This document shows, piece after piece, positions 1 through 44,798 of a stretch of DNA of 44,798 nucleotides (positions are counted from its first letter, which is position 1; each line of letters begins with the position of its first letter). The DNA is taken from the sequence record LT960609. One strand, 5' to 3'. Under the pieces are notes generated by a model that had not been told where the DNA came from, searched no databases, and saw nothing but the letters and a program-made list of their open reading frames with translations. The translations under genes and the position numbers were made by a program. The DNA comes from Escherichia phage SECphi18.

Positions 1-55
1 GGTGAATAATAGATTGGTTGCAGGATGGGTGTCAACAACTAATTTAAAAAAAAAA
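1..55. repeat. Terminal duplication, copy 1 (identical to 44744-44798)
   Basis: First 55 nt (ggtgaataatagattggttgcagg...aaaaaaaaaa) recur exactly at the window end. Confidence 0.8.
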
Positions 56-80
56 GCGCCGAGGCAAAATGCGACGGCGC
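46..80 (-). terminator. Intrinsic terminator on minus strand
   Basis: Minus strand reads gcgccg-13 nt loop-cggcgc followed by T10 (plus-strand A10 at 46-55). Confidence 0.55.
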
Positions 81-110
81 TAACCAATAAGAGACAATGA
101 GACGGGAATT

Positions 111-139
111 ATTATTACACGCGTGCGCGCCCGTTTCAA
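111..139 (-). promoter_or_regulatory. Sigma70-like promoter, leftward
   Basis: Minus strand: -35 TTGAAA, 17-nt spacer, extended -10 TGtAATAAT; transcript would run into the 46-80 terminator. Confidence 0.4.
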
Positions 140-151
140 TATCCAAAGGAT

Positions 152-180
152 TTGACACCGTGCAGTTTTGGGTGTAGTTT
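152..180 (+). promoter_or_regulatory. Sigma70-like early promoter, rightward
   Basis: -35 TTGACA, 17-nt spacer, -10 TAGTTT, about 30 nt upstream of the first gene. Confidence 0.5.
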
Positions 181-211
181 CGTTGGTCATTAACCAACTG
201 AGGGAAGAGCG

Positions 212-541
212 ATGAATGTAAACGACGCAATCGAAATGTTAACGAAGACTGTTAGCAGTGAGACAAGCCGGTCATGGTCTTATACCGATGCCGTTGGGGC
301 GGTGCTATTTGAGGTCGAGCGCCTGCGCAGTGTAGAAAAAGAATTACGCGCCAGGCTGGAATTGCTCAACGGTACGGCAGCCAGCAAGCTGCAAAAGCAC
401 AATGAAGAAATGGAAGAATACAAAAAGCAGGTTATCCGTTTGCGCGCCGAGGGCAAATCCTGGGCGATGATTGCCGAGTTGACCGGAATTAATCAGAGCA
501 CAGTGCGCTCCTGGGTACGCAATAATAAAACTTCTAAGTAA
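212..541 (+). CDS. Small helix-turn-helix DNA-binding protein (early regulator candidate)
   Basis: 109 aa; RBS gagggaagag before ATG; C-terminal HTH-like segment GKSWAMIAELTGINQSTVRSW. Confidence 0.55.
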   Translation: MNVNDAIEMLTKTVSSETSRSWSYTDAVGAVLFEVERLRSVEKELRARLELLNGTAASKLQKHNEEMEEYKKQVIRLRAEGKSWAMIAELTGINQSTVRSWVRNNKTSK

Positions 542-551
542 GGCCACGGCA

Positions 552-2816
552 ATGAGCTTAATTAAATTCGCTGTAACAAGACCCGCTAAAAAAGGCGAAA
601 AAGCCAGGGCGGAAAACTTCCAGATGACCACCGATGAATTTTTCGAATTTATCAAAGATGCGAAAGAAATCTCCTCGGTGCATATCAACAAGACGGAAGA
701 TAAAGCCGAGTATGCGCGCCGCAAGCGTAAGGCCGACGGCATCGTGGCTTATACCAGTGACGGATTGCGTCGTAAGACCAGTGCGGTGGACCGCTCGATC
801 CTGTTCTTTGATATCGACCGTACCGACACCCGCACCCTACGCCGCTGCCGTAAGGCGTTCATTGACGCGGGTCTGGAGCACGTCTTCCACACCACTACCG
901 GCGACCGCCACCCGCTGAAAGGCGGCACGCGTTGCGCCCGTTTCCTGGTGTTGACCGACAAGCCTGTACCGGCGGAAGACCTGGGCCGCGTCCAGTATGC
1001 ACTATTACACCAACTGGGTCTGTCAGATGTGGACTTCGACGATTGCACGAAAGACACAAACCGCCTTATGTACCTGCCACATCAGCAGTCTGTCGTTAAG
1101 TGTCACTACGGAAAACGTGCCCGCGTCCGTCGTCTGCTTCGCCTGGCTGATACGCTGGGAGTGGAGAAAGAGGAAGTGCGCCGCGAACTAACCCAGGGCG
1201 ATGACGGCGTGGCGGACGGAATTCTGGATTGGTGCTTCCAGGCAGGATTCGAACCGCTGTCGTCTGGTCGTGGTTATGAAGTGCCATGCCCGAACGAACA
1301 TCTGCATAGTGGCGAAGGGTCCACCGCAATCATGGTTAAGGATGGCGAGATCCGTTTCAAGTGTATGCACACCGGCAACGAGTGTTGCTCGGAACTGAAC
1401 AGACACCAGCATCTGGCGCTACGTCTTATCGGGATACCTGACCACCTGAACGTCGAACCACACAACATGTCACGTAAGCAAATCGCCGCCATCCTTCCAG
1501 GACTGGACGACGAGGAAGTGGAATCCTGCTATGAACATATCGTTGATGCAGTTGGCGACGGCGAAGAATACGGCGTGTGCACCGATGCCGACCTGGACAA
1601 CGAGCCGGTTGCGCTGTTCAGTAAGCACGACCCGATCATCGAGGGGTTGATTAACTTTAAATCGACCTGGTACATGGCGGGTGAGTCGAATATCGGTAAG
1701 TCTTTCTACGTGCTGGGGCAGATGGGTGCGGTTGCCGCGGGTATTCCGTTTGGCGGTGCGAAGGTCGTCCAGTCCCATTGCTTCTATTTCGATGCGGAAG
1801 GCGGCGAAGCCTCCAACCAGCGTAAGGAAGCATTGCAGATTAAATACGAGCACGACCTGGACAAGCTGCACATTATAGACCTGCAGTCACGCGGCTGGGA
1901 TATCACCAGCAAATCCGGCTTGCGCGAAGTTATCAGCTTTATCAACCGCACCGCTAACGGCGAACCGGTGGGCCTGGTGGCGTTCGACTCACTCAACCAG
2001 ACGGTTGCGTTGCGGTCCGCCGATGCTAAACCGTTCGACGAGAACAACGCCAGCGATATGGGTGAAGTGGTCAAAGCGCTGAAGGCCATCGCGGAAAATA
2101 CAGGTGGCAGTGCGGGCGTCATCCACCACCCGGCTAAAGGTGCAAACGGCAGCAGAACGCCACGCGGGTCCGGCGCGCTTCATGGTGCTGTCGATTCCGC
2201 GTTCTTCCTGGAACAACCGGACGACAACCAGCCCGGACAATTGAACCTGTATCACGAAAAGGCGCGTAACGGCATCAAGCAAGCGCCGCGCGGATTCGTC
2301 CTGCTCAAGTGCAAAGTTAAGGTGGATCTCCGCAAGTCCGAAGCGTTCGAAGCCCACCAGTCCACCAGCACCGGGCCAGACTTCGGCGATGTGGTTGCCG
2401 GTTGGGACGTCAAGCCGATCGCATCCACGCCTCGCGACGAGACTCTTTACCTCGTACCGGTCGCCCTGGCACCGTTCGCCATCGAACAGGCGAAGGCGGC
2501 GGGCAAGGCCGCAGTTAAGGAAGAGAACACCGCCGGACCGCGCAACGAAAAAGAGAAAGTGCTTTATGCGGCACTGGAAAAACTGATGGAAGATAACCCG
2601 GACCATACTGGATTCAGTAAATCGGCAATTGTCCGCCAGGCCGGACTCGCGAAAGGTGGCACATCGACGAAGGCAATCGACGATATGGTCGAGCGCGGCG
2701 TGCTTGGTTTTTATACAGATCCGCACACCGGGGCAATCTATGGGTCGTCGAATATCGTCATCAAAACGAATATACCCATCACGCTTTCGGCGACCGACGA
2801 CGACTTAAAAGATTAA
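552..2816 (+). CDS. DNA primase-helicase (RecA/DnaB-like ATPase with N-terminal primase-like domain)
   Basis: 754 aa; Walker A-like GESNIGKS in a RecA-like core; acidic N-terminal domain with FFDIDRTD. Confidence 0.6.
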   Translation: MSLIKFAVTRPAKKGEKARAENFQMTTDEFFEFIKDAKEISSVHINKTEDKAEYARRKRKADGIVAYTSDGLRRKTSAVDRSILFFDIDRTDTRTLRRCRKAFIDAGLEHVFHTTTGDRHPLKGGTRCARFLVLTDKPVPAEDLGRVQYALLHQLGLSDVDFDDCTKDTNRLMYLPHQQSVVKCHYGKRARVRRLLRLADTLGVEKEEVRRELTQGDDGVADGILDWCFQAGFEPLSSGRGYEVPCPNEHLHSGEGSTAIMVKDGEIRFKCMHTGNECCSELNRHQHLALRLIGIPDHLNVEPHNMSRKQIAAILPGLDDEEVESCYEHIVDAVGDGEEYGVCTDADLDNEPVALFSKHDPIIEGLINFKSTWYMAGESNIGKSFYVLGQMGAVAAGIPFGGAKVVQSHCFYFDAEGGEASNQRKEALQIKYEHDLDKLHIIDLQSRGWDITSKSGLREVISFINRTANGEPVGLVAFDSLNQTVALRSADAKPFDENNASDMGEVVKALKAIAENTGGSAGVIHHPAKGANGSRTPRGSGALHGAVDSAFFLEQPDDNQPGQLNLYHEKARNGIKQAPRGFVLLKCKVKVDLRKSEAFEAHQSTSTGPDFGDVVAGWDVKPIASTPRDETLYLVPVALAPFAIEQAKAAGKAAVKEENTAGPRNEKEKVLYAALEKLMEDNPDHTGFSKSAIVRQAGLAKGGTSTKAIDDMVERGVLGFYTDPHTGAIYGSSNIVIKTNIPITLSATDDDLKD

Positions 2817-2891
2817 ATTCTGCGCGCATTGGTTGCCGATATGGGAATTCCCATATCGCTAAAAGATTAAATTTTGCGTGCATTGGTTGCC
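2805..2891. repeat. Two copies of a ~33-nt unit (ttaaaagattaaattNtgcgNgcattggttgcc) spaced 54 nt apart
   Basis: Copy 1 overlaps the primase-helicase stop codon; copy 2 starts 54 nt downstream; each ends in an ATTGGTTGCC motif. Confidence 0.6.
2837..2858. promoter_or_regulatory. 22-bp perfect palindrome (candidate protein-binding site)
   Basis: cgatatgggaattcccatatcg is its own reverse complement; sits between the two repeat copies. Confidence 0.5.
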
Positions 2892-2976
2892 ATTTTGGGT
2901 GTTTTTATCCGGTCGTATTGGTTGCCGTGTCGTGTAAATATAGTGAATAGTTATGCAATAAAACTGCATAAACTAA

Positions 2977-3078
2977 GCGGGACAAAAAGCGGGACAAACA
3001 TGAGGCGGGACAAAGCGGGACAGCACCCCTGTCCCGCCCCGGATGACGCGGCCTGGCGAGGAGCGGGACAGCGGGACA
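2977..3078. repeat. Iteron cluster A: six direct GCGGGACA copies plus one inverted copy
   Basis: GCGGGACA at about 2977, 2989, 3005, 3015, 3063, 3071; inverted TGTCCCGC at about 3030; non-coding. Confidence 0.7.
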
Positions 3079-3138
3079 GCACCCCAGTCTTTCAGACTAG
3101 ACGGGGTCAGTGGCCCCCCCCCGTCTGAGACTGAATAA
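3064..3138 (+). other. Conserved ~75-nt structured element, copy A (paralog at 19504-19578)
   Basis: cgggacagcgggacagcaccccagtctttcagactagacgggg...ccccgtctgagactgaataa; hairpins agtct/agact and agacgggg/ccccgtct. Confidence 0.55.
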
Positions 3139-3294
3139 AATCCGGGAGATTGCAAAATACACGGCAGCATGATGCGGATTGCGGTCGTTGATGAACTAGG
3201 CAACCAATGCGGGGTGTATTATGCTGAGTGAAAAATGCGGTTTGCAGTTACAGCAGATAGCGATCGACTTTTTCATGCGCGTGATTAATATTGG

Positions 3295-3323
3295 TTGCAC
3301 CCACCCTGGCACCCTGCTATATT
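3295..3323 (+). promoter_or_regulatory. Sigma70-like promoter overlapping two ATTGGTTGCA motif copies
   Basis: -35 TTGCAC (inside motif copy), 17-nt spacer, -10 TATATT (start of second copy); about 30 nt upstream of the 3352 ATG. Confidence 0.5.
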
Positions 3324-3351
3324 GGTTGCACACCAACATGAGGACTGAACA

Positions 3352-3642
3352 ATGAAAAAATTAATCTGGAATTACGCAATGGCCCTGGCGAAGCTGGTCG
3401 AAGTGAAACAAACAAACGGCAGCGCACCAGAGGCGCGCCTGGTCGCTCCGGCCTGGCATGCGATCATGAACGCGACCGCGGGCCTGAAAGACCCCGAACC
3501 GCTGCGCATGGCTATCCGGGTCTTCGCGATGGCGTTTGCCCGTGAGCGCCTGGCCTATCGCTTCGGTATCGGTGAGACGGCAGCGACAAACGTCGCCCGG
3601 ATTAAAGCCCAGCGCGAACTATTTGCCCAGCTTGCGAAATAA
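3352..3642 (+). CDS. Hypothetical early protein
   Basis: 96 aa ORF; RBS tgaggac upstream of ATG. Confidence 0.5.
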   Translation: MKKLIWNYAMALAKLVEVKQTNGSAPEARLVAPAWHAIMNATAGLKDPEPLRMAIRVFAMAFARERLAYRFGIGETAATNVARIKAQRELFAQLAK

Positions 3643-3651
3643 GGGGCCAAA

Positions 3652-3924
3652 ATGGGCCGTAGACGAGCAAAACAGCTTTCGTGGCATATCCCCCTGCATT
3701 GCATACGAATATGGGCGGAGAATGCGGTTGAGGGCGATTCTGTGTTCTGGTGTTATCGCGATGATGTGAAGCCGCTGACACAGACTCGCTACTTGCACCA
3801 GTTCGCCAGGGAGCATGGGCTACCCATAAAAACGTCCTTGCAACCAATTGGCATTCGTATTACATTACGCCGGAAGCCCGCCGTTGAGCGGGTAGGCAAA
3901 CACTGGAGACTGAGCAAATGTTGA
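3652..3924 (+). CDS. Hypothetical early protein
   Basis: 90 aa ORF; RBS aagggg; starts 10 nt after the previous stop. Confidence 0.5.
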   Translation: MGRRRAKQLSWHIPLHCIRIWAENAVEGDSVFWCYRDDVKPLTQTRYLHQFAREHGLPIKTSLQPIGIRITLRRKPAVERVGKHWRLSKC

Positions 3925-4048
3925 TAGGCGGATTCTCGCAGGAGTTTATCTACCTGCATATGTGCGTACTTGACTACGAACAAAACGGCGTCGCCACGGT
4001 GTGCGATGGCGACACGAAGACTATCGAAGAGATTGAGGAGACAGAGCA

Positions 4049-4606
4049 ATGAAATTACTATTCCGCCGTAAAGCAGATGGCCGTATTCTGAAGCCGATCC
4101 AGACCCTGGATTCCTACGTCCGCCTGCAAAACGCGGCAGGCAATCGGGTGTGGCGGGCGCCGAAACACACGCTGCCGCAGTTCTTCGACGTACTCACTCA
4201 CGATATCGAGCGCGGAGATGTGCTGCGTGATATCCGCGACGGTAGTATGTGGATCGTTGAATATGTCGGTCTTCATGGTCTGCGTATGCAATCCCGCAAG
4301 GATGGCGTAGCAGGTATGACTTACTTCGGGCTGGTCAACTACGAGCGAGTGGGCCGAAAATACTGCCTTCGTGACCGCCAGCCGCATGAGCGCGTTGAGT
4401 TCCGCAAGTCACAGCCCGCCTACGCAACCTACGACTCCCACCAGGTGCAGGCGAGGATGAAACGCGCCGCACACGAAATCGTCAATCGCTTTGATGCCGT
4501 GACGAATGCACAGCGCCATGCGCAGGAATACGGCGTGGGGTTTATCCGTGTCGAACCAGACGGCAGCATGAATGCCATCGACCCGCGCTCGGTGATTCTG
4601 AAATGA
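4049..4606 (+). CDS. Hypothetical protein
   Basis: 185 aa ORF; RBS gaggagacagag before ATG. Confidence 0.5.
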   Translation: MKLLFRRKADGRILKPIQTLDSYVRLQNAAGNRVWRAPKHTLPQFFDVLTHDIERGDVLRDIRDGSMWIVEYVGLHGLRMQSRKDGVAGMTYFGLVNYERVGRKYCLRDRQPHERVEFRKSQPAYATYDSHQVQARMKRAAHEIVNRFDAVTNAQRHAQEYGVGFIRVEPDGSMNAIDPRSVILK

Positions 4607-4743
4607 GTGCGTCTATCCGTGATATGCTGATGCACAACCGCTTTGAGATAGGCGGTCGGGTGTTTCGCAATTACTTCGTGGCGCGTGCCTGGGCGCGCCA
4701 TATTGGCAAACCAGAGGGGGCAATACGATGCTACACGATTTAA
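4603..4743 (+). CDS. Small hypothetical protein (46 aa)
   Basis: ATG overlaps upstream stop (ATGA); clean 46-codon frame ending at TAA; below the ORF-track length cutoff. Confidence 0.25.
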   Translation: MSASIRDMLMHNRFEIGGRVFRNYFVARAWARHIGKPEGAIRCYTI

Positions 4744-5015
4744 TATATTGGTTTGGATTGGGGTGCGCGACACTCGTTGTTACGGTGCTGGCGCTGTTGG
4801 TATGGGTATTCCTGATTTGGCCCGCGGTGGAAGCTGCCAGTATTACCCGCATGACGTTTCAGATATACAAGCGCCGTGGAATCACGGAGCACCCGACCAG
4901 GTTGCGCATGTGGTGGCTATGGTATCGCGATATGATAGGGGGCCGGGTGTTCGAGGCCGTCCGATCGGAAGGGTGGGAGTGGAAAGGCGTCGGCAAGTGG
5001 TCCATTTTCGATTAA
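4728..5015 (+). CDS. Small membrane protein
   Basis: 95 aa; RBS gaggggg; hydrophobic N-terminal segment LGCATLVVTVLALLVWVFLIW. Confidence 0.45.
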   Translation: MLHDLIYWFGLGCATLVVTVLALLVWVFLIWPAVEAASITRMTFQIYKRRGITEHPTRLRMWWLWYRDMIGGRVFEAVRSEGWEWKGVGKWSIFD

Positions 5016-5032
5016 TTATGCAAGCGTGATAT

Positions 5033-5067
5033 AGTCCCAGTGAGATAAAACTTACTGGGACTTTTTT
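5033..5067 (+). terminator. Intrinsic terminator abutting the holin start codon
   Basis: agtcccag-14 nt loop-ctgggact followed by T6, then ATG at 5068. Confidence 0.5.
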
Positions 5068-5358
5068 ATGGATAAGCTAAACGAGTGGTTATTCGCCCTT
5101 GCGTGTCTTGCTGGTGGCTTCGTAGGCGCACGCATTCATGGCGAGGCAACGAAAGGGCCGCTAAACTTCGTTTTATATATCGTGGTTGGCTTCCTGTGCG
5201 CCATATTTGGTGCGCCAGCTATCGCCGAGTGGGCGGGCTTATCCGGCGAGCGCACTGTCGCCGGTTTGGGCTTCGTAACTGCAATCTTCTGGATGCCAAT
5301 AGCCGCCCGGATCAGGGAGACTATTGAGTCGTTCCGACTTCCGGGGGGCGCAAAATGA
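5068..5358 (+). CDS. Holin-like membrane protein
   Basis: 96 aa; two or three predicted TM segments; immediately upstream of the endolysin. Confidence 0.5.
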   Translation: MDKLNEWLFALACLAGGFVGARIHGEATKGPLNFVLYIVVGFLCAIFGAPAIAEWAGLSGERTVAGLGFVTAIFWMPIAARIRETIESFRLPGGAK

Positions 5359-5603
5359 TTATCTCCGTCCTGTTGTTTGTTATCATAGGGGCTTCGTCCC
5401 TGTTTAACGTGTATGCGCCGTCCGTCCGGGATGGCATTTTCGGTCGGGTGTTATATCTGTTAACGGCAATGGTCTGTCTTATCGGATTGTTGCAAACAGG
5501 AGACGTATCAGATACCACCTGGACCGCGTTAATCTGGCTGTTTGCATTGCGCACCCTGCGTAATGCTGTTTTGAATGGGGTAAAACATGCGATTCAGCGA
5601 TAA
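5355..5603 (+). CDS. Second small membrane protein (holin/antiholin-like)
   Basis: 82 aa; ATG overlaps upstream stop; hydrophobic segments. Confidence 0.4.
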   Translation: MIISVLLFVIIGASSLFNVYAPSVRDGIFGRVLYLLTAMVCLIGLLQTGDVSDTTWTALIWLFALRTLRNAVLNGVKHAIQR

Positions 5604-6078
5604 CGGTCTACGATTTACGGCAGCATGGGAGACTTTCAGCCCAGTGCCGTATTTCGCGACTAAGAAAGAGCAGGCCCGTGGCCTGTACACCTGGGGCTAT
5701 GGTCACACCGGCACTAATCCGCCGCGGAGCATTACCCGTGCGGAAGCACTGGAGCTACTCAAGCGAGACGTGGCGTATGCCGAAAACTGGGTGAACAAGT
5801 ACGCACACCCGAGCATCAATCAGGCGCAATTCGACGCGCTGGTGGACCTGGTTATCAATGCTGGTCCAGGTCCGATCATGCCGGACGACGTCGCGGGTGA
5901 TTTCGACGATGCGATCCGCCTGGGTGACTGGGCGAAGGTACGGGCTACACTGCCACAATTCCGCAAGCAAGGCGGGGTAGTGCTCAAGGGGCTTGTCCGT
6001 CGTGCAATCGGCAGACAGGCGCTATTCGATGGTAAGCAGTGGGACGTTGCCGAGAGAATCGGGCGAAACGCAGCATAA
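5587..6078 (+). CDS. Endolysin, lysozyme-like (GH24-type muramidase)
   Basis: 163 aa; N-terminal AWETFSPVPY...TWGYGHTG resembles the phage lysozyme catalytic motif. Confidence 0.65.
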   Translation: MRFSDNGLRFTAAWETFSPVPYFATKKEQARGLYTWGYGHTGTNPPRSITRAEALELLKRDVAYAENWVNKYAHPSINQAQFDALVDLVINAGPGPIMPDDVAGDFDDAIRLGDWAKVRATLPQFRKQGGVVLKGLVRRAIGRQALFDGKQWDVAERIGRNAA

Positions 6079-6094
6079 TACGGGGTAACACAGT

Positions 6095-6355
6095 ATGTTA
6101 AAAAGTATTCTTGATCATAACGCCGACGCGCTCGCTGCGCTGGCTAAAACCGAAGACCCTGGCGCACGCGCTATCATCGCGGATACGATCAGCCATGCGG
6201 GGGTCTTCGATGCGAAGTTGCCCAGCCCGCCGGAAAGTAAGCCGGTGACTAGTGCATCCGTAACTATCACACCGGAATCCGCCGCAGTTGGTGCGAATGC
6301 CACCGCTTCGGTTGCGGTCCAGCCACCCGACGCGACTAACAAGGCAGGGAAGTAG
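6095..6355 (+). CDS. Hypothetical protein (Ala/Pro/Ser-rich)
   Basis: 86 aa ORF directly after the endolysin. Confidence 0.35.
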   Translation: MLKSILDHNADALAALAKTEDPGARAIIADTISHAGVFDAKLPSPPESKPVTSASVTITPESAAVGANATASVAVQPPDATNKAGK

Positions 6356-6514
6356 GTGTCGTCGAATCCTGCCTGTGCGGCGATCGATCAGACTACCGGA
6401 GAAATCACAGCCCAAGCGGCAGGTAGCGCCCACATCTTTTGGGTGGCCTCCGATGGTAGCGGGGCAATGGCGTCCGCCATCTTCACCGTAACGGAAGCAG
6501 GAGAATAAAACCAC

Positions 6515-6540
6515 AAGCCCGGTTAATTCCGGGCTTTTTA
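6515..6540 (+). terminator. Intrinsic terminator
   Basis: aagcccgg-ttaatt-ccgggctt followed by a T-run. Confidence 0.6.
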
Positions 6541-6569
6541 TTGCTTGACTCGGGACCGTGGTATATTGT
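6541..6569 (+). promoter_or_regulatory. Possible sigma70-like promoter
   Basis: TTGCTT, about 17-nt spacer, TATTGT, upstream of the 6601 ATG; weak. Confidence 0.3.
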
Positions 6570-6600
6570 CCTCGGACCCATAATCAGGAAGTGGATTAAT

Positions 6601-7743
6601 ATGCACCCGCAAACTAAAATCACCGACGAGCAATTGATTGCTGAATTACAATCCGGCGCTACATCGAAAGAGATTTCTAAGAAGTACGGTTTATCCCTAC
6701 GAAACGTCTACATGCGCAAAGCCCGCCTGTCGAAGAAAGGTATTGGTCACGGTAACGATGCCGTAATCCGTAAGCGCGTTGCCGATGGCTTCGGGGTTAA
6801 GCGCGTATCCGCCCTGGTGCGCGGCAATGGCGAAGAGGTCATGTCTTGGGTTATCACTGAGCAGGACAAGGAGCGCCAGCTTGAAGCAATGCGCGCCGTT
6901 GTCGAGGGTATGAACAGCGAAATCACACCGGCAGCACCAGTAAGCGCCCCGCCAGTACCGATCCAGGCACTTGACCTGCTTAACCTGTACACCGTGTCCG
7001 ACTTCCACCTGGGCATGTTGGCCTGGGGCGAGGAGACTGGCGAAGACTGGGATATGGCGATTGCCGAAGACCTGTTTTACCGCTGGTTTGTCGAAGCCTT
7101 TGCACGCGCACCGGACGCAGGCACTGCCGTAATTAATATTCTCGGTGATATGGCGCACTTTGATAGTCTCGATGCTGTCACTCCGGCAAGTGGTCACATA
7201 CTGGACGCTGACACCCGCTACCAGAAACTGGTCCGATACATGATTCGCATGGTGCGCAACGTAGTCGAACTGGCGCTGCAAAAACACCACAAAGTCAAAC
7301 TGCTAATCGTCCAGGGAAATCATGACGAGTCGGGTATGATTTGGCTGGCTGAGATGTTCAATACTCTGTACGAGAACGAGCCGCGCGTCGATGTGGATAC
7401 GTCACCGGACGTATACAAGATGGTGCAGCACGGTAAGACCACGCTGTTTTTCCACCACGGGCACAAAGCGCGATTCGATGCTATCGAGCAGGTTATGATT
7501 TCTAAATTCAGACAGGCTTTCGGGTCCAGCGAGTACAGCTATGCGCACGTAGGCCACTTGCACCACCAGAAGATTGTCGAGTCTCGCAATATGATTGTGG
7601 AACAGCACAGGACACTCGCGGCGAAAGACGCCTACGCCAGTCGTGGCGGTTGGATGTCCGGTCGCAGCGCAAACGTCATCACCTATAGCGCCAACTACGG
7701 CGAAGTTGCACGCTTAACCATTAGCCCGGAAATGTTGAAGTAA
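6601..7743 (+). CDS. HTH domain fused to calcineurin-like metallophosphoesterase
   Basis: 381 aa from the internal ATG; N-terminal HTH (ATSKEISKKYGLSLRNVYMRKARL); motifs DFHLG, GDMAHFD, GNHDE, HHGH, GHLHH. Confidence 0.6.
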   Translation: MHPQTKITDEQLIAELQSGATSKEISKKYGLSLRNVYMRKARLSKKGIGHGNDAVIRKRVADGFGVKRVSALVRGNGEEVMSWVITEQDKERQLEAMRAVVEGMNSEITPAAPVSAPPVPIQALDLLNLYTVSDFHLGMLAWGEETGEDWDMAIAEDLFYRWFVEAFARAPDAGTAVINILGDMAHFDSLDAVTPASGHILDADTRYQKLVRYMIRMVRNVVELALQKHHKVKLLIVQGNHDESGMIWLAEMFNTLYENEPRVDVDTSPDVYKMVQHGKTTLFFHHGHKARFDAIEQVMISKFRQAFGSSEYSYAHVGHLHHQKIVESRNMIVEQHRTLAAKDAYASRGGWMSGRSANVITYSANYGEVARLTISPEMLK

Positions 7744-7763
7744 CCCCGCGCTGTAACCCTCCC

Positions 7764-7789
7764 AGCCCGCCGATTTGGTGGGCTTTTTT
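7764..7789 (+). terminator. Intrinsic terminator
   Basis: agcccgcc-gattt-ggtgggct (one G-U pair) followed by T6. Confidence 0.5.
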
Positions 7790-7803
7790 GTGCCTGTTAT
7801 AAT
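7775..7803 (+). promoter_or_regulatory. Sigma70-like promoter with extended -10, upstream of terminase genes
   Basis: -35 TTGGTG, 17-nt spacer, TGtTATAAT. Confidence 0.45.
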
Positions 7804-7873
7804 CCACCTTAGATGGCAGGGCCGTCTCCTATGTTGCCGATGGTCGGCGCATATGAACAAAAGGGCATATATC

Positions 7874-8425
7874 ATGGCAGAAATCAAAGTTAAGGGCCGA
7901 CGCGCCAAACTGGACGGACGAGTAGCAGTAACCCCGCGCCGTAAACCAGGCGAGCAAACTGAGCATACCAATCTCGGACCTGAAATCGAGTACGGAAAGC
8001 GCCGTAAAGGCGGCAAATGTGGACGCCCTACTGACTACCGATCCGTTTACTGCGACCAGCTTCGCCGCTATTTTGCCGACGCCGACGCCTGGCAGGTCAA
8101 CTACTCCGATAAAGGCGCTGCGCAAGTAATCCCCCGCAACAAAATGCCAACCTTCGGTCGATTTGCCGCGGAAATCGGTGTGGGCGTAGCTTGCCTGTAT
8201 CGCTGGGCGCGCGCACATGAGGAGTTCGCCGAGGCAATGGCTGACGCTATGGAATTGCAGAAAACCTTCCTGATGGAAGCTGGCGGCGTGACCATCGCGG
8301 CGGGCTTCGCCACGTTCCTGCTTAAAGCCAACCACGGCGTCCGCGACGATACCCCACTGGATGACGACGAAGATGATAACGGCGACGTCGTTGTCGAACC
8401 TACCGGCAAAGGCCAGGGTGAGTAA
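7874..8425 (+). CDS. Terminase small subunit
   Basis: 183 aa from internal ATG with RBS aaaggg; HTH-like FAAEIGVGVACLYRWARAHEEF; directly upstream of and overlapping the large subunit. Confidence 0.55.
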   Translation: MAEIKVKGRRAKLDGRVAVTPRRKPGEQTEHTNLGPEIEYGKRRKGGKCGRPTDYRSVYCDQLRRYFADADAWQVNYSDKGAAQVIPRNKMPTFGRFAAEIGVGVACLYRWARAHEEFAEAMADAMELQKTFLMEAGGVTIAAGFATFLLKANHGVRDDTPLDDDEDDNGDVVVEPTGKGQGE

Positions 8426-9810
8426 TGCGTAACTATGCGGCAGAACACCGCGCACTGGAACGCGCGATCGCAAAGCGCAACCTACCGCCACGCCCGACAC
8501 GCGTTGCGCAGGCGGTGCGTCTTTACCAGCCTGATTGCCTACCGCACCAGGTCGAACTACTGCGCGACACAAAGACTAAAATACTCGGCCTGTGTTCCGG
8601 CTTCGGTGGTGGAAAGTCGTGGGTCGCTGCGCGTAAGGTAATCCAGCTTCTCACCCTGAACCCTGGTCATGATGGAATTGTGACGGAACCGACTATTCCG
8701 CTCCTGGTTAAAATTATGTATCCGGAATTGGAAAAGGCGTTTGACGAGGCTGGCTTCCGGTGGAAGTTCAATAAGCAGGACAAGATCTATAATGTGCTGG
8801 TGAAAGGAAAATGGACTCGCGTTATCTGTGAATCAATGGAGAACTATACCCGCCTGATTGGGGTTAACGCCGCGTGGATTGTTGCCGACGAGTTCGATAC
8901 CACGAAGCAAGACGTTGCGCTGGCGGCGTATCACAAATTGCTCGGTCGTCTGCGTGCAGGCTTTGTGCGCCAGTTCGTCATCGTGTCCACCCCGGAAGGC
9001 TACCGGGCGATGTACCAGATTTTCGAAGTGGAGAAGGATAGCCAGAAGCGTTTGATCCGGGCGAAGACCACCGACAACCACCATTTACCGGCAGACTTTA
9101 TCGACACGCTGCGCAGTCAGTACCCGGCTAACCTGATCGACGCGTACCTGAACGGCCTATTTGTTAACCTTACGTCGGGCGCGGTGTACAAGATGTTCAA
9201 CCGTGAGGAGAACGCCAGCACTGAAGAAGTGCAACCCGACGACACGCTGATTATCGGTATGGACTTTAACGTCACGAAGATGGCGGCGGTCGTGTACGTC
9301 AGACGGCAGCGCATCACCGAAAACAAGGAGTTCCGCGACGAGATCCACGCAGTGGATGAATTCGTGGACCTGTTTGACACCCCGGCTATGATTGAGGCGA
9401 TCGAGGAGCGCTACCCCGATCATTGTGCTGCCGGTCGGGTCGTCGTTTACCCGGATAGCAGCGGCAAGTCCCGCAAGACTGTCAACGCATCGTCGTCAGA
9501 TATCGCACAACTGGAAGACGCGGGCTTCGAGGTGGAGTACGACAGCGTTAACCCACCTGTGAAAGACCGATTGATCGCGATGAATACGATGATGTGCAAC
9601 TCGAAGGGCGTGCGCCAGTATTTTGTCAACCTGGATAAATGCCCTACACTAGCGAAATGTCTGGAACAGCAGGTTTACGACCTGAAGAAAGGCGAGCCGG
9701 ATAAAACCGCCGGGGTGGACCACATGAACGATGCCGCGGGCTATCCAATTGCGCACCTGTTCCCAGTGATTCGCCCAATCGCCGTTGTTCCAACTGTAGA
9801 CTTCTACTAA
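8425..9810 (+). CDS. Terminase large subunit
   Basis: 461 aa; Walker A GFGGGKS and Walker B-like WIVADE; ATG overlaps upstream stop. Confidence 0.85.
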   Translation: MRNYAAEHRALERAIAKRNLPPRPTRVAQAVRLYQPDCLPHQVELLRDTKTKILGLCSGFGGGKSWVAARKVIQLLTLNPGHDGIVTEPTIPLLVKIMYPELEKAFDEAGFRWKFNKQDKIYNVLVKGKWTRVICESMENYTRLIGVNAAWIVADEFDTTKQDVALAAYHKLLGRLRAGFVRQFVIVSTPEGYRAMYQIFEVEKDSQKRLIRAKTTDNHHLPADFIDTLRSQYPANLIDAYLNGLFVNLTSGAVYKMFNREENASTEEVQPDDTLIIGMDFNVTKMAAVVYVRRQRITENKEFRDEIHAVDEFVDLFDTPAMIEAIEERYPDHCAAGRVVVYPDSSGKSRKTVNASSSDIAQLEDAGFEVEYDSVNPPVKDRLIAMNTMMCNSKGVRQYFVNLDKCPTLAKCLEQQVYDLKKGEPDKTAGVDHMNDAAGYPIAHLFPVIRPIAVVPTVDFY

Positions 9811-9820
9811 GGAAACGACC

Positions 9821-11341
9821 ATGACCGTTAACGTTGACAACCAGCACCCACTTTATGCGCGCATCGCGCCAGAGTGGAAGATGATCCGCGATTGTGTAGC
9901 AGGGGAGCGCGCAGTGAAGGCGTGCGGCCCCTTGTACCTGCCTCATCCCGCCAGTGGCGACAATACTGACCCGAAAGCACGGGCGCGGTATAAGGCGTAC
10001 AAGCAACGCGCTGTATTCCTGAACGCCACCGCCCGCACACTTAACGCGCTGTTAGGCGTTGCCTTTGCTAAACCGGTAAGTCTGGACCTTTCCGGGGCGA
10101 TGGCTGACCTGATTGACGACGTAGACGGCAGTGGTATGCCGCTGCCGCAACTCCTGCGCGGTGCTATGTCGGAAGTGCTGCAATCAGGCCGTGCGGGCTT
10201 TATGGTGGACTACGACCGCCAGGCGCATTTTGATGAACTGGGTAACGTAGTGCCGCAGACAGCCGCTGAGATGGCGTCACACCGCCCGCTTATCCGCCTG
10301 TACACGGCAGAACAGATCATCAACTGGCGGCAGACCCACGGCGTCGATACGCTAATTGTGCTGAAGGAAACGGACGAAATCAGCACCGAAGACCCGGACG
10401 ACTTTGCAAACCACGAAGTAACAATCTGGACCGAGCTTCGCATGATTAACGGTGCGGCACACGCCCGCCGCTGGTACTACAACGCGGACACGTCCGAGGT
10501 GCAAATGGATTTGCCGCGTGGATTTACCCGCACCGACCTTGTTCCGCTGGTGGATGCTGCCGGTCGTGCGCTTACTCAACTTCCGTTTTGCTGGTGCGGC
10601 GCGGTGGATAACAACGCAACGCCAGACGCCGCGCCGCTGGCTGATATTGCGTCCATCAACATTAAGCACTACAACGCCGAAGCGGACGTCGCCGAGATTG
10701 CGCACATCGTGGGCCAACCTACCCTGGTGGCAACGGGCTTGACTCAATCATGGGCGGACAAAAACCTGAAGGGCGGCATTGCCCTCGGTGCGACTAAGGG
10801 CGTTATCCTGGGCCAGAACATGGACGCTAAACTTATTCAGGCCGAGGAGCGCAACTTGTCTGTCGCTCTTTGTGAGCGCCGCGAATTGCAAATGGCTAAA
10901 CTGGGCGCGGCCCTGGTTGAGAAGGGGACCGCACCTAAGACGGCAACGGAAGCGGCCTACGATGCGCAGACTGATAACAGTATCTTGTCGCTTATTGCCG
11001 GTAACGTTGAGAAGGCTTTCAACCGTGCGCTGCAAATCGTCCAGCTATTCACGGGAGACACCGCCGACCAGCGTGTGACGCTGAATAAGTTCTACACCGA
11101 AATCACGGTTGATGCGCAGCTTATGACCGCGATGATGTCGGGTGTGCAGACTGGCACGGTCCGCCTGGCTGATTTCATCAAGTGGATGATGGCGCAGGGC
11201 GTTATCGACGACTCGCAAACCGTCGAGCAGGTGGAAGACGAATTGCGAAATCAGAATCCATTGCCTCAAATGTCCCCTGATGCGGTAGAATCTACCGAAG
11301 AAGACCCGGACAAGGTAGCGGACAATGGCGAAGACAATTAA
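9821..11341 (+). CDS. Portal protein
   Basis: 506 aa; position after terminase; acidic C-terminus. Confidence 0.7.
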   Translation: MTVNVDNQHPLYARIAPEWKMIRDCVAGERAVKACGPLYLPHPASGDNTDPKARARYKAYKQRAVFLNATARTLNALLGVAFAKPVSLDLSGAMADLIDDVDGSGMPLPQLLRGAMSEVLQSGRAGFMVDYDRQAHFDELGNVVPQTAAEMASHRPLIRLYTAEQIINWRQTHGVDTLIVLKETDEISTEDPDDFANHEVTIWTELRMINGAAHARRWYYNADTSEVQMDLPRGFTRTDLVPLVDAAGRALTQLPFCWCGAVDNNATPDAAPLADIASINIKHYNAEADVAEIAHIVGQPTLVATGLTQSWADKNLKGGIALGATKGVILGQNMDAKLIQAEERNLSVALCERRELQMAKLGAALVEKGTAPKTATEAAYDAQTDNSILSLIAGNVEKAFNRALQIVQLFTGDTADQRVTLNKFYTEITVDAQLMTAMMSGVQTGTVRLADFIKWMMAQGVIDDSQTVEQVEDELRNQNPLPQMSPDAVESTEEDPDKVADNGEDN

Positions 11342-12428
11342 TCAACATTTGGCGGATCGAATGATTCGCCGTCACATCTTCACCCAGCGCCTGAGCAATG
11401 ATCAGGCGCGGAGGGTGCTGGCTATGTGGGAGAAGTTCCGGCCCGCTTTGCTAGGCAAGTTGACCGAGTTACTTGATGGCAAAAAGTCCATGAACAACAA
11501 GGCACTTACCACTCTATTAACGCAACTAGACAAGACCGTCAAAACGGAACTGCGCGCCGAGTTTAAGGCGCTGGCTGAAAGCCTTCAGGAGTTCGCCGAC
11601 ACCGAGGCTGATTATCTCACCGACACATTAACGGCAGCGATCCAGCCCGCTGTCGCCGTACCCGCTGTTGAAGTAGTTGGCGTTGTTACCGGCGCGCAGA
11701 TTGCCGCGACGGCAATGAAAAACCCGTTCCAGGGTAATACTATGATGCAATGGCCTGATTCCCTTTCCGAGTGGACCAGGACGCAGATCGGGAATCAGGT
11801 ACGCGCTGGATTCATCCAGGGCAAGCCGACGATGGAAATTATTGCGGACGTGAGGCGCGCGCTAGGCGGTCGTAGTGCGCAAGCAATCTCAAGCGTTGTT
11901 AAGTCCGCGGTCAACCACTATGCGGCGACCGCCCGCGAATTAATGGTAAAAGCTAATGACGATATTCTCGAAGGTCGCCAATGGTTGGCTACATTGGACA
12001 CTCATACTTCCCCTATGTGCCAGCTACGCGATCGCCTGTTTTATCCTGTCGACGTCACTCCCGACACCAAAGGAAAACGCGGCGGGAAAGTGGTGGCGGG
12101 ATCACAATATGGCGCTGGTCCGGGCAAGCTGCATTATTGCTGCCGTTCGACGGAGACGTGGAAAGTTAAGGGCATGGAAGATTGGCCCAGTGGTAAGCGT
12201 CCGGCACTGAAGGCTGAAGCGGGCAGATTGCTGAGTGAGCAGGTCGACGCGCAGACTGATTTCTTCTCATGGGTGCAGCGCCAGCCGCGCCATATTCTGG
12301 AGGAATTATATGGAGTGCAGCGCGCCGACCAGATTATGCGCGGCGTGAAAGTGCCGAAGATGTTCACCGATTCTGGCGAACTGATGACTATCGCACAGCT
12401 TAAAAACCGGGGGTTATGGCGTGATTAA
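11325..12428 (+). CDS. Head morphogenesis protein (Mu F / SPP1 gp7-like)
   Basis: 367 aa; overlaps portal 3' end; typical position. Confidence 0.65.
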   Translation: MAKTINQHLADRMIRRHIFTQRLSNDQARRVLAMWEKFRPALLGKLTELLDGKKSMNNKALTTLLTQLDKTVKTELRAEFKALAESLQEFADTEADYLTDTLTAAIQPAVAVPAVEVVGVVTGAQIAATAMKNPFQGNTMMQWPDSLSEWTRTQIGNQVRAGFIQGKPTMEIIADVRRALGGRSAQAISSVVKSAVNHYAATARELMVKANDDILEGRQWLATLDTHTSPMCQLRDRLFYPVDVTPDTKGKRGGKVVAGSQYGAGPGKLHYCCRSTETWKVKGMEDWPSGKRPALKAEAGRLLSEQVDAQTDFFSWVQRQPRHILEELYGVQRADQIMRGVKVPKMFTDSGELMTIAQLKNRGLWRD

Positions 12429-12729
12429 ATATGCAGCGATTGGACTGGTTATCGGTCTGGCGGTTGGATTCTGGCAGGGTGATTCCTACCGCACTGGCGT
12501 TGAGGCGAGAGCGGCGCAAGAAGCGCAAGCGAAAGCCCAACGGCAGCAAACTAAGGTTGTCGAGGGGGCCGTGCAGGCAGAACAGGCCCGCGACGTGGAA
12601 TACCGGACTATCACGAAAGAGGTTGTAAAATATGTTACGCGTCCTAACCGTCCTGATTGCCGTTTTGATGATGAGCGCGTGCGGATCAAGCAACGTGCCA
12701 TCGACGCCGCTAACCGAGTCGGTCTATAG
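12421..12729 (+). CDS. i-spanin (Rz-like)
   Basis: 102 aa; GTG start; N-terminal TM AAIGLVIGLAVGFW then charged helical region; overlaps the o-spanin in another frame. Confidence 0.5.
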   Translation: MIKYAAIGLVIGLAVGFWQGDSYRTGVEARAAQEAQAKAQRQQTKVVEGAVQAEQARDVEYRTITKEVVKYVTRPNRPDCRFDDERVRIKQRAIDAANRVGL

Positions 12730-12862
12730 ACCACCTTGCACCTTTGAGAATGCCTCGGCAGATCCAGACGAAGACTTGCTGGTTGATGTTAAAAATATGG
12801 AATGCGGGGCTAAGCTAAGGGCGCAAGTGCTGGAGTTGCAGAAAATAATTCGGGGGCCGTGA
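12632..12862 (+). CDS. o-spanin (Rz1-like outer-membrane lipoprotein)
   Basis: 76 aa; signal peptide with lipobox LMMSAC; starts inside the i-spanin gene in a different frame. Confidence 0.55.
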   Translation: MLRVLTVLIAVLMMSACGSSNVPSTPLTESVYRPPCTFENASADPDEDLLVDVKNMECGAKLRAQVLELQKIIRGP

Positions 12863-12876
12863 TGGCCCCCTTTTGT
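12852..12876. terminator. Bidirectional intrinsic terminator
   Basis: gggggcc-gtga-ggccccc followed by TTTT; lies between convergent genes. Confidence 0.6.
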
Positions 12877-13640
12877 TAGCGCGGAATACCGCAAATCTCG
12901 TTTAGTGTTTTCACGTCCAGCGCCACCGCCGTGGACTTAGGCTTGTCCGGGTAAGGAATGAACTGTTCCACTTCAGGCCACGCCTTGATCAGCTTCTTAT
13001 CGGTATTGTGCATATCCAGAACGCCGGTAACGGTTAGTTTGAACGCATCATACTTCGCACGCAACTCGCGGCGGGCCTGGTCGTTACGGTCAAGGCGCTT
13101 GCAGAAGTCGTGGTCTGACGGGTAGTCCGCGCGATCGCGAGGAAGATATATCGGCAACGCTTTCCCGTCCTCGTCCACTTCGCACACTGACGCGAGCATA
13201 ACTGTCTCGAACCCCGGAACGATATCGCCGAGATCAGGCGCGAGCTTATTCATATATTTCTCTTCCCAGTATCCGCGATGTATGCGATGTTGGCGACCGT
13301 CGCCGCTCAATGACAAGGTGCGAACATTGCCGCCTGCGTTGATTTCAAAGGTGGCGTTGTAAACGCTGCCGATACCTTTCGGGCGGTCGGTGTTGTAGCT
13401 ATACGTCGCCTTGTTGGAGTAGACGCTGACGCCGTACATCTGCGACTGGGCATCGCGGATTGCCTTGATATGCTCGCGGAGCGCTGCAAACGTGCGAATG
13501 CCTTCCGGCATACAGTCCAGCGTAATGGCGTACGCAAGGTCGCGAGAGTCCATCATGATGGATTTGGCTTCGGTCGCGATTTCGTGGCCGCGCAGGATGT
13601 TAGCCAGAATCTGGTTTTTAATGTCTTTCGTCAGTCTCAT
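12876..13640 (-). CDS. Reverse-strand moron, hypothetical protein (254 aa)
   Basis: Internal ATG (MRLTKDIK...) with RBS gagga; own promoter; no family recognised by eye; the longer ORF-track N-terminus overlaps the scaffold gene. Confidence 0.6.
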   Translation of the reverse strand: MRLTKDIKNQILANILRGHEIATEAKSIMMDSRDLAYAITLDCMPEGIRTFAALREHIKAIRDAQSQMYGVSVYSNKATYSYNTDRPKGIGSVYNATFEINAGGNVRTLSLSGDGRQHRIHRGYWEEKYMNKLAPDLGDIVPGFETVMLASVCEVDEDGKALPIYLPRDRADYPSDHDFCKRLDRNDQARRELRAKYDAFKLTVTGVLDMHNTDKKLIKAWPEVEQFIPYPDKPKSTAVALDVKTLNEICGIPR

Positions 13641-13662
13641 TTTTGTGTCCTCGTTGTTGGTG

Positions 13663-13698
13663 TGCAACCAATATATGCAACCAATACGAGGATTGCAA
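13663..13698 (-). promoter_or_regulatory. Sigma70-like promoter with two tandem operator-motif copies
   Basis: Minus strand: -35 TTGCAA, 17 nt, -10 TATATT; ATTGGTTGCA copies 13 nt apart cover the spacer and start site. Confidence 0.5.
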
Positions 13699-13788
13699 GC
13701 GAATTTTGCGATTATTTTTATCGCTGATAATATTAGAAGCGTGAAGTCGAGCGGGTGGCCCGCTCTGCCACAATCCCAGGGGGATAGC

Positions 13789-14493
13789 ATGAAACTTACT
13801 AAAGCAGAATATGACGCGTTGCCGGAAGGTATGAAGGCGCTTTTTGTTGCCGATGGCGACGGGTATAAATCAACGTTCATGACCGCAGAAGAAGTACAGG
13901 CGGAAATTAAGGGTCTGAAAGACAACAACGCGAAGCTGGTGAGCGAGAAGAAAGCAGAAGCCGAACGCCGCGCCGAAGCTGAGCGCCTTGCGAAAGAGAA
14001 AGAGGAAGCCGCCGCGCGCAAAAATGGCGACCTCGAAGCGATCGATAAGTCCTGGAAAGATAAGTTTGCGAAACACGAAGCAGACACATCGGGAAAAATC
14101 GAAGCCTACCGCAAGCAGATCCACGATCTAACCATCGGCAGTGCTGCCAAAGACCTGGCCTCGAAGCTGTTCGGTAAGAATGCTGGGATCATGCAACGCC
14201 ACGTAATGGACCGCCTGACGCTGGAAGACGGCGAAGACGGCAGCTTGAAAGTGCGTGTCTTGCAGGATGGCAAACCGTCCGCGCTGACGATGGAAGAGCT
14301 TGAAAAAGAGTTCCGTAATAACGCCGATTTTGCATCCGTCCTGGCCGGCACGCCAGCCGGCGGCGCGCCTAGCAAACCGACGCAGGTTGTCGAAGATGTG
14401 AAGTCGAAAATTACGATGGGCCATAGCTTCGGTATCACCGATCTCACCAAACAGGCCGGGGATATCATCGCTAAGATGGGCGACGACGAGTAA
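13789..14493 (+). CDS. Scaffolding protein
   Basis: 234 aa from internal ATG with RBS aggggg; charged coiled-coil-like Ala/Glu/Lys-rich; precedes the major capsid gene. Confidence 0.55.
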   Translation: MKLTKAEYDALPEGMKALFVADGDGYKSTFMTAEEVQAEIKGLKDNNAKLVSEKKAEAERRAEAERLAKEKEEAAARKNGDLEAIDKSWKDKFAKHEADTSGKIEAYRKQIHDLTIGSAAKDLASKLFGKNAGIMQRHVMDRLTLEDGEDGSLKVRVLQDGKPSALTMEELEKEFRNNADFASVLAGTPAGGAPSKPTQVVEDVKSKITMGHSFGITDLTKQAGDIIAKMGDDE

Positions 14494-14497
14494 GCAG

Positions 14498-14523
14498 ATT
14501 GCCCGCGAAAGCGGGCAATTTTG
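14498..14523 (+). terminator. Intrinsic terminator
   Basis: attgcccgc-gaaa-gcgggcaat followed by TTTT. Confidence 0.6.
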
Positions 14524-14590
14524 CGAGCGCGTAAATCTAAGGTAACATTAACGTCACTGGGCGAATGCTCACAACTCAAAGGATTTCGAT

Positions 14591-15691
14591 ATGTCTTTAA
14601 CAGTGTTCCAGCGTAAACTCGTTACCGCGGTTACGCAAATGATCCCCGACAACCTGAACGTTTTCAACGCCGCCGCCAATGGTGCTGTTGTTCTCGGTAC
14701 TGGTGAAGTGCTGAAGGATGTTGTAGAAAAAATGTCCGTAGGCTTGATCGCCAACCTTGTTACCGACCGTAACGCCTACGCCCCTGTCGGTACTCCGGCA
14801 ACCGCTAAAGTGCTGGCGCGTATGCTGACCAACTCCGTTAACCTATCCGCGAAAGTGGGTCCGGTAGCGATCACTAAGGCTATGATGGCTAAAATCGAAA
14901 CCAACGTTAACAGCGTTGCGGCTGAGATTGCGGCACAGGCTACTCAAGCGATTATGCTGCATTACCTGAAAGCGGGTATCGGTGCGGGTAAAGCGGCGAT
15001 CGAGAGCAACAACAACGCGGTATACACCCAACCGGCGCGCGTTGACGGCGTTGGCGGTCGTACCTTCCCGACCCTGGCAGACTTCCCGCTGGCGGCTTCT
15101 AAGTTCGGCGATCAGGCGTCTTTAATTAAGTCCTGGTTTATGGACGGCGTTACCTGGGCAAACTTCATTGCGTACCAGGCACTCCCGTCCGCTGAACAGG
15201 TATTTGCAATTGGCGATCTCCAGGTAATGGGTGATGGCCTAGGCCGTCGTTTCATTATCTCCGACGCCGCTGCGGATGCTATGGGTGCTGGTAAAATGCT
15301 GGGTCTGGTTCCTGGCGCGGTTGCAGTTACCACCAACGGCCTCGATATGCTGGCGCAGGAGAAAGGCGGTAACGAGAACATCGAACGCTGGTGGCAGGGC
15401 GAGTTCGACTTCAACGTGGCCGTTAAAGGCTACCGTCTGAAGGCGTCCGCTCGTACCCCGATCGAAGGTGTGCGCTCGTTCAAACTGGACGATATTACCA
15501 CTTCCGCTAACTGGGAACTGGACCAGGGCCAGGTAGACAACGCACCGGCAACCGTGCAGGATGTTGGCGCTGTGGGTGATGGCGATACTAAAGGCCGTCG
15601 TAAGACCCAGGCCGCACAGGCAGTGCCTACCCGTCACATCAAGGAAACCGCTGGCGTACTGGTTACGCTGACGGCGACTACCGCGTCTTAA
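14591..15691 (+). CDS. Major capsid protein
   Basis: 366 aa; RBS aaagga; position after scaffold; followed by a strong terminator. Confidence 0.7.
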   Translation: MSLTVFQRKLVTAVTQMIPDNLNVFNAAANGAVVLGTGEVLKDVVEKMSVGLIANLVTDRNAYAPVGTPATAKVLARMLTNSVNLSAKVGPVAITKAMMAKIETNVNSVAAEIAAQATQAIMLHYLKAGIGAGKAAIESNNNAVYTQPARVDGVGGRTFPTLADFPLAASKFGDQASLIKSWFMDGVTWANFIAYQALPSAEQVFAIGDLQVMGDGLGRRFIISDAAADAMGAGKMLGLVPGAVAVTTNGLDMLAQEKGGNENIERWWQGEFDFNVAVKGYRLKASARTPIEGVRSFKLDDITTSANWELDQGQVDNAPATVQDVGAVGDGDTKGRRKTQAAQAVPTRHIKETAGVLVTLTATTAS

Positions 15692-15709
15692 CGGGCGCAC
15701 ATCCCAAAT

Positions 15710-15735
15710 GGGCGGGCTTATGCCCGCCTTTTTTA
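15710..15735 (+). terminator. Intrinsic terminator after the capsid gene
   Basis: gggcgggc-ttat-gcccgcc followed by T6. Confidence 0.6.
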
Positions 15736-15749
15736 TAGGAGTGAATCTA

Positions 15750-16250
15750 ATGTATGGCGACCCGCAAACCTTTGTCGATTATGCCGCTGCGCGAGGCGTT
15801 GAAGTCACGTTGGGCGATGCAACGCGACACCTTACCATCGTTAATGACTTCCTTAACGGCATCAACTGGATCGGCGAACAGGCGGACCAGACAGGAATAG
15901 ACGCATGGCCCCGCATCAATTACCCATCGGACGGGAAGCCGGTGCGCGACACGCTAACCGAAGTCGTGGCGGTAGTGCCTGCTGGGCAAATCGTAGACTT
16001 TGCATCAATCCCCGTTGCCGTTGAGCAAGCTGTTTACCGGCTGGCGCTGTTGGTGGCAGACGAGATCGATATTTCTCCTGTCGGCGATGGTAAAGAGACT
16101 ATTCGCGAAACGGTCGGCCCGATCACGATGGAGTATGACCCGGCGTCGATTGGTAGCGGGGTGTCGTTCCCGTGGTGGGATGGCTTGTTAGGGCACTGGG
16201 TTGATTCTGGCGGCAACGCCGCAGGCAACTTCGACGTATTCAGGGGGTAA
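15750..16250 (+). CDS. Head-tail connector/adaptor candidate
   Basis: 166 aa from internal ATG with RBS aggagtg; position between capsid and tail genes. Confidence 0.4.
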   Translation: MYGDPQTFVDYAAARGVEVTLGDATRHLTIVNDFLNGINWIGEQADQTGIDAWPRINYPSDGKPVRDTLTEVVAVVPAGQIVDFASIPVAVEQAVYRLALLVADEIDISPVGDGKETIRETVGPITMEYDPASIGSGVSFPWWDGLLGHWVDSGGNAAGNFDVFRG

Positions 16251-16251
16251 T

Positions 16252-16368
16252 ATGAGTCCTGCATTACTCGCGGCTATTATCGCCGCCAACACTAAACGGC
16301 AGCCAGAACAGCCGGATCCGGAACCCGAACCACCGGCACAGGAGAGCGAAGAAGATGGCGGGCTTTAA
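16252..16368 (+). CDS. Small hypothetical protein (38 aa)
   Basis: ATG 1 nt after upstream stop; Pro/Glu-rich; below ORF-track cutoff. Confidence 0.25.
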   Translation: MSPALLAAIIAANTKRQPEQPDPEPEPPAQESEEDGGL

Positions 16369-16708
16369 TTACGCAGGATTAAAGCGGAAAGTGAATCCGC
16401 TGATTAAAAAATTCGGCATGACCGTTACGGTGACGCGTCCTGGGTCTGTTGACCGCGTAGACGGCGACGAAGTGGTAAGACCGCCAACGTCGTTTGACGT
16501 CATCGGTCTTCGCGAGGAGTACAAGCCTAGCGAGATCGACGGAACGCGTATCGTTGCCGGTGATGTGAAGTTTTTATGTCGGGCGGTTGAGCAATTGCGG
16601 GTTGGCGACCTGGTTAACCTGAACGGTGCGGACTACCGGGTCGTCAATCCAAACCCACTGCAACCGGCAGGTACGACCATGCTGTTTCAACTACAGCTAA
16701 GGGGCTAA
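16355..16708 (+). CDS. Head-tail joining protein candidate
   Basis: 117 aa; RBS ggagag; position. Confidence 0.4.
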   Translation: MAGFNYAGLKRKVNPLIKKFGMTVTVTRPGSVDRVDGDEVVRPPTSFDVIGLREEYKPSEIDGTRIVAGDVKFLCRAVEQLRVGDLVNLNGADYRVVNPNPLQPAGTTMLFQLQLRG

Positions 16709-16709
16709 C

Positions 16710-17303
16710 GTGGCTGAAGTCTACTCATTCGCCGCCACTATTGCTACGTGGGTGGATAAGACGAAGGAGAACAACGATAAGGCGGTGCGGGCGTACGGGA
16801 TGCAAATACTCGGACGCCTTATTGAGATCTCCCCGGTGGGCGACCCTCGCCGGTGGAAGATTAACAAGGCTTATGCAATGGCCCGCCAGCACGCGAACAA
16901 GGTGAACGCCGCACAGCGCCGCAAGAATGGCGGCAAACTGAAGCGCGGGCAGAAGAAGCACGCCAGTGTGCTCATCTCATTCAAGACTAAAAACGGCAAC
17001 GTCACGTTCCGCCAGCGTGGCTGGGCCGCGAAGAATTACACCGGCGGACGCTTCCGGGGAAACTGGCAGGTTACGTTCGACCGTCCGGCTGTAGGCGCTA
17101 TCGACCGCGTGGACAAGGCCGGAACGGCAACATTAGCCGCGGGGCGTGAAGTGCTGGCGCATTACGATTCCAGTGAATACGGGTCGATCTGGTTTACTAA
17201 CAACGTGCCATACGCGCAGCGACTTGAGTATGGCTGGAGTAAACAAGCGCCCGCGGGGATTGTTCGCGTCGTAGCGGCAGAAATTAATTCGAAGGTGAAA
17301 TAA
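16710..17303 (+). CDS. Neck/tail completion protein (HK97 gp10-like)
   Basis: 197 aa; GTG start with RBS aagggg; C-terminal YAQRLEYGWSKQAPAG resembles the gp10 family. Confidence 0.5.
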   Translation: MAEVYSFAATIATWVDKTKENNDKAVRAYGMQILGRLIEISPVGDPRRWKINKAYAMARQHANKVNAAQRRKNGGKLKRGQKKHASVLISFKTKNGNVTFRQRGWAAKNYTGGRFRGNWQVTFDRPAVGAIDRVDKAGTATLAAGREVLAHYDSSEYGSIWFTNNVPYAQRLEYGWSKQAPAGIVRVVAAEINSKVK

Positions 17304-17725
17304 TGAGCAATACTCTAATCCGCAAGGCGCTTAACAGCGTTGTCGAAGAGCTATCGGTTAGCCTGAGCACTAGCACGCGCCCGATAAAGGTTAACTGGGA
17401 GAACGTGAGCGGCGACCACGCAAACGGCAGCGGTGTCTACCTGGAACCATATCTGCTTCCGGCCCCGACCCAGTTTGTGGGCTTCCAGCAGAAGGGCCGG
17501 ATCTATGCAGGTGTGTATCAGGTCGCCGTGGTATTTCCTGCGGGCACTGGCACACAGTATGCGAGCGAACTGGCGGACGCCATCGCGACGTCTGACAAGT
17601 GGCGGGCCGTAAGGCTTGCAGGCGCTTCATTCCAGCTTCAGGACGCGCCATACACCAGTTCAGTGATTGAGGATGTTGATCGCGCCCGCATCGTGGTTAC
17701 AGTCCCCTACACCTGTTGCGCCTGA
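17303..17725 (+). CDS. Tail terminator/completion protein candidate
   Basis: 140 aa; ATG overlaps upstream stop (TAATG); precedes the major tail gene. Confidence 0.4.
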   Translation: MSNTLIRKALNSVVEELSVSLSTSTRPIKVNWENVSGDHANGSGVYLEPYLLPAPTQFVGFQQKGRIYAGVYQVAVVFPAGTGTQYASELADAIATSDKWRAVRLAGASFQLQDAPYTSSVIEDVDRARIVVTVPYTCCA

Positions 17726-17785
17726 TTTGGCGCATTTCTGCGCGTGCTGTATCATTAATCCGTATATCTAAACAGGAGCTTCATT

Positions 17786-18511
17786 ATGGGTTATCAACTT
17801 CCTAACGGGTCCAGCGTCCAGATTGGGTCCGTACTGGGTAGCGGCATCGCTGTTACGGCAGCTACCAACGCCGCAGCGTCGATCTCCGACCTTACGCAAG
17901 GTTGCGTAATTACCTGTGCGGCTTCGCATGGTCTGGTTGTTGGCGACGTTGTTATGTTCACTAAAACCCCGTGGGTCCGAGCGCTTAACCGCGCATTCAT
18001 CGTGGGTAAAGTGGACACCAACGACGTTACGCTGGCGCGCTTCGACACCGAAGACGTCACAAAATACCCGACCGGCGCTTTCAGCGTAGGCACTCCGGGC
18101 GAAGTGGTGAAGGTGTCGGGCTTTATCGACTTCCCTTTCATTACTAACGTTGCCGTGTCTGGTGGCGACCAGCAGACGACTACCTTCCAGCCGTTGCAGG
18201 TGAACACCGCAATCAGTCTGAACACCACGAAAAACCCGTTAGTACAGACTTACACTTTCACCCACGACGAAGAAGACCCGATCCGCCCAATCCTGGAAGA
18301 CCTGGACGACACACAGAAAACCACTGTGATCAAGTTCACTAACCCAGCGGCAGCAAGCGGCAAAGGTGAGATCCGTATTTACCCGGCTAAGGTATCTTTC
18401 CAGAAGATTCCTTCCGCTGAAGTAAACAACGTGGAAACGGTGCAATCCACTCTGACCATGCAGTCTGATATGGTTATCTACCGTAAGGATCTGGTCGAGG
18501 CATTGTCTTGA
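17786..18511 (+). CDS. Major tail protein
   Basis: 241 aa; RBS aggagc; followed by a terminator and the G/GT chaperone genes. Confidence 0.6.
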   Translation: MGYQLPNGSSVQIGSVLGSGIAVTAATNAAASISDLTQGCVITCAASHGLVVGDVVMFTKTPWVRALNRAFIVGKVDTNDVTLARFDTEDVTKYPTGAFSVGTPGEVVKVSGFIDFPFITNVAVSGGDQQTTTFQPLQVNTAISLNTTKNPLVQTYTFTHDEEDPIRPILEDLDDTQKTTVIKFTNPAAASGKGEIRIYPAKVSFQKIPSAEVNNVETVQSTLTMQSDMVIYRKDLVEALS

Positions 18512-18541
18512 TTTGGTCGCTTAAATAGCGAGTGATAATAT

Positions 18542-18565
18542 GGGGCCAGCACGGCCCCTTTTTTA
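18542..18565 (+). terminator. Intrinsic terminator after the major tail gene
   Basis: ggggcc-agcac-ggcccc followed by T6. Confidence 0.6.
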
Positions 18566-18580
18566 TTGGAGAATATTACA

Positions 18581-18943
18581 ATGGCTAAAGCACCACTCTT
18601 CACACTTGACCCTAAGCCAACCTTTAAGCTGCCGATTGAGATCCCGCGCCCTGGTGAGAACGAACCCGGCAAGATGACTTTTACCGTCCGCCACCGCCCG
18701 ATCGACGAATTTTCGCAAACCATGCAGGACACCGAACGCAAGTTGTCTGAATATGACGACAATGACCCGGACGGCTTTAACGTTATGGTCGAGGCCATCA
18801 TGCACGTCGCTGAAGGCTGGAATCTGCCGGATGAATTTAACGCAGAGAACGTCCGCCGCCTGGTGGTCAACTACCCACGCGCGTTCGGTGTGTTCCACAC
18901 GTCGTACTATCTCGAGCTGATGGGGTTGCGAGAAAAAAACTAA
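18581..18943 (+). CDS. Tail assembly chaperone (gpG-like)
   Basis: 120 aa from ATG with RBS ggag; ends just after a slippery A_AAA_AAC heptamer. Confidence 0.6.
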   Translation: MAKAPLFTLDPKPTFKLPIEIPRPGENEPGKMTFTVRHRPIDEFSQTMQDTERKLSEYDDNDPDGFNVMVEAIMHVAEGWNLPDEFNAENVRRLVVNYPRAFGVFHTSYYLELMGLREKN

Positions 18944-19257
18944 TTGAGGCGGCGCGACGCTTTTATGGCCCGCCGCCACCCTCCGAAGATTTAGCCGCAA
19001 GTTTATGGGGCGCGGCCCCCGAAGATGTTTGTCCGCCTGTTGCGCTATGGCCCGACAACGCGAAGGTAGTCGCAGTCTTCACAGATTGCTCCACGCAATG
19101 GCGCACCGGATTTGGTGGCGCATACGGCATCGACTACGGCGTGCTGGAGTGGTTATTTAAGATGCACGGTATCGAAAACGAGCAGCGCGCGTTTAAAGAT
19201 ATCAAGCTAATGGAACGAATCGCGCTTGATGAGATGGCGCAGCAGAACCCCGCATAA
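18581..19257 (+). CDS. Tail assembly chaperone GT fusion via programmed -1 frameshift
   Basis: Slippery A_AAA_AAC at about 18934-18940; -1 frame stays open about 103 codons to TAA at about 19255-19257; no in-frame start of its own. Confidence 0.5.
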
Positions 19258-19261
19258 TGAA

Positions 19262-19518
19262 GCGGGACAAAAGCGGGACGTCCCGTTTTGTCCCGCCCTG
19301 TAAAACCGCATATCTAATCTCTTTCATTGCATAAACTCAAAGCGGGACAGGCGGGACGTCCCGTTTTGTCCCACCCCGAAATGTGCATACCTATTCGAAT
19401 TTCGTGCATAAAACAAACGGGACAAAAAGCGGGACAGCATAGGGGCGGGACAAAGCGGGACAGCACCCCGTCCCCACCAGTGCTGCCGCGGGTTTTAGCC
19501 GATCGGGACAGCGGGACA
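19262..19518. repeat. Iteron cluster B: about nine GCGGGACA-type copies with GGGACGTCCC palindromes
   Basis: Units of about 80 nt: tgcataaa, then GCGGGACA, then GCGGGACgtcccg; non-coding block inside the tail module. Confidence 0.7.
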
Positions 19519-19578
19519 GCACCCCAGTCTTTCAGACTAGACGGGGGTCAACGGCCCCCCTCGTCTGAGACTGAATAA
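19504..19578 (+). other. Conserved ~75-nt structured element, copy B (paralog at 3064-3138)
   Basis: Matches copy A except for a few changes in the second hairpin that keep pairing through a G-U wobble. Confidence 0.55.
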
Positions 19579-19640
19579 GGATTGTTTTAAAATCGCTGAT
19601 ACAATGTCAATCGGCAACTGCATAAAAAGGGGACTGCATA

Positions 19641-22283
19641 ATGGCAGATCAAGCGGCAGGCATCACGCTGAAGGCTGATGTTGCACAAATCAGAACGGCA
19701 AATACTGTGCTGGACTCCTTCGCACAGAAATCCGAGAACACAGAAAACAAGGTTAAGAAATTAAACGACACCCTCGGCAAATCCAAAAAGGTGACGAGTG
19801 ACGCCGCGGGCGGAATGGAAAAGCTGGCAAACGAATCGCAGCGCGCCGCCGATGGCATGACGAAACAGGAGCGACTCGCCAACAGGTTAGGGATGTCGAC
19901 TAAAAACCTGGGCTTTGCCTCGCGTAACGCCGCATTCCAGCTACAGGATATTGCGGTAACGCTTGAGATGGGGATGCCGGTTCACCGCGTCATGCTTCAG
20001 CAGTTACCGCAGCTAACTGGGGCGTTCGGTGGACTGGGTAACACGCTGCGTTATGTTGCGGGCTTCCTCGGCCCAGTAGGGATCGGCCTTGCCGCCGTAA
20101 CGGCAACGTTAGGCGTGGGCGTGGCAATTACGTCCCGCGCAGAGAACCAGGTCGCCGCGCTTAACAAGACGCTGGCACTTTCCGGTAACATTTCCGGCCT
20201 GACGGCAAACCAGATCCTGGTGCTATCCGAGAACGCCGAGCGCATGGGCGGGTCGTTCCGCAAGACGCGTGACACAATCCAGGCGCTGGCGGCGGCGGGG
20301 GTGAAAGCGGGTGGTGACTTCGGTGCACTGGCGAAGGTAGTGAATGACTTCTCGAAGGTGTCCAGCCAGCCGATCGAGGATGTGGTCGCGGCGGTGGCGA
20401 AGCTGTCTACCGACCCGGTAGGCGGCTTGCGAGCATTGGCTGATAAGTATCACGTCGTAAACGAAGCGCAGATCCAGCAGGTGCAGTCACTAGTGACGGC
20501 TGGTCGCGAAACCGAAGCGGTGGCGCTGGCTAACAAAACAGCCGCGGCGTCGTTTACCACTATGACCAATGAGATCAAGTCCAACATGGGTACGCTTGAG
20601 CGGTCGATGAACGTCGTTACATCGGCAGCTAAATCTATGTGGGATGCTATCCTGGATGTTGGACGCGCGCAGTCCTCGAATGAGTCTGAGATGAAGGCGC
20701 GTGAGTCATTGCAGCGGCTGACAACGGCTTACTATGCCGAGATGAAAGCGGTAAACGCTGCCGGCGGGGTGATGACCGACGCGCAGAAAGCGCGTATTAA
20801 CATGCTTTACAGCGAACTGGTCGCCCAGGAAAAGGTGGTGGCGTCGCTTACCCTGCGTAACCGAGCCGAGCGAGACAACGCAAGTGCCGCGGACGAAGCA
20901 GCAAAGGCGAACGAAGAGGCCAACCGCACCGCCCGCGACCGCGCCGCGTTCGAGAAGGAGTACGCAACCAACGCGAAGAGGCGCGCCGACGAGATCGCCC
21001 GCCTCAATTTGCTTAATAAGCGCGGCGTGATTGACGAGAAAGAGCTTGCCGAGGCGGTGAAGCAGGTAAACGAGCGTTACAAAGACCCCGCCCCGAAGAA
21101 GGCCGCCGCTGTTCGAGTCGATGCCGGGCTGAAAATGCTGGAAGTCGCGCGAAGCGAATTAGCCCAGCTTCGTGAGTCTGGAAAGCAGATCGAAGCCAAC
21201 GCATCGACGCAGACCCGCACGCAACGCGCGCAGGCGGCCCTAAACAAGCTGATTGCCGACAACGAGCAGTTAATCGCTGCGAGCAAAGAAAGGGCGCTGA
21301 CGGCAGCAGAGAAGCAGCAATTAGTCGAGTTCGGGCGCGTGAAGGAAGTCCGCGAGCAGATCGTCGAAGAAGCCAAATTGCTGGACGCGAAAGAGAAGCA
21401 GGTCAAGGCGCACGCGCAGATCGACGCCTTCGTTAAGAACCAGAACGCCGAGCTAAAAGCCACCGCGGCGGGCTATGCGCTTTCCACTCGCGAAGCGGCT
21501 AACCTGCGCGAAGAATTGCAGCTAATTGACCGCCTTAAGCGGGTGGGCGCTAGTGATACCGATATTGATCTGGCAGTGTCTAAACTGCGCGAAGTGCAGG
21601 AAGCACAGACCGGTGCTAACGCCTCACTATGGGATGGATTCAGCCGTGGGCTTAAGGATAGCGTGGATGAAATGGGTAACGGCTATACGCAGATGGCGTC
21701 ACTCACAAAATTCACGTTCGGCGCTATGCAGGACACGATGAACGAGTTTTTCGAGACTGGCAAGCTGAACGCAAAGGATATGGTTAAGTCCATCCTGAGC
21801 GAATTAATAAAGCTGGCTACATCGCAGGCATTCAAGTCCATCGTTAGCGCTTTCGGTGGCGACGGTGGAAAAAACGGGTTGTTCGGCGCTATCTTCTCCG
21901 GCCTCACTAAGAATGCGGACGGCGGAGCGTACGCAGGAGGCAATCTCGCATCCTATTCGGGGAAAGTGGTAAGCCAGCCTACCTTTTTCAGTTATGGCGT
22001 CCAGGCGTTCGCTAAGGGCGCGGGATTGATGGGTGAGGCTGGACCCGAGGCCATCATGCCACTGAAGCGCGGGCCGGACGGGAAACTGGGCGTTGCCGCG
22101 TCTGGCGCAGGCGGTGGTATGGTCGTGACGACTAACGTTTACACGGGGACCGGTAAAACGGATACCAGTGTCAACGGGCCGGACCCACGTACCGCGCAGG
22201 CGTTCGGCAAGCAAATCACCGAGGCGGTGAAGGCCGAGATCGTGAAGGCGACGAAACCGGGTGGTGTACTTTACAAACGATGA
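19641..22283 (+). CDS. Tail tape measure protein
   Basis: 880 aa; long Ala/Lys/Glu-rich helical protein after G/GT; Gly-rich C-terminal region. Confidence 0.85.
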   Translation: MADQAAGITLKADVAQIRTANTVLDSFAQKSENTENKVKKLNDTLGKSKKVTSDAAGGMEKLANESQRAADGMTKQERLANRLGMSTKNLGFASRNAAFQLQDIAVTLEMGMPVHRVMLQQLPQLTGAFGGLGNTLRYVAGFLGPVGIGLAAVTATLGVGVAITSRAENQVAALNKTLALSGNISGLTANQILVLSENAERMGGSFRKTRDTIQALAAAGVKAGGDFGALAKVVNDFSKVSSQPIEDVVAAVAKLSTDPVGGLRALADKYHVVNEAQIQQVQSLVTAGRETEAVALANKTAAASFTTMTNEIKSNMGTLERSMNVVTSAAKSMWDAILDVGRAQSSNESEMKARESLQRLTTAYYAEMKAVNAAGGVMTDAQKARINMLYSELVAQEKVVASLTLRNRAERDNASAADEAAKANEEANRTARDRAAFEKEYATNAKRRADEIARLNLLNKRGVIDEKELAEAVKQVNERYKDPAPKKAAAVRVDAGLKMLEVARSELAQLRESGKQIEANASTQTRTQRAQAALNKLIADNEQLIAASKERALTAAEKQQLVEFGRVKEVREQIVEEAKLLDAKEKQVKAHAQIDAFVKNQNAELKATAAGYALSTREAANLREELQLIDRLKRVGASDTDIDLAVSKLREVQEAQTGANASLWDGFSRGLKDSVDEMGNGYTQMASLTKFTFGAMQDTMNEFFETGKLNAKDMVKSILSELIKLATSQAFKSIVSAFGGDGGKNGLFGAIFSGLTKNADGGAYAGGNLASYSGKVVSQPTFFSYGVQAFAKGAGLMGEAGPEAIMPLKRGPDGKLGVAASGAGGGMVVTTNVYTGTGKTDTSVNGPDPRTAQAFGKQITEAVKAEIVKATKPGGVLYKR

Positions 22284-22290
22284 TAAAATG

Positions 22291-22317
22291 GCCCTCACTA
22301 CAACGTGGGGGCTTTTT
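22291..22317 (+). terminator. Terminator-like hairpin abutting the next start codon
   Basis: gccctcac-tacaac-gtgggggc (one G-U) followed by T5, then ATG. Confidence 0.4.
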
Positions 22318-22917
22318 ATGTCACAAGGTACAATCACACTAACGAAAGGAAGTAAGACCGTCACGGGCGCGGGAACGGCGTTCCTTAGCGAGATCGGGAA
22401 GGTACTCGTATTCGCCCGCATCGACGGCAACGACTACACCGGCAAAATTGCGGCATTCAACTCGAACACGGTCATTACTCTGAAAGATAACTGGGCCGGT
22501 CCGACGAAATCCGGTGCGGCATATGAGCTAATCGAAGCACACGACCCGCGATCAAACGAATGGCCCTATTACTGGCACATGCAATTGCAAGGCGGCGGAG
22601 ACGTGCAGTTGTCTTTCCGGTCCGAGGAATTGCAATTTGGTAACGGTTATGGTCAGAACATCGCAGACGGCCCGAACGCCGAGACGAAACAGTTCCCCGT
22701 GCAATTCATAGGGCTGACTACTGATAAGTGGTGCAACCCCAAACTGGTTTACAACTTCCTTCGCGGGCACTTCGTCAAGCCGTTTGTCGTTACCGCGCCG
22801 GATGGCGAAACAGGTTTATTCGTGGTCGAGCGTTCGAGCTTGTCGTACACGGACAACGGGCACTACACGGCAACGGTATCCGCCACCCTGAAAACTGCTA
22901 TTGGATTCGTAAGATGA
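22318..22917 (+). CDS. Minor/distal tail protein (gpM position)
   Basis: 199 aa from internal ATG; first gene after the tape measure. Confidence 0.5.
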   Translation: MSQGTITLTKGSKTVTGAGTAFLSEIGKVLVFARIDGNDYTGKIAAFNSNTVITLKDNWAGPTKSGAAYELIEAHDPRSNEWPYYWHMQLQGGGDVQLSFRSEELQFGNGYGQNIADGPNAETKQFPVQFIGLTTDKWCNPKLVYNFLRGHFVKPFVVTAPDGETGLFVVERSSLSYTDNGHYTATVSATLKTAIGFVR

Positions 22918-23702
22918 ATAAACTCTATCGTGAAGCGACGCGCTTCGACCCCTCTGGACGCGTTCGCCTGATTCACATTGACGCGCAGGACGTGGAACCC
23001 GGCGACGGCGCGATCGGCGCGGGCCACCACTATTTCCATTACTGCTTCATTCCACACACTGCGGAGGATATTGCTGCCGCGGGTGGTGACGTGGATAAGC
23101 TAAAACCTAAATCCATCTTCTTCGGGGGGCAGGAGTTCGAATTCTGGCCCTTCGATCTGTCAGGCCTCAACTTCTCCACATCGACGGCAGCGGAACCGCA
23201 ACTAACAATCGTCGATGTCGGCGGGATTATCACCAGGCTATCCCTGAATCACGACCAGCTACTGGGCGCGAAGGTTGAGATCATTGATACGTTCGCGAAG
23301 TTCCTGGACAACGGGACAGACCCAGACCCGACGCAGAAACGAGTCCAGGAGTATTACATCGACTCGCAGGTCGGGCGCAATCCAGGCAAGCAAATCACCT
23401 TCGCACTATCCTCACCTGCGGATATGGAAGGGCAGGTCGTTCCACGTCGCCAAATCATGAACATGTGCGAATGGGCGCTCAACGGGAAGTACGCCAGCGG
23501 GGACGGTTGCACTTGGAACCTTGCGCAGCCAGGCATCAAGTATTACGACGAACGCGGAAACGAAGTCATCGCAATGCATATGGACAGATGCGGTGGCTGT
23601 TTGTCAGATTGTTATCTCCGTTTTGGTCAGGGGCTTGCCGACCCGAAAGCTGCGGTGCTGGACTTCGGTGGTTTTCCAGGGTCCAAATTAATCAAGGGGT
23701 AA
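22914..23702 (+). CDS. Minor tail protein L-like
   Basis: 262 aa; ATG overlaps upstream stop; C-terminal Cys cluster CGGCLSDC as in Fe-S-bearing gpL. Confidence 0.65.
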   Translation: MNKLYREATRFDPSGRVRLIHIDAQDVEPGDGAIGAGHHYFHYCFIPHTAEDIAAAGGDVDKLKPKSIFFGGQEFEFWPFDLSGLNFSTSTAAEPQLTIVDVGGIITRLSLNHDQLLGAKVEIIDTFAKFLDNGTDPDPTQKRVQEYYIDSQVGRNPGKQITFALSSPADMEGQVVPRRQIMNMCEWALNGKYASGDGCTWNLAQPGIKYYDERGNEVIAMHMDRCGGCLSDCYLRFGQGLADPKAAVLDFGGFPGSKLIKG

Positions 23703-23704
23703 CC

Positions 23705-24445
23705 ATGCTAACGAAAAAGGTTAAAAGCGATATCGCCGCGCACGTTGCGGCATGTCTGCCGGAAGAAGCCTGTGGGCTGGTCGTCATGGTGGGCCGCAAA
23801 CAAGTATTTGTCCCATGCCCGAACGTATTCGAAGACCCTACCGGCGTGCGCTCACGCAAAGACGCGTTCACGATTAGTGATATGGCCTGGATGGATGCGG
23901 AGGATATGGGCGACGTCGTGCGCGTAGTCCACTCGCATCCAGGCCAGCGAGAGCTTACCCCATCACTGGGCGACGTTAACGGATGCAACGGCAGCGGCGT
24001 AGTCTGGGCCATCACTAACGAATATGGCGACTTTATCGAGATCGACCCTGAAGATCCTCCGCTGGTGGGGCGTCGATTTGTTCTCGGAATTACGGATTGT
24101 TACGGCCTCGTCATGGACTGGCACAAAAAGCAGGGAGTAAGCCTGCCTGACTTCCGCGTGCCGTATAACTGGTGGGAGACAGGCGAGAATCTGTATATGG
24201 ATAATTGGTACGGCGCGGGCTTCAGGGAGTGTGAGGAAAATACGCCGGGGGCCATGGTAATTATGCAAATCAGCGCGCCAGTACCTAACCATGCCGGGAT
24301 ATTCCTTCCGGGCAACCAGCTACTACACCATATCTACGGCAGCCTGTCGAGCGTGATACCCTTCCGGTCGGGATTTTTCCGGGACAATGTGGTTAAATGG
24401 GTACGTCATAAAGACCTACCGGGGAATATAACAGAATGGCAATGA
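23705..24445 (+). CDS. Tail tip assembly protein K-like (JAB/MPN plus NlpC/P60)
   Basis: 246 aa; JAMM-like VVHSHPGQ...SLGD motif; Cys/His hydrolase-like C-terminal half. Confidence 0.7.
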   Translation: MLTKKVKSDIAAHVAACLPEEACGLVVMVGRKQVFVPCPNVFEDPTGVRSRKDAFTISDMAWMDAEDMGDVVRVVHSHPGQRELTPSLGDVNGCNGSGVVWAITNEYGDFIEIDPEDPPLVGRRFVLGITDCYGLVMDWHKKQGVSLPDFRVPYNWWETGENLYMDNWYGAGFRECEENTPGAMVIMQISAPVPNHAGIFLPGNQLLHHIYGSLSSVIPFRSGFFRDNVVKWVRHKDLPGNITEWQ

Positions 24446-25053
24446 CCACATTTAAATTATACGGCGTTTTAGGACGTCGATTCGGTAAAGTGCATAAGCT
24501 GGACTGCTTCACTCCGGGCGAGGGTATCACCGGCCTGTGCGTGAAGTTACCCGGCTTACAGGACTTTCTAATGTCGGCCCACCTGGACAATATGATGTTC
24601 AAGGTGCGCAAAGGCGACCACACGATGACCGGCTATGATGAGCTGGGCGAGTTCCACGGCAACCGCGTCGTCACCATCGCGCCGGTTATGACTGGCGCAA
24701 AAAGAGGGTTGGGACAATTGCTGGCGGGTGTCGCGATCGTAGTGGCGTCGTTCTATACGGGCGGACTTGCTACTGCCGCTTTCGGGGCTTCGGCTGCAAC
24801 CGCTGCCGCTATCGGGACGGCAACGTTTTCGTTCGGCATGTCGATGGCGCTGGGTGGAGTTATGCAATTGCTGTCGCCTCAACCGAAAGGATTGCAAACA
24901 CGGCAGGACGTGGATAACAAGGCTTCGTATGCGTTCGGGGGGCCGGTGAACACGACCGCGCAAGGCACGGCACTTGGTGTATTATGGGGCGAGCGTGAGA
25001 TCGGCGGCGCTATTATTTCAGCCGGAATCGTAACCGAGGATTTGAACGAATGA
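24436..25053 (+). CDS. Tail assembly protein I-like
   Basis: 205 aa; overlaps K and J genes; Gly/Ala-rich hydrophobic C-terminus. Confidence 0.6.
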   Translation: MAMTTFKLYGVLGRRFGKVHKLDCFTPGEGITGLCVKLPGLQDFLMSAHLDNMMFKVRKGDHTMTGYDELGEFHGNRVVTIAPVMTGAKRGLGQLLAGVAIVVASFYTGGLATAAFGASAATAAAIGTATFSFGMSMALGGVMQLLSPQPKGLQTRQDVDNKASYAFGGPVNTTAQGTALGVLWGEREIGGAIISAGIVTEDLNE

Positions 25054-28000
25054 CGATTATCTACGACGTCACGGGCCATAAAGGCGGCGGCGGAAAACAG
25101 CACACCCCACAGGAGACGCCCGATAGCCTGCATTCGCTGGCTAAAATCCGCATCTTGCTCGCGTTGGGTGAAGGGGAATTCGAAGGCATTACGAGCGCCA
25201 GCGAATTGCGGCAGCGTGTATACCTGGACGGAACACCGATCCAGAACGCAGACCTGTCAGAAAACTTCCCTGGAGCGCGTGTGGAGTTCCGCCCCGGAAC
25301 ACAACACCAGGATGTGATCCACGGATTTTCAGCGGTGGAAAGTGAGCAATCCGTTGGGGTAAAACTGGAGAACGGCACGCCGTGGGTGCGCCAGATTAAC
25401 GACACCAGTTTGGACGCCGTGCGCATTCGCATCGGCATTCCGGCCTTGTACACAAACGAAGATAATGGCGACCTGGTGGGTGGGCGCATCGACTATAAGA
25501 TCGTTGTGTATACGGATAACGCCGACCCGCGTGAGTTTACCTTCGCCGCCGTTGGTAAAACAATGTCGCTATACGAGCGCGATCACCGCATCGAGCTACC
25601 GCCGAACGTTAACACCGGCTGGCGCGTGGAGGTGCACCGCATAACGGCAGACTCCACATCGGCGAAAGTGGTTAATGATATCCGGGTGCAGTCCATCACT
25701 GAGATTATCGACGCCCGCCTGCGTTACCCGCTAACCGCGCTGTTGTTTGTGGAGTTCGACGCCAAAGCGTTCCAGAACATCCCGCGCGTGTCCATCAAGT
25801 GCAAAGGCCGCAAAGTTCTAATACCGAACAACTACGACCCGATTAATCATACTTATTCGGGGGACTGGGACGGCACGTTCAAACGCGCATGGACGGATAA
25901 CCCTGCGTGGCACTGGTACGATATTTGTATTACTGAGCGCTTCGGCCTCGGTCGCCGGATCAAACCGCAAATGCTGAACCGGTACGCGCTCTACCAGATC
26001 GCGCAGCGCTGCGATCAGTTGGTAAGTGACGGCAACGGCGGACGGGAAATCAGATTTAAGAATGATATGTACATCCAGTCGCAGACAGACGCCTGGACCG
26101 TGCTTAAGGATTTAGCTGCCATCTTCGCCGGGATGACCTGGTGGGGAAACCAAATGTTGAATATCGTCAGTGACCAACCGGTCGCAGCAGTGTCGCACAC
26201 TATCACCAACGCCTCGGTTATTGATGGTCGATTCGACTACGCATCTGGCAGCCAGAAAACGCGGTACTCCACTTTCGCGGTAGCATACGGCAACCCGAAA
26301 AACCACTATGATGACGCTATCGCAACGGGCCAGCGCGTCGAACTGGTGCGCCGCCATAAGATTAACCGTCTTGATATAACGGCGATCGGCTGTACGCGCG
26401 AATCTGAAGCGCAACGCCGCGGACACTGGGCGCTAATCTCCAACCAGTTGGACCAGCAGGTCAGCTTTAAGGTTGGCATGGAGGGGCTATTCTTTATTCC
26501 TGGTAGCGTAGTAGCGATCGCGGATACTAATATTTCTGGCGGATTTGAGACTCGCGGCGGTCGCCTGTTGTCAGACCCTGGCACGCGTACCGTGCTTAAC
26601 ACAGACAGCGAAATCACATTCCGCCCCGGCGATAAGTTCCTGGTGCGCACCGATAGCGGAAATGTGGAGACTCGCGAGATCGCCAGCGTCAACGGCAACA
26701 AGGTCACGCTAAAAACCGCACTGGATGCCGACCCGATTCCAGACCAACCGTTTTGCGTTGATGGCGATGATATCCAGTTGCAAAAATTCCGCATCACCGA
26801 TCTGGAGTATGACGACTCTACGAGCACTTTCTCGGTGCGCGGGATTGAATACAACGATAGCAAGTATGATGCCGTTGATAATGGCGCTCGCCTTGATCCT
26901 GGTATCTTCACGCAAGTGCCAGACGGTGTAATGAAGGGGCCGGAATCCGTTACCATCACCCCGTCGCAGATCTCATCGCAAGGCCAGCTAATCACCAACG
27001 TGGATATTGTTTTCCCGCCGGTGAAGGATGCCGTTGTGTATGAAATCCAGTGGCGACGTACCAGCTTGCAGAATATGGCGATCCAGTGGGGTAACGACTG
27101 GGTGAACATTCCCCGCACGGCATCGAACGGTGCGCACATCCCGAACGTGTTTTCCGGCAACTATCAGGCACGCGTCCGTGCGATCGGTATGGGCGAGATT
27201 TCATCCCCGTGGGTGTCGTCCGCCATCACGCCGGTGGAAGGTCGCCTCGGTGGGCTTAACGCACCAATCATCACCAACGCGATTTCGGGTCTGCATCAAA
27301 TTCTATGGAAGTGGAACCACAACAACGCCGCGACTGATATTTCGTACACCGAGCTTGAAGTGCGCAAGACTGGCGAAACGGAATGGAAGTTCCTAACCAA
27401 CGTCCCATATCCGGGGTCGGAGTATGCGCAAACGTCGCTGGAGTTCGGAATTTACCAGCAGTTGCGCGCCCGTGTAGCTGATAAAATCGGCAACCTGTCG
27501 GACTGGTCCGCCCCGTTTGAAGGCCAGGTGAGTGACAAAGTTGACGAGTACATGAAGGGGCTTGATGACGAGTTCTTGACTTCCGAGGATGGTAAACGCT
27601 TCCAGGAAGCAATCGACACAATCCCGCAGGGTATTTACGAGGCGATGCTCACCGACGCGCAGCAATTGTTCAACGCCCGCGCCGAGTACAAGGGTATTTA
27701 TGCGGAAATCTCGGTCGCGTATAACGTGGCGGCGGACGCCCACAAGGCGGTCGCTCAACTGGAGACGTTGATCGGCACGCGACTTGACGATGCTGAAGCG
27801 GCGATCCACACGTTGCAGACAGCGCAAAGCACGCACGAGCAAGCCTTCGCCCAGTACCAGCAAACTGTTGCCGCTAAGTTCGGGGACCAGGAAGCCGCCA
27901 TCCAGCAGGTACAAACGGCAACGAGCACCAATGCTCAGGCGCTGGCGGATTATAAAGTCCACGTAGCGGCGCAGTTTGACCAACAGTCCGCAGCTATCGA

Positions 28001-28469
28001 GCAGAAGATGACGTCCACGTTTAACCATGCTGGTGGCAACGCCACGTACAGCCTTAAGGCGGGCGTGACGTATAACGGGACTTACTATGATGCCGGTATG
28101 CAGCTTTCCGTCGTGGCGGAAGGCGGCGCGGTTAAATCCCGCATCGCATTCAAAGCGGACCAGTTCTACATCATGCACCCATCTAACGGGTCGCTTTCGT
28201 CCGCGTTTATCGTAGACGGCGGCGCGGTGTATATTGACACGGCACGCATCAAAGACGCGACTATCAACTTCGCGCAGATTACGGACACGTTGCAATCGAA
28301 TAACTATGACGGCTACTCGCGTGGTTGGCGCTTAGGGAAAGACGGAACGTTTATCAACCTGGGAACCGGTAACGGTGGCGGGATGAAACAGACAAACACG
28401 CAAATCAGCGTTAGGGACGGAAACGGCGTGCTCCGCGTGCAAATTGGTGAAATCACAGGTTATTGGTAA
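25050..28469 (+). CDS. Central tail fibre / host specificity protein J-like
   Basis: 1139 aa; ATG overlaps upstream stop; size and position after I. Confidence 0.8.
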   Translation: MTIIYDVTGHKGGGGKQHTPQETPDSLHSLAKIRILLALGEGEFEGITSASELRQRVYLDGTPIQNADLSENFPGARVEFRPGTQHQDVIHGFSAVESEQSVGVKLENGTPWVRQINDTSLDAVRIRIGIPALYTNEDNGDLVGGRIDYKIVVYTDNADPREFTFAAVGKTMSLYERDHRIELPPNVNTGWRVEVHRITADSTSAKVVNDIRVQSITEIIDARLRYPLTALLFVEFDAKAFQNIPRVSIKCKGRKVLIPNNYDPINHTYSGDWDGTFKRAWTDNPAWHWYDICITERFGLGRRIKPQMLNRYALYQIAQRCDQLVSDGNGGREIRFKNDMYIQSQTDAWTVLKDLAAIFAGMTWWGNQMLNIVSDQPVAAVSHTITNASVIDGRFDYASGSQKTRYSTFAVAYGNPKNHYDDAIATGQRVELVRRHKINRLDITAIGCTRESEAQRRGHWALISNQLDQQVSFKVGMEGLFFIPGSVVAIADTNISGGFETRGGRLLSDPGTRTVLNTDSEITFRPGDKFLVRTDSGNVETREIASVNGNKVTLKTALDADPIPDQPFCVDGDDIQLQKFRITDLEYDDSTSTFSVRGIEYNDSKYDAVDNGARLDPGIFTQVPDGVMKGPESVTITPSQISSQGQLITNVDIVFPPVKDAVVYEIQWRRTSLQNMAIQWGNDWVNIPRTASNGAHIPNVFSGNYQARVRAIGMGEISSPWVSSAITPVEGRLGGLNAPIITNAISGLHQILWKWNHNNAATDISYTELEVRKTGETEWKFLTNVPYPGSEYAQTSLEFGIYQQLRARVADKIGNLSDWSAPFEGQVSDKVDEYMKGLDDEFLTSEDGKRFQEAIDTIPQGIYEAMLTDAQQLFNARAEYKGIYAEISVAYNVAADAHKAVAQLETLIGTRLDDAEAAIHTLQTAQSTHEQAFAQYQQTVAAKFGDQEAAIQQVQTATSTNAQALADYKVHVAAQFDQQSAAIEQKMTSTFNHAGGNATYSLKAGVTYNGTYYDAGMQLSVVAEGGAVKSRIAFKADQFYIMHPSNGSLSSAFIVDGGAVYIDTARIKDATINFAQITDTLQSNNYDGYSRGWRLGKDGTFINLGTGNGGGMKQTNTQISVRDGNGVLRVQIGEITGYW

Positions 28470-28472
28470 CAC

Positions 28473-28493
28473 AGGGGCTTCGGCCCCTTTCTT
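28473..28493 (+). terminator. Intrinsic terminator after the J-like gene
   Basis: ggggc-ttcg-gcccc followed by tttctt. Confidence 0.45.
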
Positions 28494-28506
28494 AGGGAGG
28501 TATAGC

Positions 28507-28809
28507 ATGGCTTTCGGTGTCGCAACATGGGACGCGCAAGGGCGACCAAACAACTACGGGATAAAGCCCGTTTCGGTTGTCGGAATTATTAAACTGGCAC
28601 AAGGTCAAACATCGGGGGCGTGGTCGTTCGATATTCCGTCAGGTATGAAAGTAGGTTTTGCGGTTACGCTGGACGTAGGCGGCACTACGGTCGGTCGGGC
28701 GATCCGTGCCAGCGGGAACACGATAACAGTATCTGCCGCAAACAGCGTCGGCATTGGCAACTACCCAGCATCAGAATGTGAAGTAGTAGTTTTTGTGGAG
28801 AAAGCGTAA
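28507..28809 (+). CDS. Hypothetical tail-associated protein
   Basis: 100 aa from internal ATG with RBS agggagg; N-terminus MAFGVATWDAQG resembles the next gene (MANFGALIDNNNG). Confidence 0.45.
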   Translation: MAFGVATWDAQGRPNNYGIKPVSVVGIIKLAQGQTSGAWSFDIPSGMKVGFAVTLDVGGTTVGRAIRASGNTITVSAANSVGIGNYPASECEVVVFVEKA

Positions 28810-28811
28810 AA

Positions 28812-29483
28812 ATGGCAAACTTCGGAGCATTAATTGACAACAACAACGGCAACCCATTCGTCACGCCAAACTCAACGCCATTCGTCCTCTACGCTAAGGT
28901 GTCGGCAAATTCAGTGGACGCCGGTGCGGATTATAAAACAGCAAGCGGTGGAGTGGATATCCCCGCGAACTATCCGGCGATGGTGTTCATGCGGTCCAAT
29001 AACCGTTGCGTCCTGGCGGCGTCACGATCAGGTAACCGGATTATATTTAGCGGAAGCATTCAGGGCCAGAATAACCCACATTTTACCGTCACGGCGTACA
29101 TATTCGCGCGATTCCCGCAACCGCTGCCGAGATGGGGGTTTGCTATTTGGGACGCCAGTGGGACGTGCATACTAACCAACGAAAGCAAGGTGCTCACCGA
29201 TCTAGTCACTGTCGGCAGCTTCGGCAATAACGGCGGGATCAACATAGACCAGACGCTGCCGGGTAAGTACGCGGTATCACCTATGTTAATGGGCGCCACT
29301 CTGATCCAGATCTTTGTACAAGGGTCGCCGCTGATTATCCAGATCTCGGCGGGGGCAGGGGCTTACGACAACGGAAGCGGCACTCGTATTAACGCGGTCG
29401 CTACGCAGGCTGGGTCAGGGAGCATCGCAGGGTATCAAAACACCGGCGTTGCTCTGACCGCAATTAACGTGGATGGGATATGA
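28812..29483 (+). CDS. Hypothetical tail-associated protein
   Basis: 223 aa; starts 3 nt after the previous gene; Gly/Asn/Ser-rich. Confidence 0.45.
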   Translation: MANFGALIDNNNGNPFVTPNSTPFVLYAKVSANSVDAGADYKTASGGVDIPANYPAMVFMRSNNRCVLAASRSGNRIIFSGSIQGQNNPHFTVTAYIFARFPQPLPRWGFAIWDASGTCILTNESKVLTDLVTVGSFGNNGGINIDQTLPGKYAVSPMLMGATLIQIFVQGSPLIIQISAGAGAYDNGSGTRINAVATQAGSGSIAGYQNTGVALTAINVDGI

Positions 29484-29500
29484 AACGCCCCGAAAGGGGC

Positions 29501-29719
29501 TTATTCGCAGGTGGTGCTTTTGAAGTGGTCGACCGACACATACTGGAAGTTGAATGGGTATCCTGCCCGTAACATTTTATGTCCGCTAAAGTCGGCGACC
29601 CCAAACACCGGGACGGAATACTCCATACCACTATTCATGTATGTTGCGTCGCATATTTTAGACGGCATGTAGGCACAACCGGACAAAAGAACCGCACAAA
29701 TCATAATTAAAGTTTTCAT
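29501..29719 (-). CDS. Small secreted lipoprotein (superinfection-exclusion candidate)
   Basis: 72 aa from internal ATG with RBS aggaga; signal peptide MKTLIMICAVLLSGC with lipobox; three further Cys; opposite strand to the tail genes. Confidence 0.6.
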   Translation of the reverse strand: MKTLIMICAVLLSGCAYMPSKICDATYMNSGMEYSVPVFGVADFSGHKMLRAGYPFNFQYVSVDHFKSTTCE

Positions 29720-29773
29720 GGTATCATCTCCTATATTTGGTTTAGTTTTAGTATTGCACTGCTTAACCATTAA

Positions 29774-29783
29774 TGCAACCAAT
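29774..29783. promoter_or_regulatory. Operator-motif copy in the divergent region between lipoprotein and tail fibre genes
   Basis: TGCAACCAAT about 17 nt upstream of the tail fibre ATG. Confidence 0.4.
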
Positions 29784-29799
29784 TTATGAGGATTCAGCT

Positions 29800-31578
29800 A
29801 TGGCAGCGGGTACACTATCCGTAACGAATAACAGCAAGGCGGTTGTCGGGGTAGGCACGACGTTTACCGCGTTTAAAGCTGGCGACTTCTTAACGCTGGT
29901 GGTAGGGCAAGTCCCATACACCGTGGCAATCGCGTCCATTGAAAGCGCAACCGCGCTCACGCTGGTGTTACCGTTCGACGGCCCAACGGCAACCGGCCTT
30001 GCGTGGGATGGCGTTAAGCGCGATACCATGTCGCTGGCAACGATGGGCGTTACCGTACAGGCCCAAAAAGCATTGCGCTTGATGATTGCAGATGAAAACA
30101 ACTGGCGTGCAATCTTCGGCGATGCTGAAGAAATCACAGTCACGCTCCCGAACGGGCAAGTTATGCAGGGTATGTCGTGGGGCTACCTGTCGTCTTTGCT
30201 GAAGGAAGTAGACCCCGTTGAGATGCGCAACCTGCAACAACAAGCCGCCGCATCGGAAGCAGCCGCGCAAGGATTCCGTAACGAGGCGGAAGGCTTCAAG
30301 AACGACGCCAACACCATCAAGACGCAGACCAACCAGATTAAGGCGGATACGCAGGCGATCAAGGACCAAACGAATCAGATCAAGACTGACACTGGCGTTA
30401 TTCGTGATGAAGCCAATACTGCGAAGGAGGACGCGCAATCTGCCCGCACTGCCGCGCAAGGATTTCGCAATGAGGCTGAACAATTCGCTAATAGTGTTAA
30501 CCCGGAAAACCTACTTGCGAAGGCCAACAACTTAAGTGATGTTGCGGATGTGGCTGTGGCGCGCGAAAACATTGGTGTAGACCGCCTAACGCAAAACATA
30601 ACCAGCGGCGAAACACAAATCAGGACTGCGGCGAGTAATAAATGGATCTTCGTTAAGGAAAATGGCGACTGGGGCGGGTGGGATAATGCCAACAATAAAG
30701 CCATGCCGCTGCCGATTGCATTCGGTGGTACGGGGCGCGGCGATAACGTCGCCGCGTTCCGCCAGTTTAAGTCTAACGGCGAATCCCCGGACGGATTAAT
30801 CCTCAAGCAGGCTGGGGCCGGTTTCGGTGGCGCAGGCTGGGCCAATTCAGCGGATAAAGTACGCTGGCGTATGGGCATCGACGAAGCCTCTGGCCATTTT
30901 AAAATGTACTCATACGACGCAGCGGGAGCGTATCGAGACACCGTCCTCGAGATCACCGGAGCAGGACTCGGGGGCATGGTGTTGTCCCGTGATATGACCG
31001 TGCGCCCGACGACGGCAGTTCCCGCGCGATCGTTCGTTCTAAACAACGGAAAAGCTACCGTCCCGGCTGGTAACTTCCGCACGATGTGGGATACGGTTAA
31101 TATCAATAGTGACCAGATCTATAAATATTTTGAGAAGGGAGACGGCACTGGCTTTACAGTCAATTGGCCCTCATCCGGTGGTGTTATTGCCCTCCAGGGT
31201 ACATCAGGAAGGGACTTTAAGAAAGATATTACCGACGCGGATGTTACAGAAGCGGTTGCACGCATTGAACAAATGCGCATGGTGCGCTACGTGTATAAGG
31301 ACGATGTGCAGGAGCGCGTCCGCTTCGGCATCATTGCCGAGGAAGCAGAAGAGATTGCGCCTCAATACATCAAACACCGTGAGGAGACGTACGATGTGGA
31401 GGTGGACCCCGAGACTAACGCCATCGTCGGGGGTAAGACGCGCGACCGTCCGTCGGTAGACGTTAACCCTATCGTGATGGACTTGATGGGGTGCGCACAA
31501 TATGCGATCGCTGAGTGTAAACGCCTGGCGGCGGAAGTGGAGGATTTGAAAGCCGAGATCGCGGCGTTGAAGAAATAA
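29800..31578 (+). CDS. Tail fibre with C-terminal intramolecular chaperone domain
   Basis: 592 aa from ATG with RBS gagga; central repeats (QTNQIKADTQAIKDQTNQIKTDTG); C-terminus resembles autoproteolytic S74-type chaperone domains. Confidence 0.65.
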   Translation: MAAGTLSVTNNSKAVVGVGTTFTAFKAGDFLTLVVGQVPYTVAIASIESATALTLVLPFDGPTATGLAWDGVKRDTMSLATMGVTVQAQKALRLMIADENNWRAIFGDAEEITVTLPNGQVMQGMSWGYLSSLLKEVDPVEMRNLQQQAAASEAAAQGFRNEAEGFKNDANTIKTQTNQIKADTQAIKDQTNQIKTDTGVIRDEANTAKEDAQSARTAAQGFRNEAEQFANSVNPENLLAKANNLSDVADVAVARENIGVDRLTQNITSGETQIRTAASNKWIFVKENGDWGGWDNANNKAMPLPIAFGGTGRGDNVAAFRQFKSNGESPDGLILKQAGAGFGGAGWANSADKVRWRMGIDEASGHFKMYSYDAAGAYRDTVLEITGAGLGGMVLSRDMTVRPTTAVPARSFVLNNGKATVPAGNFRTMWDTVNINSDQIYKYFEKGDGTGFTVNWPSSGGVIALQGTSGRDFKKDITDADVTEAVARIEQMRMVRYVYKDDVQERVRFGIIAEEAEEIAPQYIKHREETYDVEVDPETNAIVGGKTRDRPSVDVNPIVMDLMGCAQYAIAECKRLAAEVEDLKAEIAALKK

Positions 31579-31588
31579 ATAAATAGAA

Positions 31589-31611
31589 GGGGCCATGCGG
31601 CCCCTTTTTTT
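31589..31611. terminator. Bidirectional intrinsic terminator
   Basis: ggggcc-atgc-ggcccc followed by T7; lies between convergent genes. Confidence 0.6.
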
Positions 31612-32185
31612 AGTTTGAGTTTTCCCAGTCCATTTTTCGCCGCACCAGGGGGCTTTCGTAGTATTCCTTTCCGTCCACTTCCACTAAGGGCCAGTCATTA
31701 ACAATGACGTATGGTTCCGCGATATCCTCGATCACGCCATGCGCGCTTTGCGGCCCTAACGACACACCAACCAGGATAACACCGGCAACGCGACGGGCAA
31801 GATACTCGCGAGCGCAACGCGCCTCTACCAGTCCGCGACGGATGCCGCTGGTGGCCTTAACCTCGTAGGTCCATACGGCATCAATCACATGCTCGCGGAA
31901 GTCTGGACCGGACTTAACCTTGCGTTTACCGACCATGATGATATCGCCGCGGTCAATGGTATTGGCGCTAAACAGGCCGGTACGCATCAGTAAGCCTTGC
32001 GGGATACAACTACGCCCGCCCGCCTGGCCCTCAAGGTACATGCCAGCAAACATCTCGCCCAGCACACCGACAAGACGGCTTTGCTTGCACGCGTCAGACT
32101 TTAAGCGCCACTGGTCAAACTCGATGCTTGCTATCATAGCCGCCAGGTGGAATTGTTTACCGGATATTTCATATTCGCCGTACAT
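31610..32185 (-). CDS. Hypothetical protein, possible PD-(D/E)xK nuclease fold
   Basis: 191 aa; GPDF...VWTYEVK resembles a PD...ExK motif; weak. Confidence 0.35.
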   Translation of the reverse strand: MYGEYEISGKQFHLAAMIASIEFDQWRLKSDACKQSRLVGVLGEMFAGMYLEGQAGGRSCIPQGLLMRTGLFSANTIDRGDIIMVGKRKVKSGPDFREHVIDAVWTYEVKATSGIRRGLVEARCAREYLARRVAGVILVGVSLGPQSAHGVIEDIAEPYVIVNDWPLVEVDGKEYYESPLVRRKMDWENSN

Positions 32186-32227
32186 CGTGTGGCCCTCATT
32201 GATGCGGGCCGAAGCCCGCGATTAGAA

Positions 32228-32749
32228 TTATTTCAGTGCGCCAGTCACCAGTGTTTTTTCCATGTTGCGGAAGTCTTCCGGCGTCATGAGGATTTTGGAC
32301 CCGTCTTCGCCAGTTAGAACGACCATAGGCTGGACGTCCTGGTCTACGACGCCGAAATCGGCGGCTTTGACAGTCTTGCCCGCCGATGCCGAAGGATGCC
32401 ACGCCCCTGCGGTGGCGATGGGCCAACCTTTAAGGCTATCGTATTGCGCTGCCGTTGTATCGATCTGGATCTCGTCATGTACGGTCATGTACGACTCGCC
32501 CAGCAGTGCGGCATATGCTACCAGGTCAACGATGTTATCGTCCTGGTGCTTACGGTGCTGGCGTACCAGCTTCAGGCAGATCAGGAAGGTCCAGGCTTCT
32601 TGCTCGGTAAGGTCGCGACCGGTAAGCGCGTTAAACACGGCAGCGATCTGCTTAGCGCTGCGCTCCTCTTTCGCGTTGTCATAGCCGTTTTCTTTCCCGC
32701 GCTGATCCATAGTGGTGGCGGCGTTTTTGCAGTATTCGTATGCTTTCAC
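32228..32749 (-). CDS. Hypothetical protein
   Basis: 173 aa; GTG start with RBS aaaggg. Confidence 0.45.
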   Translation of the reverse strand: MKAYEYCKNAATTMDQRGKENGYDNAKEERSAKQIAAVFNALTGRDLTEQEAWTFLICLKLVRQHRKHQDDNIVDLVAYAALLGESYMTVHDEIQIDTTAAQYDSLKGWPIATAGAWHPSASAGKTVKAADFGVVDQDVQPMVVLTGEDGSKILMTPEDFRNMEKTLVTGALK

Positions 32750-32793
32750 AGTATTACCCTTTTAGTGAGGGGCAGTATTGCCCCGACACGTTT

Positions 32794-32823
32794 ACTATAG
32801 TGCAACCAACCTATTGGTTGCAA
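32794..32823 (-). promoter_or_regulatory. Sigma70-like promoter containing a palindromic operator
   Basis: TGCAACCAA-cctA-TTGGTTGCA inverted repeat (9-bp arms); minus strand -35 TTGCAA, 18 nt, -10 TATAGT. Confidence 0.5.
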
Positions 32824-33281
32824 GTAAATTTTGCAACGTTTATTGCGTAAATTTTCGGGACCAGATCGCTGCACGCCCGACGAATTGCCGCGATGTTCTT
32901 CTCGCAATCTTCAATGATGACCAGTTCGGACACGTCCGCATAGCAGACCATTTTGAACACGGCGCACGCTTTAAACTCTGGCGGCGGGGTGTCGTCCAGC
33001 ATGTGGCGCATGAACAACCGGCCGTTCGGGAATACTTCCAGTTGCTCGGCGGTCGTGTCCCAACATTCGCGCTGCCGGTTTGTCAGATACGCGATCTCGA
33101 AGCCTTGCTCTTTGTACATGCGCAACAGCGGCAGCATATCCATGTTAAGGTCTTCGCGTACGTGCGCTTTGTGCCACTTCGCCCAAAATGTTGATTTGGT
33201 TTTTATACCCGGAACCAGGTCGGCGCGTGCATCACTCGAACCATTAATAACGCCATCAAGATCACAAATCAGTAGTTTCAT
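32811..33281 (-). CDS. HAD-superfamily hydrolase/phosphatase-like protein
   Basis: 156 aa; N-terminal LLICDLDGVI matches HAD motif I (DxDG). Confidence 0.5.
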   Translation of the reverse strand: MKLLICDLDGVINGSSDARADLVPGIKTKSTFWAKWHKAHVREDLNMDMLPLLRMYKEQGFEIAYLTNRQRECWDTTAEQLEVFPNGRLFMRHMLDDTPPPEFKACAVFKMVCYADVSELVIIEDCEKNIAAIRRACSDLVPKIYAINVAKFTCNQ

Positions 33282-33502
33282 TTTAAGCTCTCAATAAGGG
33301 TGTGTCGGGCGCTGCGCGCGGTGAAGGAGTTACACACGAAATGGCAACGCTTGGTTATGACAAGCCAGCCGGTAAGATCCAGGCCCAGGATATATTCAGG
33401 CCGTGACACGCGCTTCACGTGATCGCGGCGTGGGTCGATGTTATAGTCTCTTTGCATTTGGTATACTACCGCGGGGTCGCGGTCAACGATTAAGATATTC
33501 AT
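33278..33502 (-). CDS. Hypothetical protein
   Basis: 74 aa from internal ATG with RBS gagag; overlaps neighbours by 4 nt. Confidence 0.4.
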   Translation of the reverse strand: MNILIVDRDPAVVYQMQRDYNIDPRRDHVKRVSRPEYILGLDLTGWLVITKRCHFVCNSFTARSARHTLIESLK

Positions 33503-33968
33503 GTAACTCACTCTCGCTCATTATTTCAATTTGTGCGCTGCCGATGGGCGGCGCTTCGTCAAAGATTATCAATTGCTGGCACTTGTTATTGCTAGGCCCG
33601 ACTTCGCCGGTGACGGCGTGTATAAATCTAATCCGCCAGTCCAGAAGAATTATCAGGTTTGCAGTCTTCCTGGCCAGCTTCGCCCCCTTCGTCGACGTGT
33701 CCTGATTCAGTAGCATGACCGTCCGGCGTCCGTGCGCTGCGCACTCTACCCACGGCAGCGGATCGGAATACGGCGGATTGCACCACTTCCACCCTTTCAA
33801 CTCGGACCAGTCCACATCAAGCGCGCTGTGTTCCGCCGTGAAGTAACGCGGTAGCAGATGATTGGCGTCGCTTGCCGCCATATCGTAACGGAATCGGTAT
33901 TTCCGACGAAGCGGTTTAAATAAAGCTGGCGGCGTGCGCCAGCTATCTTTTTGCTCATTCTCCGTCAT
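33483..33968 (-). CDS. DNA N6-adenine methyltransferase (phage Dam-like)
   Basis: 161 aa; catalytic NPPY motif (WCNPPYSD). Confidence 0.6.
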   Translation of the reverse strand: MTENEQKDSWRTPPALFKPLRRKYRFRYDMAASDANHLLPRYFTAEHSALDVDWSELKGWKWCNPPYSDPLPWVECAAHGRRTVMLLNQDTSTKGAKLARKTANLIILLDWRIRFIHAVTGEVGPSNNKCQQLIIFDEAPPIGSAQIEIMSESELHEYLNR

Positions 33969-34413
33969 AGTCTGGATCTATCGCATACAGGGCGGTTTTC
34001 TTGCCACTGGATAGCACGCGTTGGACTCGGGATAGCTCCGCCCTACTGAGCGGTCGGCTATCGGAATAGTAGCTGCCGTTTGCACGCCACGCTATACGCA
34101 CCAGTCCTTTCCGCGGGATCGAAGACTGGCTGCCCTTCGGACGGACGTACTCCTCGGCCAGTTTGCAATGCTCGCGCAGACCTTCGGCAGTGATGCGGTT
34201 TAGCGCGACGGTGGTTGTGTACCCGGTGCGCTGCATAATACCCATCAACTCATACAGCAGTTCGAAGCGCTCCTCTAACTCCTTGCGCATCTTTTCCTCG
34301 CCTTCATAGCTCGCCAGGTAGGTATCCGCCAGCGCGTTCGCCCGTTCGACCTGTTCGCGGGCTTCGAGGCATTGCGCGGCCCAGTAATTTTTCTCTTCTT
34401 GTAAAATTTTCAT
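33955..34413 (-). CDS. Hypothetical protein
   Basis: 152 aa; charged helical N-terminus. Confidence 0.45.
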   Translation of the reverse strand: MKILQEEKNYWAAQCLEAREQVERANALADTYLASYEGEEKMRKELEERFELLYELMGIMQRTGYTTTVALNRITAEGLREHCKLAEEYVRPKGSQSSIPRKGLVRIAWRANGSYYSDSRPLSRAELSRVQRVLSSGKKTALYAIDPDYDGE

Positions 34414-34433
34414 CGTGTTGTCTCCAGGTATTA

Positions 34434-34460
34434 AAAAAGGCGTCCAAACCGGACACCCTT
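34434..34460 (-). terminator. Terminator-like hairpin on minus strand
   Basis: Minus strand: ggtgtcc-ggttt-ggacgcc followed by T6. Confidence 0.4.
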
Positions 34461-34467
34461 AAGATAA

Positions 34468-34494
34468 TGCAACCAATATAATTATGCAACCAAT
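34468..34494. promoter_or_regulatory. Tandem operator-motif pair
   Basis: Two TGCAACCAAT copies 17 nt apart in the intergenic region. Confidence 0.5.
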
Positions 34495-34818
34495 TTACGA
34501 ATAAAAATTTGGGTCGCGCGCTACGTCTACCAGATACAGATTGCTGATTCGGTTGCCGTAGTGGCCTGGTGTGCGCTTGCGGCACACAACGGCGTAGCCT
34601 GGAGGAATTGTATTGCCAGTCTCAATAATCCACGCCACGCGCGCGCCAGATAGCGTCTTGCCGTTGCACTCGATGCGCGTGCCACCATCGGCAGTGTTAA
34701 GGTTGCCGATCTTGCAGCCTGTGGACTTCAGGCGAATGACGCCGGTCTTGCTGTCGTAGGAAAAAAGCTGATTGGTCATTGCCACTGAAAAGTCGATGGC
34801 TTCGAATGTAGTATTCAT
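34495..34818 (-). CDS. Hypothetical protein, HNH-like
   Basis: 107 aa; weak resemblance to homing-endonuclease DNA-binding modules. Confidence 0.3.
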   Translation of the reverse strand: MNTTFEAIDFSVAMTNQLFSYDSKTGVIRLKSTGCKIGNLNTADGGTRIECNGKTLSGARVAWIIETGNTIPPGYAVVCRKRTPGHYGNRISNLYLVDVARDPNFYS

Positions 34819-35510
34819 TTTAAATTTTCCTCATTGACCGCTATCGCGAAGCCGCGCGGGGTGAGCGACCTGATTAATTTGGTGCGGGCAGATTTGCCTC
34901 CGAGGCGACTATACTGCTTCGAGTACCCTTTTTCAACGAAAACAGGTTTCTTCTCTGGCATACGGAAGCCGTTGCCGGTCCATAAGCAGGTCAGCTTCGG
35001 ATATGAATCGCGGGCGTTGATGTACTCTGGGAAGAGCGGGTGTACGTCATCCACCGGTAGATAGCCGCCATACTCCCACGGGTCGAACGAGTGGTCCGGC
35101 TTGCGCCATTGGGTCGATAGCACGCTGCGCGGATTCTCAATCATATATGGCACTTCGAAGAAGTCCCCCAGGTAAGCGGCGATCTTCGCGGTGCGCACCG
35201 CCTTAAGCTGGAAGGCAGGGTCGCGGGCGCGTTTGCGCGGGAAAGCTGGCGCACCGCTAACCGCCAGATCCGTACACGGCGGGAATGCGTAAATGATATC
35301 CGGCGTGCCGAAATCACCATTCATCGCGCGGTCCACGAAGTCCAGATCGATAAACTCATTACGATATCGGATACCGCGCCCATAGATCCGGTAATCAAGG
35401 TAAGACCCGTGATCGGCTTCGGAGTAGTTGAAGCAATAACACTTATGCCCCATCTCGGCAGCACGCTCAATCATCAAGCCGCTGCCGTCAAACAATGACC
35501 AGATTATCAT
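34815..35510 (-). CDS. DNA C5-cytosine methyltransferase-like protein
   Basis: 231 aa; motif I-like LFDGSG, motif IV-like FPPC, motif VI-like ENP; short for a full methyltransferase. Confidence 0.45.
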   Translation of the reverse strand: MIIWSLFDGSGLMIERAAEMGHKCYCFNYSEADHGSYLDYRIYGRGIRYRNEFIDLDFVDRAMNGDFGTPDIIYAFPPCTDLAVSGAPAFPRKRARDPAFQLKAVRTAKIAAYLGDFFEVPYMIENPRSVLSTQWRKPDHSFDPWEYGGYLPVDDVHPLFPEYINARDSYPKLTCLWTGNGFRMPEKKPVFVEKGYSKQYSRLGGKSARTKLIRSLTPRGFAIAVNEENLK

Positions 35511-36931
35511 TTGCGAGCCTTTTTAGCTTTCATGTATTCCATCAAGTCGTCCTGTATATCTCGCTTACTGTCGCGACGCTCGGCGACCAGTTCGTCCAGT
35601 GTTCCGCGCGCCTGGATAATGTAGACGAATACCGGTCGAGGGTGTCCGGCCTGCATCTGGCGAACCGGCCCGATACGTTCAACGATCTGCGAAAAGTGCT
35701 CAAAGTTCCAGGTATCGGAGAAGATTGCCAGGTGATGACCGCCGTCCTGCAAGTTAAGGCCGTGGCCCGCCGATGCCGGGTGTGCAAACATGATGGGGAT
35801 CTCGCCTCTGTTCCACGCTTCCATATCCTTATTGCCCTGCTTACCCTTACCCAACGCGACGCCGTGCGGAAATTTCTTCTTAAGACGTGCCAGGTCATGC
35901 TTATACTGATACGCAACGAGCAACGGCGCGCCGTTCAACTCCTCCACGATACTTTCCAGCGCGTCCAGTTTGGCGTCGTGAATCTTCACCCATTCGTCGG
36001 TGCGCTCGCCGTCTTCGTCGACTTTATACACGGCCCCCGAAGCAAGCTGAAGGCACTTAATAGTCTTCGACGCAGCGTTCGCCGCCTCCACCGTTCCGCT
36101 TTCCAGTTCGGCAAATAGCTCGCTTTCAAACTGGTCGTAAATCTTGCGGGCTTTCTTCGGCAGGTCCACAACAACCGGCGTATAGATTGGCTTGTCGCAC
36201 CCGAAGTATTCTGCCGCGTCAACGGTGAGGGATACATCTGACAGACGTTGTTGTATCTCTTTCTCGGAGTTCTTTAGCGGAGCGTGCTGCATAGTGAAGC
36301 TGCCAGGCTTAACAGGCTTGCTAATAAACCAGCGGTCGGTAAATGCCTTATAGCTACTGCCGAGGCGTTCGCCACCGTCGACAAACCACGTCTGACCCCA
36401 TAAGTCTTTTAGCCCGTTTGGCGCTGGTGTGCCGGTAAGGTTAATCCAGCGCTTGACGTGTTTATGTGCAATCGCTGCCAGTGCGCGGGCGCGCTTGCTC
36501 CCCTGCTTGCTACGATAGCCTTTCAGCTTAGTCGATTCATCGGCAACAACGACCGTAAAGGGCCACGCATCGCCGTAATAGTCTACCAGCCACTCAACCA
36601 CATCGTAGTTAACACAAACCACGTTAGCGTCGCTCTCAAGCGCGGCAATACGGTCCTTCTCCGGTCCGGTGCCGTCTACGACCAGTAGGGATGAGAACCG
36701 CCATTTCTCCTGTTCCGGGGGCCATGTACCCGACGCAACACGCAGCGGGGCCAGCACCAGTACGCGGTCCTCATGATGTGACAGGACGCCAGTCTGGAAC
36801 ATTTTATTCAGCGCCCACATTGTCGCGCCGGTTTTCCCGGATCCCATTGTCGCCCAGATATTACATCGCTTATGCTTGAGGATGAACGCGGTAATCAACT
36901 TCTGATATTCGCGGCGTCGGAATCGTGCCAT
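35507..36931 (-). CDS. SNF2/DEAD-like superfamily 2 helicase
   Basis: 474 aa from internal ATG; Walker A MGSGKTG, DEST box, helicase C-terminal motifs. Confidence 0.65.
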   Translation of the reverse strand: MARFRRREYQKLITAFILKHKRCNIWATMGSGKTGATMWALNKMFQTGVLSHHEDRVLVLAPLRVASGTWPPEQEKWRFSSLLVVDGTGPEKDRIAALESDANVVCVNYDVVEWLVDYYGDAWPFTVVVADESTKLKGYRSKQGSKRARALAAIAHKHVKRWINLTGTPAPNGLKDLWGQTWFVDGGERLGSSYKAFTDRWFISKPVKPGSFTMQHAPLKNSEKEIQQRLSDVSLTVDAAEYFGCDKPIYTPVVVDLPKKARKIYDQFESELFAELESGTVEAANAASKTIKCLQLASGAVYKVDEDGERTDEWVKIHDAKLDALESIVEELNGAPLLVAYQYKHDLARLKKKFPHGVALGKGKQGNKDMEAWNRGEIPIMFAHPASAGHGLNLQDGGHHLAIFSDTWNFEHFSQIVERIGPVRQMQAGHPRPVFVYIIQARGTLDELVAERRDSKRDIQDDLMEYMKAKKARK

Positions 36932-36935
36932 CTCT

Positions 36936-37154
36936 TTATTCCGCCTTTTTCCAGACTTCAGTTTCACTATCCCAGTTCCTCTTTGTGGCGTCGTAGTTGG
37001 TGGCGTGTCCGACGTGGACACCGGTAGCCCGGAAGCTCTTAAATTTTTGCCAGCACACCGTCAACGGCAGCGGATCATTCATGCCTGCGATAAACCACAC
37101 GCGATCGCCCGGTTTACATTCGCCCAGCTTGGTGAGTCGGTAATGTTCTTTCAT
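36936..37154 (-). CDS. Hypothetical protein
   Basis: 72 aa from internal ATG with RBS gggaga. Confidence 0.4.
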   Translation of the reverse strand: MKEHYRLTKLGECKPGDRVWFIAGMNDPLPLTVCWQKFKSFRATGVHVGHATNYDATKRNWDSETEVWKKAE

Positions 37155-37170
37155 CGGCATGTCTCCCAAA

Positions 37171-37195
37171 AATGGCGGGACAAGCCCGCCGTATT
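37171..37195 (-). terminator. Intrinsic terminator on minus strand
   Basis: Minus strand: ggcgggc-ttgt-cccgcc followed by attttt. Confidence 0.45.
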
Positions 37196-37197
37196 AA

Positions 37198-37371
37198 TTA
37201 TTTTTGCTCTGCGCGGTAGCGGCGCTGCCGTTCGCGCTCTTTTTTATTGCGGCACGATTTGCACTCTGCCCGATACCCGTCCGGGCTTCGCGCAGTCTTA
37301 CCGGTGTATTTATGGAACTGGGATAGCGGTTTAACGCAGCCGCAATTACTGCAACGTTTTTCTTCAATCAT
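37198..37371 (-). CDS. Free-standing zinc-ribbon protein
   Basis: 57 aa from internal ATG; CSNCG...CKSC pattern, same as the N-terminal repeats of the HNH endonuclease. Confidence 0.4.
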   Translation of the reverse strand: MIEEKRCSNCGCVKPLSQFHKYTGKTARSPDGYRAECKSCRNKKERERQRRYRAEQK

Positions 37372-37402
37372 CTCTAAAATCCTCGATATGGCTAACCGGC
37401 AC

Positions 37403-37431
37403 ACTATACCGCTATGCGACCAATTCAGCAA
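37403..37431 (-). promoter_or_regulatory. Sigma70-like promoter using an operator-motif copy as -35
   Basis: Minus strand: TTGCTG (inside ATTGGTTGCT), 17 nt, TATAGT; upstream of the zinc-ribbon gene. Confidence 0.4.
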
Positions 37432-37690
37432 CCAATAAATCACAGTCGGCGATGTTGTCTGTAACGCGAACGTCCGCGCCGCGGCGGGCCATCCTCTCAT
37501 GTTCACGTACCTGGTGCGGCTTCGGTTTTCCTCCGGGGCGCTTCACTTCGACGAACACTATTTTGCCGTTGATGATAATAATCAGGTCGGGCGCACCTGC
37601 GCGCCCCTCCCATGCCAGTTTTCGGCAGAATCCGCCAACATCTTTCACCCGTCTCATCAGGTGACTTTGAATCTTGCCTTCTGGTGTCAT
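37412..37690 (-). CDS. VRR-NUC domain nuclease
   Basis: 92 aa; GAPDLIIIINGKIVFVEVK matches the VRR-NUC PD...EVK core. Confidence 0.6.
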   Translation of the reverse strand: MTPEGKIQSHLMRRVKDVGGFCRKLAWEGRAGAPDLIIIINGKIVFVEVKRPGGKPKPHQVREHERMARRGADVRVTDNIADCDLLVAELVA

Positions 37691-38289
37691 TGTCGGCTTT
37701 TCCTTACGGCAGCGATGGCCGGTCCGACAAACTTCTTCATTTCGTCCGGGGTAAACCGGTCCCCGCGGGCTATGTTACACTCTACGCAGCATGGCACGCA
37801 GTTATCTTTCGTATGGCCTACTGCGTTGTCGAGTCGGTCCACGCCATTGTCGCCGGTGAATCCGCAGTATGCGCATGGTTGAGAAGTAAGGCGTAGCACG
37901 TCCTCGGTGGTTAGGTCGGTGTTTAGCCCCTTCCTTTCGTCCGCCTTACGGTACTGAAAGAGCTTATAGTAAGCGCGGATCCCTGGTGTCCGGTGGTTGT
38001 ACTCACGGCGGGACTTATTAGCGCACGACCGGCATTCTTTACGAATATGAGACTGGCTTGCCCGGTTTCCGGGCCGGAAGTTTTCCGGCGTGAGCCGCTT
38101 GCGCTCCCCGCACGTACGGCATGTTACGATCTCCCCAGTATACTCTCGCCATACTTCGCGCGGCGGCGCTCCTCTTTCCCTATCCCGTCGCTCTTTCTTA
38201 TACGCCGCCATGCATTTGGCACACCACGACTGACCCTTGTTGAAAGCGGACTCATCTTTATCCGTATTACAACGCCCACAATGTTTCAT
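37687..38289 (-). CDS. HNH endonuclease with N-terminal zinc-ribbon repeats
   Basis: 200 aa from internal ATG; two CxxC...CxxC ribbons; HNH core CAYCG...GHTKDNCVPCCVECN. Confidence 0.6.
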   Translation of the reverse strand: MKHCGRCNTDKDESAFNKGQSWCAKCMAAYKKERRDRERGAPPREVWREYTGEIVTCRTCGERKRLTPENFRPGNRASQSHIRKECRSCANKSRREYNHRTPGIRAYYKLFQYRKADERKGLNTDLTTEDVLRLTSQPCAYCGFTGDNGVDRLDNAVGHTKDNCVPCCVECNIARGDRFTPDEMKKFVGPAIAAVRKSRQ

Positions 38290-38356
38290 ATACACCCCCG
38301 AAAAAGAAAACGTCAGACAATATTGCCTGACGTTTCCGCTAAAAGCAACATTTCCG

Positions 38357-40648
38357 TTACTTGCGGTATCGATACATACAATCGCCTTCGGCGGCAAGTG
38401 GGAAGCCTTTCGCCCAAATAGGCAGGTCGCACATCAGCGCGCAAAGCTCCTCGGTGGTGTAGTCGTCGGTGTCCGGCACTTCGGTGACCAATTCATCGTG
38501 CACTGACAGGACGATCTCATATCCGGCGGCTTCAACGCCAGGCATGGACCACGCGAGAATATCGCGGCACAACGCCTGTACGATGTTCTCCGTTAGTTTG
38601 CCGCCGTAGGTGTACTGGAAACCCCACTGGCGCGTCGTCTGATTCTCGCCCTGGTATTTGATGCGTGTGCTGGTGCGCTTCTTGCCGGTGTCTTCGTCGA
38701 TCTCGGTCGTGACAGACAGCGCGATACCGGGATAGCTCATGATGCGACCTGACGGCAACTCAATTTTCAACCACCACCCCGCAGCGTTCGGGTCGTCGCG
38801 CTCCTCGTCGAAGGTTGGGTCGTGCTTCGCCTTCGTGCGCACAATCTTGAGCGCTTTTCTACCGTCTGGGCGAACGTTAGCGCCAGCCCAGTAGGCTTTG
38901 CCCGGATTGCGGATTGCACACAACACCGCGTCCTCAAGCTCGGCCCAAAATGCTACGGTCTTCGGGTGGGCCTCACGCCACATGCGTTTGATCGCGTCGC
39001 ATGTCAGCCATACATTTTTAGGCAGTATGTAGGTTGGGCGCTCGTCTTTCTTGCCAGGCTTCGGCGGGCGCTTCGCTTCGTTAATGCGGGCGTATTCATA
39101 ACCCCGTTTAGCCGCTGCCCAAATGTGATCCGGGAACGTGCCTTTCATGACGTCCGCCATAGTGTAAAGGTCGAGGCCCAGGTTTTTAGCGAACTGTAAG
39201 AACGCCGCCACGCCGCCACCATAGCCCAGCCCCAACTCACACGCCTTACCGATCTGGCGCAAGTCTTTGCGGTTGGCTTTGATGTAATCCGGGTCAAGGC
39301 CGAACATCTTACCGGCAGTCTCGCAATAGATATCGCGCCCGGCCTTAAACACCATTAGCGCGGTTTTCTCGCCAGCGATCCAGGCAAGGCCGCGCCCTTC
39401 CACGTTGGAGTAGTCAGCTACGACAAACTTCTTGCCCTTTGCAGGGATAATGCACCCGCGAACGGTCGAGGCGGTCAGCTTCGATATGTCGTACGCCCAG
39501 TGCGCTGTCCCGCGTAACAGGGAATTGATGCCGTTGGTGAGCATGTGCGACCGCACCCAAAACGAGACGTCGCTCTCGCCTTCGCGGCGCTTAATCTTCC
39601 CTTCGTGGTCGTCGCTATACTCGCCGCGTGCCAGGTTTTGCGGCTGGAAGCCTTTACCAGCCCAGCGTAGCGTGCGCTTTGCGCCGCCATACTGAATACA
39701 CCCACGGCGACGACCATCGGCAGACAGGCCATTAACGAGCGGATTGTATTTAGTCGATGCCGTTGATGACGCGCCGAGGCGCATTTCGATAAGCGCTTTG
39801 CCTTCGTCGGGGAAGTCCGGGTCTTCAAGCAAGTCGTTCAGCGTGGATTTCTGCGCGTTGTGGATCGTGAACGCCGGGGCAATATCACGCAGAATCGGCA
39901 GGAAGTCGTTGCCGGTCAGCTTGCCGCCAAACCGCTCCCATGCCTCTTCCTTCAATTCTTCCTTATGCGCCCGCACCGCCTTGATCGCGGCGTTCGCCAG
40001 GTCAACGTCCACATAGAAGCCTCGGTCGTTAATAATCTGGTCGATGAGCAGGATTTCGTCTTCCTTCGGTGAGTTGCCCCAGTCCGGTATGCGCCAGTAG
40101 ACTTCACGCATGGCAACAATATCCAGCGCGGCATAGCGCAGAAATTTGGCCCACTCTTCTGGGTGAGTCTCGCGAGTGTAGCGGCGGATTTTGTAGGTCT
40201 TAGGGGTAGGCTTACAGAATCGTTTAATCAGCGCCTTGCCCGCCTTATCTTTCGCGTGCTCTGCGTCAACGCCCAGTACCTGACACTGCATATCGAGGCT
40301 ACCGGGCAGCGCGTGGCGAAAGGCCATAATCATGGTGTCTTCGATCTGGCTTACCGGCAGGTCAATGCCCCACTTCTCTCGGATAACCAGGCGGTCGAAC
40401 AGGAGGCCGTTAGCCATCACTATTTTAGCTTTCTTACGAGATACACGGCGGAGCGCCTTGCGCAGTTCACGCGGCATTGTGGGGGATTCAGTGGCGTCCC
40501 ATGTCTGCACGCGGCCCTCGTCGATGGCGTATGTGCAAATCATAATCTCGGTCGATGGGTGTTCTGCGTAGGCGTAAGCGCCTACTTTCTTCAGGCCCAC
40601 ATCGCTAAATGTCTCGGTGTCGAGAAACAGACGTTCGAAGTCTTTCAT
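38357..40648 (-). CDS. Family A DNA polymerase with 3'-5' exonuclease domain
   Basis: 763 aa; exo motif LFLDTETFS; polymerase motif C SVHDELV; RBS gagga. Confidence 0.85.
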   Translation of the reverse strand: MKDFERLFLDTETFSDVGLKKVGAYAYAEHPSTEIMICTYAIDEGRVQTWDATESPTMPRELRKALRRVSRKKAKIVMANGLLFDRLVIREKWGIDLPVSQIEDTMIMAFRHALPGSLDMQCQVLGVDAEHAKDKAGKALIKRFCKPTPKTYKIRRYTRETHPEEWAKFLRYAALDIVAMREVYWRIPDWGNSPKEDEILLIDQIINDRGFYVDVDLANAAIKAVRAHKEELKEEAWERFGGKLTGNDFLPILRDIAPAFTIHNAQKSTLNDLLEDPDFPDEGKALIEMRLGASSTASTKYNPLVNGLSADGRRRGCIQYGGAKRTLRWAGKGFQPQNLARGEYSDDHEGKIKRREGESDVSFWVRSHMLTNGINSLLRGTAHWAYDISKLTASTVRGCIIPAKGKKFVVADYSNVEGRGLAWIAGEKTALMVFKAGRDIYCETAGKMFGLDPDYIKANRKDLRQIGKACELGLGYGGGVAAFLQFAKNLGLDLYTMADVMKGTFPDHIWAAAKRGYEYARINEAKRPPKPGKKDERPTYILPKNVWLTCDAIKRMWREAHPKTVAFWAELEDAVLCAIRNPGKAYWAGANVRPDGRKALKIVRTKAKHDPTFDEERDDPNAAGWWLKIELPSGRIMSYPGIALSVTTEIDEDTGKKRTSTRIKYQGENQTTRQWGFQYTYGGKLTENIVQALCRDILAWSMPGVEAAGYEIVLSVHDELVTEVPDTDDYTTEELCALMCDLPIWAKGFPLAAEGDCMYRYRK

Positions 40649-40815
40649 TGCTTAATCCTCACTACGGCGTCAGCGCTGCCGATCATGGAGAAGATGCCGT
40701 CTGACAGGGCGATCTCTTCGCCGTTGTTGCGAATCTCGGCAACCGTGAAATATTCCCCCAGTAGCTTGGACCATACTTGCATTCCGACTTTTACTTCGCT
40801 GGCTTTAATACGCAT
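40645..40815 (-). CDS. Small hypothetical protein
   Basis: 56 aa from internal ATG; 4-nt overlap with the polymerase start. Confidence 0.35.
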   Translation of the reverse strand: MRIKASEVKVGMQVWSKLLGEYFTVAEIRNNGEEIALSDGIFSMIGSADAVVRIKQ

Positions 40816-40825
40816 TTTTCGTTGT

Positions 40826-40850
40826 CCTATTAAAAAGCCCGCATTAAGCG
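40826..40850 (-). terminator. Intrinsic terminator on minus strand
   Basis: Minus strand: agcccgc-ttaat-gcgggct followed by ttttaat. Confidence 0.45.
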
Positions 40851-40873
40851 GGCTTGAATAGTGGGCTTTGCCC

Positions 40874-41659
40874 TTAACGGCGGCGACGTTTACGTGGTGC
40901 TTCGTCTTCGTCGTCGTCCTCATCTTCGTCATCGCGGGACTTGCGGCGCTTGCGAGGTTTTTCATCTTCCTCATCATCGTCGTCGTCATCGCGGCGCTTG
41001 GATTTCTTGGACTTGCGCGGCTTGTCATCTTCATCATCGTCATCACGACGATTTGACTTCTTAGCCTTGCGCGGTGCTTCGTCTTCGTCGTCGTTGTCCA
41101 GGTCTTCATCGGAGCAAGAAGACCCGCCACCCCCGAAGGCTTCACCGTCATCACGGAAGCGTAAACCCAGCAAGCCAGCACCGAGTCCCTTGCCGTTGGT
41201 ATTGTTCCACGCCCAGATATCAAGGGACACGTTGCAATAACAACCGGAGTAGATCTCCTGGCCTTCGATCTCGTCGCCTTCTACTGTCAGACCCTGTTCG
41301 GTCTGCTTCTCACCGAGTGACGTTTGAATGTTTGGCTGTTTGAACGATTTAGCGTTGATGTACAACATGCCTTCGAATTCTTCAGTCACTTCGTCGCGCT
41401 CGTCACCGTCGCGGACTGCGCATTCCTTCGAATCCTGGGCGTAGTGGCGGTCCATCCACTTATCGGCATTCTTCTCGGATTTCAGCTTGTCGGTGAGCAC
41501 TGCGCGCGCTGCCGCTTCCACTTTGTCCACCTGCGGATCTTCTTTATCCAGAAGAATCACGGCACGATATGCCGGTTTTTGTCCATCCTGTTTAGGGGTG
41601 TCACGTTCCCAAATTTTCAGGAAGCATACGCGCACATTTTTCAGGTTGACTTTAGCCAT
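40874..41659 (-). CDS. ssDNA-binding-like protein with repetitive acidic/basic C-terminal tail
   Basis: 261 aa from internal ATG with RBS gaggaa; C-terminal repeats of DDDDEDDKPRKSKKSKRR type. Confidence 0.4.
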   Translation of the reverse strand: MAKVNLKNVRVCFLKIWERDTPKQDGQKPAYRAVILLDKEDPQVDKVEAAARAVLTDKLKSEKNADKWMDRHYAQDSKECAVRDGDERDEVTEEFEGMLYINAKSFKQPNIQTSLGEKQTEQGLTVEGDEIEGQEIYSGCYCNVSLDIWAWNNTNGKGLGAGLLGLRFRDDGEAFGGGGSSCSDEDLDNDDEDEAPRKAKKSNRRDDDDEDDKPRKSKKSKRRDDDDDDEEDEKPRKRRKSRDDEDEDDDEDEAPRKRRRR

Positions 41660-41714
41660 TTTCCAATTCCTCATTTTCACATGTATCGGGGTTATTGGAA
41701 GCCACCCCGTTCGG

Positions 41715-41753
41715 CTTGGTTGCTAATCTACTTGGTTGCGCCTAAGCGGTCAA
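41715..41753 (-). promoter_or_regulatory. Sigma70-like promoter with two operator-motif copies
   Basis: Minus strand: -35 TTGACC, 17 nt, -10 TAGATT; GCAACCAAG copies in the spacer and at the start site. Confidence 0.45.
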
Positions 41754-41992
41754 GCATTTTCATTAAAAAGATTTCTGGTAACGTAGTTGGTGGCGTTCTC
41801 GATCCAGCTTAACGGCGGGCGGTTAATGTTCTTCTCCACCCAATCGACGGCCGCTTCGCTATAGCCGTCATCCAGCCAGCGGGTCGGATGGCGAATCATC
41901 CAGGCAACCATTAACACGCCTTGCACGCAATGCAGGATAAAGCCCAGCGCGCCGAGCAAAAACATCAATAAGATTGCGAATACTTTATTCAT
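41750..41992 (-). CDS. Small membrane protein
   Basis: 80 aa; RBS gaggac; N-terminal TM FAILLMFLLGALGFIL. Confidence 0.4.
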   Translation of the reverse strand: MNKVFAILLMFLLGALGFILHCVQGVLMVAWMIRHPTRWLDDGYSEAAVDWVEKNINRPPLSWIENATNYVTRNLFNENA

Positions 41993-43415
41993 TGCTTAAG
42001 TCCTCGTCAGTGGCTTCAGACCACGCAGGGCGCGGGTCGTCAATTGGTGCTATTACAGGTTTAGCCGGTGCGCGCGTGATTTTATCACACAACTTCGCCC
42101 ACACTTTCGGCTTCTCGTCCTTAAGTACCTTCTCGGCATCCGTAGGACTGAGCAATGTTTCTTTGTACATCACATCGCGCTTGATCCGGGCCTTCGTGAA
42201 GATCTCAATCACTTCGCTCTCGTCCGCCCACTTGCGGATCCCTTCCTTACCGGCAACCATCTTGAGGCCCAACGATTCGCCATCTCCCGCCATGACCGCC
42301 TTGAATACCGCGGACTCGATAGCCTTGATGTGCTGGCGCATTGCGTCAAGACCTTCATATGCCTTGCGCAGTTCCGCCGCGCTCATGGCGCCTGGGGCCG
42401 CTTCCTTCTTACCACGCTTCGCACGTCGTGCCGCTTTCCTGGCTTCGCGGGCCATATTGCGATCGTGATTGGCGCATTCCTCCTCTGTCGCAATACTAGC
42501 GTCGTCGCCCAGGTCTTCGTCGGTTGCCGTTGGAGGTGTCATCGTGTCGATTGCGGCCTTCGCGCGGGCACTACACTGATCCGCAAATCGGCACCACTGG
42601 CACGCATCAACGCTGGGACGGAAGTCGGCACGGGTAAGTCCCTTCTTGCCTCGGGAATACGCCTCCAGTGCGGCAATAGCGCGCTTGGATGCAAACTTCG
42701 CGAATATCTCCAGCGCTTCTACCGAAATATCCCACTCCGACGCCCCTCCGCAATACGGCTGGAAGATAACCAGGCGAACGGTCGTAATGTCGTACATAGT
42801 TTGCAGCTTGCGCAGCAGTCCGAGCGCGTACAACATAAGCTGTTTGTTTTCTTTCGCCTCGACCTTATGCCGCCCGGTCTTCAGGTCGCCAACAATCAGC
42901 ATGTACGTCCCATCGGTCTTTTTCATGACCATGACCATATCGGCAGTACCGAACGTTTTAATCCTGTTGCCGTCGATCTCGTAGCCTGAGTGAAGGACGC
43001 GGGTAAGATCGGCGCGCATCTCAAGCTGGACAAACTCCGCCACTTCGAGGAGCGGTCGCCAGTGGTCGATGTACGCGTCGCACTGTTTCACCATGTCGTC
43101 GTTGACCAGTACGCCGCCTTTCGGTGCTTTAGGGTGCGCCTTTACCGGCCCCTTTCCTTCGTTCTCGACGTAGCACCCTTTATACGTCTTCGCGGTTATC
43201 AGCTTCTCGCCGGCGATAATGCGGTTTAGCACCACCTCCGATACGGTGTGCATACTCGTACCGTTAATCGCCGCTTGCCCTGATTCGTTCGGGATATCTT
43301 TTTCCACCACCAGGGCGGCGGGGCAATCCATCCATTTTTTAGCACCGGATGGGCCGAGTAATGAGTGTTCCGTGTTGCTGCCGGATTGCGTTTTACGTTT
43401 TGGTTTAATCGCCAT
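41985..43415 (-). CDS. DUF2800-type PD-(D/E)xK nuclease (RecB/Cas4-like)
   Basis: 476 aa; N-terminal HSLLGPSGAKKWMDCPAAL signature; Cys cluster CQWCRFADQC. Confidence 0.55.
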   Translation of the reverse strand: MAIKPKRKTQSGSNTEHSLLGPSGAKKWMDCPAALVVEKDIPNESGQAAINGTSMHTVSEVVLNRIIAGEKLITAKTYKGCYVENEGKGPVKAHPKAPKGGVLVNDDMVKQCDAYIDHWRPLLEVAEFVQLEMRADLTRVLHSGYEIDGNRIKTFGTADMVMVMKKTDGTYMLIVGDLKTGRHKVEAKENKQLMLYALGLLRKLQTMYDITTVRLVIFQPYCGGASEWDISVEALEIFAKFASKRAIAALEAYSRGKKGLTRADFRPSVDACQWCRFADQCSARAKAAIDTMTPPTATDEDLGDDASIATEEECANHDRNMAREARKAARRAKRGKKEAAPGAMSAAELRKAYEGLDAMRQHIKAIESAVFKAVMAGDGESLGLKMVAGKEGIRKWADESEVIEIFTKARIKRDVMYKETLLSPTDAEKVLKDEKPKVWAKLCDKITRAPAKPVIAPIDDPRPAWSEATDEDLSNE

Positions 43416-43603
43416 TATTCCACCCTTGAAAATTGAGCAATGTAATAATCGTGTTCAACATTGGCCCGCTTCGCGGCATTGTTCATGGTAGCCGCCAGTC
43501 CTTGAGCTTGCATCCAGCAGCAATTCCAGTTTTGATTCATAACAATTTCTGGTTGCTCGTCGCCGGTAATACGGCAACGAAATAAAACAAAGAATATAGC
43601 CAT
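43415..43603 (-). CDS. Hypothetical protein
   Basis: 62 aa ORF; start directly follows the upstream stop. Confidence 0.35.
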   Translation of the reverse strand: MAIFFVLFRCRITGDEQPEIVMNQNWNCCWMQAQGLAATMNNAAKRANVEHDYYIAQFSRVE

Positions 43604-43855
43604 TTATTTTGTCTCCCAGCGGTCAATTGTTTTTGCTTCGGATGCAACTGCGAAGCGAACATATTCCAGATTGGAATCCGCCCAAATATAAAAGTCGGGG
43701 TTAGTAAAGGTGGTGCGCTTAATTTGCGCGGGGGTGTTACGGCGTTTATCTATTACGGCAACGCGTGACTGAAAGCAGCCGATGCGTTCGAATAGCCAAT
43801 AGTACGGGCGCTGGTCGCGGGAGTCCACCGCCTCGATTAGCGTGAAGCGTGCCAT
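43604..43855 (-). CDS. Hypothetical protein
   Basis: 83 aa ORF; RBS gaggacgag. Confidence 0.4.
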   Translation of the reverse strand: MARFTLIEAVDSRDQRPYYWLFERIGCFQSRVAVIDKRRNTPAQIKRTTFTNPDFYIWADSNLEYVRFAVASEAKTIDRWETK

Positions 43856-43871
43856 TGTCTCGTCCTCTAAA

Positions 43872-43898
43872 AATAGGCCCGCAGATTAGCGGGCCGGA
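43872..43898 (-). terminator. Terminator-like hairpin on minus strand
   Basis: Minus strand: ggcccgc-taatct-gcgggcc followed by tattttt. Confidence 0.4.
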
Positions 43899-43903
43899 TA
43901 ATA

Positions 43904-44029
43904 TTAATCTTCACCGCCGAGTTGTCTATAAACCTCGTCCGGGTCGTCGCCTCTTTCTTCGCAGAAGGCGGTGAATGCCGCCCAATTTTCTGCTATGAAA
44001 TCGAGCATGATTCTCATTTCATAGTCCAT
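43904..44029 (-). CDS. Small hypothetical protein (41 aa)
   Basis: ATG 4 nt downstream of the 44034 gene stop; below ORF-track cutoff. Confidence 0.25.
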   Translation of the reverse strand: MDYEMRIMLDFIAENWAAFTAFCEERGDDPDEVYRQLGGED

Positions 44030-44033
44030 GATA

Positions 44034-44552
44034 TTAATCTTCCAATTCGAAATAAGTTTCGACGATTTCTTTTAGCTCTTTGTGGAAGTCTTCGACGTCG
44101 TCATCTTCCAGCTTGGCGATTGATTTGATCTCGAACGACTCCAGCAGGTCGTCGAATTCGTCGTTCGCATCGTCGTCATCGCCACCGGCAATAATCGCGG
44201 CATACTGTTTGATCTCGTCGCGCATCTCCGCCAGCGGATCGGCATCTTTCTTACCTTTGCCTTTCGCCGGTGCTTTTTTAGCCTTAGCCGGTTTTTCGTC
44301 TTCGGCTTCTTCATCGTCGTCATCTTCTACGACTTCTTTTTTGGCCTTACCCTTTGCCGGCGCTTTTTTAGCCTTAGCCGGTTTTTCGTCTTCGGCTTCA
44401 TCGTCGTCATCTTCGACAACTTCTTTTTTGGCCTTAGACGGCTTCTTGTCTTCCTGCTTACCAACGGCAGCGCCAACGGTTTCATAATGCTTTGCAATGG
44501 TTTCCAGTGCTACTACGCCGCGAGTGATCAGGTTTACGATTTGCTCAAACAT
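44034..44552 (-). CDS. Acidic protein with internal ~90-bp tandem duplication
   Basis: 172 aa from internal ATG with RBS ggagat; repeated KPAKAKKAPAKGK-KEVVEDDDDE blocks. Confidence 0.5.
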   Translation of the reverse strand: MFEQIVNLITRGVVALETIAKHYETVGAAVGKQEDKKPSKAKKEVVEDDDDEAEDEKPAKAKKAPAKGKAKKEVVEDDDDEEAEDEKPAKAKKAPAKGKGKKDADPLAEMRDEIKQYAAIIAGGDDDDANDEFDDLLESFEIKSIAKLEDDDVEDFHKELKEIVETYFELED

Positions 44553-44743
44553 GGTATATCTCCGATTGGTTAAGTTTAGGTGTCGGCAGTTAACTTCGTC
44601 GGTGGCCTTAACATATTGCCAGGTTACGCGTTCTCCCGTTCGGGTAGTGGACCTGGTTATATAATCACGGTTGGGAATCCTGACACTTCGATCCGGCCCC
44701 TGCGTTGCCCCTCTCCAGTTTGCGTCCTGCATCCTGTCGACGG

Positions 44744-44798
44744 GGTGAATAATAGATTGGTTGCAGGATGGGTGTCAACAACTAATTTAAAAAAAAAA
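44744..44798. repeat. Terminal duplication, copy 2 (identical to 1-55)
   Basis: Last 55 nt equal the first 55 nt. Confidence 0.8.

What the first reader, a model, noticed from the sequence alone, without database searches (positions are those of the whole stretch)
46..139. Candidate ~55-nt leftward small RNA between genome end and early promoter
On the minus strand a good promoter (TTGAAA, 17 nt, TGtAATAAT) is followed about 50-60 nt later by a strong intrinsic terminator (6-bp GC stem plus T10). It is back-to-back with the rightward early promoter and contains no plausible ORF, resembling a short oop-like RNA.
Basis: seen in the sequence. Interest (0 to 1): 0.55.

Follow-up and report, generated by a model that had tools for sequence, protein, structure and literature searches.

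The report
Conserved small RNA gene in Dhillonvirus
A strong bacterial-type promoter followed about 55 bases later by the only strong terminator in this coliphage genome forms a tiny non-coding RNA gene that is almost unchanged in all 153 sequenced relatives, so it is very probably a real but never annotated phage small RNA whose target is still unknown.

Summary
The sequence features are real. On the minus strand, TTGAAA-17-TGtAATAAT (139..111) is followed by an unpaired ~22-nt stretch, a 7-bp hairpin (81..55) and T10 (55..46).

The "genome end" is not real. Bases 1-55 equal 44744-44798, an assembler overlap. The unit lies inside a ~400-bp divergent early control region of a Dhillonvirus (HK578-like coliphage).

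Chance is excluded. Only four >=10/12 sigma-70 matches exist genome-wide, and two are here. This is the only T-run of 8 or more in the genome.

The unit is in all 153 GenBank relatives, mostly >=95% identical against 90-95% for the flanks. The RNA body 82-103 is nearly invariant. The hairpin keeps pairing through double substitutions in two other lineages. A distant relative keeps promoter, the 10-mer CUCAUUGUCU, a hairpin and U13.

It is not coding, not in Rfam, not host-derived and not antisense to any gene.

Best reading: an early ~55-58-nt Hfq-type trans-acting sRNA whose terminator also insulates the leftward promoter P2. No target could be shown; phage ribosome-binding sites score no better than with shuffled seeds. 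Expression is untested.

By-product: a covarying ~150-nt leader RNA downstream of P2, shared by at least six phage genera.

The parts
134..139 (-). P1 -35 hexamer TTGAAA
   Evidence: 10/12 match. Nearly invariant in 25 unique relatives (pi 0.013).
111..119 (-). P1 extended -10, TG-T-AATAAT (hexamer 116..111)
   Evidence: Conserved in all Dhillonvirus loci. 17-nt GC-rich spacer at 133..117 varies in sequence but mostly not in length.
103..104 (-). Predicted transcription start (7-8 nt after the -10)
   Evidence: Inference from promoter geometry. Indels in relatives are confined to 104-110, and invariance begins at 103.
82..103 (-). Unpaired 5' body of the RNA, GUCUCAUUGUCUCUUAUUGGUU (candidate seed); 10-mer CUCAUUGUCU at 101..92
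   Evidence: Unpaired in the MFE and centroid folds. pi 0.01 against 0.12 for the adjacent CDS. The 10-mer is retained in distant L017.
55..81 (-). Terminator hairpin (AGCGCCG / CGGCGCU with an inner GCA/UGC stem)
   Evidence: Compensatory double changes in L014/L048/L109 and L017.
46..55 (-). T10 tract: U-tail of the terminator. It also lies at about -57..-48 of P2 (UP-element position).
   Evidence: Only T-run of 8 or more in the genome. Length is 8-14 in relatives but it always abuts the hairpin.
6..35 (-). P2, leftward early promoter TTGACA-18-TATTAT immediately downstream of the terminator (neighbour, not part of the RNA)
   Evidence: 11/12, best match in the genome. A -10-like hexamer is maintained in variants. 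The spacer contains the ATTGGTTGC motif.
153..181 (+). Rightward promoter TTGACA-17-TAGTTT, back-to-back with P1 (neighbour)
   Evidence: Read (9/12, below the scan threshold). The -35 is invariant (pi 0).
44744..44798 (.). Duplicate of window 1-55 (assembler overlap), which creates the false 'genome end'

Best explanation
Positions ~104..47 (minus strand) are an independent, host-sigma-70-driven gene for a ~55-58-nt non-coding RNA, made from the start of infection. The RNA has an unpaired, sequence-invariant 5' region of about 22 nt, a U/A-rich stretch, a GC-rich terminator hairpin and a U10 tail. That is the architecture of Hfq-dependent base-pairing sRNAs. It most likely acts in trans by pairing its 5' region with one or more mRNAs; given its invariance across the genus these are possibly host mRNAs, or else phage early ribosome-binding sites. 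Its terminator at the same time shields the adjacent leftward early promoter P2 from P1 transcription, and its T-tract probably serves P2 as an UP element. Shown here: the sequence elements, their statistical uniqueness, conservation, structural covariation and lack of coding potential. Inferred: that P1 fires, that termination is efficient, Hfq binding, and trans action. Unknown: the target.
For: (1) The promoter and terminator are the top-ranking signals of their kind in the genome. (2) The unit is present in 153/153 Dhillonvirus-type GenBank records, 143 at >=95% identity, while the surrounding 3 kb is 90-95% in 145/156. (3) Fine-scale conservation follows the functional map: -35, -10 and RNA body 82-103 are nearly invariant (pi 0.01 against 0.12 in the CDS), and indels occur only between the -10 and the start site and in T-run length. 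(4) Hairpin covariation: GCGCCG/CGGCGC changes to UCCCCG/CGGGGA in L014/L048/L109, and to AAUCCCCAGG/CCUGGGGAUU in L017. Each RNA folds alone into an unpaired 5' region plus a hairpin abutting U10-U14, z -3.9 to -4.8. (5) In distant L017 almost everything diverged, yet a -10 TATTAT, the 10-mer CUCAUUGUCU at the RNA 5' end, a new hairpin, U13 and a downstream TTGACG promoter persist. There the T-run keeps its contact with the hairpin but not its spacing to P2 (20 nt instead of 10), so termination is the primary constraint. (6) Selection on the sequence of an unpaired segment is what a seed needs, not what an insulator needs. (7) Not coding. (8) Lambda's Hfq-bound sRNAs have the same 3' module, a GC-rich hairpin plus poly-U (bioRxiv 10.1101/2024.10.31.621285).
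Against: No expression data exist for any Dhillonvirus in the searched literature. No target was identified: duplex energies against 58 predicted phage translation-initiation regions are no better than for shuffled seeds (p about 0.15-0.22). Candidate sites (gp46 RBS 44573..44557; gp45 start 43861..43848, 13/14 paired; 43626..43609) are explained by the pyrimidine-rich seed generally matching Shine-Dalgarno sequences. In the L014/L048 lineage a 1-nt deletion in the seed is not compensated in the gp46 site. Host targets could not be searched: only matches of about 20 nt or more were detectable and none was found. L014/L109 have a 15-nt P1 spacer, so P1 may be weaker there. The whole intergenic region is highly conserved, so conservation alone is not specific to an RNA product.
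Confidence: 0.55

Rival explanations
1. DNA- or transcription-level control element whose RNA is a by-product. P1 exists to modulate the back-to-back rightward promoter or to load RNA polymerase. The terminator and T-tract exist to insulate P2 and act as its UP element. The invariant +1..+22 segment is a protein-binding site (for example for the HTH protein of gene 212-541) rather than an RNA seed.
For: T10+AAATT lies at about -57..-41 of P2 and closely resembles the rrnB P1 UP element (own knowledge, Ross/Estrem/Gourse). Terminator sequences that double as promoter elements are reported to be common (bioRxiv 10.64898/2026.08.19.745784). In Arya and BUCT618 a terminator also sits directly upstream of the promoter of the homologous leader module. 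Gene 1 encodes an HTH protein. The genome has an over-represented DNA motif, ATTGGTTGC, with a copy in the P2 spacer.
Against: The invariant RNA body does not contain ATTGGTTGC (two mismatches). It is neither palindromic nor a conserved repeat: the second GAGAC is lost in L017. In L017 the T-run is 20 nt from the -35 instead of 10, yet still abuts the hairpin. An insulator is needed only if P1 is active. The termination site is about 50 bp from the P2 start, outside the <=35-bp coupling class.
Confidence: 0.2
2. Promoter-proximal attenuator of the lambda PR'-tR' (6S RNA) type. P1 transcripts normally stop at the terminator, but at a certain time they are made termination-resistant by a phage factor and read through P2 into the leftward DNA-metabolism operon. 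The conserved initial transcribed region would be a pause or loading site.
For: The layout, a constitutive strong promoter followed by a short terminated RNA and then a long operon, matches lambda 6S/PR' as summarised. The leftward operon contains further terminator-like hairpins (about 43895..43866). Gene 1 has a sigma-70 region-4-like HTH.
Against: A strong independent promoter, P2, lies between the terminator and the operon, so read-through is not needed for expression. No Q-like, N-like or other antiterminator was identified. The hairpin plus U10-U14 is an unusually strong terminator. Read-through transcription would occlude P2.
Confidence: 0.12
3. Primer or origin-activating transcript for DNA replication, encoded next to the primase-helicase gene.
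For: It is adjacent to the replication module (552-2816, primase-helicase). OOP was historically proposed as such a primer (own knowledge). The + strand GAGACAATGAGAC at 91-103 loosely resembles the GGGACAGCGGGAC iterons.
Against: The iteron arrays (candidate origins, SO-1 regions A/B) are at ~3.0 kb and ~19.4 kb, not here. The GGGAC core of the iterons is not kept in the RNA gene. Efficient intrinsic termination releases the RNA rather than leaving an R-loop.
Confidence: 0.04
4. A small protein gene, as annotated in some GenBank relatives (for example the SM_S22 59-aa CDS and 'hypothetical protein' in Oekolampad and KarlBarth), or a chance co-occurrence of motifs.
For: ORF 39..230 (minus, 63 aa, TTG start) spans the region, and some records annotate a CDS there.
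Against: The reading frame is broken by 1-nt indels and by T-run length variation among close relatives. The ORF runs through a terminator and starts inside the opposite gene. Most records leave it unannotated. Chance is excluded by genome-wide uniqueness and covariation.
Confidence: 0.02

Closest known systems
Hfq-dependent trans-acting sRNAs with a 5' seed and terminator module, including phage- or prophage-encoded ones (lambda PreS/LPR1 ~88/68 nt and LPR2 ~63 nt; DicF 53 nt; Vibrio phage VpdS)
   Same: Size of 50-90 nt, own sigma-70 promoter, unpaired conserved 5' region, U/A-rich stretch, GC hairpin and a poly-U tail of 7 or more; encoded by a phage and predicted to be made during lytic growth (for the lambda sRNAs; DicF and the Hfq module from own knowledge, Otaka 2011 / Ishikawa 2012).
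   Different: No sequence similarity to any of them (Rfam; E. coli genomes). Encoded by a strictly lytic siphophage genus. PreS is the 3' end of the early left operon at tL2a, whereas this RNA has its own promoter. Hfq binding and targets are untested here.
Lambda OOP RNA (77 nt, promoter pO)
   Same: Short leftward RNA from a constitutive promoter to a strong intrinsic terminator, located in the early/replication control region.
   Different: OOP is cis-antisense to the 3' end of cII and acts through RNase III. The RNA here overlaps no gene or predicted transcript on the opposite strand and shares no sequence with lambdoid prophages in E. coli genomes.
Lambda 6S RNA (PR'-tR' promoter-proximal terminated transcript)
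   Same: Strong constitutive promoter followed closely by a terminator, upstream of a long operon.
   Different: 194 nt, and read through by Q to express genes that lack their own promoter. Here a strong promoter (P2) follows the terminator and no antiterminator is known.
Promoter-coupled terminators (Fletcher et al. 2026 preprint)
   Same: Terminator elements immediately upstream of the next promoter, with the T-tract positioned to contribute to that promoter.
   Different: The defined class has the termination site within 35 bp (mode 10 bp) of the next start, with the stem DNA acting as the -35. Here the distance is about 50 bp and the T-tract sits at the UP-element position.

Membership tests
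Intrinsic (Rho-independent) terminator | GC-rich stem-loop immediately followed by a U-tract of 7 or more on the transcribed strand | tested here: met
   7-bp stem (6 GC) plus U10, dG -16.7, z -3.9. Only T-run of 8 or more in the genome. The + strand has no T-run after the hairpin, so it is unidirectional.
Intrinsic (Rho-independent) terminator | Structure rather than sequence is conserved (compensatory changes) | tested here: met
   Three stem versions, all perfectly paired. RNAalifold counts 2 pairs with double changes even with L017 one column out of register.
Sigma-70 promoter (P1) | -35 and -10 hexamers with 16-18 bp spacing | tested here: met
   TTGAAA-17-AATAAT plus TG, 10/12. One of four such matches in the genome. 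Conserved.
Sigma-70 promoter (P1) | Initiates transcription in vivo or in vitro | not testable with these tools
   No transcriptome data for Dhillonvirus found.
Hfq-dependent base-pairing sRNA | 3' module: U/A-rich stretch, terminator hairpin, poly-U tail of 7 or more | tested here: met
   UUAUU lies shortly upstream of the hairpin; U10-U14 tail in all lineages.
Hfq-dependent base-pairing sRNA | Accessible, conserved seed region | tested here: met
   82-103 is unpaired in the MFE and centroid folds and nearly invariant. The 10-mer is kept in L017.
Hfq-dependent base-pairing sRNA | Identifiable mRNA target(s) with significant or covarying complementarity | tested here: inconclusive
   Phage TIR scan is not better than shuffles. 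Candidate sites only. Host transcriptome not searchable here (one search detects only matches of about 20 nt or more).
Hfq-dependent base-pairing sRNA | Binds Hfq | not testable with these tools
   Needs co-IP or RIL-seq.
Lambda OOP-type cis-antisense RNA | Overlaps and is complementary to the 3' end of a convergent gene (cII) | tested here: not met
   No + strand gene or promoter-like site covers 46-104. Nearest + gene starts at 212.
Lambda OOP-type cis-antisense RNA | Sequence homology to oop | tested here: not met
   No BLAST match in 5,426 E. coli genomes, which carry many lambdoid prophages.
Any Rfam 15 family | Score at or above the family gathering threshold | tested here: not met
   0 hits at gathering over the whole window. 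Best permissive hits 21.8 bits against GA 72 and 18.1 against 43, driven by the terminator.
Promoter-coupled terminator (Fletcher 2026) | Termination site within 35 bp upstream of the next start site | tested here: not met
   Predicted 3' end at about 47-50; P2 start at about 44742, a gap of about 50 bp.
Small protein-coding gene | Reading frame conserved among relatives | tested here: not met
   1-nt indels and variable homopolymer length within ORF 39..230.

The most novel reading that the evidence does not exclude
A whole genus of strictly lytic coliphages (including several BASEL-collection phages) expresses, from its strongest host-type promoter and within the first minutes of infection, an Hfq-type sRNA. 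Its 22-nt seed is frozen across 153 genomes because it targets conserved host mRNAs or sRNAs. That would be early post-transcriptional host takeover by a lytic siphophage, working alongside an adjacent, equally undescribed structured leader RNA on the early leftward operon.
Probability: 0.3. Interest if true: 0.72.

Novelty: new member of a known kind. Interest (0 to 1): 0.55.

Why it matters
Phage-encoded base-pairing sRNAs have only recently been shown to matter (lambda PreS, Vibrio VpdS), and the known cases come from temperate phages. A universally conserved sRNA gene with its own promoter in a common lytic coliphage genus would extend this regulatory layer to virulent phages used in defence-system and therapy research. 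It is directly testable with one Northern blot. It also corrects annotation: about 150 GenBank genomes leave it blank or call a spurious ORF. It also clarifies the early control region: P1-sRNA-terminator, then P2, then an optional leader RNA, with a divergent rightward promoter.

Tried and rejected
(1) Genome-end context: rejected, 55-nt assembler overlap; cos reported elsewhere.

(2) Coding ORF 39..230: rejected, frameshifts in relatives.

(3) Rfam membership: none, at gathering or at E<=10.

(4) Host origin or a long host target: no BLAST match in E. coli genomes.

(5) Pairing with the two flanking ribosome-binding sites. This looked attractive by eye (9 bp + mismatch + 7 bp at gp46). However, the genome-wide RNAduplex scan ranks GC-rich coding windows higher. 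The ungapped scan shows similar matches at several Shine-Dalgarno sites. The TIR-restricted test is not significant against shuffled seeds, and the L048 lineage does not compensate.

(6) Iteron relationship (GAGACAATGAGAC against GGGACAGCGGGAC): the pattern was derived post hoc and the core is not conserved.

(7) Operator hypothesis via ATTGGTTGC: the motif is real but absent from the RNA body.

(8) More distant homologues. Kagunavirus St162 has the same divergent layout without the unit. EcoPhCCP1 is unrelated in this region. L030 is an irrelevant high-GC contig. The pattern scan of IMG/VR gave only Dhillonviruses after filtering. The metagenome scan added only close relatives.

(9) L021 seemed to lack the terminator, but it is an adapter-chimeric contig.

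(10) The leftward 5'UTR folded as a single sequence is not unusually stable. Its structure emerged only from the cross-genus alignment.

(11) HK022 put comparison: positional analogy only; no sequence was available to test.

Full report
OBSERVATION. On the minus strand the window reads TTGAAA (139..134), a 17-nt GC-rich spacer, then TG-T-AATAAT (119..111). The next 22 or so nucleotides (GUCUCAUUGUCUCUUAUUGGUU, 103..82) are predicted to be unpaired. They are followed by a hairpin, AGCGCCG-UC-GCA-UUU-UGC-CU-CGGCGCU (81..55), and a run of ten T (55..46). Folding energy is -16.7 kcal/mol, z = -3.4 to -3.9, and none of 200 shuffles is as stable. The consensus scan scored the promoter 10/12 with an extended -10 TG. 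It missed the terminator only because the 13-nt loop exceeds its 8-nt limit.

CONTEXT CORRECTION. The "genome end" is an artefact. Window 1-55 is identical to 44744-44798, which is the overlap an assembler leaves on a circular contig, and it breaks exactly at the A10 homopolymer. The window is a complete genome (44,743 bp unique) of a Dhillonvirus, the HK578-like siphophages of E. coli. 156 GenBank phage records match the first 3 kb, and in most of them this site is internal. For Dhillonvirus EE09, PhageTerm predicted 10-nt 5' cohesive ends with the sequence ATCTTAAGGG (PMC10673088). That 10-mer occurs exactly once in the window, at 34456-34465.

In the circular map, + strand genes run from 212 to about 31.6 kb and minus-strand genes run from about 44555 down to about 31.6 kb. 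The finding therefore lies in the single ~400-bp divergent early control region. Reading leftward, the order is:
- the rightward promoter TTGACA-17-TAGTTT (153-181), which faces away;
- P1;
- the short RNA;
- the terminator;
- ten bases later a second, even better promoter, P2 (TTGACA-18-TATTAT, 35..6, 11/12);
- a 190-nt 5'UTR;
- the first leftward gene (ATG at 44555).

The rightward operon starts with a 109-aa HTH protein (Pfam HTH_23 and sigma-70 region-4-like) and a primase-helicase (552-2816).

MORE THAN CHANCE. Across the whole genome and both strands, only four sites reach 10/12 of the sigma-70 consensus. Two of them are P1 and P2, in tandem on the same strand. There is exactly one T-run of eight or more in 44.7 kb (GC 55%), the one behind this hairpin.

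COMPARATIVE EVIDENCE. The 99-nt unit is found in all 153 Dhillonvirus-type GenBank records, and 143 are >=95% identical. The surrounding 3 kb is 90-95% identical in 145 of 156 records. In an alignment of 25 unique relatives plus the window, nucleotide diversity is:

| Segment | pi |
|---|---|
| RNA body 82-104 | 0.01 |
| P1 -35 | 0.013 |
| Rightward promoter -35 | 0 |
| Adjacent coding sequences | 0.12-0.13 |

Indels are confined to 104-110 (between the -10 and the start site) and to the length of the T-run, which ranges from 8 to 14.

The hairpin covaries. The L014/L048/L109 lineage has UCCCCG...CGGGGA instead of GCGCCG...CGGCGC, which is two double substitutions. The one distant relative (L017, IMG/VR; HTH protein about 70-80% identical) has AAUCCCCAGG...CCUGGGGAUU. 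Each RNA on its own folds into an unpaired 5' region plus a hairpin abutting U10-U14, with z -3.9 to -4.8.

L017 is the most informative relative because nearly all primary sequence has changed. It still has a -10 TATTAT with a weak -35, the 10-mer CUCAUUGUCU within a few nucleotides of the predicted 5' end, a new hairpin, U13, and then a TTGACG promoter and the leftward gene. Its T-run is 20 nt from that promoter's -35 rather than 10 nt, but it still touches the hairpin. The constraint is therefore on termination, not on spacing to P2. The more distant Kagunavirus St162 (primase 43% identical) has the same divergent layout but no such unit. A pattern scan of IMG/VR recovered the full architecture only in Dhillonviruses.

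WHAT IT IS NOT.
- **Coding:** the only ORF across it (39..230, 63 aa, annotated as a CDS in a few records) starts upstream of the start site, runs through the terminator, and is frameshifted in close relatives.
- **An Rfam family:** no hit at gathering thresholds in the whole window. The best permissive hits are 21.8 bits against a threshold of 72 and 18.1 against 43.
- **Host-derived or lambdoid:** no match in 5,426 complete E. coli genomes.
- **Cis-antisense:** no + strand gene or promoter-like site covers it.

MECHANISM. The anatomy is that of an Hfq-dependent trans-acting sRNA (established knowledge: Otaka 2011, Ishikawa 2012). It has its own promoter, an accessible conserved 5' segment, a U/A-rich stretch (UUAUU), a GC hairpin and a long U-tail. 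The Hfq-bound sRNAs of lambda have the same 3' module. Sequence-level purifying selection on an unpaired segment argues that the RNA product matters, not merely the act of transcribing or terminating.

I therefore favour an early trans-acting base-pairing sRNA (confidence about 0.55 that it is a functional RNA gene, lower for the specific mode of action). The terminator must also protect P2 from P1 elongation complexes. T10+AAATT sits where P2's UP element would be and resembles the rrnB P1 UP element (my own knowledge), so the terminator probably has a dual role.

I could not identify a target:
- The flanking ribosome-binding sites look complementary by eye. gp46: UUAACCAAU-C-GGAGAUA, 9 bp + mismatch + 7 bp. 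gp45 start region: GAGACAAUGGCACG, 13 of 14 paired.
- The seed is pyrimidine-rich (GUCUC twice), so it matches Shine-Dalgarno sequences generally.
- Against 58 predicted phage initiation regions, the real seed does no better than shuffled seeds (p = 0.15-0.22).
- The L048 lineage shows no compensation.
- Host targets could not be searched with these tools.
- The invariance across the genus would fit a conserved host target, but that is inference.

RIVALS.
- **(a) DNA-level control element with a by-product RNA (0.2).** Supported by the UP-element geometry, by reports that terminator DNA often contributes to the next promoter, and by terminator-promoter pairs upstream of the homologous leader in other phages. 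Weakened because the invariant body lacks the genome's over-represented DNA motif, is not palindromic, and because spacing to P2 is not conserved in L017.
- **(b) Lambda PR'-tR'/6S-type attenuator that is read through later (0.12).** Weakened by P2 lying between the terminator and the operon, and by the absence of any known antiterminator.
- **(c) Replication primer or origin activator (0.04).** The iteron arrays are elsewhere.
- **(d) Small protein or chance (0.02).**

COMPARISON AND NOVELTY. In its likely mode of action it most resembles phage-encoded Hfq-type sRNAs such as lambda PreS/LPR2, DicF and VpdS. It is not a member of any described family. It resembles lambda OOP only in size and shape, because the defining antisense overlap was tested and not met. 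I found no transcriptome, sRNA or promoter/terminator study of any Dhillonvirus, and GenBank records leave the locus blank. I rate it a new member of a known kind. Interest is moderate (0.55): the computational case for a real gene is strong, the phages are widely used, and a one-day experiment would settle it. However, function and expression are unproven.

BY-PRODUCTS.

(1) The ~150-nt block at the 5' end of the P2 transcript (about 44575-44735, minus strand) is an optional insert, absent from L003, L010, L012, L014 and L048.
- It aligns over its full length with unannotated 240-270-nt intergenic gaps of phages from at least six other genera: Hanrivervirus, Warwickvirus, Changchunvirus, Murrayvirus, Jilinvirus, plus Serratia MQ-4, BUCT618 and KMI8.
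- It is always in the sense orientation and starts just after a promoter-like sequence.
- RNAalifold on nine sequences gives 27 pairs, 8 with double compensatory changes.
- Two nested stems are hypervariable in sequence but always paired, and the length is fixed at 122-124 nt.
- Rfam has nothing like it.
- Its promoter-proximal position ahead of internal terminators recalls the HK022 put RNA (PMC9378689), but that is only an analogy.

(2) ATTGGTTGC occurs 15 times exactly (about 0.3 expected). Copies are often in pairs, and they include the P2 spacer, the flanks of iteron region B and a site next to cos.

(3) Metagenome contig L021 is an Illumina-adapter chimera.

Noticed in passing
window 44575-44735 (minus strand), 5' end of the P2 transcript: Optional ~150-nt structured leader RNA. 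It is absent from some Dhillonviruses but shared over its full length with unannotated intergenic gaps of phages from at least six other genera (slyngel, tunus, PHB17, KMI8, Lumpael, Arya, MQ-4, BUCT618). It is always sense-oriented and starts just after a promoter. 27 consensus pairs, 8 with compensatory double changes; two hypervariable but always-paired nested stems; fixed length of 122-124 nt; no Rfam match. Possibly a new cis-regulatory RNA class (put-like antiterminator or riboswitch is speculation)..
   Followed up: partly
window 13-21, 2828, 2882, 2917, 3200(-), 3290, 3321, 3840(-), 13664(-), 13677(-), 29775(-), 32813, 34469(-), 34486(-), 37428(-): The 9-mer ATTGGTTGC occurs 15 times exactly (about 0.3 expected), often as pairs 13-17 bp apart. 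One copy is in the spacer of leftward promoter P2, several flank iteron region B, and two lie next to the cos sequence. It is likely the binding site of a phage DNA-binding protein, or a phage-specific promoter element.
   Followed up: partly
window 1-55 and 44744-44798: Exact 55-nt terminal duplication ending at the A10 homopolymer. This is a circular-assembly (k-mer) overlap, so the true genome is 44,743 bp and the record start is arbitrary.
   Followed up: yes
window 34456-34465 (minus strand): Single exact copy of ATCTTAAGGG, the 10-nt 5' cohesive end predicted by PhageTerm for Dhillonvirus EE09 (PMC10673088). This is the probable physical genome end, about 10 kb from the finding.
   Followed up: partly
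window 2960-3140 and 19250-19580 (+): Two arrays of AGCGGGACA(A/G) iteron-like repeats, each ending in a long imperfect hairpin (CAGTCTTTCAGACTAGACGGGG...CCCCCGTCTGAGACTG). They correspond to 'region B' and 'region A' annotated as a possible origin in Sodalis phage SO-1.
   Followed up: no
window ~43866-43895 (minus strand): Terminator-like hairpin GGCCCGC-TAATCT-GCGGGCC followed by TATTTTT, after the first two leftward genes and directly upstream of the ribosome-binding site of ORF 43604-43855. L017 has an analogous hairpin after its first leftward gene. This suggests regulated read-through within the early leftward operon.
   Followed up: no
L021 (metagenome contig OQVL01056812.1), positions ~640-690: The contig contains the Illumina TruSeq adapter ACACTCTTTCCCTACACGACGCTCTTCCGATCT in place of the terminator and P2. 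It is a chimeric assembly, not a natural variant.
   Followed up: yes
window 212-541 and homologues in GenBank: The first rightward gene is annotated inconsistently in relatives as transposase, resolvase or 'DNA recombination nuclease inhibitor gamma'. Pfam supports only a C-terminal HTH (HTH_23 / sigma-70 region-4-like), so it is more likely an early transcription regulator.
   Followed up: partly
window 44556-44732 (minus) and relatives: SO-1 gp46 and the mechanical 232-aa ORF (44034..44732) extend the first leftward gene through the leader RNA module. Relatives lacking the module, indels that are not multiples of three, and the good Shine-Dalgarno sequence at the internal ATG (44555) show that the extension is not coding.
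   Followed up: partly

What the first reader, a model, noticed from the sequence alone, without database searches (positions are those of the whole stretch)
2805..2891. Two-copy repeat and 22-bp palindrome overlapping the primase-helicase stop
The first repeat copy includes the last codons and stop of the primase-helicase gene and the second copy is non-coding, so the unit was duplicated or is a site constrained at the DNA level. The perfect palindrome between them is a likely dimer-binding site.
Basis: seen in the sequence. Interest (0 to 1): 0.45.

Follow-up and report, generated by a model that had tools for sequence, protein, structure and literature searches.

The report
Variable repeat carrying a borrowed hairpin
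Just after the primase-helicase gene of this E. coli phage (genus Dhillonvirus) lies a dispensable, copy-number-variable 54-bp repeat; each unit holds one conserved regulatory box and a 22-base hairpin identical to one that is kept, with compensating mutations, inside KilA-N genes across many bacterial phyla.

Summary
A 40-nt direct repeat (2806-2845 / 2860-2899, 88% identical, period 54) flanks a perfect 22-bp palindrome (2837-2858). The window is a complete Dhillonvirus genome.

In relatives the unit is a variable-number tandem repeat. There are from 1 to 6 or 7 ATTGGTTGCC boxes before the constant downstream sequence. About half of 160 GenBank relatives lack the palindrome, and gains and losses recur.

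The constrained part is the box CGYATTGGTTGCC. It is over-represented in the genome, almost entirely intergenic, and sits in or next to early and middle promoters. Here it is arrayed beside an AT-rich stretch and CGGGACA repeats. The Sodalis phage SO-1 GenBank record already flags this intergenic space as 'region B'.

The palindrome is not a private operator. The identical 22-mer occurs inside KilA-N genes, and in other places, across many phyla. In 47 KilA-N homologues chosen without reference to it, the arms covary (91.5% paired; 66 double-sided changes against 23.5 in shuffles).

I conclude that a portable hairpin was captured at a duplication junction and is non-essential here. What binds the box, and what the hairpin does, remain unknown.

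The parts
552..2816 (+). Primase-helicase gene (754 aa). Its stop codon lies inside repeat copy 1.
   Evidence: ORF list; Pfam AAA_25 and PHROG 'replicative helicase-primase'; annotated as such in relatives.
2806..2859 (+). Repeat unit 1 (54 nt): TAAAAGATTAAATTCTGCGCGC + box A + hairpin.
   Evidence: It is an insertion/deletion relative to single-copy relatives.
2860..2899 (+). Repeat unit 2 (40 nt shared with unit 1), containing box B. It corresponds to the only copy in single-copy phages.
2837..2858 (.). 22-nt perfect palindrome (hairpin) CGATATGGGAATTCCCATATCG: 9-bp stem and AATT loop.
   Evidence: Folding energy is -12.9 kcal/mol as RNA and -8.2 kcal/mol as DNA. It is identical to the hairpin in KilA-N genes.
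2828..2837 (+). Box A, ATTGGTTGCC (variable presence among relatives).
2882..2891 (+). Box B, ATTGGTTGCC.
   Evidence: Missing only in L009.
2917..2926 (+). Box C, ATTGGTTGCC. Present in every relative examined, with a G for the first A in phage bob. It is followed by a TATAGT/TATAAT-like hexamer at 2939-2944.
2934..2976 (.). AT-rich stretch. 40-nt windows over 2920-2979 have 30-37.5% G+C against about 55% for the genome. It includes GTGAATAGTTATGCA, which is conserved even in the Kagunavirus St162.
2965..3138 (+). 174-nt element with seven invariant (G/A)CGGGACA repeats and a conserved terminal stem-loop. A second copy lies at 19405-19578.
   Evidence: The SO-1 record calls these 'region B / region A'.
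3199..3208 (-). Box D, ATTGGTTGCC in inverted orientation, conserved inside otherwise variable sequence.
3290..3330 (+). Boxes E (3290-3299) and F (3321-3330), which frame a sigma-70-like promoter for gene 3352..3642. The -35 is TTGCAC at 3295-3300, the spacer is 17 nt, and the -10 is TATATT at 3318-3323.
   Evidence: Both hexamers are conserved and the 17-nt spacer is free to vary across 20 relatives.

Best explanation
The feature is the gene-proximal edge of a roughly 520-bp non-coding control region between the primase-helicase gene and the next gene. It is a variable-number tandem repeat with a 54-bp period.

Each unit carries two things.

(1) One copy of a 13-bp box, CGYATTGGTTGCC. This is the part under selection. 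The same core, ATTGGTTGC, marks most early and middle promoter regions of the phage. I infer that it is the recognition site of a sequence-specific DNA-binding protein that acts as an operator. Here several boxes are lined up next to an AT-rich stretch and an array of CGGGACA repeats. That layout fits a replication origin, or a promoter that fires into one.

(2) One copy of a 22-nt hairpin. It was not made locally. It is identical to a hairpin that is conserved, with compensating changes, inside KilA-N domain genes of prophages and bacteria.

I infer that the hairpin was captured by a copy-choice (template-switch) event that also re-copied the preceding 32 nt. That created the two-copy state. 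Unequal recombination or replication slippage then produced the other states, from no extra unit to about six copies.

In this phage the extra unit is dispensable. Its likely effects are modest: one more binding box per unit, and a stable stem-loop 20 nt after the primase-helicase stop codon.

Shown: the anatomy, the copy-number polymorphism, the conservation and distribution of the box, and the identity and covariation of the hairpin family. Inferred: which protein binds the box, the origin function of the region, and the capture mechanism.
For: Copy number.
- The unit is absent, single, double, triple or about six-fold in relatives.
- Trees built on either flank intermix these states.
- 84 of 160 GenBank relatives carry the palindrome junction.
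- Copies within one genome share lineage-specific variants, which indicates concerted evolution.

The box.
- 18 matches in the window against 3.3 expected.
- 14 of 19 boxes in phage PaulFeyerabend lie in the 6% of its genome that is non-coding, P about 8e-14.
- 4 of 16 boxes have TAnnnT placed 16-18 nt after TTGCNN, against a 2.8% background, P about 9e-4.
- Boxes stay invariant while flanks vary, including in the most divergent members L016 and Ioannina.
- A second box array (34477/34494) also varies in copy number, with 1, 2 or 3 boxes.
- The Kagunavirus St162 has a near-identical box (TTGGCTGC) only around its own primase-helicase stop codon and the next promoter.

The hairpin.
- The exact 22-mer occurs in 63 stretches of bacterial genome sequence against about 0.03 expected from database size (my estimate).
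- About half of these lie in ORFs that share the motif found in the Pfam-confirmed KilA-N members.
- In 47 homologues selected by a downstream peptide, 91.5% of cells are paired against 75.6% in shuffles (0 of 500 shuffles as high). There are 66 double-sided changes against 23.5. Six of nine pairs covary. Slid controls give 29-44% paired.
- The window has no KilA-N gene.
- The donor-type allele is present in 137 of 5426 complete E. coli genomes.
Against: - No binding protein for the box is identified.
- The only obvious phage helix-turn-helix candidate (ORF 212-541) has no homologue in St162, although the box is conserved there.
- The four GCC-type boxes in this region have no properly spaced -10 hexamer, so they may work differently from the promoter-associated boxes.
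- No sequence similarity beyond the 22-mer links the phage to a KilA-N gene, so capture cannot be separated from convergent selection.
- Repeated expansion of the unit (three copies in PNS1, about six in Teewinot) could mean that it confers an advantage rather than being neutral.
- One relative (CEC_Kaz_2018) has a symmetric double change in the core, GGGGATCCCC. This could be read as selection for palindromy within the phage.
Confidence: 0.6

Rival explanations
1. The boxes are iterons of the phage replication origin and are bound by the primase-helicase encoded just upstream, through its C-terminal helix-helix-helix-strand-strand domain. The tandem unit would then be an iteron array whose length tunes initiation, as in lambda ori or phage P4 ori/crr.
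For: - Three direct boxes and one inverted box flank a 43-bp AT-rich stretch and sit immediately 3' of the initiator-like gene.
- The box and this position are conserved in St162. St162 shares the primase-helicase (43% identity) but not the small helix-turn-helix gene.
- The C-terminal 104 aa are predicted as H-H-H-E-E, which is winged-helix-like, but at low confidence.
Against: - The same box occurs at eight or more promoter regions elsewhere in the genome, sometimes overlapping the -35 or the -10/+1 positions. That is not expected for origin iterons.
- The CGGGACA repeats, present in both region A and region B, are the better iteron candidates.
- Box copy number ranges from 1 to about 7 with no evident constraint.
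- The structure model has a mean pLDDT of 45, too low for a fold search.
Confidence: 0.2
2. The palindrome is a functional duplex operator for a dimeric protein. The protein could be a KilA-N protein of a resident prophage or a phage regulator. The flanking repeats would be incidental.
For: - The palindrome is a perfect 11+11 and statistically unusual.
- The same sequence is kept exactly in several enterobacterial contexts.
- KilA-N is a DNA-binding domain (established knowledge; Pfam PF04383).
- The CEC_Kaz_2018 variant has a symmetric core change.
Against: - It is absent from about half of the genus.
- Changes within the genus are uncompensated and confined to one arm.
- No second site or half-site exists in the genome.
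- In KilA-N genes the arm sequence varies freely while pairing is kept. That fits a folded hairpin better than a fixed recognition sequence.
- The phage encodes no KilA-N protein.
Confidence: 0.12
3. The whole 54-bp unit is selectively neutral. It is a slippage or unequal-crossover product in a recombination-prone spacer. It does nothing, and the box copies in it are passengers of a duplication.
For: - Copy number varies from 0 to about 6 extra units among viable isolates.
- The former codons in copy 2 decay.
- The palindrome decays without compensation.
Against: - Boxes A and B stay intact in almost every copy while neighbouring bases vary.
- Rearranged variants (Ioannina with a 32-nt unit; CEC_Kaz_2018) still preserve intact boxes.
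- The arrays expand rather than only being lost.
Confidence: 0.25
4. The hairpin is an RNA element at the 3' end of the primase-helicase message. It could be a stabiliser against 3' exonucleases, an RNase III site or a weak terminator.
For: - It starts 20 nt after the stop codon on the transcribed strand and folds at -12.9 kcal/mol as RNA.
- It lies at the boundary between the early operon and region B.
Against: - No U-tract follows it, and the terminator scan finds nothing on the + strand.
- No Rfam family matches it.
- Single-copy phages do without it.
- Mismatches in the KilA-N family show no excess of G-U on the coding strand: 6 G-T against 12 A-C.
Confidence: 0.15

Closest known systems
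'Region B' and 'region A' repeat regions annotated in Sodalis phage SO-1 (GenBank GQ502199)
   Same: Same locus in a member of the same genus.
   Different: SO-1 is a single-copy phage without the 22-bp palindrome (L004/L021). The annotation does not describe the box, the copy-number variation or the hairpin.
Intergenic 21-nt repeats of T1-like phages (TLS; PMC11447400) and 'stoperators' of mycobacteriophage L5
   Same: These are short asymmetric motifs repeated about 18 times. They are intergenic, mostly co-oriented with transcription, and sit upstream of genes in a phage that has no RNA polymerase of its own. Their function in the T1-like phages is unproven.
   Different: The sequence is different (aaATAGCACnnnTTGnTAAAA). 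The TLS repeats lie about 76 nt upstream of start codons, whereas here boxes overlap the -35, spacer or -10/+1 positions and also form promoter-less arrays. L5 stoperators are bound by a known repressor; no binder is known here.
Iteron-type origins next to or within the initiator gene (lambda ori in gene O; phage P4 ori/crr bound by the alpha primase-helicase)
   Same: Direct repeats lie beside an AT-rich stretch, adjacent to a primase-helicase gene. A second related cis region (region A) lies about 16 kb away, which recalls P4 ori and crr. The comparison itself rests on established knowledge of lambda and P4.
   Different: No origin function has been shown. The box also occurs at many promoters. 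The primase-helicase has no detectable sequence similarity to any solved structure.
Variable-number tandem repeats and quasi-palindrome or template-switch mutations in phage and bacterial genomes
   Same: Head-to-tail units differ in copy number between close relatives, show concerted evolution, and have hybrid units at the array edge.
   Different: The spacer is not derived from local sequence. It is an exact copy of a hairpin that is conserved elsewhere.
Conserved hairpin inside KilA-N domain genes (not described in any paper I could find)
   Same: The 22 nt are identical. The shared unit ends exactly at the CG...CG stem ends. The same loop variants (GGGGATTCCC, GGGAATCCCC) are seen in both places.
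   Different: In KilA-N genes the hairpin is coding (DMGIPIS, or RYGNSHI in another frame) and shows covariation. In the phage it is non-coding, polymorphic and decaying.

Membership tests
Variable-number tandem repeat | Head-to-tail copies of one unit | tested here: met
   The period is 54 in the window. Tandem Repeats Finder gives period 53, 5.1 copies and 96% matches in Teewinot.
Variable-number tandem repeat | Copy number differs among close relatives | tested here: met
   Between 1 and 6-7 boxes precede GAATAGTTATGCA in 24 relatives. The states are intermixed on trees built from either flank.
Iteron-type replication origin | Direct repeats next to an AT-rich unwinding region | tested here: met
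   Boxes A-C are direct repeats. 40-nt windows over 2920-2979 have 30-37.5% G+C. CGGGACA occurs seven times just downstream.
Iteron-type replication origin | Repeats bound by the initiator; replication starts there | not testable with these tools
   This needs binding assays and origin mapping. The structure model of the C-terminal domain was too poor to use (pLDDT 45).
Iteron-type replication origin | The repeat motif is confined to the origin or control regions | tested here: not met
   The ATTGGTTGC box also occurs at eight or more other intergenic or promoter sites. The CGGGACA repeats do meet this criterion; they occur in regions A and B plus two isolated sites.
Sigma-70 promoter | -35 and -10 hexamers 16-18 nt apart | tested here: not met
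   None is found for boxes A, B and D. Box C has a TATAGT only 11-15 nt away. Boxes E and F do form TTGCAC-N17-TATATT, with conserved hexamers and a variable spacer.
Intrinsic terminator | G+C-rich hairpin followed directly by a T-run | tested here: not met
   CTAAAAGATT follows the hairpin. No + strand terminator-like site is found in 2400-3700.
Palindromic operator of a dimeric regulator | Symmetry maintained by selection; usually more than one site per regulon | tested here: not met
   Left-arm changes are uncompensated in 5 of 11 two-copy genomes. The site is unique in the genome. It is absent in about half of the relatives.
L5-type stoperators / T1-type intergenic repeats | Many copies of an asymmetric motif, intergenic, oriented with transcription | tested here: met
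   18 matches against 3.3 expected. 14 of 19 are non-coding. By my reading of gene directions, 13 of 18 are co-oriented with local transcription.
L5-type stoperators / T1-type intergenic repeats | Bound by a phage repressor that blocks RNA polymerase | not testable with these tools
   The candidate helix-turn-helix protein (ORF 212-541) is untested.
KilA-N-gene hairpin (provisional family defined here) | CG-N5-GG-AATT-CC-N5-CG with complementary arms | tested here: met
   2837-2858 fits exactly and is identical to the enterobacterial form.
KilA-N-gene hairpin (provisional family defined here) | Located in the KilA-N domain coding sequence, between the L..LS helix and the ..KGG..QGTW motif | tested here: not met
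   The window has no KilA-N gene. The phage copy is non-coding. The frame after the stop codon reads ILRALVADMGIPISLKD*, but the 53-nt period in Teewinot argues against a coding constraint.
Rfam RNA families | Match to a curated covariance model | tested here: not met
   No hit at gathering threshold in the whole window. Only chance-level hits appear in 2780-3360. Nothing covers the hairpin in a KilA-N locus.

The most novel reading that the evidence does not exclude
The 22-nt hairpin (CG-N5-GG-AATT-CC-N5-CG) is a selected, portable nucleic-acid element. It normally lives inside the coding sequence of KilA-N genes in many bacterial phyla and in phages, where amino-acid pairs covary to keep the stem. 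It can move, or be recruited, as an exact stem-to-stem unit into unrelated places. On this reading the Dhillonvirus copy is not a passive scrap. It would be an active site, for example a target or decoy for a hairpin-recognising enzyme or for prophage KilA-N proteins. That would explain why the unit has been amplified to 3-6 copies in some phages.
Probability: 0.25. Interest if true: 0.75.

Novelty: new variant of a known kind. Interest (0 to 1): 0.5.

Why it matters
For the phage itself the result is mostly clarifying. The repeat at the primase-helicase stop codon is a dispensable, unstable duplication. Anyone engineering or comparing Dhillonviruses (BASEL collection phages, therapy candidates) should expect length variation here.

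Two uncharacterised cis elements are more useful:
- The ATTGGTTGC box marks the early and middle promoters, and its arrays change copy number at two or more loci.
- The CGGGACA-repeat elements in regions A and B are the best candidates for the unknown replication origin.

The unexpected part is the hairpin. A 22-nt stem-loop is embedded in a protein-coding domain (KilA-N). It is kept across phyla by compensatory changes that alter the protein sequence, it is read in two different frames in two subfamilies, and it is occasionally found outside the gene. If confirmed, this is a clear case of a nucleic-acid structure constraining protein evolution in a widespread mobile gene family. It also offers a handle on what these poorly understood KilA-N genes do.

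Tried and rejected
- Chance: rejected for both the repeat and the palindrome.
- Intrinsic terminator: rejected.
- Known RNA family or tRNA: none found.
- Mobile element with a target-site duplication: a 32-bp duplication around a 22-bp insert fits no transposon class I know. It was not pursued further.
- EcoRI-site avoidance or relevance: GAATTC occurs 7 times against about 9 expected, so nothing special.
- Local snap-back origin of the palindrome: made very unlikely by its exact identity to the KilA-N hairpin. The corresponding flank in single-copy phages reads ATTTTGGGTG or ATTTTGAGTG, not GATATGGGAA.
- Hidden homology between the phage flanks and KilA-N gene flanks: none convincing by eye.
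- Helix-turn-helix protein 212-541 as a conserved box binder: weakened, because St162 keeps a near-identical box but has no homologue.
- Structure of the primase-helicase C-terminal domain: the single-sequence AlphaFold model was too poor (pLDDT 45) for a fold search. A homologue search with that domain returned only one partial protein. No solved-structure or Pfam hit for the domain.
- RNA structure in the 174-nt region A/B element: no covariation. The pairs are invariant or the repeats are conserved as sequence, so it looks like a set of DNA-level protein sites.
- GC skew: it follows transcription direction only and gives no origin signal.
- Literature: nothing on Dhillonvirus promoters, origin or this box. 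Nothing on a palindrome in KilA-N genes.
- 'Many independent contexts' of the exact 22-mer in viral contigs: mostly one lineage. About 84 of 120 matches lie upstream of hok/sok in lambdoid prophages. That context looks like a truncated KilA-N gene, because an intact KilA-N gene sits next to hok/sok in phage 673R7.
Full report
**What the window is.** The window is a complete genome of a Dhillonvirus, an HK578/SO-1-like E. coli siphophage. Its first 55 bases repeat at the end, which is an assembly overlap. 160 GenBank phage records match the region 2300-3400. Gene order matches phage PaulFeyerabend. A divergent promoter region lies at the window ends. A rightward operon starts with a 109-aa helix-turn-helix protein (ORF 212-541) and the 754-aa primase-helicase (552-2816).

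**Checking the observation.**
- The direct repeat is 40 nt long (2806-2845 / 2860-2899), with 35 of 40 bases identical and a period of 54.
- The palindrome CGATATGGGAATTCCCATATCG (2837-2858) is a perfect 11+11.
- It is the longest perfect palindrome in the genome. None of 300 simulated genomes reached that length.
- The repeat overlaps the palindrome's left arm, so only AATTCCCATATCGC is unique to the spacer.

**The unit is a variable-number tandem repeat.** I retrieved 16 related viral contigs and 10 Dhillonvirus GenBank records. The states found are listed below.

| State | Example genomes |
|---|---|
| Box B deleted as well, only box C left | L009 |
| Single copy, no palindrome | SO-1, Psq-1, L007, L008, L010, L012-L014, L016 |
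| Two copies plus one palindrome | window, PaulFeyerabend, CS16, bob, Opt212 and others |
| Two copies with a 32-nt unit, without the right arm of the palindrome | Ioannina |
| Rearranged form with a TGGGGATCCCCA core | CEC_Kaz_2018 |
| Three copies, two palindromes | PNS1 |
| About six copies, period 53 | Teewinot |

- A 57-nt probe across the palindrome junction is covered in 84 of the 160 related records.
- Alignment spans show that HK578, SSL-2009a, EK99P-1 and YD-2008.s are also 54-56 nt shorter at this point.
- Neighbour-joining trees built on either flank intermix the states, so gains and losses recur.
- Copies within one genome share lineage-specific variants, which indicates concerted evolution.

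**Which part of the unit is constrained.**
- In copy 2, the bases that were the codons AAA GAT in copy 1 vary freely. In copy 1 only synonymous positions vary.
- The box ATTGGTTGCC is invariant in both copies, apart from one T-to-C variant.
- Boxes B, C, D, E and F stay fixed across 20 relatives while the sequence around them varies. B and C are intact in the most divergent members L016 and Ioannina.

**What the box is.**
- ATTGGTTGC[AC] has 18 matches in the window against 3.3 expected.
- In PaulFeyerabend, 14 of 19 copies lie in the 6% of the genome that is non-coding (P about 8e-14).
- The boxes sit upstream of the early and middle transcription units, often as tandem pairs spaced 12-31 nt apart.
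- Four of 16 are followed by TAnnnT at the spacing expected if TTGCNN is a -35 hexamer (background 2.8%, P about 9e-4).
- At boxes E and F the alignment shows conserved TTGCAY and TAKATT hexamers separated by a freely varying 17-nt spacer. That is the signature of a real promoter.
- Other boxes lie in the spacer or over the -10/+1 positions. The box is therefore more than a -35 element. An operator for a regulator is the simplest reading.
- A second box array (34477/34494, 17-nt unit) has 2 boxes here, 3 in PaulFeyerabend and 1 in Teewinot. Copy-number instability is thus a property of box arrays in general.
- The closest published analogue is the set of 18 intergenic 21-nt repeats in T1-like phages, whose function is still open (PMC11447400).

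**The surrounding region.**
- The four boxes that end in GCC (A, B and C direct, D inverted) occur only here and have no properly spaced -10 hexamer.
- They bracket an AT-rich stretch (40-nt windows over 2920-2979 have 30-37.5% G+C).
- They also bracket a 174-nt element with seven invariant CGGGACA repeats and a conserved terminal stem-loop. A second copy of that element, 80% identical, lies just before the tape-measure gene.
- The layout is conserved in the distant Kagunavirus St162, whose primase-helicase is 43% identical. There the box ATGTTGGCTGC occurs three times, only around the primase-helicase stop codon and the next promoter. GAATAGTTATG occurs twice, and G-rich repeats follow.
- St162 lacks a homologue of the 109-aa helix-turn-helix protein. 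The binder is therefore either another conserved protein, such as the primase-helicase, or a host factor.
- I could not resolve this. The C-terminal domain model is low-confidence, and no solved or curated relative exists.
- An origin of replication with transcriptional control is the best guess for region B, but it is an inference.

**The palindrome is not local.**
- Within the genus it is perfect in 6 of 11 two-copy genomes and has uncompensated left-arm or loop changes in the others.
- Its half-site is absent from the rest of the genome.
- The same 22-23 nt turned up in unrelated phage records.
- A scan of 185,579 species genomes found the exact 22-mer in 63 stretches, against a chance expectation of about 0.03 calculated from the database size. 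The hosts range from cyanobacteria to Bacteroidota, Bacillota, spirochaetes and several proteobacterial classes.
- About half of these sit in one protein family, where the 22-mer encodes DMGIPIS. About seven Saprospiraceae-type and related homologues have the same 22-mer at the equivalent place but in another frame, encoding RYGNSHI.
- Pfam confirms the KilA-N domain in three members of the first subfamily and one of the second.

**An unbiased test of the hairpin.** I fetched 80 metagenomic homologues using only peptide patterns that lie downstream of the hairpin (QGTWVHP and a second motif).
- In 47 distinct sequence contexts, the homologous 22 nt have 11 of 11 complementary pairs in 18 cases, 10 of 11 in 11 cases and 9 of 11 in 14 cases.
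- The arms differ between sequences. Examples are CGAAACGGGAATTCCCGTTTCG, CGAGGTCGGAATTCCGACCTCG, CGTTACGGGAATTCCCGTAACG and CGATATCGGTATACCGATATCG.
- For a 9-bp stem, 91.5% of cells are paired against 75.6% in shuffles (0 of 500 shuffles as high).
- There are 66 double-sided changes against 23.5 in shuffles (0 of 500).
- The covariation score is 0.404 against 0.14 in shuffles. Slid controls score 0.03-0.07.
- Six of nine pairs covary, and one pair alternates G-C and C-G without a single break.
- Synonymous sites in the flanking codons vary freely, whereas the hairpin keeps even the rare ATA codon.
- The central four bases vary without compensation, as a loop would.
- Mismatches show no G-U bias on either strand, so the data do not decide between RNA and DNA.
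- No Rfam family covers the hairpin, and I found no paper describing it.

**Linking the hairpin back to the phage.**
- The phage has no KilA-N gene and no second hairpin of this class.
- The shared sequence ends exactly at the CG...CG stem ends.
- The loop variants seen in Dhillonviruses (GGGGATTCCC, GGGAATCCCC) are the ones common in enterobacterial KilA-N genes.
- The donor-type KilA-N allele is present in 137 of 5426 complete E. coli genomes.
- A local snap-back origin would require the phage flank to have matched 11 specific bases by chance (about 2e-7), and single-copy phages have a different sequence there.
- I therefore favour capture of the hairpin during a copy-choice event that also re-copied the preceding 32 nt. 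Microhomology at T(T/A)TGGG may have helped.
- Teewinot and CEC_Kaz_2018 carry hybrid left arms (CATTTTGGG...). These are expected from unequal exchange between the spacer and the downstream flank.
- Most other exact matches in viral contigs are a single lineage: a likely truncated KilA-N gene next to a hok/sok locus in lambdoid prophages. The number of truly independent 'escaped' copies is therefore modest, at perhaps 15-25 contexts that I did not examine one by one.

**Verdict.**
- The duplication reading is right.
- The 'dimer-binding palindrome' reading is not supported.
- The repeat is an unstable, dispensable duplication in an already-noticed repeat region, so the finding itself is ordinary.
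- It led to two things that are worth follow-up. One is an uncharacterised regulatory box system together with candidate origin elements in Dhillonviruses. The other is a covariation-supported hairpin embedded in KilA-N genes across phyla, of which the phage palindrome is an exact extragenic copy.

Noticed in passing
Loci L176-L255 (metagenome KilA-N homologues), about positions 215-236 of each; also L031 2501-2524 and L033-L095: A 22-nt hairpin (CG-N5-GG-AATT-CC-N5-CG) is embedded in the coding sequence of the KilA-N domain across many phyla. It shows strong covariation: amino-acid pairs change together to keep the stem. Two subfamilies read the same 22-mer in different frames (DMGIPIS and RYGNSHI). 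I found no description of it in the literature.
   Followed up: partly
window 2965-3138 and 19405-19578 (also 19262-19380): A 174-nt element is present twice (80% identical) on the + strand, once after the primase-helicase gene and once just before the tape-measure gene. It has seven invariant (G/A)CGGGACA repeats and an invariant stem-loop, CAGTCTTTCAGACTAGACGGGGG..CCCCCCTCGTCTGAGACTG, with a variable loop. There is no covariation, so it looks like DNA-level iterons. It is a candidate origin or cis-replication element.
   Followed up: partly
window 2951-2971: The 21-bp sequence TTATGCA-ATAAAAC-TGCATAA appears as its exact reverse complement (TTATGCA-GTTTTAT-TGCATAA) in several relatives (CS16, L005, L006, L012, L015, L018, PNS1). 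This is a small inversion between 7-bp inverted repeats, and it is polymorphic in the genus.
   Followed up: no
window 34477-34503 (- strand); L019 26958-27000; L020 25401: A second ATTGGTTGCA box array, with a 17-nt unit, lies upstream of a leftward gene. It has 2 boxes here, 3 in PaulFeyerabend and 1 in Teewinot, so box arrays are generally unstable in copy number.
   Followed up: partly
window 3318-3338 (+) and 13655-13675 (-): The identical 21-mer TATATTGGTTGCACACCAACA (-10 hexamer, box and 5' leader) precedes two unrelated genes on opposite strands. A similar leader, ACACCAACAGAGGA, follows a promoter in the Kagunavirus St162.
   Followed up: no
L023 (Salmonella phage St162) 12640-13000: A distant relative keeps the same architecture at the end of its primase-helicase gene: a 15-bp perfect inverted repeat of the box (one arm inside the gene), GAATAGTTATG twice, and GGGGGAGA repeats with hairpins.
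   Followed up: partly
L046 2527-2705 (Alcaligenaceae MAG); also L071, L082, L090: Clusters of different 22-24-bp palindromes share a GGAATTC(C) core within 180 bp, including the exact phage 22-mer. Their nature is unknown.
   Followed up: no
L031 3051-3221 and L032 2570-2719: A hok/sok toxin-antitoxin locus (Rfam sok, 102-104 bits) lies next to the KilA-N gene in phage 673R7. It lies 46 nt from the isolated hairpin in PPompW prophages, which suggests that the PPompW copy is a remnant of a truncated KilA-N gene.
   Followed up: partly
window 1-55 and 44744-44798: An exact 55-nt terminal duplication, typical of a circular assembly overlap. The real genome length is 44,743 bp.
   Followed up: no
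window 2817-2870: Read in the primase-helicase frame, the sequence after the TAA stop encodes ILRALVADMGIPISLKD followed by a stop, so it ends with the same LKD-stop as the gene. This is probably a coincidence of the 54-nt period, because Teewinot has a 53-nt period.
   Followed up: partly

What the first reader, a model, noticed from the sequence alone, without database searches (positions are those of the whole stretch)
2817..3351. Candidate replication origin downstream of the primase-helicase gene
This 535-bp non-coding region holds a ~33-nt unit present twice 54 nt apart, a 22-bp perfect palindrome, an AT-rich stretch, six direct GCGGGACA iterons plus one inverted copy, and the conserved hairpin element. 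Iterons plus an AT-rich segment next to the initiator gene is the classic origin layout.
Basis: partly seen in the sequence, partly recalled or inferred. Interest (0 to 1): 0.7.

Follow-up and report, generated by a model that had tools for sequence, protein, structure and literature searches.

The report
Likely phage replication origin with iterons
The non-coding stretch after this coliphage's primase-helicase gene is very probably the site where that enzyme binds and starts DNA replication, because relatives keep the same layout while the repeat word changes together with the enzyme's DNA-binding tail; no experiment has shown this yet.

Summary
The window is a whole Dhillonvirus (HK578/SO-1-like coliphage) genome. 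The conserved core is smaller, 2936-3170: an AT-rich box, four direct GCGGGACA, one inverted copy, a GC-rich spacer, two more direct copies, a 49-nt hairpin and ACACGGCAGCA. The 54-nt unit with the 22-bp palindrome is a strain-level indel. ATTGGTTGC is a separate, genome-wide promoter-associated motif.

A second, homologous iteron-and-hairpin module lies at 19258-19640, between the tail chaperone and tape-measure genes.

The same layout follows the primase-helicase gene in 23 loci whose enzymes are 37-99% identical to this one. The repeat word differs by lineage (12 words). It tracks the enzyme's C-terminal winged-helix domain, not the invariant HTH protein encoded upstream. Two blind predictions of the word from that domain were correct. 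One pair of relatives has swapped exactly this domain plus the repeats and hairpin.

Best reading: an iteron origin, or loading site, recognised by an AEP-primase / RepA-type-helicase / winged-helix initiator. It works like P4 alpha, pRN1 ORF904 and IncQ oriV. Origin activity itself is untested. It is a new member of a known kind.

The parts
552..2816 (+). Primase-helicase gene (754 aa), the proposed initiator. Domains: N-terminal AEP primase-polymerase fold, RepA/DnaB-like AAA_25 helicase (aa 357-531), C-terminal winged helix, acidic tail DDDLKD.
   Evidence: Pfam AAA_25, E 2.3e-19. PHROG 3228 'replicative helicase-primase'. N-terminal AF2 model has pLDDT 84 and its best PDB match is the S-2L PrimPol AEP domain 6zp9, E 1.5e-5.
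2547..2762 (+). Coding region for the C-terminal winged-helix domain (aa ~666-737), the proposed iteron reader.
   Evidence: The AF2 model shows three helices followed by two strands, core pLDDT 83-90. All top Foldseek hits are winged-helix proteins (MarR family, histone H1, ORC WH), but the best E-value is only 0.009. This is the most divergent domain of the protein (20-32% identity against 63-66% for the helicase). Its sequence type tracks the iteron word.
2806..2899 (+). Tandem 54-nt duplication (units start at 2806 and 2860). It carries ATTGGTTGCC twice and the 22-bp palindrome at 2837-2858. It is variable and not part of the core.
   Evidence: D2, I6. Present in 6 of 16 aligned dhillonviruses and relatives.
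2917..2926 (+). ATTGGTTGCC site. Further direct copies lie at 2828 and 2882, and an inverted copy at 3199-3208. The copy at 2917 and the inverted copy bracket the core module.
   Evidence: (I4). The -GCC variant occurs only in this region. All other copies read -GCA or -GCT and sit at promoter-like sites.
2936..2976 (+). AT-rich segment (78% A+T), a candidate unwinding element. It contains the box GAATAGTTATGCA (2945-2957) and the inverted pair TTATGCA / TGCATAA.
   Evidence: top 0.025% of 40-nt windows. The box is conserved in lineages whose iterons differ.
2977..3022 (+). Four direct iterons GCGGGACA, with start-to-start spacing of 12, 16 and 10 nt.
   Evidence: The words are nearly invariant in the 16 aligned relatives (rare G-to-A changes at the first base) while the spacers between them vary.
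3030..3037 (-). One inverted iteron.
   Evidence: One or two inverted copies sit at the same place in the other lineages.
3038..3062 (.). GC-rich spacer.
3063..3078 (+). Two abutting direct iterons.
3085..3133 (+). Imperfect 49-nt hairpin or palindrome: CAGTCTTTCAGACTAGACGGGG, a loop, then CCCCGTCTGAGACTG.
   Evidence: A stable hairpin sits at the same position in 10 lineages although its sequence differs (z -1.6 to -4.3). It has no U-tract and is not scored as a terminator.
3159..3169 (+). ACACGGCAGCA box, conserved after the hairpin in all lineages.
   Evidence: ACGGCAGCA occurs 7 times in the genome against 0.56 expected.
3290..3330 (+). Promoter-like site for the downstream operon: TTGCAC (3295-3300), a 17-nt spacer, TATATT (3318-3323). 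Two ATTGGTTGCA copies overlap it. It is adjacent to the core, not part of it.
   Evidence: Read. The consensus scan does not call it because the -35 matches only 3 of 6. The same arrangement occurs at 13664/13677 and 34469/34486.
19258..19640 (+). Second module ('region A' in the SO-1 GenBank record). Two 78-nt units each carry two direct and two inverted iteron cores (19262-19296 and 19342-19376). An inverted GAATAGGTATGCA box lies at 19384-19396. A full copy of the core runs from 19417 to 19573, including the hairpin at 19525-19573. An extended -10, TGATACAAT, lies at 19597-19605, before the tape-measure ATG at 19641.
   Evidence: (84% identity to 2940-3150). Every one of the 157 related GenBank records has at least two matching places, and 152 of 157 hold at least 80% of region A. 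Pantoea phage AH01 and Salmonella phage FSL SP-031 have only one cluster.

Best explanation
The core at 2936-3170 is the recognition and loading site, that is the replication origin, for the phage's own multifunctional initiator encoded immediately upstream.

Proposed steps:
1. The C-terminal winged-helix domain of the primase-helicase reads the 8-bp iterons. Four are direct and about one helical turn apart, one is inverted, and two more lie beyond a GC-rich spacer.
2. The bound protomers assemble the RepA-type helicase ring next to the 78% A+T box, which melts.
3. The conserved hairpin and the flanking conserved boxes provide single-stranded or structured DNA where the AEP primase domain makes the first primers for the T7-like DNA polymerase and gp2.5-like SSB encoded on the other strand.
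4. The module at 19258-19640 is a duplication specific to Dhillonvirus. It is bound by the same protein and acts either as a second origin or as an auxiliary cis site.

What is shown: the anatomy, its conservation, the covariation between iteron word and winged-helix type, and the domain folds.

What is inferred: binding, melting, priming and the role of the second copy.
For: 1. Conserved layout. The order AT box, 3-4 direct iterons, 1-2 inverted, spacer, 2 direct, hairpin, ACGGCA(G/A)CA, promoter sits directly after the primase-helicase stop codon in lineages whose enzymes are only 37-70% identical to this one.

2. Lineage-specific repeat words:
- GCGGGACA: window, L020, L021, L096, L108
- GTGTGGCA: L106, L107
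- GTGTGCCA: L109
- GGTGCCA: L110
- GGGATAA / AGGGAT: L028, L102
- TCCGACA: L029
- CGGACAA: AH01, phiEap-2
- GGGGGAGA: SP-031, TS6
- GGGGATGA: L033
- ACTCGCAA: L097, VLCpiS11a
- TTCCGCACA: Tsm2

3. The word tracks the C-terminal domain. From the winged-helix sequence type I predicted GTGTGGCA for P0008 and GCGGGACA for P0013 before fetching their DNA. Both predictions were right.

4. Cassette swap. L029 and Pantoea phage AH01 are 94-99% identical in protein through the primase, helicase and linker, but only 47% in the winged helix. Their DNA is about 90% identical up to codon ~660. It drops to 38-73% across the winged helix, iterons and hairpin, and returns to 98% at the downstream promoter.

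5. The other linked DNA binder is excluded. The HTH of the small upstream protein is invariant across lineages with four different iteron words.

6. Selection acts on the words. The iteron words are nearly invariant while the spacers between them vary.

7. The AT-rich box is at the extreme of genome composition.

8. Domain architecture. AEP primase fold, AAA_25 helicase and winged helix match the logic of known self-loading initiators. P4 alpha binds its origin repeats through a winged helix. The pRN1 origin stem-loop lies directly 3' of the orf904 gene (PMC4234260).
Against: - There is no experimental evidence for initiation here in any member of this phage group. I found none in the literature searched.
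- Cumulative GC skew has its minimum at the divergent promoter region at the window ends and its maximum near 31.6 kb. It simply follows transcription and gives no support to 3.0 kb.
- The winged-helix assignment rests on a medium-confidence model and Foldseek E-values above 0.009.
- L028 and L029 have 70% identical winged helices but different iterons, so the covariation is not a simple code.
- Some relatives have no such array within 4 kb: Jersey, Kagunavirus and the L024-type contigs.
- The second copy sits in the middle of the tail operon, an odd place for an origin. Both copies are followed by promoters, so a transcriptional role is not excluded.
Confidence: 0.6

Rival explanations
1. It is a transcription-control region between the early replication genes and the next operon. 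On this reading the repeats are operator or enhancer sites for a regulator, the hairpin attenuates or terminates read-through, and the duplicated copy does the same job in front of the tape-measure and tail genes.
For: - Both modules lie at operon junctions, in the direction of transcription.
- Each is followed by a promoter-like site: TTGCAC-17-TATATT at 3295-3323, and the extended -10 TGATACAAT at 19597-19605, which is invariant in 15 relatives.
- ATTGGTTGC sites, which behave like promoter or operator elements genome-wide, are interleaved with region B.
Against: - The repeat word covaries with the primase-helicase C-terminal domain, not with the linked HTH regulator, whose HTH is invariant.
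- No intrinsic-terminator signature was found: no U-tract and no hit in the scan.
- No Rfam family matched.
- Relatives with a single module have none in the tail operon.
Confidence: 0.12
2. The arrays do bind the primase-helicase, but for a purpose other than initiation. Possibilities are titration or handcuffing to limit initiation elsewhere, pairing of the two sites, or fork or primosome reloading. The true origin would then lie elsewhere, for example in the divergent early promoter region at the window ends.
For: - There are two arrays 16.5 kb apart.
- The GC-skew minimum is at the divergent region, not here.
- Iteron arrays in plasmids also serve copy control (general knowledge of iteron plasmids, not tested here).
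Against: - Relatives have a single array that comes with an AT-rich box and a hairpin, the full set expected of an origin.
- A lytic phage has little need for negative copy control.
- The skew follows gene orientation and so is uninformative.
Confidence: 0.1
3. It is a DNA-packaging recognition site (pac) for the terminase of this headful-packaging phage.
For: - Repeats flanking a central segment recall P1 and SPP1 pac sites (my own knowledge).
- At least six GenBank records of relatives begin at the position equivalent to window 3251, inside the finding.
- PhageTerm calls headful packaging for Opt-212 and BF9 (PMC9022532; PMC10059673).
Against: - The terminase genes are about 4.4 kb downstream, at 7775-9810.
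- HK578 and five SO-1-like genomes were deliberately started at the small terminase gene because no fixed end was found.
- The repeats covary with the primase-helicase, not with anything in the packaging module.
- The shared record start may be a copied convention.
Confidence: 0.05
4. It is a small non-coding RNA gene, or a repeated mobile element of the MITE type, present in two copies.
For: - Two copies share about 175 nt at 84% identity.
- The element contains a conserved hairpin.
Against: - No Rfam match was found.
- The RNA fold of the whole module is not exceptional: z = -1.2 and -2.5.
- No copies exist in 5,426 E. coli genomes or 72,556 plasmids.
- Its position after the primase-helicase gene is fixed across genera.
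- There are no terminal inverted repeats or target duplications.
Confidence: 0.04

Closest known systems
Satellite phage P4: ori and crr, recognised by the alpha protein
   Same: - One polypeptide combines primase, helicase and a C-terminal winged-helix origin-binding domain that reads short repeats at the origin (PMC4234260).
- From my own knowledge (Flensburg & Calendar 1987; Ziegelin et al. 1993): the P4 repeats are octamers and occur at two separate cis sites, ori and crr. The two GCGGGACA modules here resemble that.
   Different: - P4 alpha has a Toprim-type primase (PMC4234260) and an SF3 helicase (my own knowledge). This protein has an AEP fold and a RecA-type AAA_25 helicase.
- No sequence similarity to alpha was detected in any search.
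- The second site is absent from related genera, so it is not a general requirement.
- Whether it is needed in cis is unknown.
Sulfolobus plasmid pRN1: ORF904 and its origin stem-loop
   Same: - ORF904 is an AEP prim-pol, helicase and C-terminal winged-helix protein.
- The origin is a stem-loop immediately 3' of its own gene.
- The stem-loop is conserved in structure but not in sequence among relatives (PMC4234260). The hairpin at 3085-3133 behaves the same way across lineages.
   Different: - The pRN1 helicase is SF3, and pRN1 has no iterons.
- Here the hairpin is accompanied by an iteron array and an AT-rich box.
IncQ plasmid RSF1010 oriV
   Same: - From my own knowledge, oriV combines iterons, a GC-rich stretch, an AT-rich stretch and hairpin priming signals (ssiA/ssiB).
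- Its helicase RepA belongs to the same Pfam family, AAA_25. A family profile gives a weak PDB match to RepA 1g8y, E 0.066.
   Different: - RSF1010 uses three separate proteins: RepC reads the iterons, RepA is the helicase and RepB' is the primase (PMC4234260). Here all three functions appear fused.
- RSF1010 iterons are 20-mers (my own knowledge), not 7-9-mers.
'Region A' and 'region B' repeat_region features in the Sodalis phage SO-1 GenBank record (GQ502199 / NC_013600)
   Same: These are the same two loci. They are annotated as consisting of direct, inverted and palindromic repeats with mutual sequence similarity, followed by 'possible ...'.
   Different: I found no publication analysing the regions.

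Membership tests
Iteron-type replication origin | Several direct repeats of one short word, about a helical turn apart | tested here: met
   Six direct GCGGGACA copies with spacings of 12, 16, 10 and 8 nt, plus one inverted copy. The genome holds 16 copies against 2.35 expected.
Iteron-type replication origin | Adjacent AT-rich segment that can unwind | tested here: met
   2936-2976 is 78% A+T, in the top 0.025% of 40-nt windows of the genome. Unwinding itself was not tested.
Iteron-type replication origin | Linked initiator gene whose DNA-binding domain is specific for the repeats | tested here: inconclusive
   The gene is adjacent. The repeat word covaries with its C-terminal winged helix, two blind predictions were correct, and one cassette swap was found. 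Physical binding cannot be tested with these tools.
Iteron-type replication origin | DNA synthesis starts there, or the site supports autonomous replication | not testable with these tools
   No marker-frequency or replicon data were found for this phage group.
P4 alpha / ori-crr system | One protein with primase, helicase and a C-terminal winged-helix origin binder | tested here: met
   AEP fold (6zp9, E 1.5e-5), AAA_25 and a winged-helix-like model (significance weak).
P4 alpha / ori-crr system | Homology to alpha (Toprim primase, SF3 helicase) | tested here: not met
   Pfam, PHROG and PDB sequence searches give AAA_25 / RepA-type matches only. The primase fold is AEP.
P4 alpha / ori-crr system | The same octamer repeats at two separate cis sites, both required | tested here: inconclusive
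   Two sites are present here and in all 157 dhillonvirus records. AH01 and FSL SP-031 have only one. Whether both are required cannot be tested here.
pRN1 ORF904-type replicon | Origin stem-loop directly 3' of the replication gene, conserved in structure rather than sequence | tested here: met
   A stable hairpin lies downstream of the gene, just after the iteron array, in 10 lineages with different sequences.
pRN1 ORF904-type replicon | SF3 helicase domain | tested here: not met
   The helicase is AAA_25 (RecA/RepA type).
Intrinsic transcription terminator | GC-rich hairpin followed by a U-run | tested here: not met
   The scan finds no + strand site in 2600-3600. The hairpin is followed by GAATAAAATCC.
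Described RNA families (Rfam 15) | Match at or above the gathering score | tested here: not met
   No matches in the whole window. In the region, only chance-level hits with E of 3-4.
Packaging site (pac/cos) | Next to the terminase genes, or coinciding with mapped genome ends | tested here: inconclusive
   The terminase genes are 4.4 kb away. Published PhageTerm calls are headful for two relatives and 5' cos at another locus for a third. Several records start at window 3251 for unknown reasons.

The most novel reading that the evidence does not exclude
The winged helix, iterons and hairpin form an exchangeable 'origin-specificity cassette'. Related virulent siphophages swap it, as the L029 / AH01 pair suggests, so that co-infecting relatives or satellites cannot use each other's initiator. 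In Dhillonvirus the cassette's DNA half has been duplicated into the tail operon. That would give a two-site system in which one primase-helicase works at, or bridges, two arrays 16.5 kb apart. This would be a P4 ori/crr-like arrangement arising independently in a lytic phage.
Probability: 0.2. Interest if true: 0.6.

Novelty: new member of a known kind. Interest (0 to 1): 0.45.

Why it matters
Dhillonviruses and the Guernseyvirinae-like phages that share this module are widely isolated and proposed for therapy and biocontrol, yet I found no mapped origin for any of them.

A defined core of about 235 bp, together with a predicted reader domain, makes the origin directly testable by band-shift, by replicon cloning and by read depth during infection.

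The natural set of about a dozen matched pairs of reader domain and repeat word is ready material for studying how a winged helix changes specificity. It could also serve for building orthogonal phage-derived replicons.

The kind of system itself, an iteron origin read by a self-loading primase-helicase, is classical.

Tried and rejected
- Rfam: nothing in the whole window at gathering score, and nothing in the region at an E-value threshold.
- Promoter and terminator scans: no terminator in the region.
- RNA folding of the whole 186-nt modules: unremarkable, z = -1.2 and -2.5. I therefore dropped the idea of an ncRNA or a put-like antiterminator.
- GC and AT skew: both follow gene orientation only.
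- Copies of the module in E. coli genomes or plasmids, looked for as possible satellites hijacking the origin: no match.
- A second module in the distant relative L028, searched with an exact 15-mer: only the known site was found and the other hits were noise. Whole genomes of AH01 and SP-031 were more informative.
- Homolog search with the C-terminal fragment alone: 1 hit. The full-length search was needed.
- PDB sequence searches: nothing useful.
- Literature: no paper analyses these regions or maps an origin.
- DnaA-box and IHF readings of GAATAGTTATGCA: considered by eye and rejected, because the matches are poor and inconsistent between lineages.
- CRISPR-repeat mimicry and the small minus-strand ORF at 3196-3276: considered and dropped, since there is no similarity and no ribosome-binding site respectively.
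- Formal pair counting on the hairpin within Dhillonvirus: not run, because the stems are invariant there and only the loop varies.
Full report
WHAT THE WINDOW IS

The 44,798-base window is a complete, circularly assembled genome; its first and last 55 bases are identical. It belongs to a Dhillonvirus, the HK578 / SO-1-like coliphages. The region of the finding matches 156 GenBank phage records at up to 91% identity.

Genes run rightward from about 200 to 31,578 and leftward from 31,610 to 44,732. The leftward block encodes a T7-like replication set: family A DNA polymerase, gp2.5-like SSB, exonuclease and helicase. The rightward block opens with a 109-aa HTH protein (212-541) and a 754-aa primase-helicase (552-2816). 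The finding lies directly after that gene.

THE OBSERVATION

- The repeated unit lies at 2806-2845 and 2860-2899, 54 nt apart.
- The perfect 22-bp palindrome lies at 2837-2858.
- The stretch 2936-2976 is 78% A+T, in the top 0.025% of all 40-nt windows of the genome.
- There are six direct and one inverted GCGGGACA. The genome holds 16 copies against 2.35 expected.
- The hairpin lies at 3085-3133.
- Relatives differ by 1-2-nt indels throughout the stretch, so it is non-coding.

Three things were missed.
1. Seven of the nine other GCGGGACA copies, and the only other copy of the hairpin, form a second module at 19258-19640, between the tail assembly chaperone gene and the tape-measure gene. About 175 nt of it align with 2965-3138 at 84% identity. 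The GenBank record of Sodalis phage SO-1 annotates the two loci as repeat 'region A' and 'region B'.
2. The 54-nt unit with the palindrome is an insertion polymorphism, present in 6 of 16 aligned relatives.
3. ATTGGTTGC is a different motif system. It has 15 exact copies genome-wide, oriented with local transcription and often overlapping promoter-like hexamers.

THE CONSERVED CORE

Aligning 16 dhillonviruses and close relatives shows nearly invariant iteron words, variable spacers between them, an invariant hairpin stem with a variable loop, and a conserved ACACGGCAGCA box after the hairpin. The functional unit is therefore about 2936-3170, not the whole 535 bp.

DISTANT RELATIVES

I fetched the DNA downstream of primase-helicase genes that are 37-70% identical to this one, from IMG/VR contigs, GenBank phages and metagenome assemblies. 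The same architecture recurs directly after the stop codon:
- an AT-rich segment, usually with the box GAATAGTTATGCA;
- three or four direct repeats;
- one or two inverted repeats;
- a spacer;
- two direct repeats;
- a hairpin of about 55 nt;
- TGCATAA or TTATTCA;
- ACGGCA(G/A)CA;
- a promoter.

The repeat word is different in each lineage:

| Repeat word | Loci or phages |
|---|---|
| GCGGGACA | window, HK578, L021, L096, L108 |
| GTGTGGCA | L106, L107 |
| GTGTGCCA | L109 |
| GGTGCCA | L110 |
| GGGATAA / AGGGAT | L028, Hafnia TS33 |
| TCCGACA | L029 |
| CGGACAA | Pantoea AH01, Enterobacter phiEap-2 |
| GGGGGAGA | Salmonella FSL SP-031, TS6 |
| GGGGATGA | L033 |
| ACTCGCAA | L097, Klebsiella VLCpiS11a |
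| TTCCGCACA | Serratia Tsm2 |

A hairpin at the same position is stable as single-stranded DNA in all ten lineages tested, although its sequence differs (z -1.6 to -4.3). A fixed layout with a lineage-specific word is the signature of a protein-binding array that co-evolves with its reader.

WHO READS THE REPEATS

The primase-helicase has three parts.
- The N-terminal domain has an AEP primase-polymerase fold. The model has pLDDT 84 and its best PDB match is the S-2L PrimPol AEP domain, E 1.5e-5. D87, D89 and H120 are invariant.
- The central domain is a RepA/DnaB-type AAA_25 helicase.
- The C-terminal ~80 residues are predicted as three helices followed by two strands. Every top structural match is a winged-helix DNA binder, though none is statistically strong.

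The C-terminal domain is by far the most divergent part of the protein: 20-32% identity against 63-66% for the helicase. Three tests link it to the repeats.

1. Cassette swap. L029 and Pantoea phage AH01 are 94-99% identical through the primase, helicase and linker, but 47% in the winged helix. Their repeat words differ. At the DNA level, identity is about 90% up to codon ~660. It falls to 38-73% across the winged helix, repeats and hairpin, and returns to 98% at the downstream promoter. One cassette has been exchanged.

2. Shared signature. AH01 and phiEap-2 share the word CGGACAA and share a distinctive winged-helix signature (GGGN(K/S)RRR...), despite only 75-81% identity elsewhere.

3. Blind prediction. 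Within the clade closest to Dhillonvirus, I grouped proteins by winged-helix type and predicted the word before fetching the DNA. P0008 (same type as P0010) was predicted to have GTGTGGCA. P0013 (same type as P0012) was predicted to have GCGGGACA. Both were right. The two other types, P0009 and P0014, had two further words.

In contrast, the HTH of the small protein encoded upstream is invariant across these lineages. It therefore cannot be the iteron reader. It is a better candidate for the equally invariant ATTGGTTGC motif.

The covariation is not a clean code. L028 and L029 have 70% identical winged helices and different words.

THE SECOND MODULE

Whole-genome scans of AH01 and FSL SP-031 find a single cluster. 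The copy in the tail operon is therefore a duplication specific to Dhillonvirus.

Every one of the 157 related GenBank records has at least two matching places, and 152 of them hold at least 80% of region A. Its B-like third part is as conserved as region B, while its two upstream 78-nt units are more degenerate. The divergent member L021/L122 carries the same mix of ACGGGACA and GCGGGACA in both regions. That is consistent with one reader serving both sites.

Orthologous copies are more alike (88-95%) than the two copies within one genome (84%). The duplication is therefore old and both copies are maintained.

MECHANISM PROPOSED

The initiator binds the iterons through its winged helix. It assembles its helicase ring at the neighbouring AT-rich box. 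It then primes with its AEP domain on the unwound or hairpin DNA and hands over to the T7-like polymerase. The conserved acidic C-terminal tail may be a polymerase contact, as in T7 gp4; that point is analogy only.

Shown here: the anatomy, its conservation, the covariation and the domain folds. Inferred: binding, melting, priming and the role of region A.

The logic matches known systems.
- P4 alpha is a primase-helicase with a winged helix that binds origin repeats.
- pRN1 ORF904 is an AEP / helicase / winged-helix protein whose origin stem-loop lies just 3' of its own gene and is conserved in structure, not sequence.
- RSF1010 oriV has the same functions split over three proteins (all three from PMC4234260).
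- My recollection adds that P4 uses octamer repeats at two cis sites, ori and crr, and that RSF1010 oriV combines iterons, GC-rich and AT-rich stretches and hairpin priming signals.

Membership in the P4 or pRN1 protein families fails on the helicase type, and for P4 also on the primase type. So it works like them but is not a member.

RIVALS

- A transcription-control role is the most serious rival, because both modules sit at operon junctions and are followed by promoters. It does not explain why the word follows the primase-helicase tail rather than the regulator. There is also no terminator signature.
- A non-origin binding role, such as titration or pairing, cannot be excluded.
- A packaging site is unlikely. 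The terminase genes are 4.4 kb away, and two relatives are reported as headful packagers with no fixed end. However, several GenBank records begin at window 3251, which I could not explain.
- An RNA gene or a mobile element is unlikely.
- GC skew neither supports nor contradicts the origin, because it follows gene orientation.

VERDICT

It is a new member of a known kind: an iteron origin read by a self-loading primase-helicase. Two points go beyond the ordinary. The reader domain and its repeats appear to be an exchangeable cassette, and the module is duplicated in Dhillonvirus. Interest is moderate.

Noticed in passing
window 13, 2828, 2882, 2917, 3200(-), 3290, 3321, 3840(-), 13664(-), 13677(-), 29775(-), 32813, 34469(-), 34486(-), 37428(-), 44756: ATTGGTTGC has 15 exact copies, oriented with local transcription. 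Copies often come in pairs 12-31 nt apart and overlap promoter-like hexamers (TAtATTGGTTGCA). Guernseyvirinae-like relatives carry an analogous GTTGGCTG(C/T). The likely reader is the 109-aa HTH protein at 212-541, whose HTH is invariant across lineages.
   Followed up: partly
window 3250/3251: At least six GenBank dhillonvirus records from different laboratories (Zar3M, BMA1, Pandora71, PEC9, PTXU06, WFI) begin at the equivalent of CAGCAGATAGC and end just before it. This is either a copied convention or a real physical end inside the finding.
   Followed up: partly
window 34455-34464 (-): The 10-nt '5' cos' sequence ATCTTAAGGG, reported by PhageTerm for the relative EE09 (PMC10673088), is present here. 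It lies immediately downstream of a pair of ATTGGTTGC sites, far from the terminase genes. Other relatives are reported as headful packagers.
   Followed up: no
window 19597-19605: An extended -10 promoter-like sequence, TGATACAAT, is invariant in 15 relatives. It lies between the region A hairpin and the tape-measure start codon at 19641.
   Followed up: no
window 2146, 3161, 4560, 5617, 12138(-), 12540, 21300: ACGGCAGCA occurs 7 times against 0.56 expected. The copy at 3161 sits in a box conserved after the hairpin in all lineages, and the word is also frequent in the L024-type relatives.
   Followed up: no
window 1-55 and 44744-44798: The two ends of the window are identical over 55 nt. This is the overlap left by a circular assembly, so the genome is about 44,743 bp.
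   Followed up: yes
window 2796-2813 (last residues of the primase-helicase): An acidic C-terminal tail, D(D/E)DL(K/E)(D/N), is conserved in all lineages although the preceding winged helix diverges. It may be a contact for the T7-like DNA polymerase, by analogy with T7 gp4.
   Followed up: no
window ~12876-13625 (-): A leftward gene is embedded in the rightward structural block and has its own pair of ATTGGTTGC sites and a promoter-like sequence at 13664-13685.
   Followed up: no
window ~40900-41150 and ~22450-22750: Two local clusters of short words turned up in the repeat scan: ACGACGA (7 copies) and AATTGCA (5 copies). Both lie inside coding regions.
   Followed up: no
L024-L027, L030, L031, L092-L094 (Jersey, Kagunavirus and related contigs): Relatives with a homologous primase-helicase, including the C-terminal domain in the L024 type, have no iteron array within 4 kb. 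Instead, terminators or an oppositely oriented HTH gene follow the gene. Where their origin lies is open.
   Followed up: partly

What the first reader, a model, noticed from the sequence alone, without database searches (positions are those of the whole stretch)
3064..3138. Duplicated ~75-nt element whose differences preserve hairpin pairing
Copies at 3064-3138 and 19504-19578 differ at only a few positions, all in the second hairpin. In copy A it is agacgggg/ccccgtct; in copy B the stem still pairs if one G-U wobble is allowed. Pairing that tolerates G-U suggests function as RNA (processing site, antitermination or stability element), though two copies is thin evidence.
Basis: partly seen in the sequence, partly recalled or inferred. 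Interest (0 to 1): 0.7.

Follow-up and report, generated by a model that had tools for sequence, protein, structure and literature searches.

The report
Phage replication-origin module, present twice
The duplicated 75-base hairpin is real, but it is the end of a larger repeat of protein-binding sites plus a palindrome that looks like this E. coli phage's replication origin, present twice, and not like a free-standing RNA element.

Summary
3064-3138 and 19504-19578 share a 43-nt exact run, and they differ only in the loop and in one stem position (G-C against G·T).

The copies are the 3' end of a 174-nt repeat. It has an AT-rich block, six direct and one inverted GCGGGACA octamers, and a 48-nt imperfect palindrome. 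The window is a complete Dhillonvirus genome.

Copy A lies directly after the primase-helicase gene. Copy B lies between the tail-chaperone and tape-measure genes.

The same layout follows the orthologous gene in nine other lineages: AT-rich block, lineage-specific repeats, then a long GC-rich hairpin. GCGGGACA arrays also follow AAA_25 helicase genes in at least seven unrelated metagenomic lineages.

The helicase-primase ends in a predicted winged-helix domain, and its third helix tracks the repeat type.

Among 41 distinct Dhillonvirus copies the stems never show a compensatory change. Between genera they do. The minus strand folds as well as the plus strand, so the G-U argument for RNA fails.

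Best reading: an iteron-type origin with a hairpin-forming palindrome, duplicated only in Dhillonvirus. It works like the SaPI, IncQ, P4 and SPP1 origins. No experiment supports this yet.

The parts
212..541 (+). 109-aa helix-turn-helix protein gene. It is the first gene of the operon that also encodes the helicase-primase, and a rival candidate for binding one of the two repeat motifs.
   Evidence: Pfam HTH_23, HTH_28 and Sigma70_r4_2 at residues 65-105. A small HTH gene sits in the same position in the relatives.
552..2816 (+). 754-aa primase-helicase. It has N-terminal DxD and SGDRH motifs with a Cys/His cluster, an AAA_25 (RepA-like) helicase domain, a C-terminal winged helix (about residues 665-735) and an acidic tail.
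   Evidence: Pfam AAA_25, E=2e-19. Weak profile hit to RSF1010 RepA 1G8Y, E=0.097. AF2 model of the last 114 aa: pLDDT 73 overall, 84-90 in the core. Top Foldseek PDB hits are all winged-helix domains. The primase assignment is inferred from motifs only.
2918..2925 (+). TTGGTTGC motif at the left edge of module A. It pairs with an inverted copy at 3200-3207. Further copies are at 2829-2836 and 2883-2890.
   Evidence: 20 sites in the window against 2.03 expected. Related motifs (GTTGGCTGC, TTTGTTGCCG / CGGCAACAAA) flank the modules of Shemara, AH01 and phiEap-2.
2934..2976 (.). AT-rich block of module A. It contains GAATAGTTATGCA (2945-2957) and TGCATAAA, and is the candidate unwinding element.
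   Evidence: Read directly. GAATAGTTATGCA occurs once or twice at the same place in Shemara, AH01, phiEap-2 and L266.
2977..3078 (.). Iteron array of module A. GCGGGACA is at 2977, 2989, 3005 and 3015 (+), 3030 (-), then 3063 and 3071 (+). A 25-nt spacer lies between the inverted site and the last two.
   Evidence: 16 GCGGGACA in the window against 2.35 expected, and 14 of them lie in the two modules.
3085..3133 (.). Imperfect palindrome of module A, the core of the finding. Small hairpin: AGTCT 3086-3090 with AGACT 3094-3098. G/C hairpin: AGACGGGG 3099-3106 with CCCCGTCT 3119-3126. Tail: GAGACTG 3127-3133, which can pair with CAGTC 3085-3089 instead.
19259..19404 (.). Two extra mini-modules upstream of copy B. 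Each is GCGGGACA-N-GCGGGACGTCCCGTTTTGTCCCGCC, and each is followed by an AT-rich stretch ending in TGCATAAA.
   Evidence: (D18).
19405..19518 (.). AT-rich end and iteron array of module B. CGGGACA sites are at 19417, 19429, 19445, 19455, 19503 and 19511 (+), with a degenerate inverted site near 19470.
   Evidence: (D2).
19525..19573 (.). Imperfect palindrome of module B. AGTCT-TTC-AGACT, then AGACGGGGG-TCAACGG-CCCCCC-T-CGTCT, then GAGACTG. The T at 19561 is a G·T wobble or a one-base bulge on the 3' arm.
19641..22283 (+). Tape-measure gene immediately downstream of module B. It gives context only and is not part of the element.
   Evidence: Synteny with the annotated phage Oekolampad and ORF list.

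Best explanation
The two copies are two instances of a composite replication-origin module that works at the DNA level. Each module has three parts: an AT-rich block, an array of GCGGGACA iterons (direct copies plus one inverted), and a 48-nt imperfect palindrome.

Proposed mechanism (all steps inferred; nothing in it has been tested):
1. The phage primase-helicase, encoded just upstream of copy A, binds the iterons through its C-terminal winged-helix domain.
2. Oligomerisation on the array melts the neighbouring DNA.
3. The palindrome then folds into a hairpin on the exposed single strand(s). There it serves as the loading or priming signal for the same protein.

Copy A is the ancestral origin. 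Copy B is a second origin, or an origin-enhancing site, created by a duplication confined to Dhillonvirus. Both copies are kept alike by exchange between them.

Shown here: the composite architecture, its fixed place after the helicase-primase gene in many lineages, lineage-specific repeats, the conserved hairpin potential, and a winged-helix fold prediction.
For: 1. GCGGGACA is strongly clustered: 16 sites against 2.35 expected, 14 of them in the two modules, in direct and inverted orientation.
2. Arrays of the same octamer start at or within about 100 nt of the stop codon of an AAA_25 helicase or Prim-Pol-helicase gene. This holds in at least seven unrelated viral and metagenomic lineages at 25% identity or less.
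3. Nine other lineages with a helicase-primase 43-69% identical (Shemara, AH01, phiEap-2, L261-L266) have the same order after the stop codon: AT-rich block, iterons, inverted iteron, long GC-rich hairpin. Seven of the nine have different iterons: GGGGGAGA, CGGACAA, TTGCGAGT, GGGGATC, TTGCGA, GGGAT, GGGATAA.
4. The C-terminal 114 aa fold as a winged helix. The start of helix 3 tracks the iteron class.
5. Hairpin arms change in a compensatory way between genera. A pyrimidine bulge on the 3' arm recurs in five lineages.
6. Both strands fold equally well.
7. Cornellvirus has one copy per genome, next to the helicase-primase gene. The Dhillonvirus duplication carried iterons and hairpin together, and all 157 GenBank relatives keep them.
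8. In the Dhillonvirus HK578, escape from the OLD defence maps to the helicase-primase and to its operon promoter. The authors link OLD and Lamassu triggering to origin hairpins (bioRxiv 10.64898/2026.07.10.737580).
9. The GenBank record of Sodalis phage SO-1 already marks both regions as repeat regions.
Against: - There is no experimental origin mapping for any Dhillonvirus or Guernseyvirinae phage in the literature I could search.
- GC skew follows transcription direction and says nothing about an origin.
- The binder of the iterons is inferred. The small HTH protein encoded upstream is an alternative. The helix-3/iteron correlation could simply reflect shared ancestry.
- The winged-helix matches are weak (Foldseek E 0.015-0.3).
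- BLAST does not detect the C-terminal domain in the distant lineages that carry arrays.
- Both copies are in the sense orientation inside a long plus-strand gene block, so they are probably transcribed.
- A second origin in the middle of the tail genes has no obvious rationale.
- Within Dhillonvirus the palindrome is invariant in sequence. That fits sequence-specific recognition as well as folding.
Confidence: 0.6

Rival explanations
1. An RNA element. The plus-strand transcript folds into the hairpin(s) and acts in cis. It could act as a processing or stability site, as a put-like antiterminator that lets RNA polymerase read through the many terminator-like sites of the two long downstream gene blocks, or as a structured primer or R-loop RNA for the origin.
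For: Both copies are co-oriented with the flanking genes, and no intrinsic terminator is predicted between the upstream gene and the element. The fold is conserved across genera with compensatory changes and G·U-compatible positions, including two wobbles in AH01 in one possible pairing. Each copy precedes a long plus-strand gene block, and WF5505 annotators list many putative terminators inside these blocks.
Against: There is no strand bias in folding. The minus strand is as stable or more stable in 8 of 11 lineage sequences (RNA parameters) and in 10 of 11 (DNA parameters). The element is never found without the adjacent iterons, including inverted ones that make no sense in RNA. Relatives with one copy still have the same long late gene blocks. 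Promoter-like sites lie downstream of the element, so the transcripts they start would not carry it (by eye). There is no Rfam match. Fold z-scores are only -1.1 to -2.5.
Confidence: 0.15
2. A transcriptional control region. The octamer arrays are operators for a phage regulator, such as the 109-aa HTH protein. The palindrome is a factor-binding site or an atypical terminator that insulates the early helicase-primase operon from the next operon. Copy B does the same in front of the tape-measure gene.
For: An HTH gene is conserved upstream of the helicase-primase in all relatives. Promoter-like sequences follow both copies: an extended -10 TGATACAAT after copy B, and TTGACA-17-TATTGT in AH01 (by eye). 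A second motif, TTGGTTGC, marks intergenic regions genome-wide and brackets module A. Annotators of CS16 and WF5505 placed 'terminator' features in these regions.
Against: The hairpin has no T-run, and the scan calls no terminator there. The arrays track AAA_25 helicase genes in unrelated lineages with different downstream genes. The iteron type tracks the helicase-primase winged helix. The genome-wide promoter-associated motif is TTGGTTGC, not GCGGGACA, which is confined to the two modules.
Confidence: 0.15
3. A packaging recognition (pac) region. The repeat arrays would be small-terminase binding sites, and the first headful cut would be made nearby.
For: The WF5505 record, whose ends were set from abrupt read ends, starts about 115 nt downstream of the palindrome of copy A. 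The BMA1 and Pandora71 records start at the same point. Dhillonviruses are reported to package by headful.
Against: The terminase genes are 4.7 kb away. A second pac site 16 kb away inside the tail genes would be harmful. The arrays are linked to helicase genes in many unrelated lineages. Record starts may simply have been copied from one reference. Another study reported a cos end elsewhere.
Confidence: 0.05

Closest known systems
SaPI/PICI replication module (pri-rep genes with ori immediately 3' of rep)
   Same: An initiator-helicase gene is followed directly by its own origin. That origin is made of short iterons around or next to an AT-rich stretch. Specificity resides in the C-terminal part of the initiator, and iterons differ between lineages. 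(From my own knowledge of Ubeda et al. 2007; PICI overview PMC6092414 was listed but not read.)
   Different: Here primase, helicase and DNA-binding domain are one polypeptide, and the helicase is of the AAA_25/RepA type. A long GC-rich hairpin is a constant part of the module, and the module occurs twice. Nothing here has been tested biochemically.
IncQ plasmid oriV (RSF1010/R1162): iterons, GC- and AT-rich segments, and the palindrome carrying ssiA/ssiB, with RepC, RepA helicase and RepB' primase
   Same: The helicase family is the same. Pfam AAA_25 is the RepA family, and there is a weak profile hit to RepA 1G8Y. Iterons lie next to an AT-rich segment and a large palindrome. In IncQ the single-stranded hairpins of that palindrome are the priming signals for a dedicated primase. 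This is the model for the mechanism proposed here. (IncQ details are from my own knowledge.)
   Different: In IncQ the three activities are three separate proteins. Here they appear fused. The iterons are 8 nt, not 20 nt. Priming at the hairpin is not shown here. The N-terminal domain did not match RepB' or any solved primase by sequence.
Satellite phage P4 alpha protein with ori and crr
   Same: One polypeptide carries primase, helicase and a C-terminal winged-helix origin-binding domain. Octamer repeats in direct and inverted orientation occur in two separate regions of the genome (ori, and crr 4.5 kb away), and both are needed in cis. (From my own knowledge.)
   Different: P4 alpha has a different (superfamily 3) helicase and a different primase fold. 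There is no sequence similarity to it. P4 has no conserved hairpin next to its repeats. Whether copy B is needed here is unknown.
Bacillus phage SPP1 oriL and oriR
   Same: It is a virulent siphophage with two copies of the initiator-binding repeat region. One lies at the replication genes, and the other lies far away among late genes. (From my own knowledge.)
   Different: The SPP1 initiator G38P is a separate origin-binding protein, with a separate loader and helicase. The repeats and the architecture are unrelated.
HK022 put RNAs (putL, putR)
   Same: Both involve two copies per genome of a roughly 70-nt element with two stem-loops, in the sense orientation ahead of long operons.
   Different: put sites lie just downstream of promoters and have no adjacent protein-binding repeat arrays. 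Here there is no strand bias in folding, and the relatives have a single copy. This resemblance is recalled from memory and has no test in its favour.

Membership tests
Iteron-type replication origin adjacent to its initiator gene | Clustered short repeats (iterons) in direct orientation, far above chance | tested here: met
   GCGGGACA occurs 16 times against 2.35 expected. 14 of the sites lie in the two modules, at spacings of 8-16 nt.
Iteron-type replication origin adjacent to its initiator gene | AT-rich stretch next to the iterons | tested here: met
   2934-2976 is AT-rich in a genome of about 55% GC. The 13-mer GAATAGTTATGCA is conserved at the same place in four other lineages.
Iteron-type replication origin adjacent to its initiator gene | Constant linkage to a replication-initiator or helicase gene across lineages, with lineage-specific iterons | tested here: met
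   (same iteron, unrelated AAA_25 helicases). (orthologous helicase-primases, different iterons).
Iteron-type replication origin adjacent to its initiator gene | The initiator binds the iterons | not testable with these tools
   Only indirect evidence: a predicted C-terminal winged helix, and helix-3 residues that track the iteron class.
Iteron-type replication origin adjacent to its initiator gene | Replication starts there, or the region supports autonomous replication | not testable with these tools
   No experimental data were found. GC skew is uninformative.
Single-strand initiation (ssi) hairpin of IncQ type | Stable hairpin formed by a single DNA strand next to the iterons | tested here: met
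   DNA-parameter folds of -7.6 to -21 kcal/mol in 11 lineage sequences, on both strands.
Single-strand initiation (ssi) hairpin of IncQ type | Recognition and priming by the cognate primase | not testable with these tools
   The primase domain itself is inferred only from DxD, SGDRH and Cys/His motifs. It has no Pfam or PDB sequence match.
Structured cis-acting RNA (processing, antitermination or stability element) | Compensatory base changes that keep the pairing | tested here: inconclusive
   There are none among 41 distinct Dhillonvirus copies. They are present between genera, but a DNA palindrome gives the same signal.
Structured cis-acting RNA (processing, antitermination or stability element) | Strand-specific folding: G·U on the transcribed strand, with a poorer fold of the complement | tested here: not met
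   The minus strand is as stable or more stable in 8 of 11 (RNA parameters) and 10 of 11 (DNA parameters) lineage sequences.
Structured cis-acting RNA (processing, antitermination or stability element) | Match to a described RNA family | tested here: not met
   Rfam at gathering thresholds gave nothing. The E-value search gave nothing for copy A, and only far sub-threshold miRNA-like hairpin hits near copy B.
Intrinsic transcription terminator | GC-rich stem-loop followed by a T-run | tested here: not met
   The hairpin is followed by GAGACTGAATAA, and the scan did not call it.

The most novel reading that the evidence does not exclude
The palindrome would be a strand-specific single-strand signal whose conserved 3'-arm pyrimidine bulge is read by the fused primase-helicase. 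That would make this a one-protein version of the IncQ RepA/RepB'/RepC + ssi system, widespread in phages, with recognition helices matched to their iterons. The same origin hairpins would be the molecular pattern that triggers OLD- or Lamassu-type defences. That would explain why HK578 escapers map to this helicase-primase. Dhillonviruses would run two such origins kept identical by gene conversion.
Probability: 0.2. Interest if true: 0.65.

Novelty: new variant of a known kind. Interest (0 to 1): 0.45.

Why it matters
Dhillonviruses and Guernseyvirinae are common E. coli and Salmonella phages, and they are used in therapy and biocontrol collections. I found no mapped origin for any of them.

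The analysis gives a precise, testable origin candidate and a candidate initiator domain. It also gives a table of matched iteron and helix-3 pairs across about ten lineages, which would suit specificity-swap experiments.

It offers a concrete DNA structure to test as the trigger of OLD and Lamassu defence in HK578-like phages. It also raises the question of why one genus keeps a second copy inside its tail genes.

For the scan itself, it shows that a two-copy 'compensatory' signal can be an accident of one variant base. The informative comparison was between genera.

Tried and rejected
- **Rfam.** The gathering-threshold search of the whole window and the E-value search of both regions found no real match.
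- **Literature.** Searches for the repeat regions, the octamer or an origin in Dhillonvirus, SO-1, HK578 and phiEap-2 found nothing on the element. The SO-1 GenBank note is cut off after 'possible ...' in the tool output.
- **Gapped iteron pattern.** The scan of viral contigs timed out.
- **AT-rich 14-mer AAGTGAATAGTTAT.** The scan of viral contigs gave 120 or more hits. Only one (FSL SP-031) has the helicase-primase gene (tblastn, E < 1e-5), so I treat the others as chance hits.
- **The 18-mer iteron pair in metagenomes.** About 35 of the 90 hits belong to one conserved gut-bacterial locus with only two motifs. I set these aside.
- **BLAST into distant array-bearing loci.** Neither the 109-aa HTH protein nor the C-terminal domain was detected.
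- **Word-index protein search with the C-terminal 154 aa.** It returned one fragment only.
- **Single-sequence AF2 of the C-terminus.** It was unusable at pLDDT 43. I repeated it with an alignment.
- **Profile search of PDB sequences.** It gave only a weak RepA hit, and BurrH hits that I take to be spurious.
- **GC skew as an origin indicator.** It only follows gene orientation.
- **Kagunavirus and Jerseyvirus relatives (G AB-2017, PVP-SE2).** The helicase-primase gene is followed at once by a divergent DicA-like repressor gene. No module was seen there, and I did not pursue it.
- **Terminator reading of the hairpin.** Rejected, because there is no T-run.
Full report
**What the window is.** The first 55 bases are repeated exactly at the end, so the window is a circularly assembled complete genome of 44,743 bp. 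It is 84-91% identical over the region around the finding to 157 GenBank phages. Almost all of these are Escherichia or Shigella phages of the genus Dhillonvirus, the HK578 / SSL-2009a / SO-1 group.

The gene map was taken from ORFs and from synteny with the annotated phage Oekolampad. Plus-strand genes:
- HTH protein, 212-541
- primase-helicase, 552-2816
- small genes, lysis genes and terminase
- head and tail genes up to the chaperones (ending 19257)
- tape measure, 19641-22283
- tail tip and fibre genes

The DNA polymerase, SSB, nuclease and methylase genes are on the minus strand (31610-44732).

**The observation.** 3064-3106 and 19504-19546 are identical over 43 nt, and the last 16 nt are identical too. 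All differences lie between GACGGGG and GTCT.
- Copy A reads G4-TCAGTGG-C9.
- Copy B reads G5-TCAACGG-C6-T-C.

So the two copies differ in the loop, in homopolymer length, and at one stem position: C in A and T in B, opposite a G. The description is correct but incomplete in three ways.
- The repeat is 174 nt long (2965-3138 and 19405-19578, 80% identity).
- The G·T state is the norm in the family, and copy A is the odd one.
- The minimum-energy fold is a single long imperfect hairpin, in which CAGTC pairs with the distal GACTG. It is not two hairpins. It is only 1.1-2.5 standard deviations better than shuffled sequence.

**What surrounds the hairpin.** The octamer GCGGGACA occurs 16 times in the window against 2.35 expected. 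Fourteen of the sites lie in the two repeat regions. Module A reads, in order:
- an AT-rich block (2934-2976, with GAATAGTTATGCA and TGCATAAA)
- four direct octamers
- one inverted octamer
- a 25-nt spacer
- two more direct octamers
- the 48-nt palindrome (3085-3133)

Module B has the same order, plus two extra mini-modules upstream. The GenBank record of Sodalis phage SO-1 already marks both regions as 'repeat_region ... direct, inverted and palindromic repeat sequences ... possible ...'. I found no paper that discusses the regions.

**Variation within Dhillonvirus.** I collected 78 distinct flanked copies from IMG/VR, metagenomes and GenBank. That gave 44 distinct 84-nt cores, of which 41 were aligned.

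One departs only through a single non-paired cell. No pair shows a compensatory change. The long-hairpin structure does no better than shuffles.

Part of this invariance comes from how the data were gathered, because the first scan used the exact 20-mer. However, about two dozen copies retrieved in other ways carry the same 20-mer, apart from a C-to-A change at its first base in two of them. These came from the iteron pattern, from whole-genome fetches, and from the least similar GenBank hits. A lineage whose helicase-primase is only 69% identical also carries it (L261). Variation is concentrated in the 7-nt loop.

So the two-copy comparison carried no real covariation signal. The stems are conserved as sequence.

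The same variants of the linker and the loop occur at both loci. Chimeric modules exist (L047, L050, SM_W22). Copies in one genome are slightly more alike than copies from different genomes (0.917 against 0.906, permutation p = 0.016). The two loci therefore exchange sequence.

**Link to a helicase gene.** Scanning with an 18-mer made of two octamers found arrays in unrelated viral and metagenomic contigs. Where there are five or more motifs, the array starts at or just after the stop codon of a gene with an AAA_25 (RepA-type) helicase domain. Some of these genes also have an N-terminal Prim-Pol domain. Examples are L033, L034/35, L036, L038/L091, L039, L100 and L122. The evidence is tblastn at 24-26% identity over the helicase core, Pfam and ORF positions. 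In these lineages the direct repeats are followed by a palindromic pair (GGGACATGTCCC) and then by a long GC-rich palindrome.

**Orthologous modules in other genera.** The window's helicase-primase has full-length relatives at 43-49% identity in the Guernseyvirinae and in metagenomes. I read the DNA after the stop codon in nine such lineages. In every case there is a 400-650-nt non-coding stretch with the same order of parts. The repeats differ in seven of the nine.

| Lineage | Repeat |
|---|---|
| Shemara (Cornellvirus) | GGGGGAGA |
| Pantoea phage AH01 | CGGACAA |
| Enterobacter phage phiEap-2 | CGGACAA |
| L261 | GCGGGACA |
| L262 | TTGCGAGT |
| L263 | GGGGATC |
| L264 | TTGCGA |
| L265 | GGGAT |
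| L266 | GGGATAA |

The 13-mer GAATAGTTATGCA of the AT-rich block is shared by Dhillonvirus, Shemara, AH01, phiEap-2 and L266.

Each lineage has a long imperfect hairpin after the last repeat. The small hairpin AGTCT-TTC-AGACT is:
- AGTCT-TATC-AGACT in AH01
- AGTCT-TAGC-AGACT in phiEap-2
- CTCCT-TAG-AGGAG in Shemara
- TCCTC-TAAC-GAGGA in L266

The G-run/C-run hairpin keeps its shape, with outer stems AGACG/CGTCT, GGATGG/CCGTCC, TGG/CCA, GATG/CATC and CTCGG/CCGAG. A pyrimidine bulge (T, T, T, AT, C) sits on the 3' arm between the outer and the inner stem.

This is real cross-genus covariation. It does not say whether the folded molecule is RNA or DNA, because a DNA palindrome gives the same signal.

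**RNA or DNA.** The G-U argument predicts that the transcribed (plus) strand folds better than its complement. It does not. The minus strand is as stable or more stable in 8 of 11 lineage sequences with RNA parameters, and in 10 of 11 with DNA parameters.

The hairpin is never found apart from the repeat arrays. Those arrays include inverted copies and palindromic pairs, the usual signature of protein binding to duplex DNA. Cornellviruses have a single copy per genome, at the helicase-primase locus. Copy B is therefore a later duplication, and the duplication carried AT block, repeats and palindrome together. All 157 relatives keep them (321 places in 157 records).

There is no T-run after the hairpin, and the scan does not call it a terminator. 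No Rfam family matches.

On the other side, both copies are in the sense orientation and are probably transcribed. The conserved one-sided bulge also suggests that a folded single strand is read, not a symmetric duplex. That strand could be DNA or RNA.

**The likely binder.** The last 114 residues of the helicase-primase were modelled with a 25-sequence alignment. They fold as helix-strand-helix-helix-hairpin, with pLDDT 84-90 in the core. All top Foldseek matches in the PDB are winged-helix DNA-binding domains: MarR-family proteins including a MepR-DNA complex, histone H1, and the ORC2 C-terminal domain. The E-values are weak, 0.015-0.3.

The first residues of helix 3 sort with the repeat type.

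| Repeat type | Start of helix 3 |
|---|---|
| GCGGGACA | GGT-(S/N)T(K/T)AI |
| the three GGGAT-type repeats | RRPA |
| the two TTGCGA-type repeats | Y-x-K-x-L |
| GGGGGAGA | RYKIL |
| CGGACAA | RRR |

By eye, the distant GCGGGACA lineages also carry (R/K)KAF at the matching place. This fits recognition of the repeats by this domain, but it may partly reflect shared ancestry.

The rest of the protein:
- The N-terminal third has invariant DxD and SGDRH motifs and a Cys/His cluster. I read these as an archaeo-eukaryotic-type primase with a zinc motif. There is no Pfam or PDB sequence match.
- The helicase domain is AAA_25, with a weak profile hit to RSF1010 RepA.
- The protein ends in a conserved acidic tail.

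The 109-aa protein encoded just upstream has an HTH domain and is a rival binder. I think it more likely binds the second motif, TTGGTTGC. That motif occurs 20 times against 2 expected, at intergenic sites across the genome, and it brackets module A.

**Mechanism proposed.** The module looks like an iteron-type origin:
1. The initiator binds through its winged helix and oligomerises on the array.
2. The AT-rich block or the neighbouring DNA melts.
3. The palindrome folds on the exposed strand(s).
4. The folded palindrome acts as the loading or priming signal for the fused primase-helicase.

This is the logic of IncQ plasmids (iterons, RepC, RepA helicase, RepB' primase and the ssi hairpins), here carried by one polypeptide. 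It is also the layout of SaPI/PICI replicons, where the ori lies immediately 3' of rep.

Two copies of the initiator-binding region recall P4 ori/crr and SPP1 oriL/oriR. These comparisons rest on my knowledge of those systems and on the AAA_25 assignment. There is no sequence-level membership beyond the helicase domain.

A recent preprint reports that HK578 mutants escaping the OLD defence carry changes in this helicase-primase (gp46) or in the promoter of its operon. It argues that single-stranded hairpins at phage origins trigger OLD and Lamassu (10.64898/2026.07.10.737580). That is independent, indirect support that replication initiation by this protein creates special DNA structures. It does not map the origin.

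**Rivals.**
- An RNA role (processing site, put-like antitermination, or primer RNA) remains possible at about 0.15.
- A purely transcriptional role for the arrays and the palindrome is also about 0.15.
- A packaging site is about 0.05. Its only support is that the WF5505 record, whose ends were set from read pile-ups, and two other records start about 115 nt downstream of the palindrome of copy A.

**Verdict.** The interpretation as an RNA element is only partly supported: the fold is conserved, but there is no RNA-specific evidence, and the strand test was not met.

The best explanation is a composite origin-like module, duplicated in Dhillonvirus (confidence 0.6). It is a new variant of a known kind of element. 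It is of moderate interest, mainly because it gives a precise origin candidate, a matched set of repeats and recognition helices, and a concrete candidate for the hairpin sensed by anti-phage defences.

Noticed in passing
window 1-55 and 44744-44798: An exact 55-nt repeat at the two ends of the window. This is a circular-assembly overlap, so the window is one complete 44,743-bp Dhillonvirus genome.
   Followed up: yes
window 14, 2829, 2883, 2918, 3200(-), 3291, 3322, 3840(-), 13664/13677(-), 32802(-)/32814, 34469/34486(-), 41716/41732 and others: A second repeated motif, TTGGTTGC, has 20 sites against 2.03 expected. The sites are in intergenic, promoter-like positions, often in pairs, and they bracket origin-like module A. 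Relatives carry GTTGGCTGC, TTGGCAGC or TTTGTTGCCG at the same places. It may be the operator of the conserved small HTH protein, or part of a promoter.
   Followed up: partly
window 2806-2845 and 2860-2899: A 40-nt direct repeat (88% identity) just after the helicase-primase stop codon. Each copy carries TTGGTTGCC.
   Followed up: no
window 3295-3323 and 3330-3351: A by-eye sigma-70 candidate, TTGCAC-17 nt-TATATT. It is followed by a leader, ACACCAACAGAGG, that is conserved in Shemara. The consensus scan did not call it. It suggests that the genes after module A have their own promoter.
   Followed up: no
window 19262-19298 and 19342-19376: Two extra mini-modules (GCGGGACA, then the palindrome GCGGGACGTCCCG, TTTT, and an inverted GTCCCGCC) upstream of copy B. 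WF5505 annotators called the first one a terminator.
   Followed up: partly
window about 3251 (equivalent to position 1 of NC_073060.1, PQ178821.1 and PV841870.1): Three GenBank records start about 115 nt downstream of the palindrome of copy A. The ends of one of them were set from abrupt read ends, and it carries about 2 kb of terminal redundancy. This could be a packaging start, or just a copied convention.
   Followed up: partly
L047, L050, L135 (SM_W22) locus A; L043 (EE09) locus A: Chimeric modules carry the B-type spacer at locus A. EE09 has a deletion between the two GCGGGACAGCACCCC repeats. Copies within a genome are slightly more alike than copies between genomes (p = 0.016). This indicates ongoing exchange between the two copies.
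   Followed up: partly
window 40890-41111 and 44137-44430 (minus-strand ORFs): GTC/GTCATC-rich repeats that encode acidic D/E-rich stretches, including a 90-nt tandem duplication at 44240-44419.
   Followed up: no
window 2796-2813 (C-terminus of the helicase-primase): A conserved acidic tail (DDDLKD here; EDDLEN, DDLEN or DDDLAD in relatives). It recalls the acidic C-terminal tails through which other replicative helicases and SSBs contact their polymerase.
   Followed up: no
L044-L046, L049, L051 and about 30 further metagenome loci: The 18-mer GGCGGGACAAAGCGGGAC also occurs as a lone pair of motifs in a conserved locus between a 272-aa and a 157-aa ORF. Several of these contigs come from human-gut metagenomes. 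There is no array and no helicase there, and I did not examine it further.
   Followed up: no

What the first reader, a model, noticed from the sequence alone, without database searches (positions are those of the whole stretch)
5033..5070. Intrinsic terminator directly abutting the holin start codon
A strong hairpin with a T6 run ends one nucleotide before the holin ATG, leaving no Shine-Dalgarno sequence. Holin expression would depend on read-through or unusual initiation, which could serve lysis timing. A similar arrangement precedes the gene at 22318.
Basis: seen in the sequence. Interest (0 to 1): 0.35.

Follow-up and report, generated by a model that had tools for sequence, protein, structure and literature searches.

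The report
Terminator hairpin masking holin start
A conserved hairpin plus T-run sits flush against the start codon of a phage holin gene; it is probably a working terminator, but it also covers the ribosome-binding region and is overlapped by a conserved promoter-like element, so the lysis genes may be expressed from a transcript that starts inside the hairpin, an untested variant of a known phage mechanism.

Summary
A 12-bp hairpin (5033-5062) and a T6 run (5062-5067) directly abut the ATG (5068) of a PHROG-family holin in a Dhillonvirus genome. The only Shine-Dalgarno (SD)-like sequence is a weak GGGA inside the 3' arm. The element scores as an intrinsic terminator, and one GenBank relative (PTXU06) already annotates it as one.

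The hairpin is more than a terminator. Homologous holins of Kagunavirus/Jerseyvirus phages carry a hairpin at the same position (stem base at -6 from the start). Five or six of the nine shared pairs are changed on both sides. There the 3' arm is a canonical GGAGGA and no T-run follows. So the helix is an older ribosome-binding-site mask, and the terminator tail is specific to Dhillonvirus.

An invariant TGnTAnnnT (extended -10) motif overlaps the 5' arm in both lineages. It belongs to a set of such motifs that is strongly enriched in this phage's intergenic gaps. A transcript started there (about 5042) would lack the 5' arm, escape termination and have an open start region, as at T4 gene e.

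Nothing has been tested experimentally. Verdict: moderately interesting, a new variant of known kinds.

The parts
4728..5015 (+). Upstream gene: a 95-aa membrane protein of unknown function (phrog_2531). It is the last gene of the putative operon that starts at the 3315 promoter. Its stop codon TAA is at 5013-5015, 17 nt before the stem.
   Evidence: It is not homologous to the gene upstream of the Kagunavirus holin.
5027..5035 (+). Extended -10-like element TGATATAGT (TG at 5027-5028, hexamer TATAGT at 5030-5035). Its last three bases are the first three of the 5' arm.
   Evidence: Invariant in every sampled Dhillonvirus relative. The pattern CGTGnTATnnT is invariant across Dhillonvirus and Guernseyvirinae, with n = A/C/G. 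The motif class is enriched in + strand intergenic gaps, 7 observed against 0.38 expected.
5041..5044 (+). Predicted transcription start (about 5042) if 5027-5035 is a promoter. RNA from here lacks the first 8-11 nt of the 12-nt 5' arm (9 of 12 from 5042).
   Evidence: Inferred from the usual sigma-70 spacing of about 7 nt from the -10 hexamer. Opening energy of -18..+13 falls from 16.9-20.4 to 5.9 kcal/mol.
5033..5044 (+). 5' arm of the hairpin (AGTCCCAGTGAG).
5045..5050 (+). Loop (ATAAAA). Positions 1 and 3 of the loop vary among Dhillonvirus relatives (a third site, position 5, in the Ioannina-type, whose loop is also one nt longer); upstream of the loop, the only variable positions lie before CGTG.
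5051..5062 (+). 3' arm (CTTACTGGGACT). It contains the weak SD-like GGGA at 5057-5060, at the position held by GGAGGA in Guernseyvirinae.
5062..5067 (+). T6 run (U-tract of the terminator). It is T6-T8 in relatives and abuts the ATG.
   Evidence: Terminator score d = 19-27.
5025..5029 (+). Weak outer helix CGUGA pairing with UUAUG (5066-5070), which would cover the AUG. The partner is not the same in Kagunavirus.
5068..5358 (+). Holin gene (96 aa, three hydrophobic segments).
5355..5603 (+). Second holin-like gene (82 aa), ATGA overlap with the first.
5587..6078 (+). Endolysin (Phage_lysozyme).
6515..6536 (.). Bidirectional terminator that closes the lysis cassette, followed by the extended -10 motif TGGTATATT at 6559-6567.
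22281..22320 (+). Second site of the same design: TGATAAAAT (22281-22289, where TGA is the tape-measure stop), hairpin 22290-22313 with GGGGG at 22307-22311 in the 3' arm, T5 at 22313-22317, and the ATG at 22318 of a minor tail protein.
18533..18583 (+). Third site where the motif abuts a terminator: TGATAATAT (18533-18541), hairpin 18542-18558, T6, then a free GGAG and the ATG at 18581. There is no masking of the ribosome-binding site here.

Best explanation
The 5025-5070 segment is a compact three-in-one control element at the head of the lysis cassette.

(1) In RNA made from upstream (the operon starting near 3315), both arms are present. The hairpin plus U6 terminates most transcripts just before the holin ATG.

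(2) In the fraction that reads through, the hairpin buries everything from -6 upstream, including the SD-equivalent positions. The holin is then poorly translated.

(3) The DNA that encodes the start of the 5' arm also carries a sigma-70 extended -10 promoter (TGATATAGT). Transcripts started there (about 5042) lack most of the 5' arm. They are neither terminated nor masked, and they carry a 26-nt U-rich leader with a weak GGGA and a strong AUG.

This is the logic of T4 gene e (lysozyme), with a terminator tail added.

What is shown here: the hairpin, its terminator-type features, its conservation and pair-preserving changes, the conserved motif, and the motif's genome-wide pattern. What is inferred: actual termination, actual promoter activity, the start site and the translational effect.
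For: Hairpin real and non-random.

Terminator features: d = 19-27, within the range of the phage's other terminators (8-40), while the Guernseyvirinae hairpins score -38 to -55. ARNOLD-annotated as a terminator in PTXU06.

Selection on the helix: the stem base sits at -6 from the start codon in both lineages. Pairs at -7, -10, -12, -13 and -14 (and -8 except against the Ioannina-type Dhillonvirus, L015, which is also C-G there) are changed on both sides and are still Watson-Crick. Within Dhillonvirus, substitutions fall only in the loop, upstream of CGTG, or as changes in T-run length. The 75-nt element is at least 95% identical in 139 of 155 records, whereas no record reaches 95% over the 2.6-kb flank.

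Masking: opening -18..+13 costs 16.9-20.4 kcal/mol with the hairpin and 5.9 without the 5' arm. Uncoupled genes here cost 3.5-9.3.

Promoter: CGTGnTATnnT is invariant across two lineages, with n free. In Dhillonvirus the TAT lies outside the stem. Motifs with at least 5 of 6 hexamer matches in + strand intergenic gaps: 7 observed, 0.38 +/- 0.61 expected, 0 of 2000 shuffles. Motifs abutting terminator stems: 3 of 8 observed, 0.06 expected, 0 of 5000 shuffles. At 6559, 7795 and 18533, TG and the TA…T hexamer frame are kept in relatives (one internal hexamer change at 18533: TAATAT to TAACAT) while n and the flanks change; at 19597 the whole motif is invariant while the flanks change. At 6559 this holds even where the upstream sequence is entirely replaced. 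Motif-to-ATG distances are uniform, 37-48 nt at six sites.

The element travels with the holin, not with the upstream gene. Pantoea phage MED16, with a distant holin homologue, has a terminator, then TGCTATCGT, then an SD and ATG, in non-overlapping order.

Precedent: T4 genes e, soc, 49 and I-TevI (PMC3014915).
Against: No transcript 5' or 3' ends exist for any Dhillonvirus or Kagunavirus.

There is no convincing -35 element. A sigma-70 promoter would not by itself give late timing.

Part of the motif overlaps the stem (AGT here, ATCCT in Kagunavirus). At 22281 it overlaps the stop codons TGA TAA, so its conservation there is confounded.

A/T-rich sequence before a terminator stem is common.

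Other terminators in this late block (12852, 15710) have no promoter after them. Read-through is therefore clearly used in this genome and could suffice here too.

An upstream polymerase would cross the promoter before terminating, so the layout does not protect the promoter from occlusion.

The Dhillonvirus-Kagunavirus intergenic sequence similarity is only marginal (18 of 500 shuffles reach it).

The motif tests were designed after seeing the pattern.
Confidence: 0.5

Rival explanations
1. Plain leaky terminator or attenuator. The hairpin only ends the upstream operon. The lysis genes are made from the minority of transcripts that read through. The holin is translated weakly, without a real SD, from the accessible AUG and U-rich spacer. 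This keeps holin low and lysis late.
For: All terminator features are present. The AUG and -5..+13 stay accessible even with the hairpin, at 4.2 kcal/mol. Terminators at 12852 and 15710 have no promoter motif downstream, so read-through expression exists in this genome. The U-rich leader and strong AUG could support S1-dependent initiation (general knowledge).
Against: It does not explain the invariant TGnTAT upstream of the stem in two lineages. It does not explain the genome-wide pattern of that motif. It does not explain why the same hairpin exists without a T-run in Guernseyvirinae, or why the element travels with the holin rather than the upstream gene. A 12-bp helix ending at -6 lies inside the 30S binding region.
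Confidence: 0.3
2. Translational operator only. The helix exists to control holin translation, as in Guernseyvirinae. The U-run is a spacer or S1-binding enhancer, and little termination occurs in vivo.
For: The hairpin at -6 predates the T-run. At the 22290 site the T-run decays in some relatives (TTTTCT, TCTTCT) while the hairpin and G-run persist.
Against: At the holin site the T-run is never interrupted in any sampled relative and only lengthens, T6-T8. The score is typical of this phage's terminators. The SD in the arm has degenerated to GGGA, so there is little left to sequester.
Confidence: 0.1
3. Lambda-like processive antitermination. A phage factor makes RNA polymerase ignore this terminator and the other seven + strand terminators late in infection, which switches on lysis and structural genes.
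For: Eight co-oriented intrinsic terminators punctuate the 26-kb late block. The lysis cassette precedes the terminase genes, as in lambda.
Against: No Q-like or other antiterminator domain was found in the upstream genes by Pfam, PHROGs, NCBIfam or PDB sequence search. No two-hexamer sigma-70 promoter was found on the + strand anywhere upstream of the hairpin (nearest + strand hit at 9365) to play the part of pR'. Most terminators are followed or overlapped by their own promoter-like motif.
Confidence: 0.07
4. Split ribosome-binding site, as in T4 genes 38 and 25. GUGAU (5026-5030) upstream of the hairpin acts as the SD, and the hairpin loops out to bring it within about 7 nt of the AUG.
For: GUGAU is complementary to the 16S 3' end. 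With the helix formed, the spacing is 2 + 5 nt. The mechanism is documented for T4 genes 38 and 25 (PMC3014915).
Against: The fourth base (the A of GUGAU, the n of TGn) is C or G in Kagunavirus, which breaks the complementarity. Kagunavirus has its SD inside the arm instead. The duplex is weak.
Confidence: 0.03

Closest known systems
T4 gene e (lysozyme) translation-initiation-region hairpin with embedded late promoters; also T4 soc, 49 and I-TevI (McPheeters et al. 1986; reviewed in PMC3014915)
   Same: A lysis gene whose ribosome-binding region is buried in a helix in transcripts coming from upstream. A promoter lies in the DNA encoding the 5' strand, so its own transcripts lack that strand and are translatable.
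   Different: The candidate promoter here is a sigma-70 extended -10, not the gp55-dependent TATAAATA. The helix is followed by a U-run, so it should also terminate. The SD in the arm is vestigial (GGGA). Nothing has been shown experimentally.
Lambda late-operon entry: pR'-tR' with Q antitermination, and the sdi structure at the S (holin) start
   Same: A terminator just upstream of the holin at the head of the lysis and late genes. RNA structure at the holin start affects its translation.
   Different: No pR'-like promoter or short terminated RNA upstream, and no Q homologue was found. There is no dual-start (Met-Lys-Met) holin/antiholin motif. The terminator touches the ATG.
Ordinary intrinsic terminators or attenuators between phage late genes (for example after major capsid and major tail genes), and 5'UTR terminators mapped by ONT-cappable-seq in Pseudomonas phages (PMC10914365)
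   Same: GC-rich stem plus U-tract, partial read-through that sets the expression ratio. ARNOLD already annotates this one in phage PTXU06.
   Different: Ordinary cases leave room for an SD and spacer, as at 15710 and 18542 in this window. Here the U-tract is the spacer, the 3' arm occupies the SD position, and the -10 element precedes the stem rather than the whole hairpin.
SD-sequestering hairpin of Kagunavirus/Jerseyvirus holin genes
   Same: Homologous holin (46-50% aa identity), stem base at -6 from the start, the same CGTGnTAT just upstream, and homologous-looking arm cores (CCAG/CTGG).
   Different: Canonical GGAGGA in the 3' arm, a UUG start, a UUCAUC spacer and a long loop. It scores as a non-terminator.

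Membership tests
Rho-independent (intrinsic) terminator | GC-containing stem of about 5-14 bp with a short loop | tested here: met
   12 bp, 6 G-C, 6-nt loop, -19.3 kcal/mol.
Rho-independent (intrinsic) terminator | U-tract immediately after the stem | tested here: met
   T6 at 5062-5067, T6-T8 in relatives. Tail score 4.07-4.56, d = 19-27 > 0, using my own implementation of the d'Aubenton-Carafa scheme.
Rho-independent (intrinsic) terminator | Transcript 3' ends at the U-tract in vivo or in vitro | not testable with these tools
   No transcript data were found for this phage group.
T4 gene e-type masked translation-initiation region with internal promoter | SD and/or AUG sequestered in a helix in upstream-initiated RNA | tested here: inconclusive
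   The SD-equivalent positions -12..-7 are in the helix, and opening costs an extra 11-14 kcal/mol. But the SD is only GGGA, and the AUG itself is nearly free at 4.2 kcal/mol. In Guernseyvirinae the feature is fully met, with GGAGGA in the arm.
T4 gene e-type masked translation-initiation region with internal promoter | Promoter located in the DNA encoding the 5' strand, so that its transcripts lack that strand | tested here: inconclusive
   A conserved TGATATAGT overlaps the 5' arm and the predicted +1 is about 5042. Promoter activity and the start site were not measured.
Sigma-70 extended -10 promoter | TGn immediately upstream of a -10 hexamer with A at position 2 and T at position 6 | tested here: met
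   TG-A-TATAGT, 5 of 6 hexamer matches. TG and TAT..T are invariant and n is variable across lineages.
Sigma-70 extended -10 promoter | Transcription initiation by E. coli RNA polymerase holoenzyme | not testable with these tools
   Needs in vitro transcription or a reporter assay.
Lambda Q-type late antitermination module | Q-family antiterminator gene next to a constitutive promoter and a short terminated leader upstream of the holin | tested here: not met
   No antiterminator domain in the upstream ORFs. No two-hexamer promoter on the + strand upstream. The intergenic gap is only 52 nt.
Dual-start holin/antiholin (lambda S type) | Two in-frame starts separated by one or two codons, including a basic residue | tested here: not met
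   The N-terminus is MDKLNEW with a single start. The next in-frame start is about codon 39.
Known RNA family (Rfam) | Match at or above a family's gathering score | tested here: not met
   No hit in the whole window. The best sub-threshold hit is NsiR1, 28.1 bits against a 39-bit cutoff, a generic hairpin-plus-tail resemblance.

The most novel reading that the evidence does not exclude
Dhillonviruses, and in part Guernseyvirinae, use a nested 'promoter-in-terminator' module. One segment of about 40 nt does four jobs. For RNA arriving from upstream it is a terminator and a translational mask. For the next transcription unit it is the promoter and the leader, because the -10 element sits on the 5' arm and initiation occurs past it. 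The design recurs at 5027, 18533 and 22281. It would be a general way to insulate and restart transcription units in a compact genome, and to keep holin silent on read-through RNA.
Probability: 0.4. Interest if true: 0.55.

Novelty: new variant of a known kind. Interest (0 to 1): 0.38.

Why it matters
If the nested design is real, it shows how a virulent siphophage that relies on host RNA polymerase keeps early read-through transcription from making holin, using about 40 nt and no dedicated protein. It would extend the T4 gene e principle to sigma-70 promoters and combine it with termination. It would also give phage engineers a very compact insulator-plus-restart part. It would correct annotation habits too: terminators touching start codons need not mean read-through expression. 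If only the ordinary reading holds (a leaky terminator and a weak start), the element is a routine expression-tuning device. It is already annotated in a relative and has little wider consequence.

Tried and rejected
- **Alternative holin start:** rejected. There is an in-frame TGA at 5041-5043 and no other start before about codon 39. The N-terminus is conserved.
- **Dual-start holin:** absent.
- **Split SD (GUGAU plus a looped-out hairpin):** rejected. The base is not conserved in Kagunavirus.
- **Q-type antitermination:** no candidate protein or pR'-like promoter. This is absence of evidence only. I did not model the structure of the 185-aa unknown protein (4049-4606).
- **Rfam:** nothing.
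- **Literature:** no transcript mapping for Dhillonvirus. The Kagunavirus K1B4 RNA-seq paper (PMC12645636) gives only coarse temporal classes and no transcript ends.
- **Metagenome scan:** the first attempt failed because the alignment was too divergent. The second returned only the same two lineages, so no intermediate forms were found.
- **Distant homologues:** Pectobacterium Arno18 shows no comparable hairpin.
- **Plain sequence alignment of the Dhillonvirus and Kagunavirus intergenic regions:** only marginal, 18 of 500 shuffles. I therefore call the hairpins positionally equivalent and probably homologous, not proven homologous.
- **MAFFT alignment A2:** it aligned by sequence, not structure, so I did not use the count of structure pairs on it. 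Pairs were compared explicitly, anchored on the start codon.
- I used 18590 as the chaperone start. The ATG is at 18581, and this was corrected.
- **Outer helix CGUGA/UUAUG:** it is weak and its partner differs in Kagunavirus, so I give it little weight.

Full report
**What the window is.** The 44,798-base window is a whole genome of a Dhillonvirus (HK578-like virulent E. coli siphophage). 155 deposited phages match the 4000-6600 region at 80-95% identity. The two ends are a 55-nt direct repeat, that is, an assembly overlap. Genes from about 212 to 31578 run on the + strand: HTH protein, helicase, small genes, lysis cassette, exonuclease, terminase, head, tail. Genes from 44732 down to 31610 run on the - strand.

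The sequence is AGTCCCAGTGAG-ATAAAA-CTTACTGGGACT (5033-5062), then a T6 run (5062-5067), then ATG at 5068.
- The RNA folds far better than shuffles (z = -6.2, 0 of 200).
- ATG 5068 is the only workable start. There is an in-frame TGA at 5041-5043, and the next in-frame start is about 38 codons in.
- The product is a 96-aa protein with three hydrophobic segments that matches PHROG holin family 2359 (E 1e-31). It is followed by a second holin-like gene and a Phage_lysozyme endolysin.
- The best anti-Shine-Dalgarno (SD) duplex upstream is -3.9 kcal/mol (GGGA inside the 3' arm). Most confident starts in this genome give -6 to -11.
- A relative's GenBank record (PTXU06) already annotates the homologous hairpin as an ARNOLD terminator ending 7 nt before the holin CDS. 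The bare observation is therefore not new.

**Terminator character.** I scored the site with a d'Aubenton-Carafa-type score. This is my own implementation from memory, so the numbers are only comparative.
- The holin site scores d = 19-27.
- The phage's other + strand terminators score 8-40 (6515, 7764, 12852, 15710, 18542, 22290, 31585).
- Those at 15710 and 18542 are followed by a normal spacer with AGGAG/GGAG before the next ATG. Only 5033 and 22290 touch an ATG.

**The hairpin is older than its T-run.** The holin has 46-50% identical homologues in Kagunavirus and Jerseyvirus (Guernseyvirinae).
- Upstream of their start (UUG, aligned with the Dhillonvirus AUG; MDK... in both) lies a hairpin whose stem base is also at -6.
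- Its 3' arm is a canonical GGAGGA paired to UCCUCC. Its spacer is UUCAUC, and it scores as a non-terminator (d = -38 to -55).
- Anchored on the start codon, pairs at -7, -10, -12, -13 and -14 differ on both sides between the lineages, and also at -8 for most Dhillonviruses (the Ioannina-type, L015, is C-G there like Guernseyvirinae). All remain Watson-Crick.
- The genes upstream are unrelated, so the element travels with the holin cassette.
- Plain sequence similarity of the two intergenic regions is only marginal. I therefore call them positionally equivalent and probably homologous.
- Within Dhillonvirus, about 20 distinct versions from IMG/VR, metagenomes and GenBank vary only in the loop, upstream of CGTG, and in T-run length (T6-T8).
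- The 75-nt element is at least 95% identical in 139 of 155 records, whereas no record reaches 95% over the surrounding 2.6 kb.

**Effect on ribosome access.** Opening -18..+13 costs 16.9-20.4 kcal/mol in RNA that contains both arms. Uncoupled genes in this genome cost 3.5-9.3. The AUG and U-spacer alone (-5..+13) cost only 4.2. SD-independent initiation on read-through RNA is therefore not physically excluded.

**A promoter-like element on the 5' arm.** TGATATAGT (5027-5035) is an extended -10 match.
- Across Dhillonvirus and Guernseyvirinae the invariant columns upstream of the stem spell CGTG-n-TAT-nn-T, with n = A, C or G. In Dhillonvirus the TAT is outside the stem.
- Genome-wide, TGnTAnnnT is over-represented on the + strand: 42 observed against 27.7 +/- 5.6 expected.
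- After correcting for composition, motifs with at least 5 of 6 hexamer matches occur 7 times in the 1.9 kb of + strand intergenic DNA, against 0.38 +/- 0.61 expected (0 of 2000 shuffles).
- The motif abuts 3 of the 8 + strand terminator stems, against 0.06 expected (0 of 5000 shuffles). These tests were framed after I saw the pattern.
- Footprinting against the divergent phage Ioannina and 15 IMG/VR genomes supports a functional motif. At 6559, 7795 and 18533, TG and the TA…T hexamer frame persist (one internal hexamer change at 18533, TAATAT to TAACAT in the Ioannina-type) while n changes (6559 G/A, 7795 T/A, 18533 A/T). At 19597 the whole motif is invariant while its flanks vary. Insertions of 26 and 12 nt, or wholesale replacement of the upstream segment, occur next to the motifs.
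- Motif-to-ATG distances are 37-48 nt at six sites. This gives predicted leaders of 22-33 nt.
- With the usual spacing of about 7 nt from the -10 hexamer (general knowledge of sigma-70 promoters), initiation at the holin site would be near 5042. That RNA lacks 9 of the 12 bases of the 5' arm. It cannot form the terminator, and its start region opens for 5.9 kcal/mol.
- The same geometry holds in Kagunavirus (TGcTATCCT, with +1 just past the AUCCUCCAG arm) and at 18533 and 22281.

**The second site.** At 22290 the hairpin, T5 and ATG (minor tail protein) resemble the holin site, with three differences.
- The 3' arm carries GGGGG (-8.4 kcal/mol).
- The tape-measure stop codon lies 6 nt before the stem. 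A terminating ribosome should melt the stem base, giving translational coupling. This is inferred from ribosome footprint size.
- In some relatives the T-run decays (TTTTCT, TCTTCT) while the hairpin and G-run persist through U.G, C-G and U-A changes.

**Comparison with known systems.** The closest functional precedent is T4 gene e (also soc, 49 and I-TevI). There, upstream-initiated RNA buries the ribosome-binding site, and late promoters in the DNA of the 5' strand give translatable RNA (PMC3014915). The differences here are:
- a sigma-70 extended -10 instead of the gp55 late promoter;
- an added U-tract;
- a vestigial SD.

Lambda's pR'-tR'-Q module and S-gene sdi/dual start were considered. 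No Q-like protein, no pR'-like promoter and no dual start were found. The T4 gene 38/25 split SD was considered and rejected. Rfam has no matching family.

**Verdict.**
Read-through or unusual initiation is only one of two live mechanisms, and in my judgement the less supported one.
- My best explanation (confidence about 0.5) is a three-in-one element: a terminator and translational mask for upstream RNA, plus an embedded promoter for the lysis cassette.
- The plain leaky-terminator reading stands at about 0.3.
- No experiment exists for either, and primary 5'-end mapping would decide between them.
- Novelty: a new variant of known kinds. Interest: moderate.

Noticed in passing
window 1-55 and 44744-44798: The first and last 55 bases are identical, which is an assembly overlap of a circular or permuted genome. 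The unique length is about 44,743 bp. The TTGACA/TATTAT promoter-like site reported at both ends is the same site seen twice.
   Followed up: yes
window 6353-6355 (within 6095-6508): The Ig-like domain gene after the endolysin is split by an in-frame TAG where PTXU06 and Ioannina have TGG (Trp). This is a natural amber mutation, a sequencing error, or possibly read-through.
   Followed up: partly
window 2977-3078 and 19262-19518: Two arrays of seven copies each of GCGGGACA (16 copies in the genome against 2.35 expected). Each array is followed by the identical 16-mer GTCTGAGACTGAATAA (3123 and 19563) and then by an extended -10 motif (3315, 19597). These look like binding arrays for a phage regulator, or iterons. 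One lies in the 535-nt non-coding gap after the helicase gene, the other before the tape-measure gene.
   Followed up: partly
window 14, 3291, 3322, 3839, 13663, 13676, 29774, 32801/32814, 34468, 34485, 44757: TTGGTTGCA occurs 13 times exactly (24 with at most 1 mismatch, against 11 +/- 3 expected), often as pairs or inverted pairs. Copies flank the -35 and -10 of the putative promoter at 3291-3330 and sit near other promoter-like sites. The motif looks like an operator. Ioannina has extra copies next to its 6559- and 19597-equivalent promoters.
   Followed up: partly
window 212-541: The first + strand gene encodes a 109-aa protein whose C-terminal HTH matches sigma-70 region 4 / HTH_23 (E about 1e-6 to 1e-7). 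It is a candidate for the factor that binds one of the repeated motifs or modulates promoter use.
   Followed up: no
window 6515-6567 and 7764-7803: Terminator-then-promoter modules in non-overlapping order: the bidirectional terminator at 6515-6536 followed by TGGTATATT (6559), and the terminator at 7764-7784 followed by a perfect TGTTATAAT (7795). The terminator stems show compensatory changes in Ioannina.
   Followed up: yes
L018 (Salmonella phage TU03, MZ560703) 1501 vs 1537: The deposited holin CDS starts at an internal ATG (1537). The conserved UUG at 1501, which aligns with the Dhillonvirus ATG and follows GGAGGA by 6 nt, is the more likely start.
   Followed up: partly
L020 (Pantoea phage MED16) about 1395-1477: A distant holin homologue is preceded by a strong terminator (GGCCCCAC...GTGGGGC-T9), then TGCTATCGT, then an SD and the ATG 44 nt after the motif. 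These are the same parts as in the window but not overlapped.
   Followed up: no
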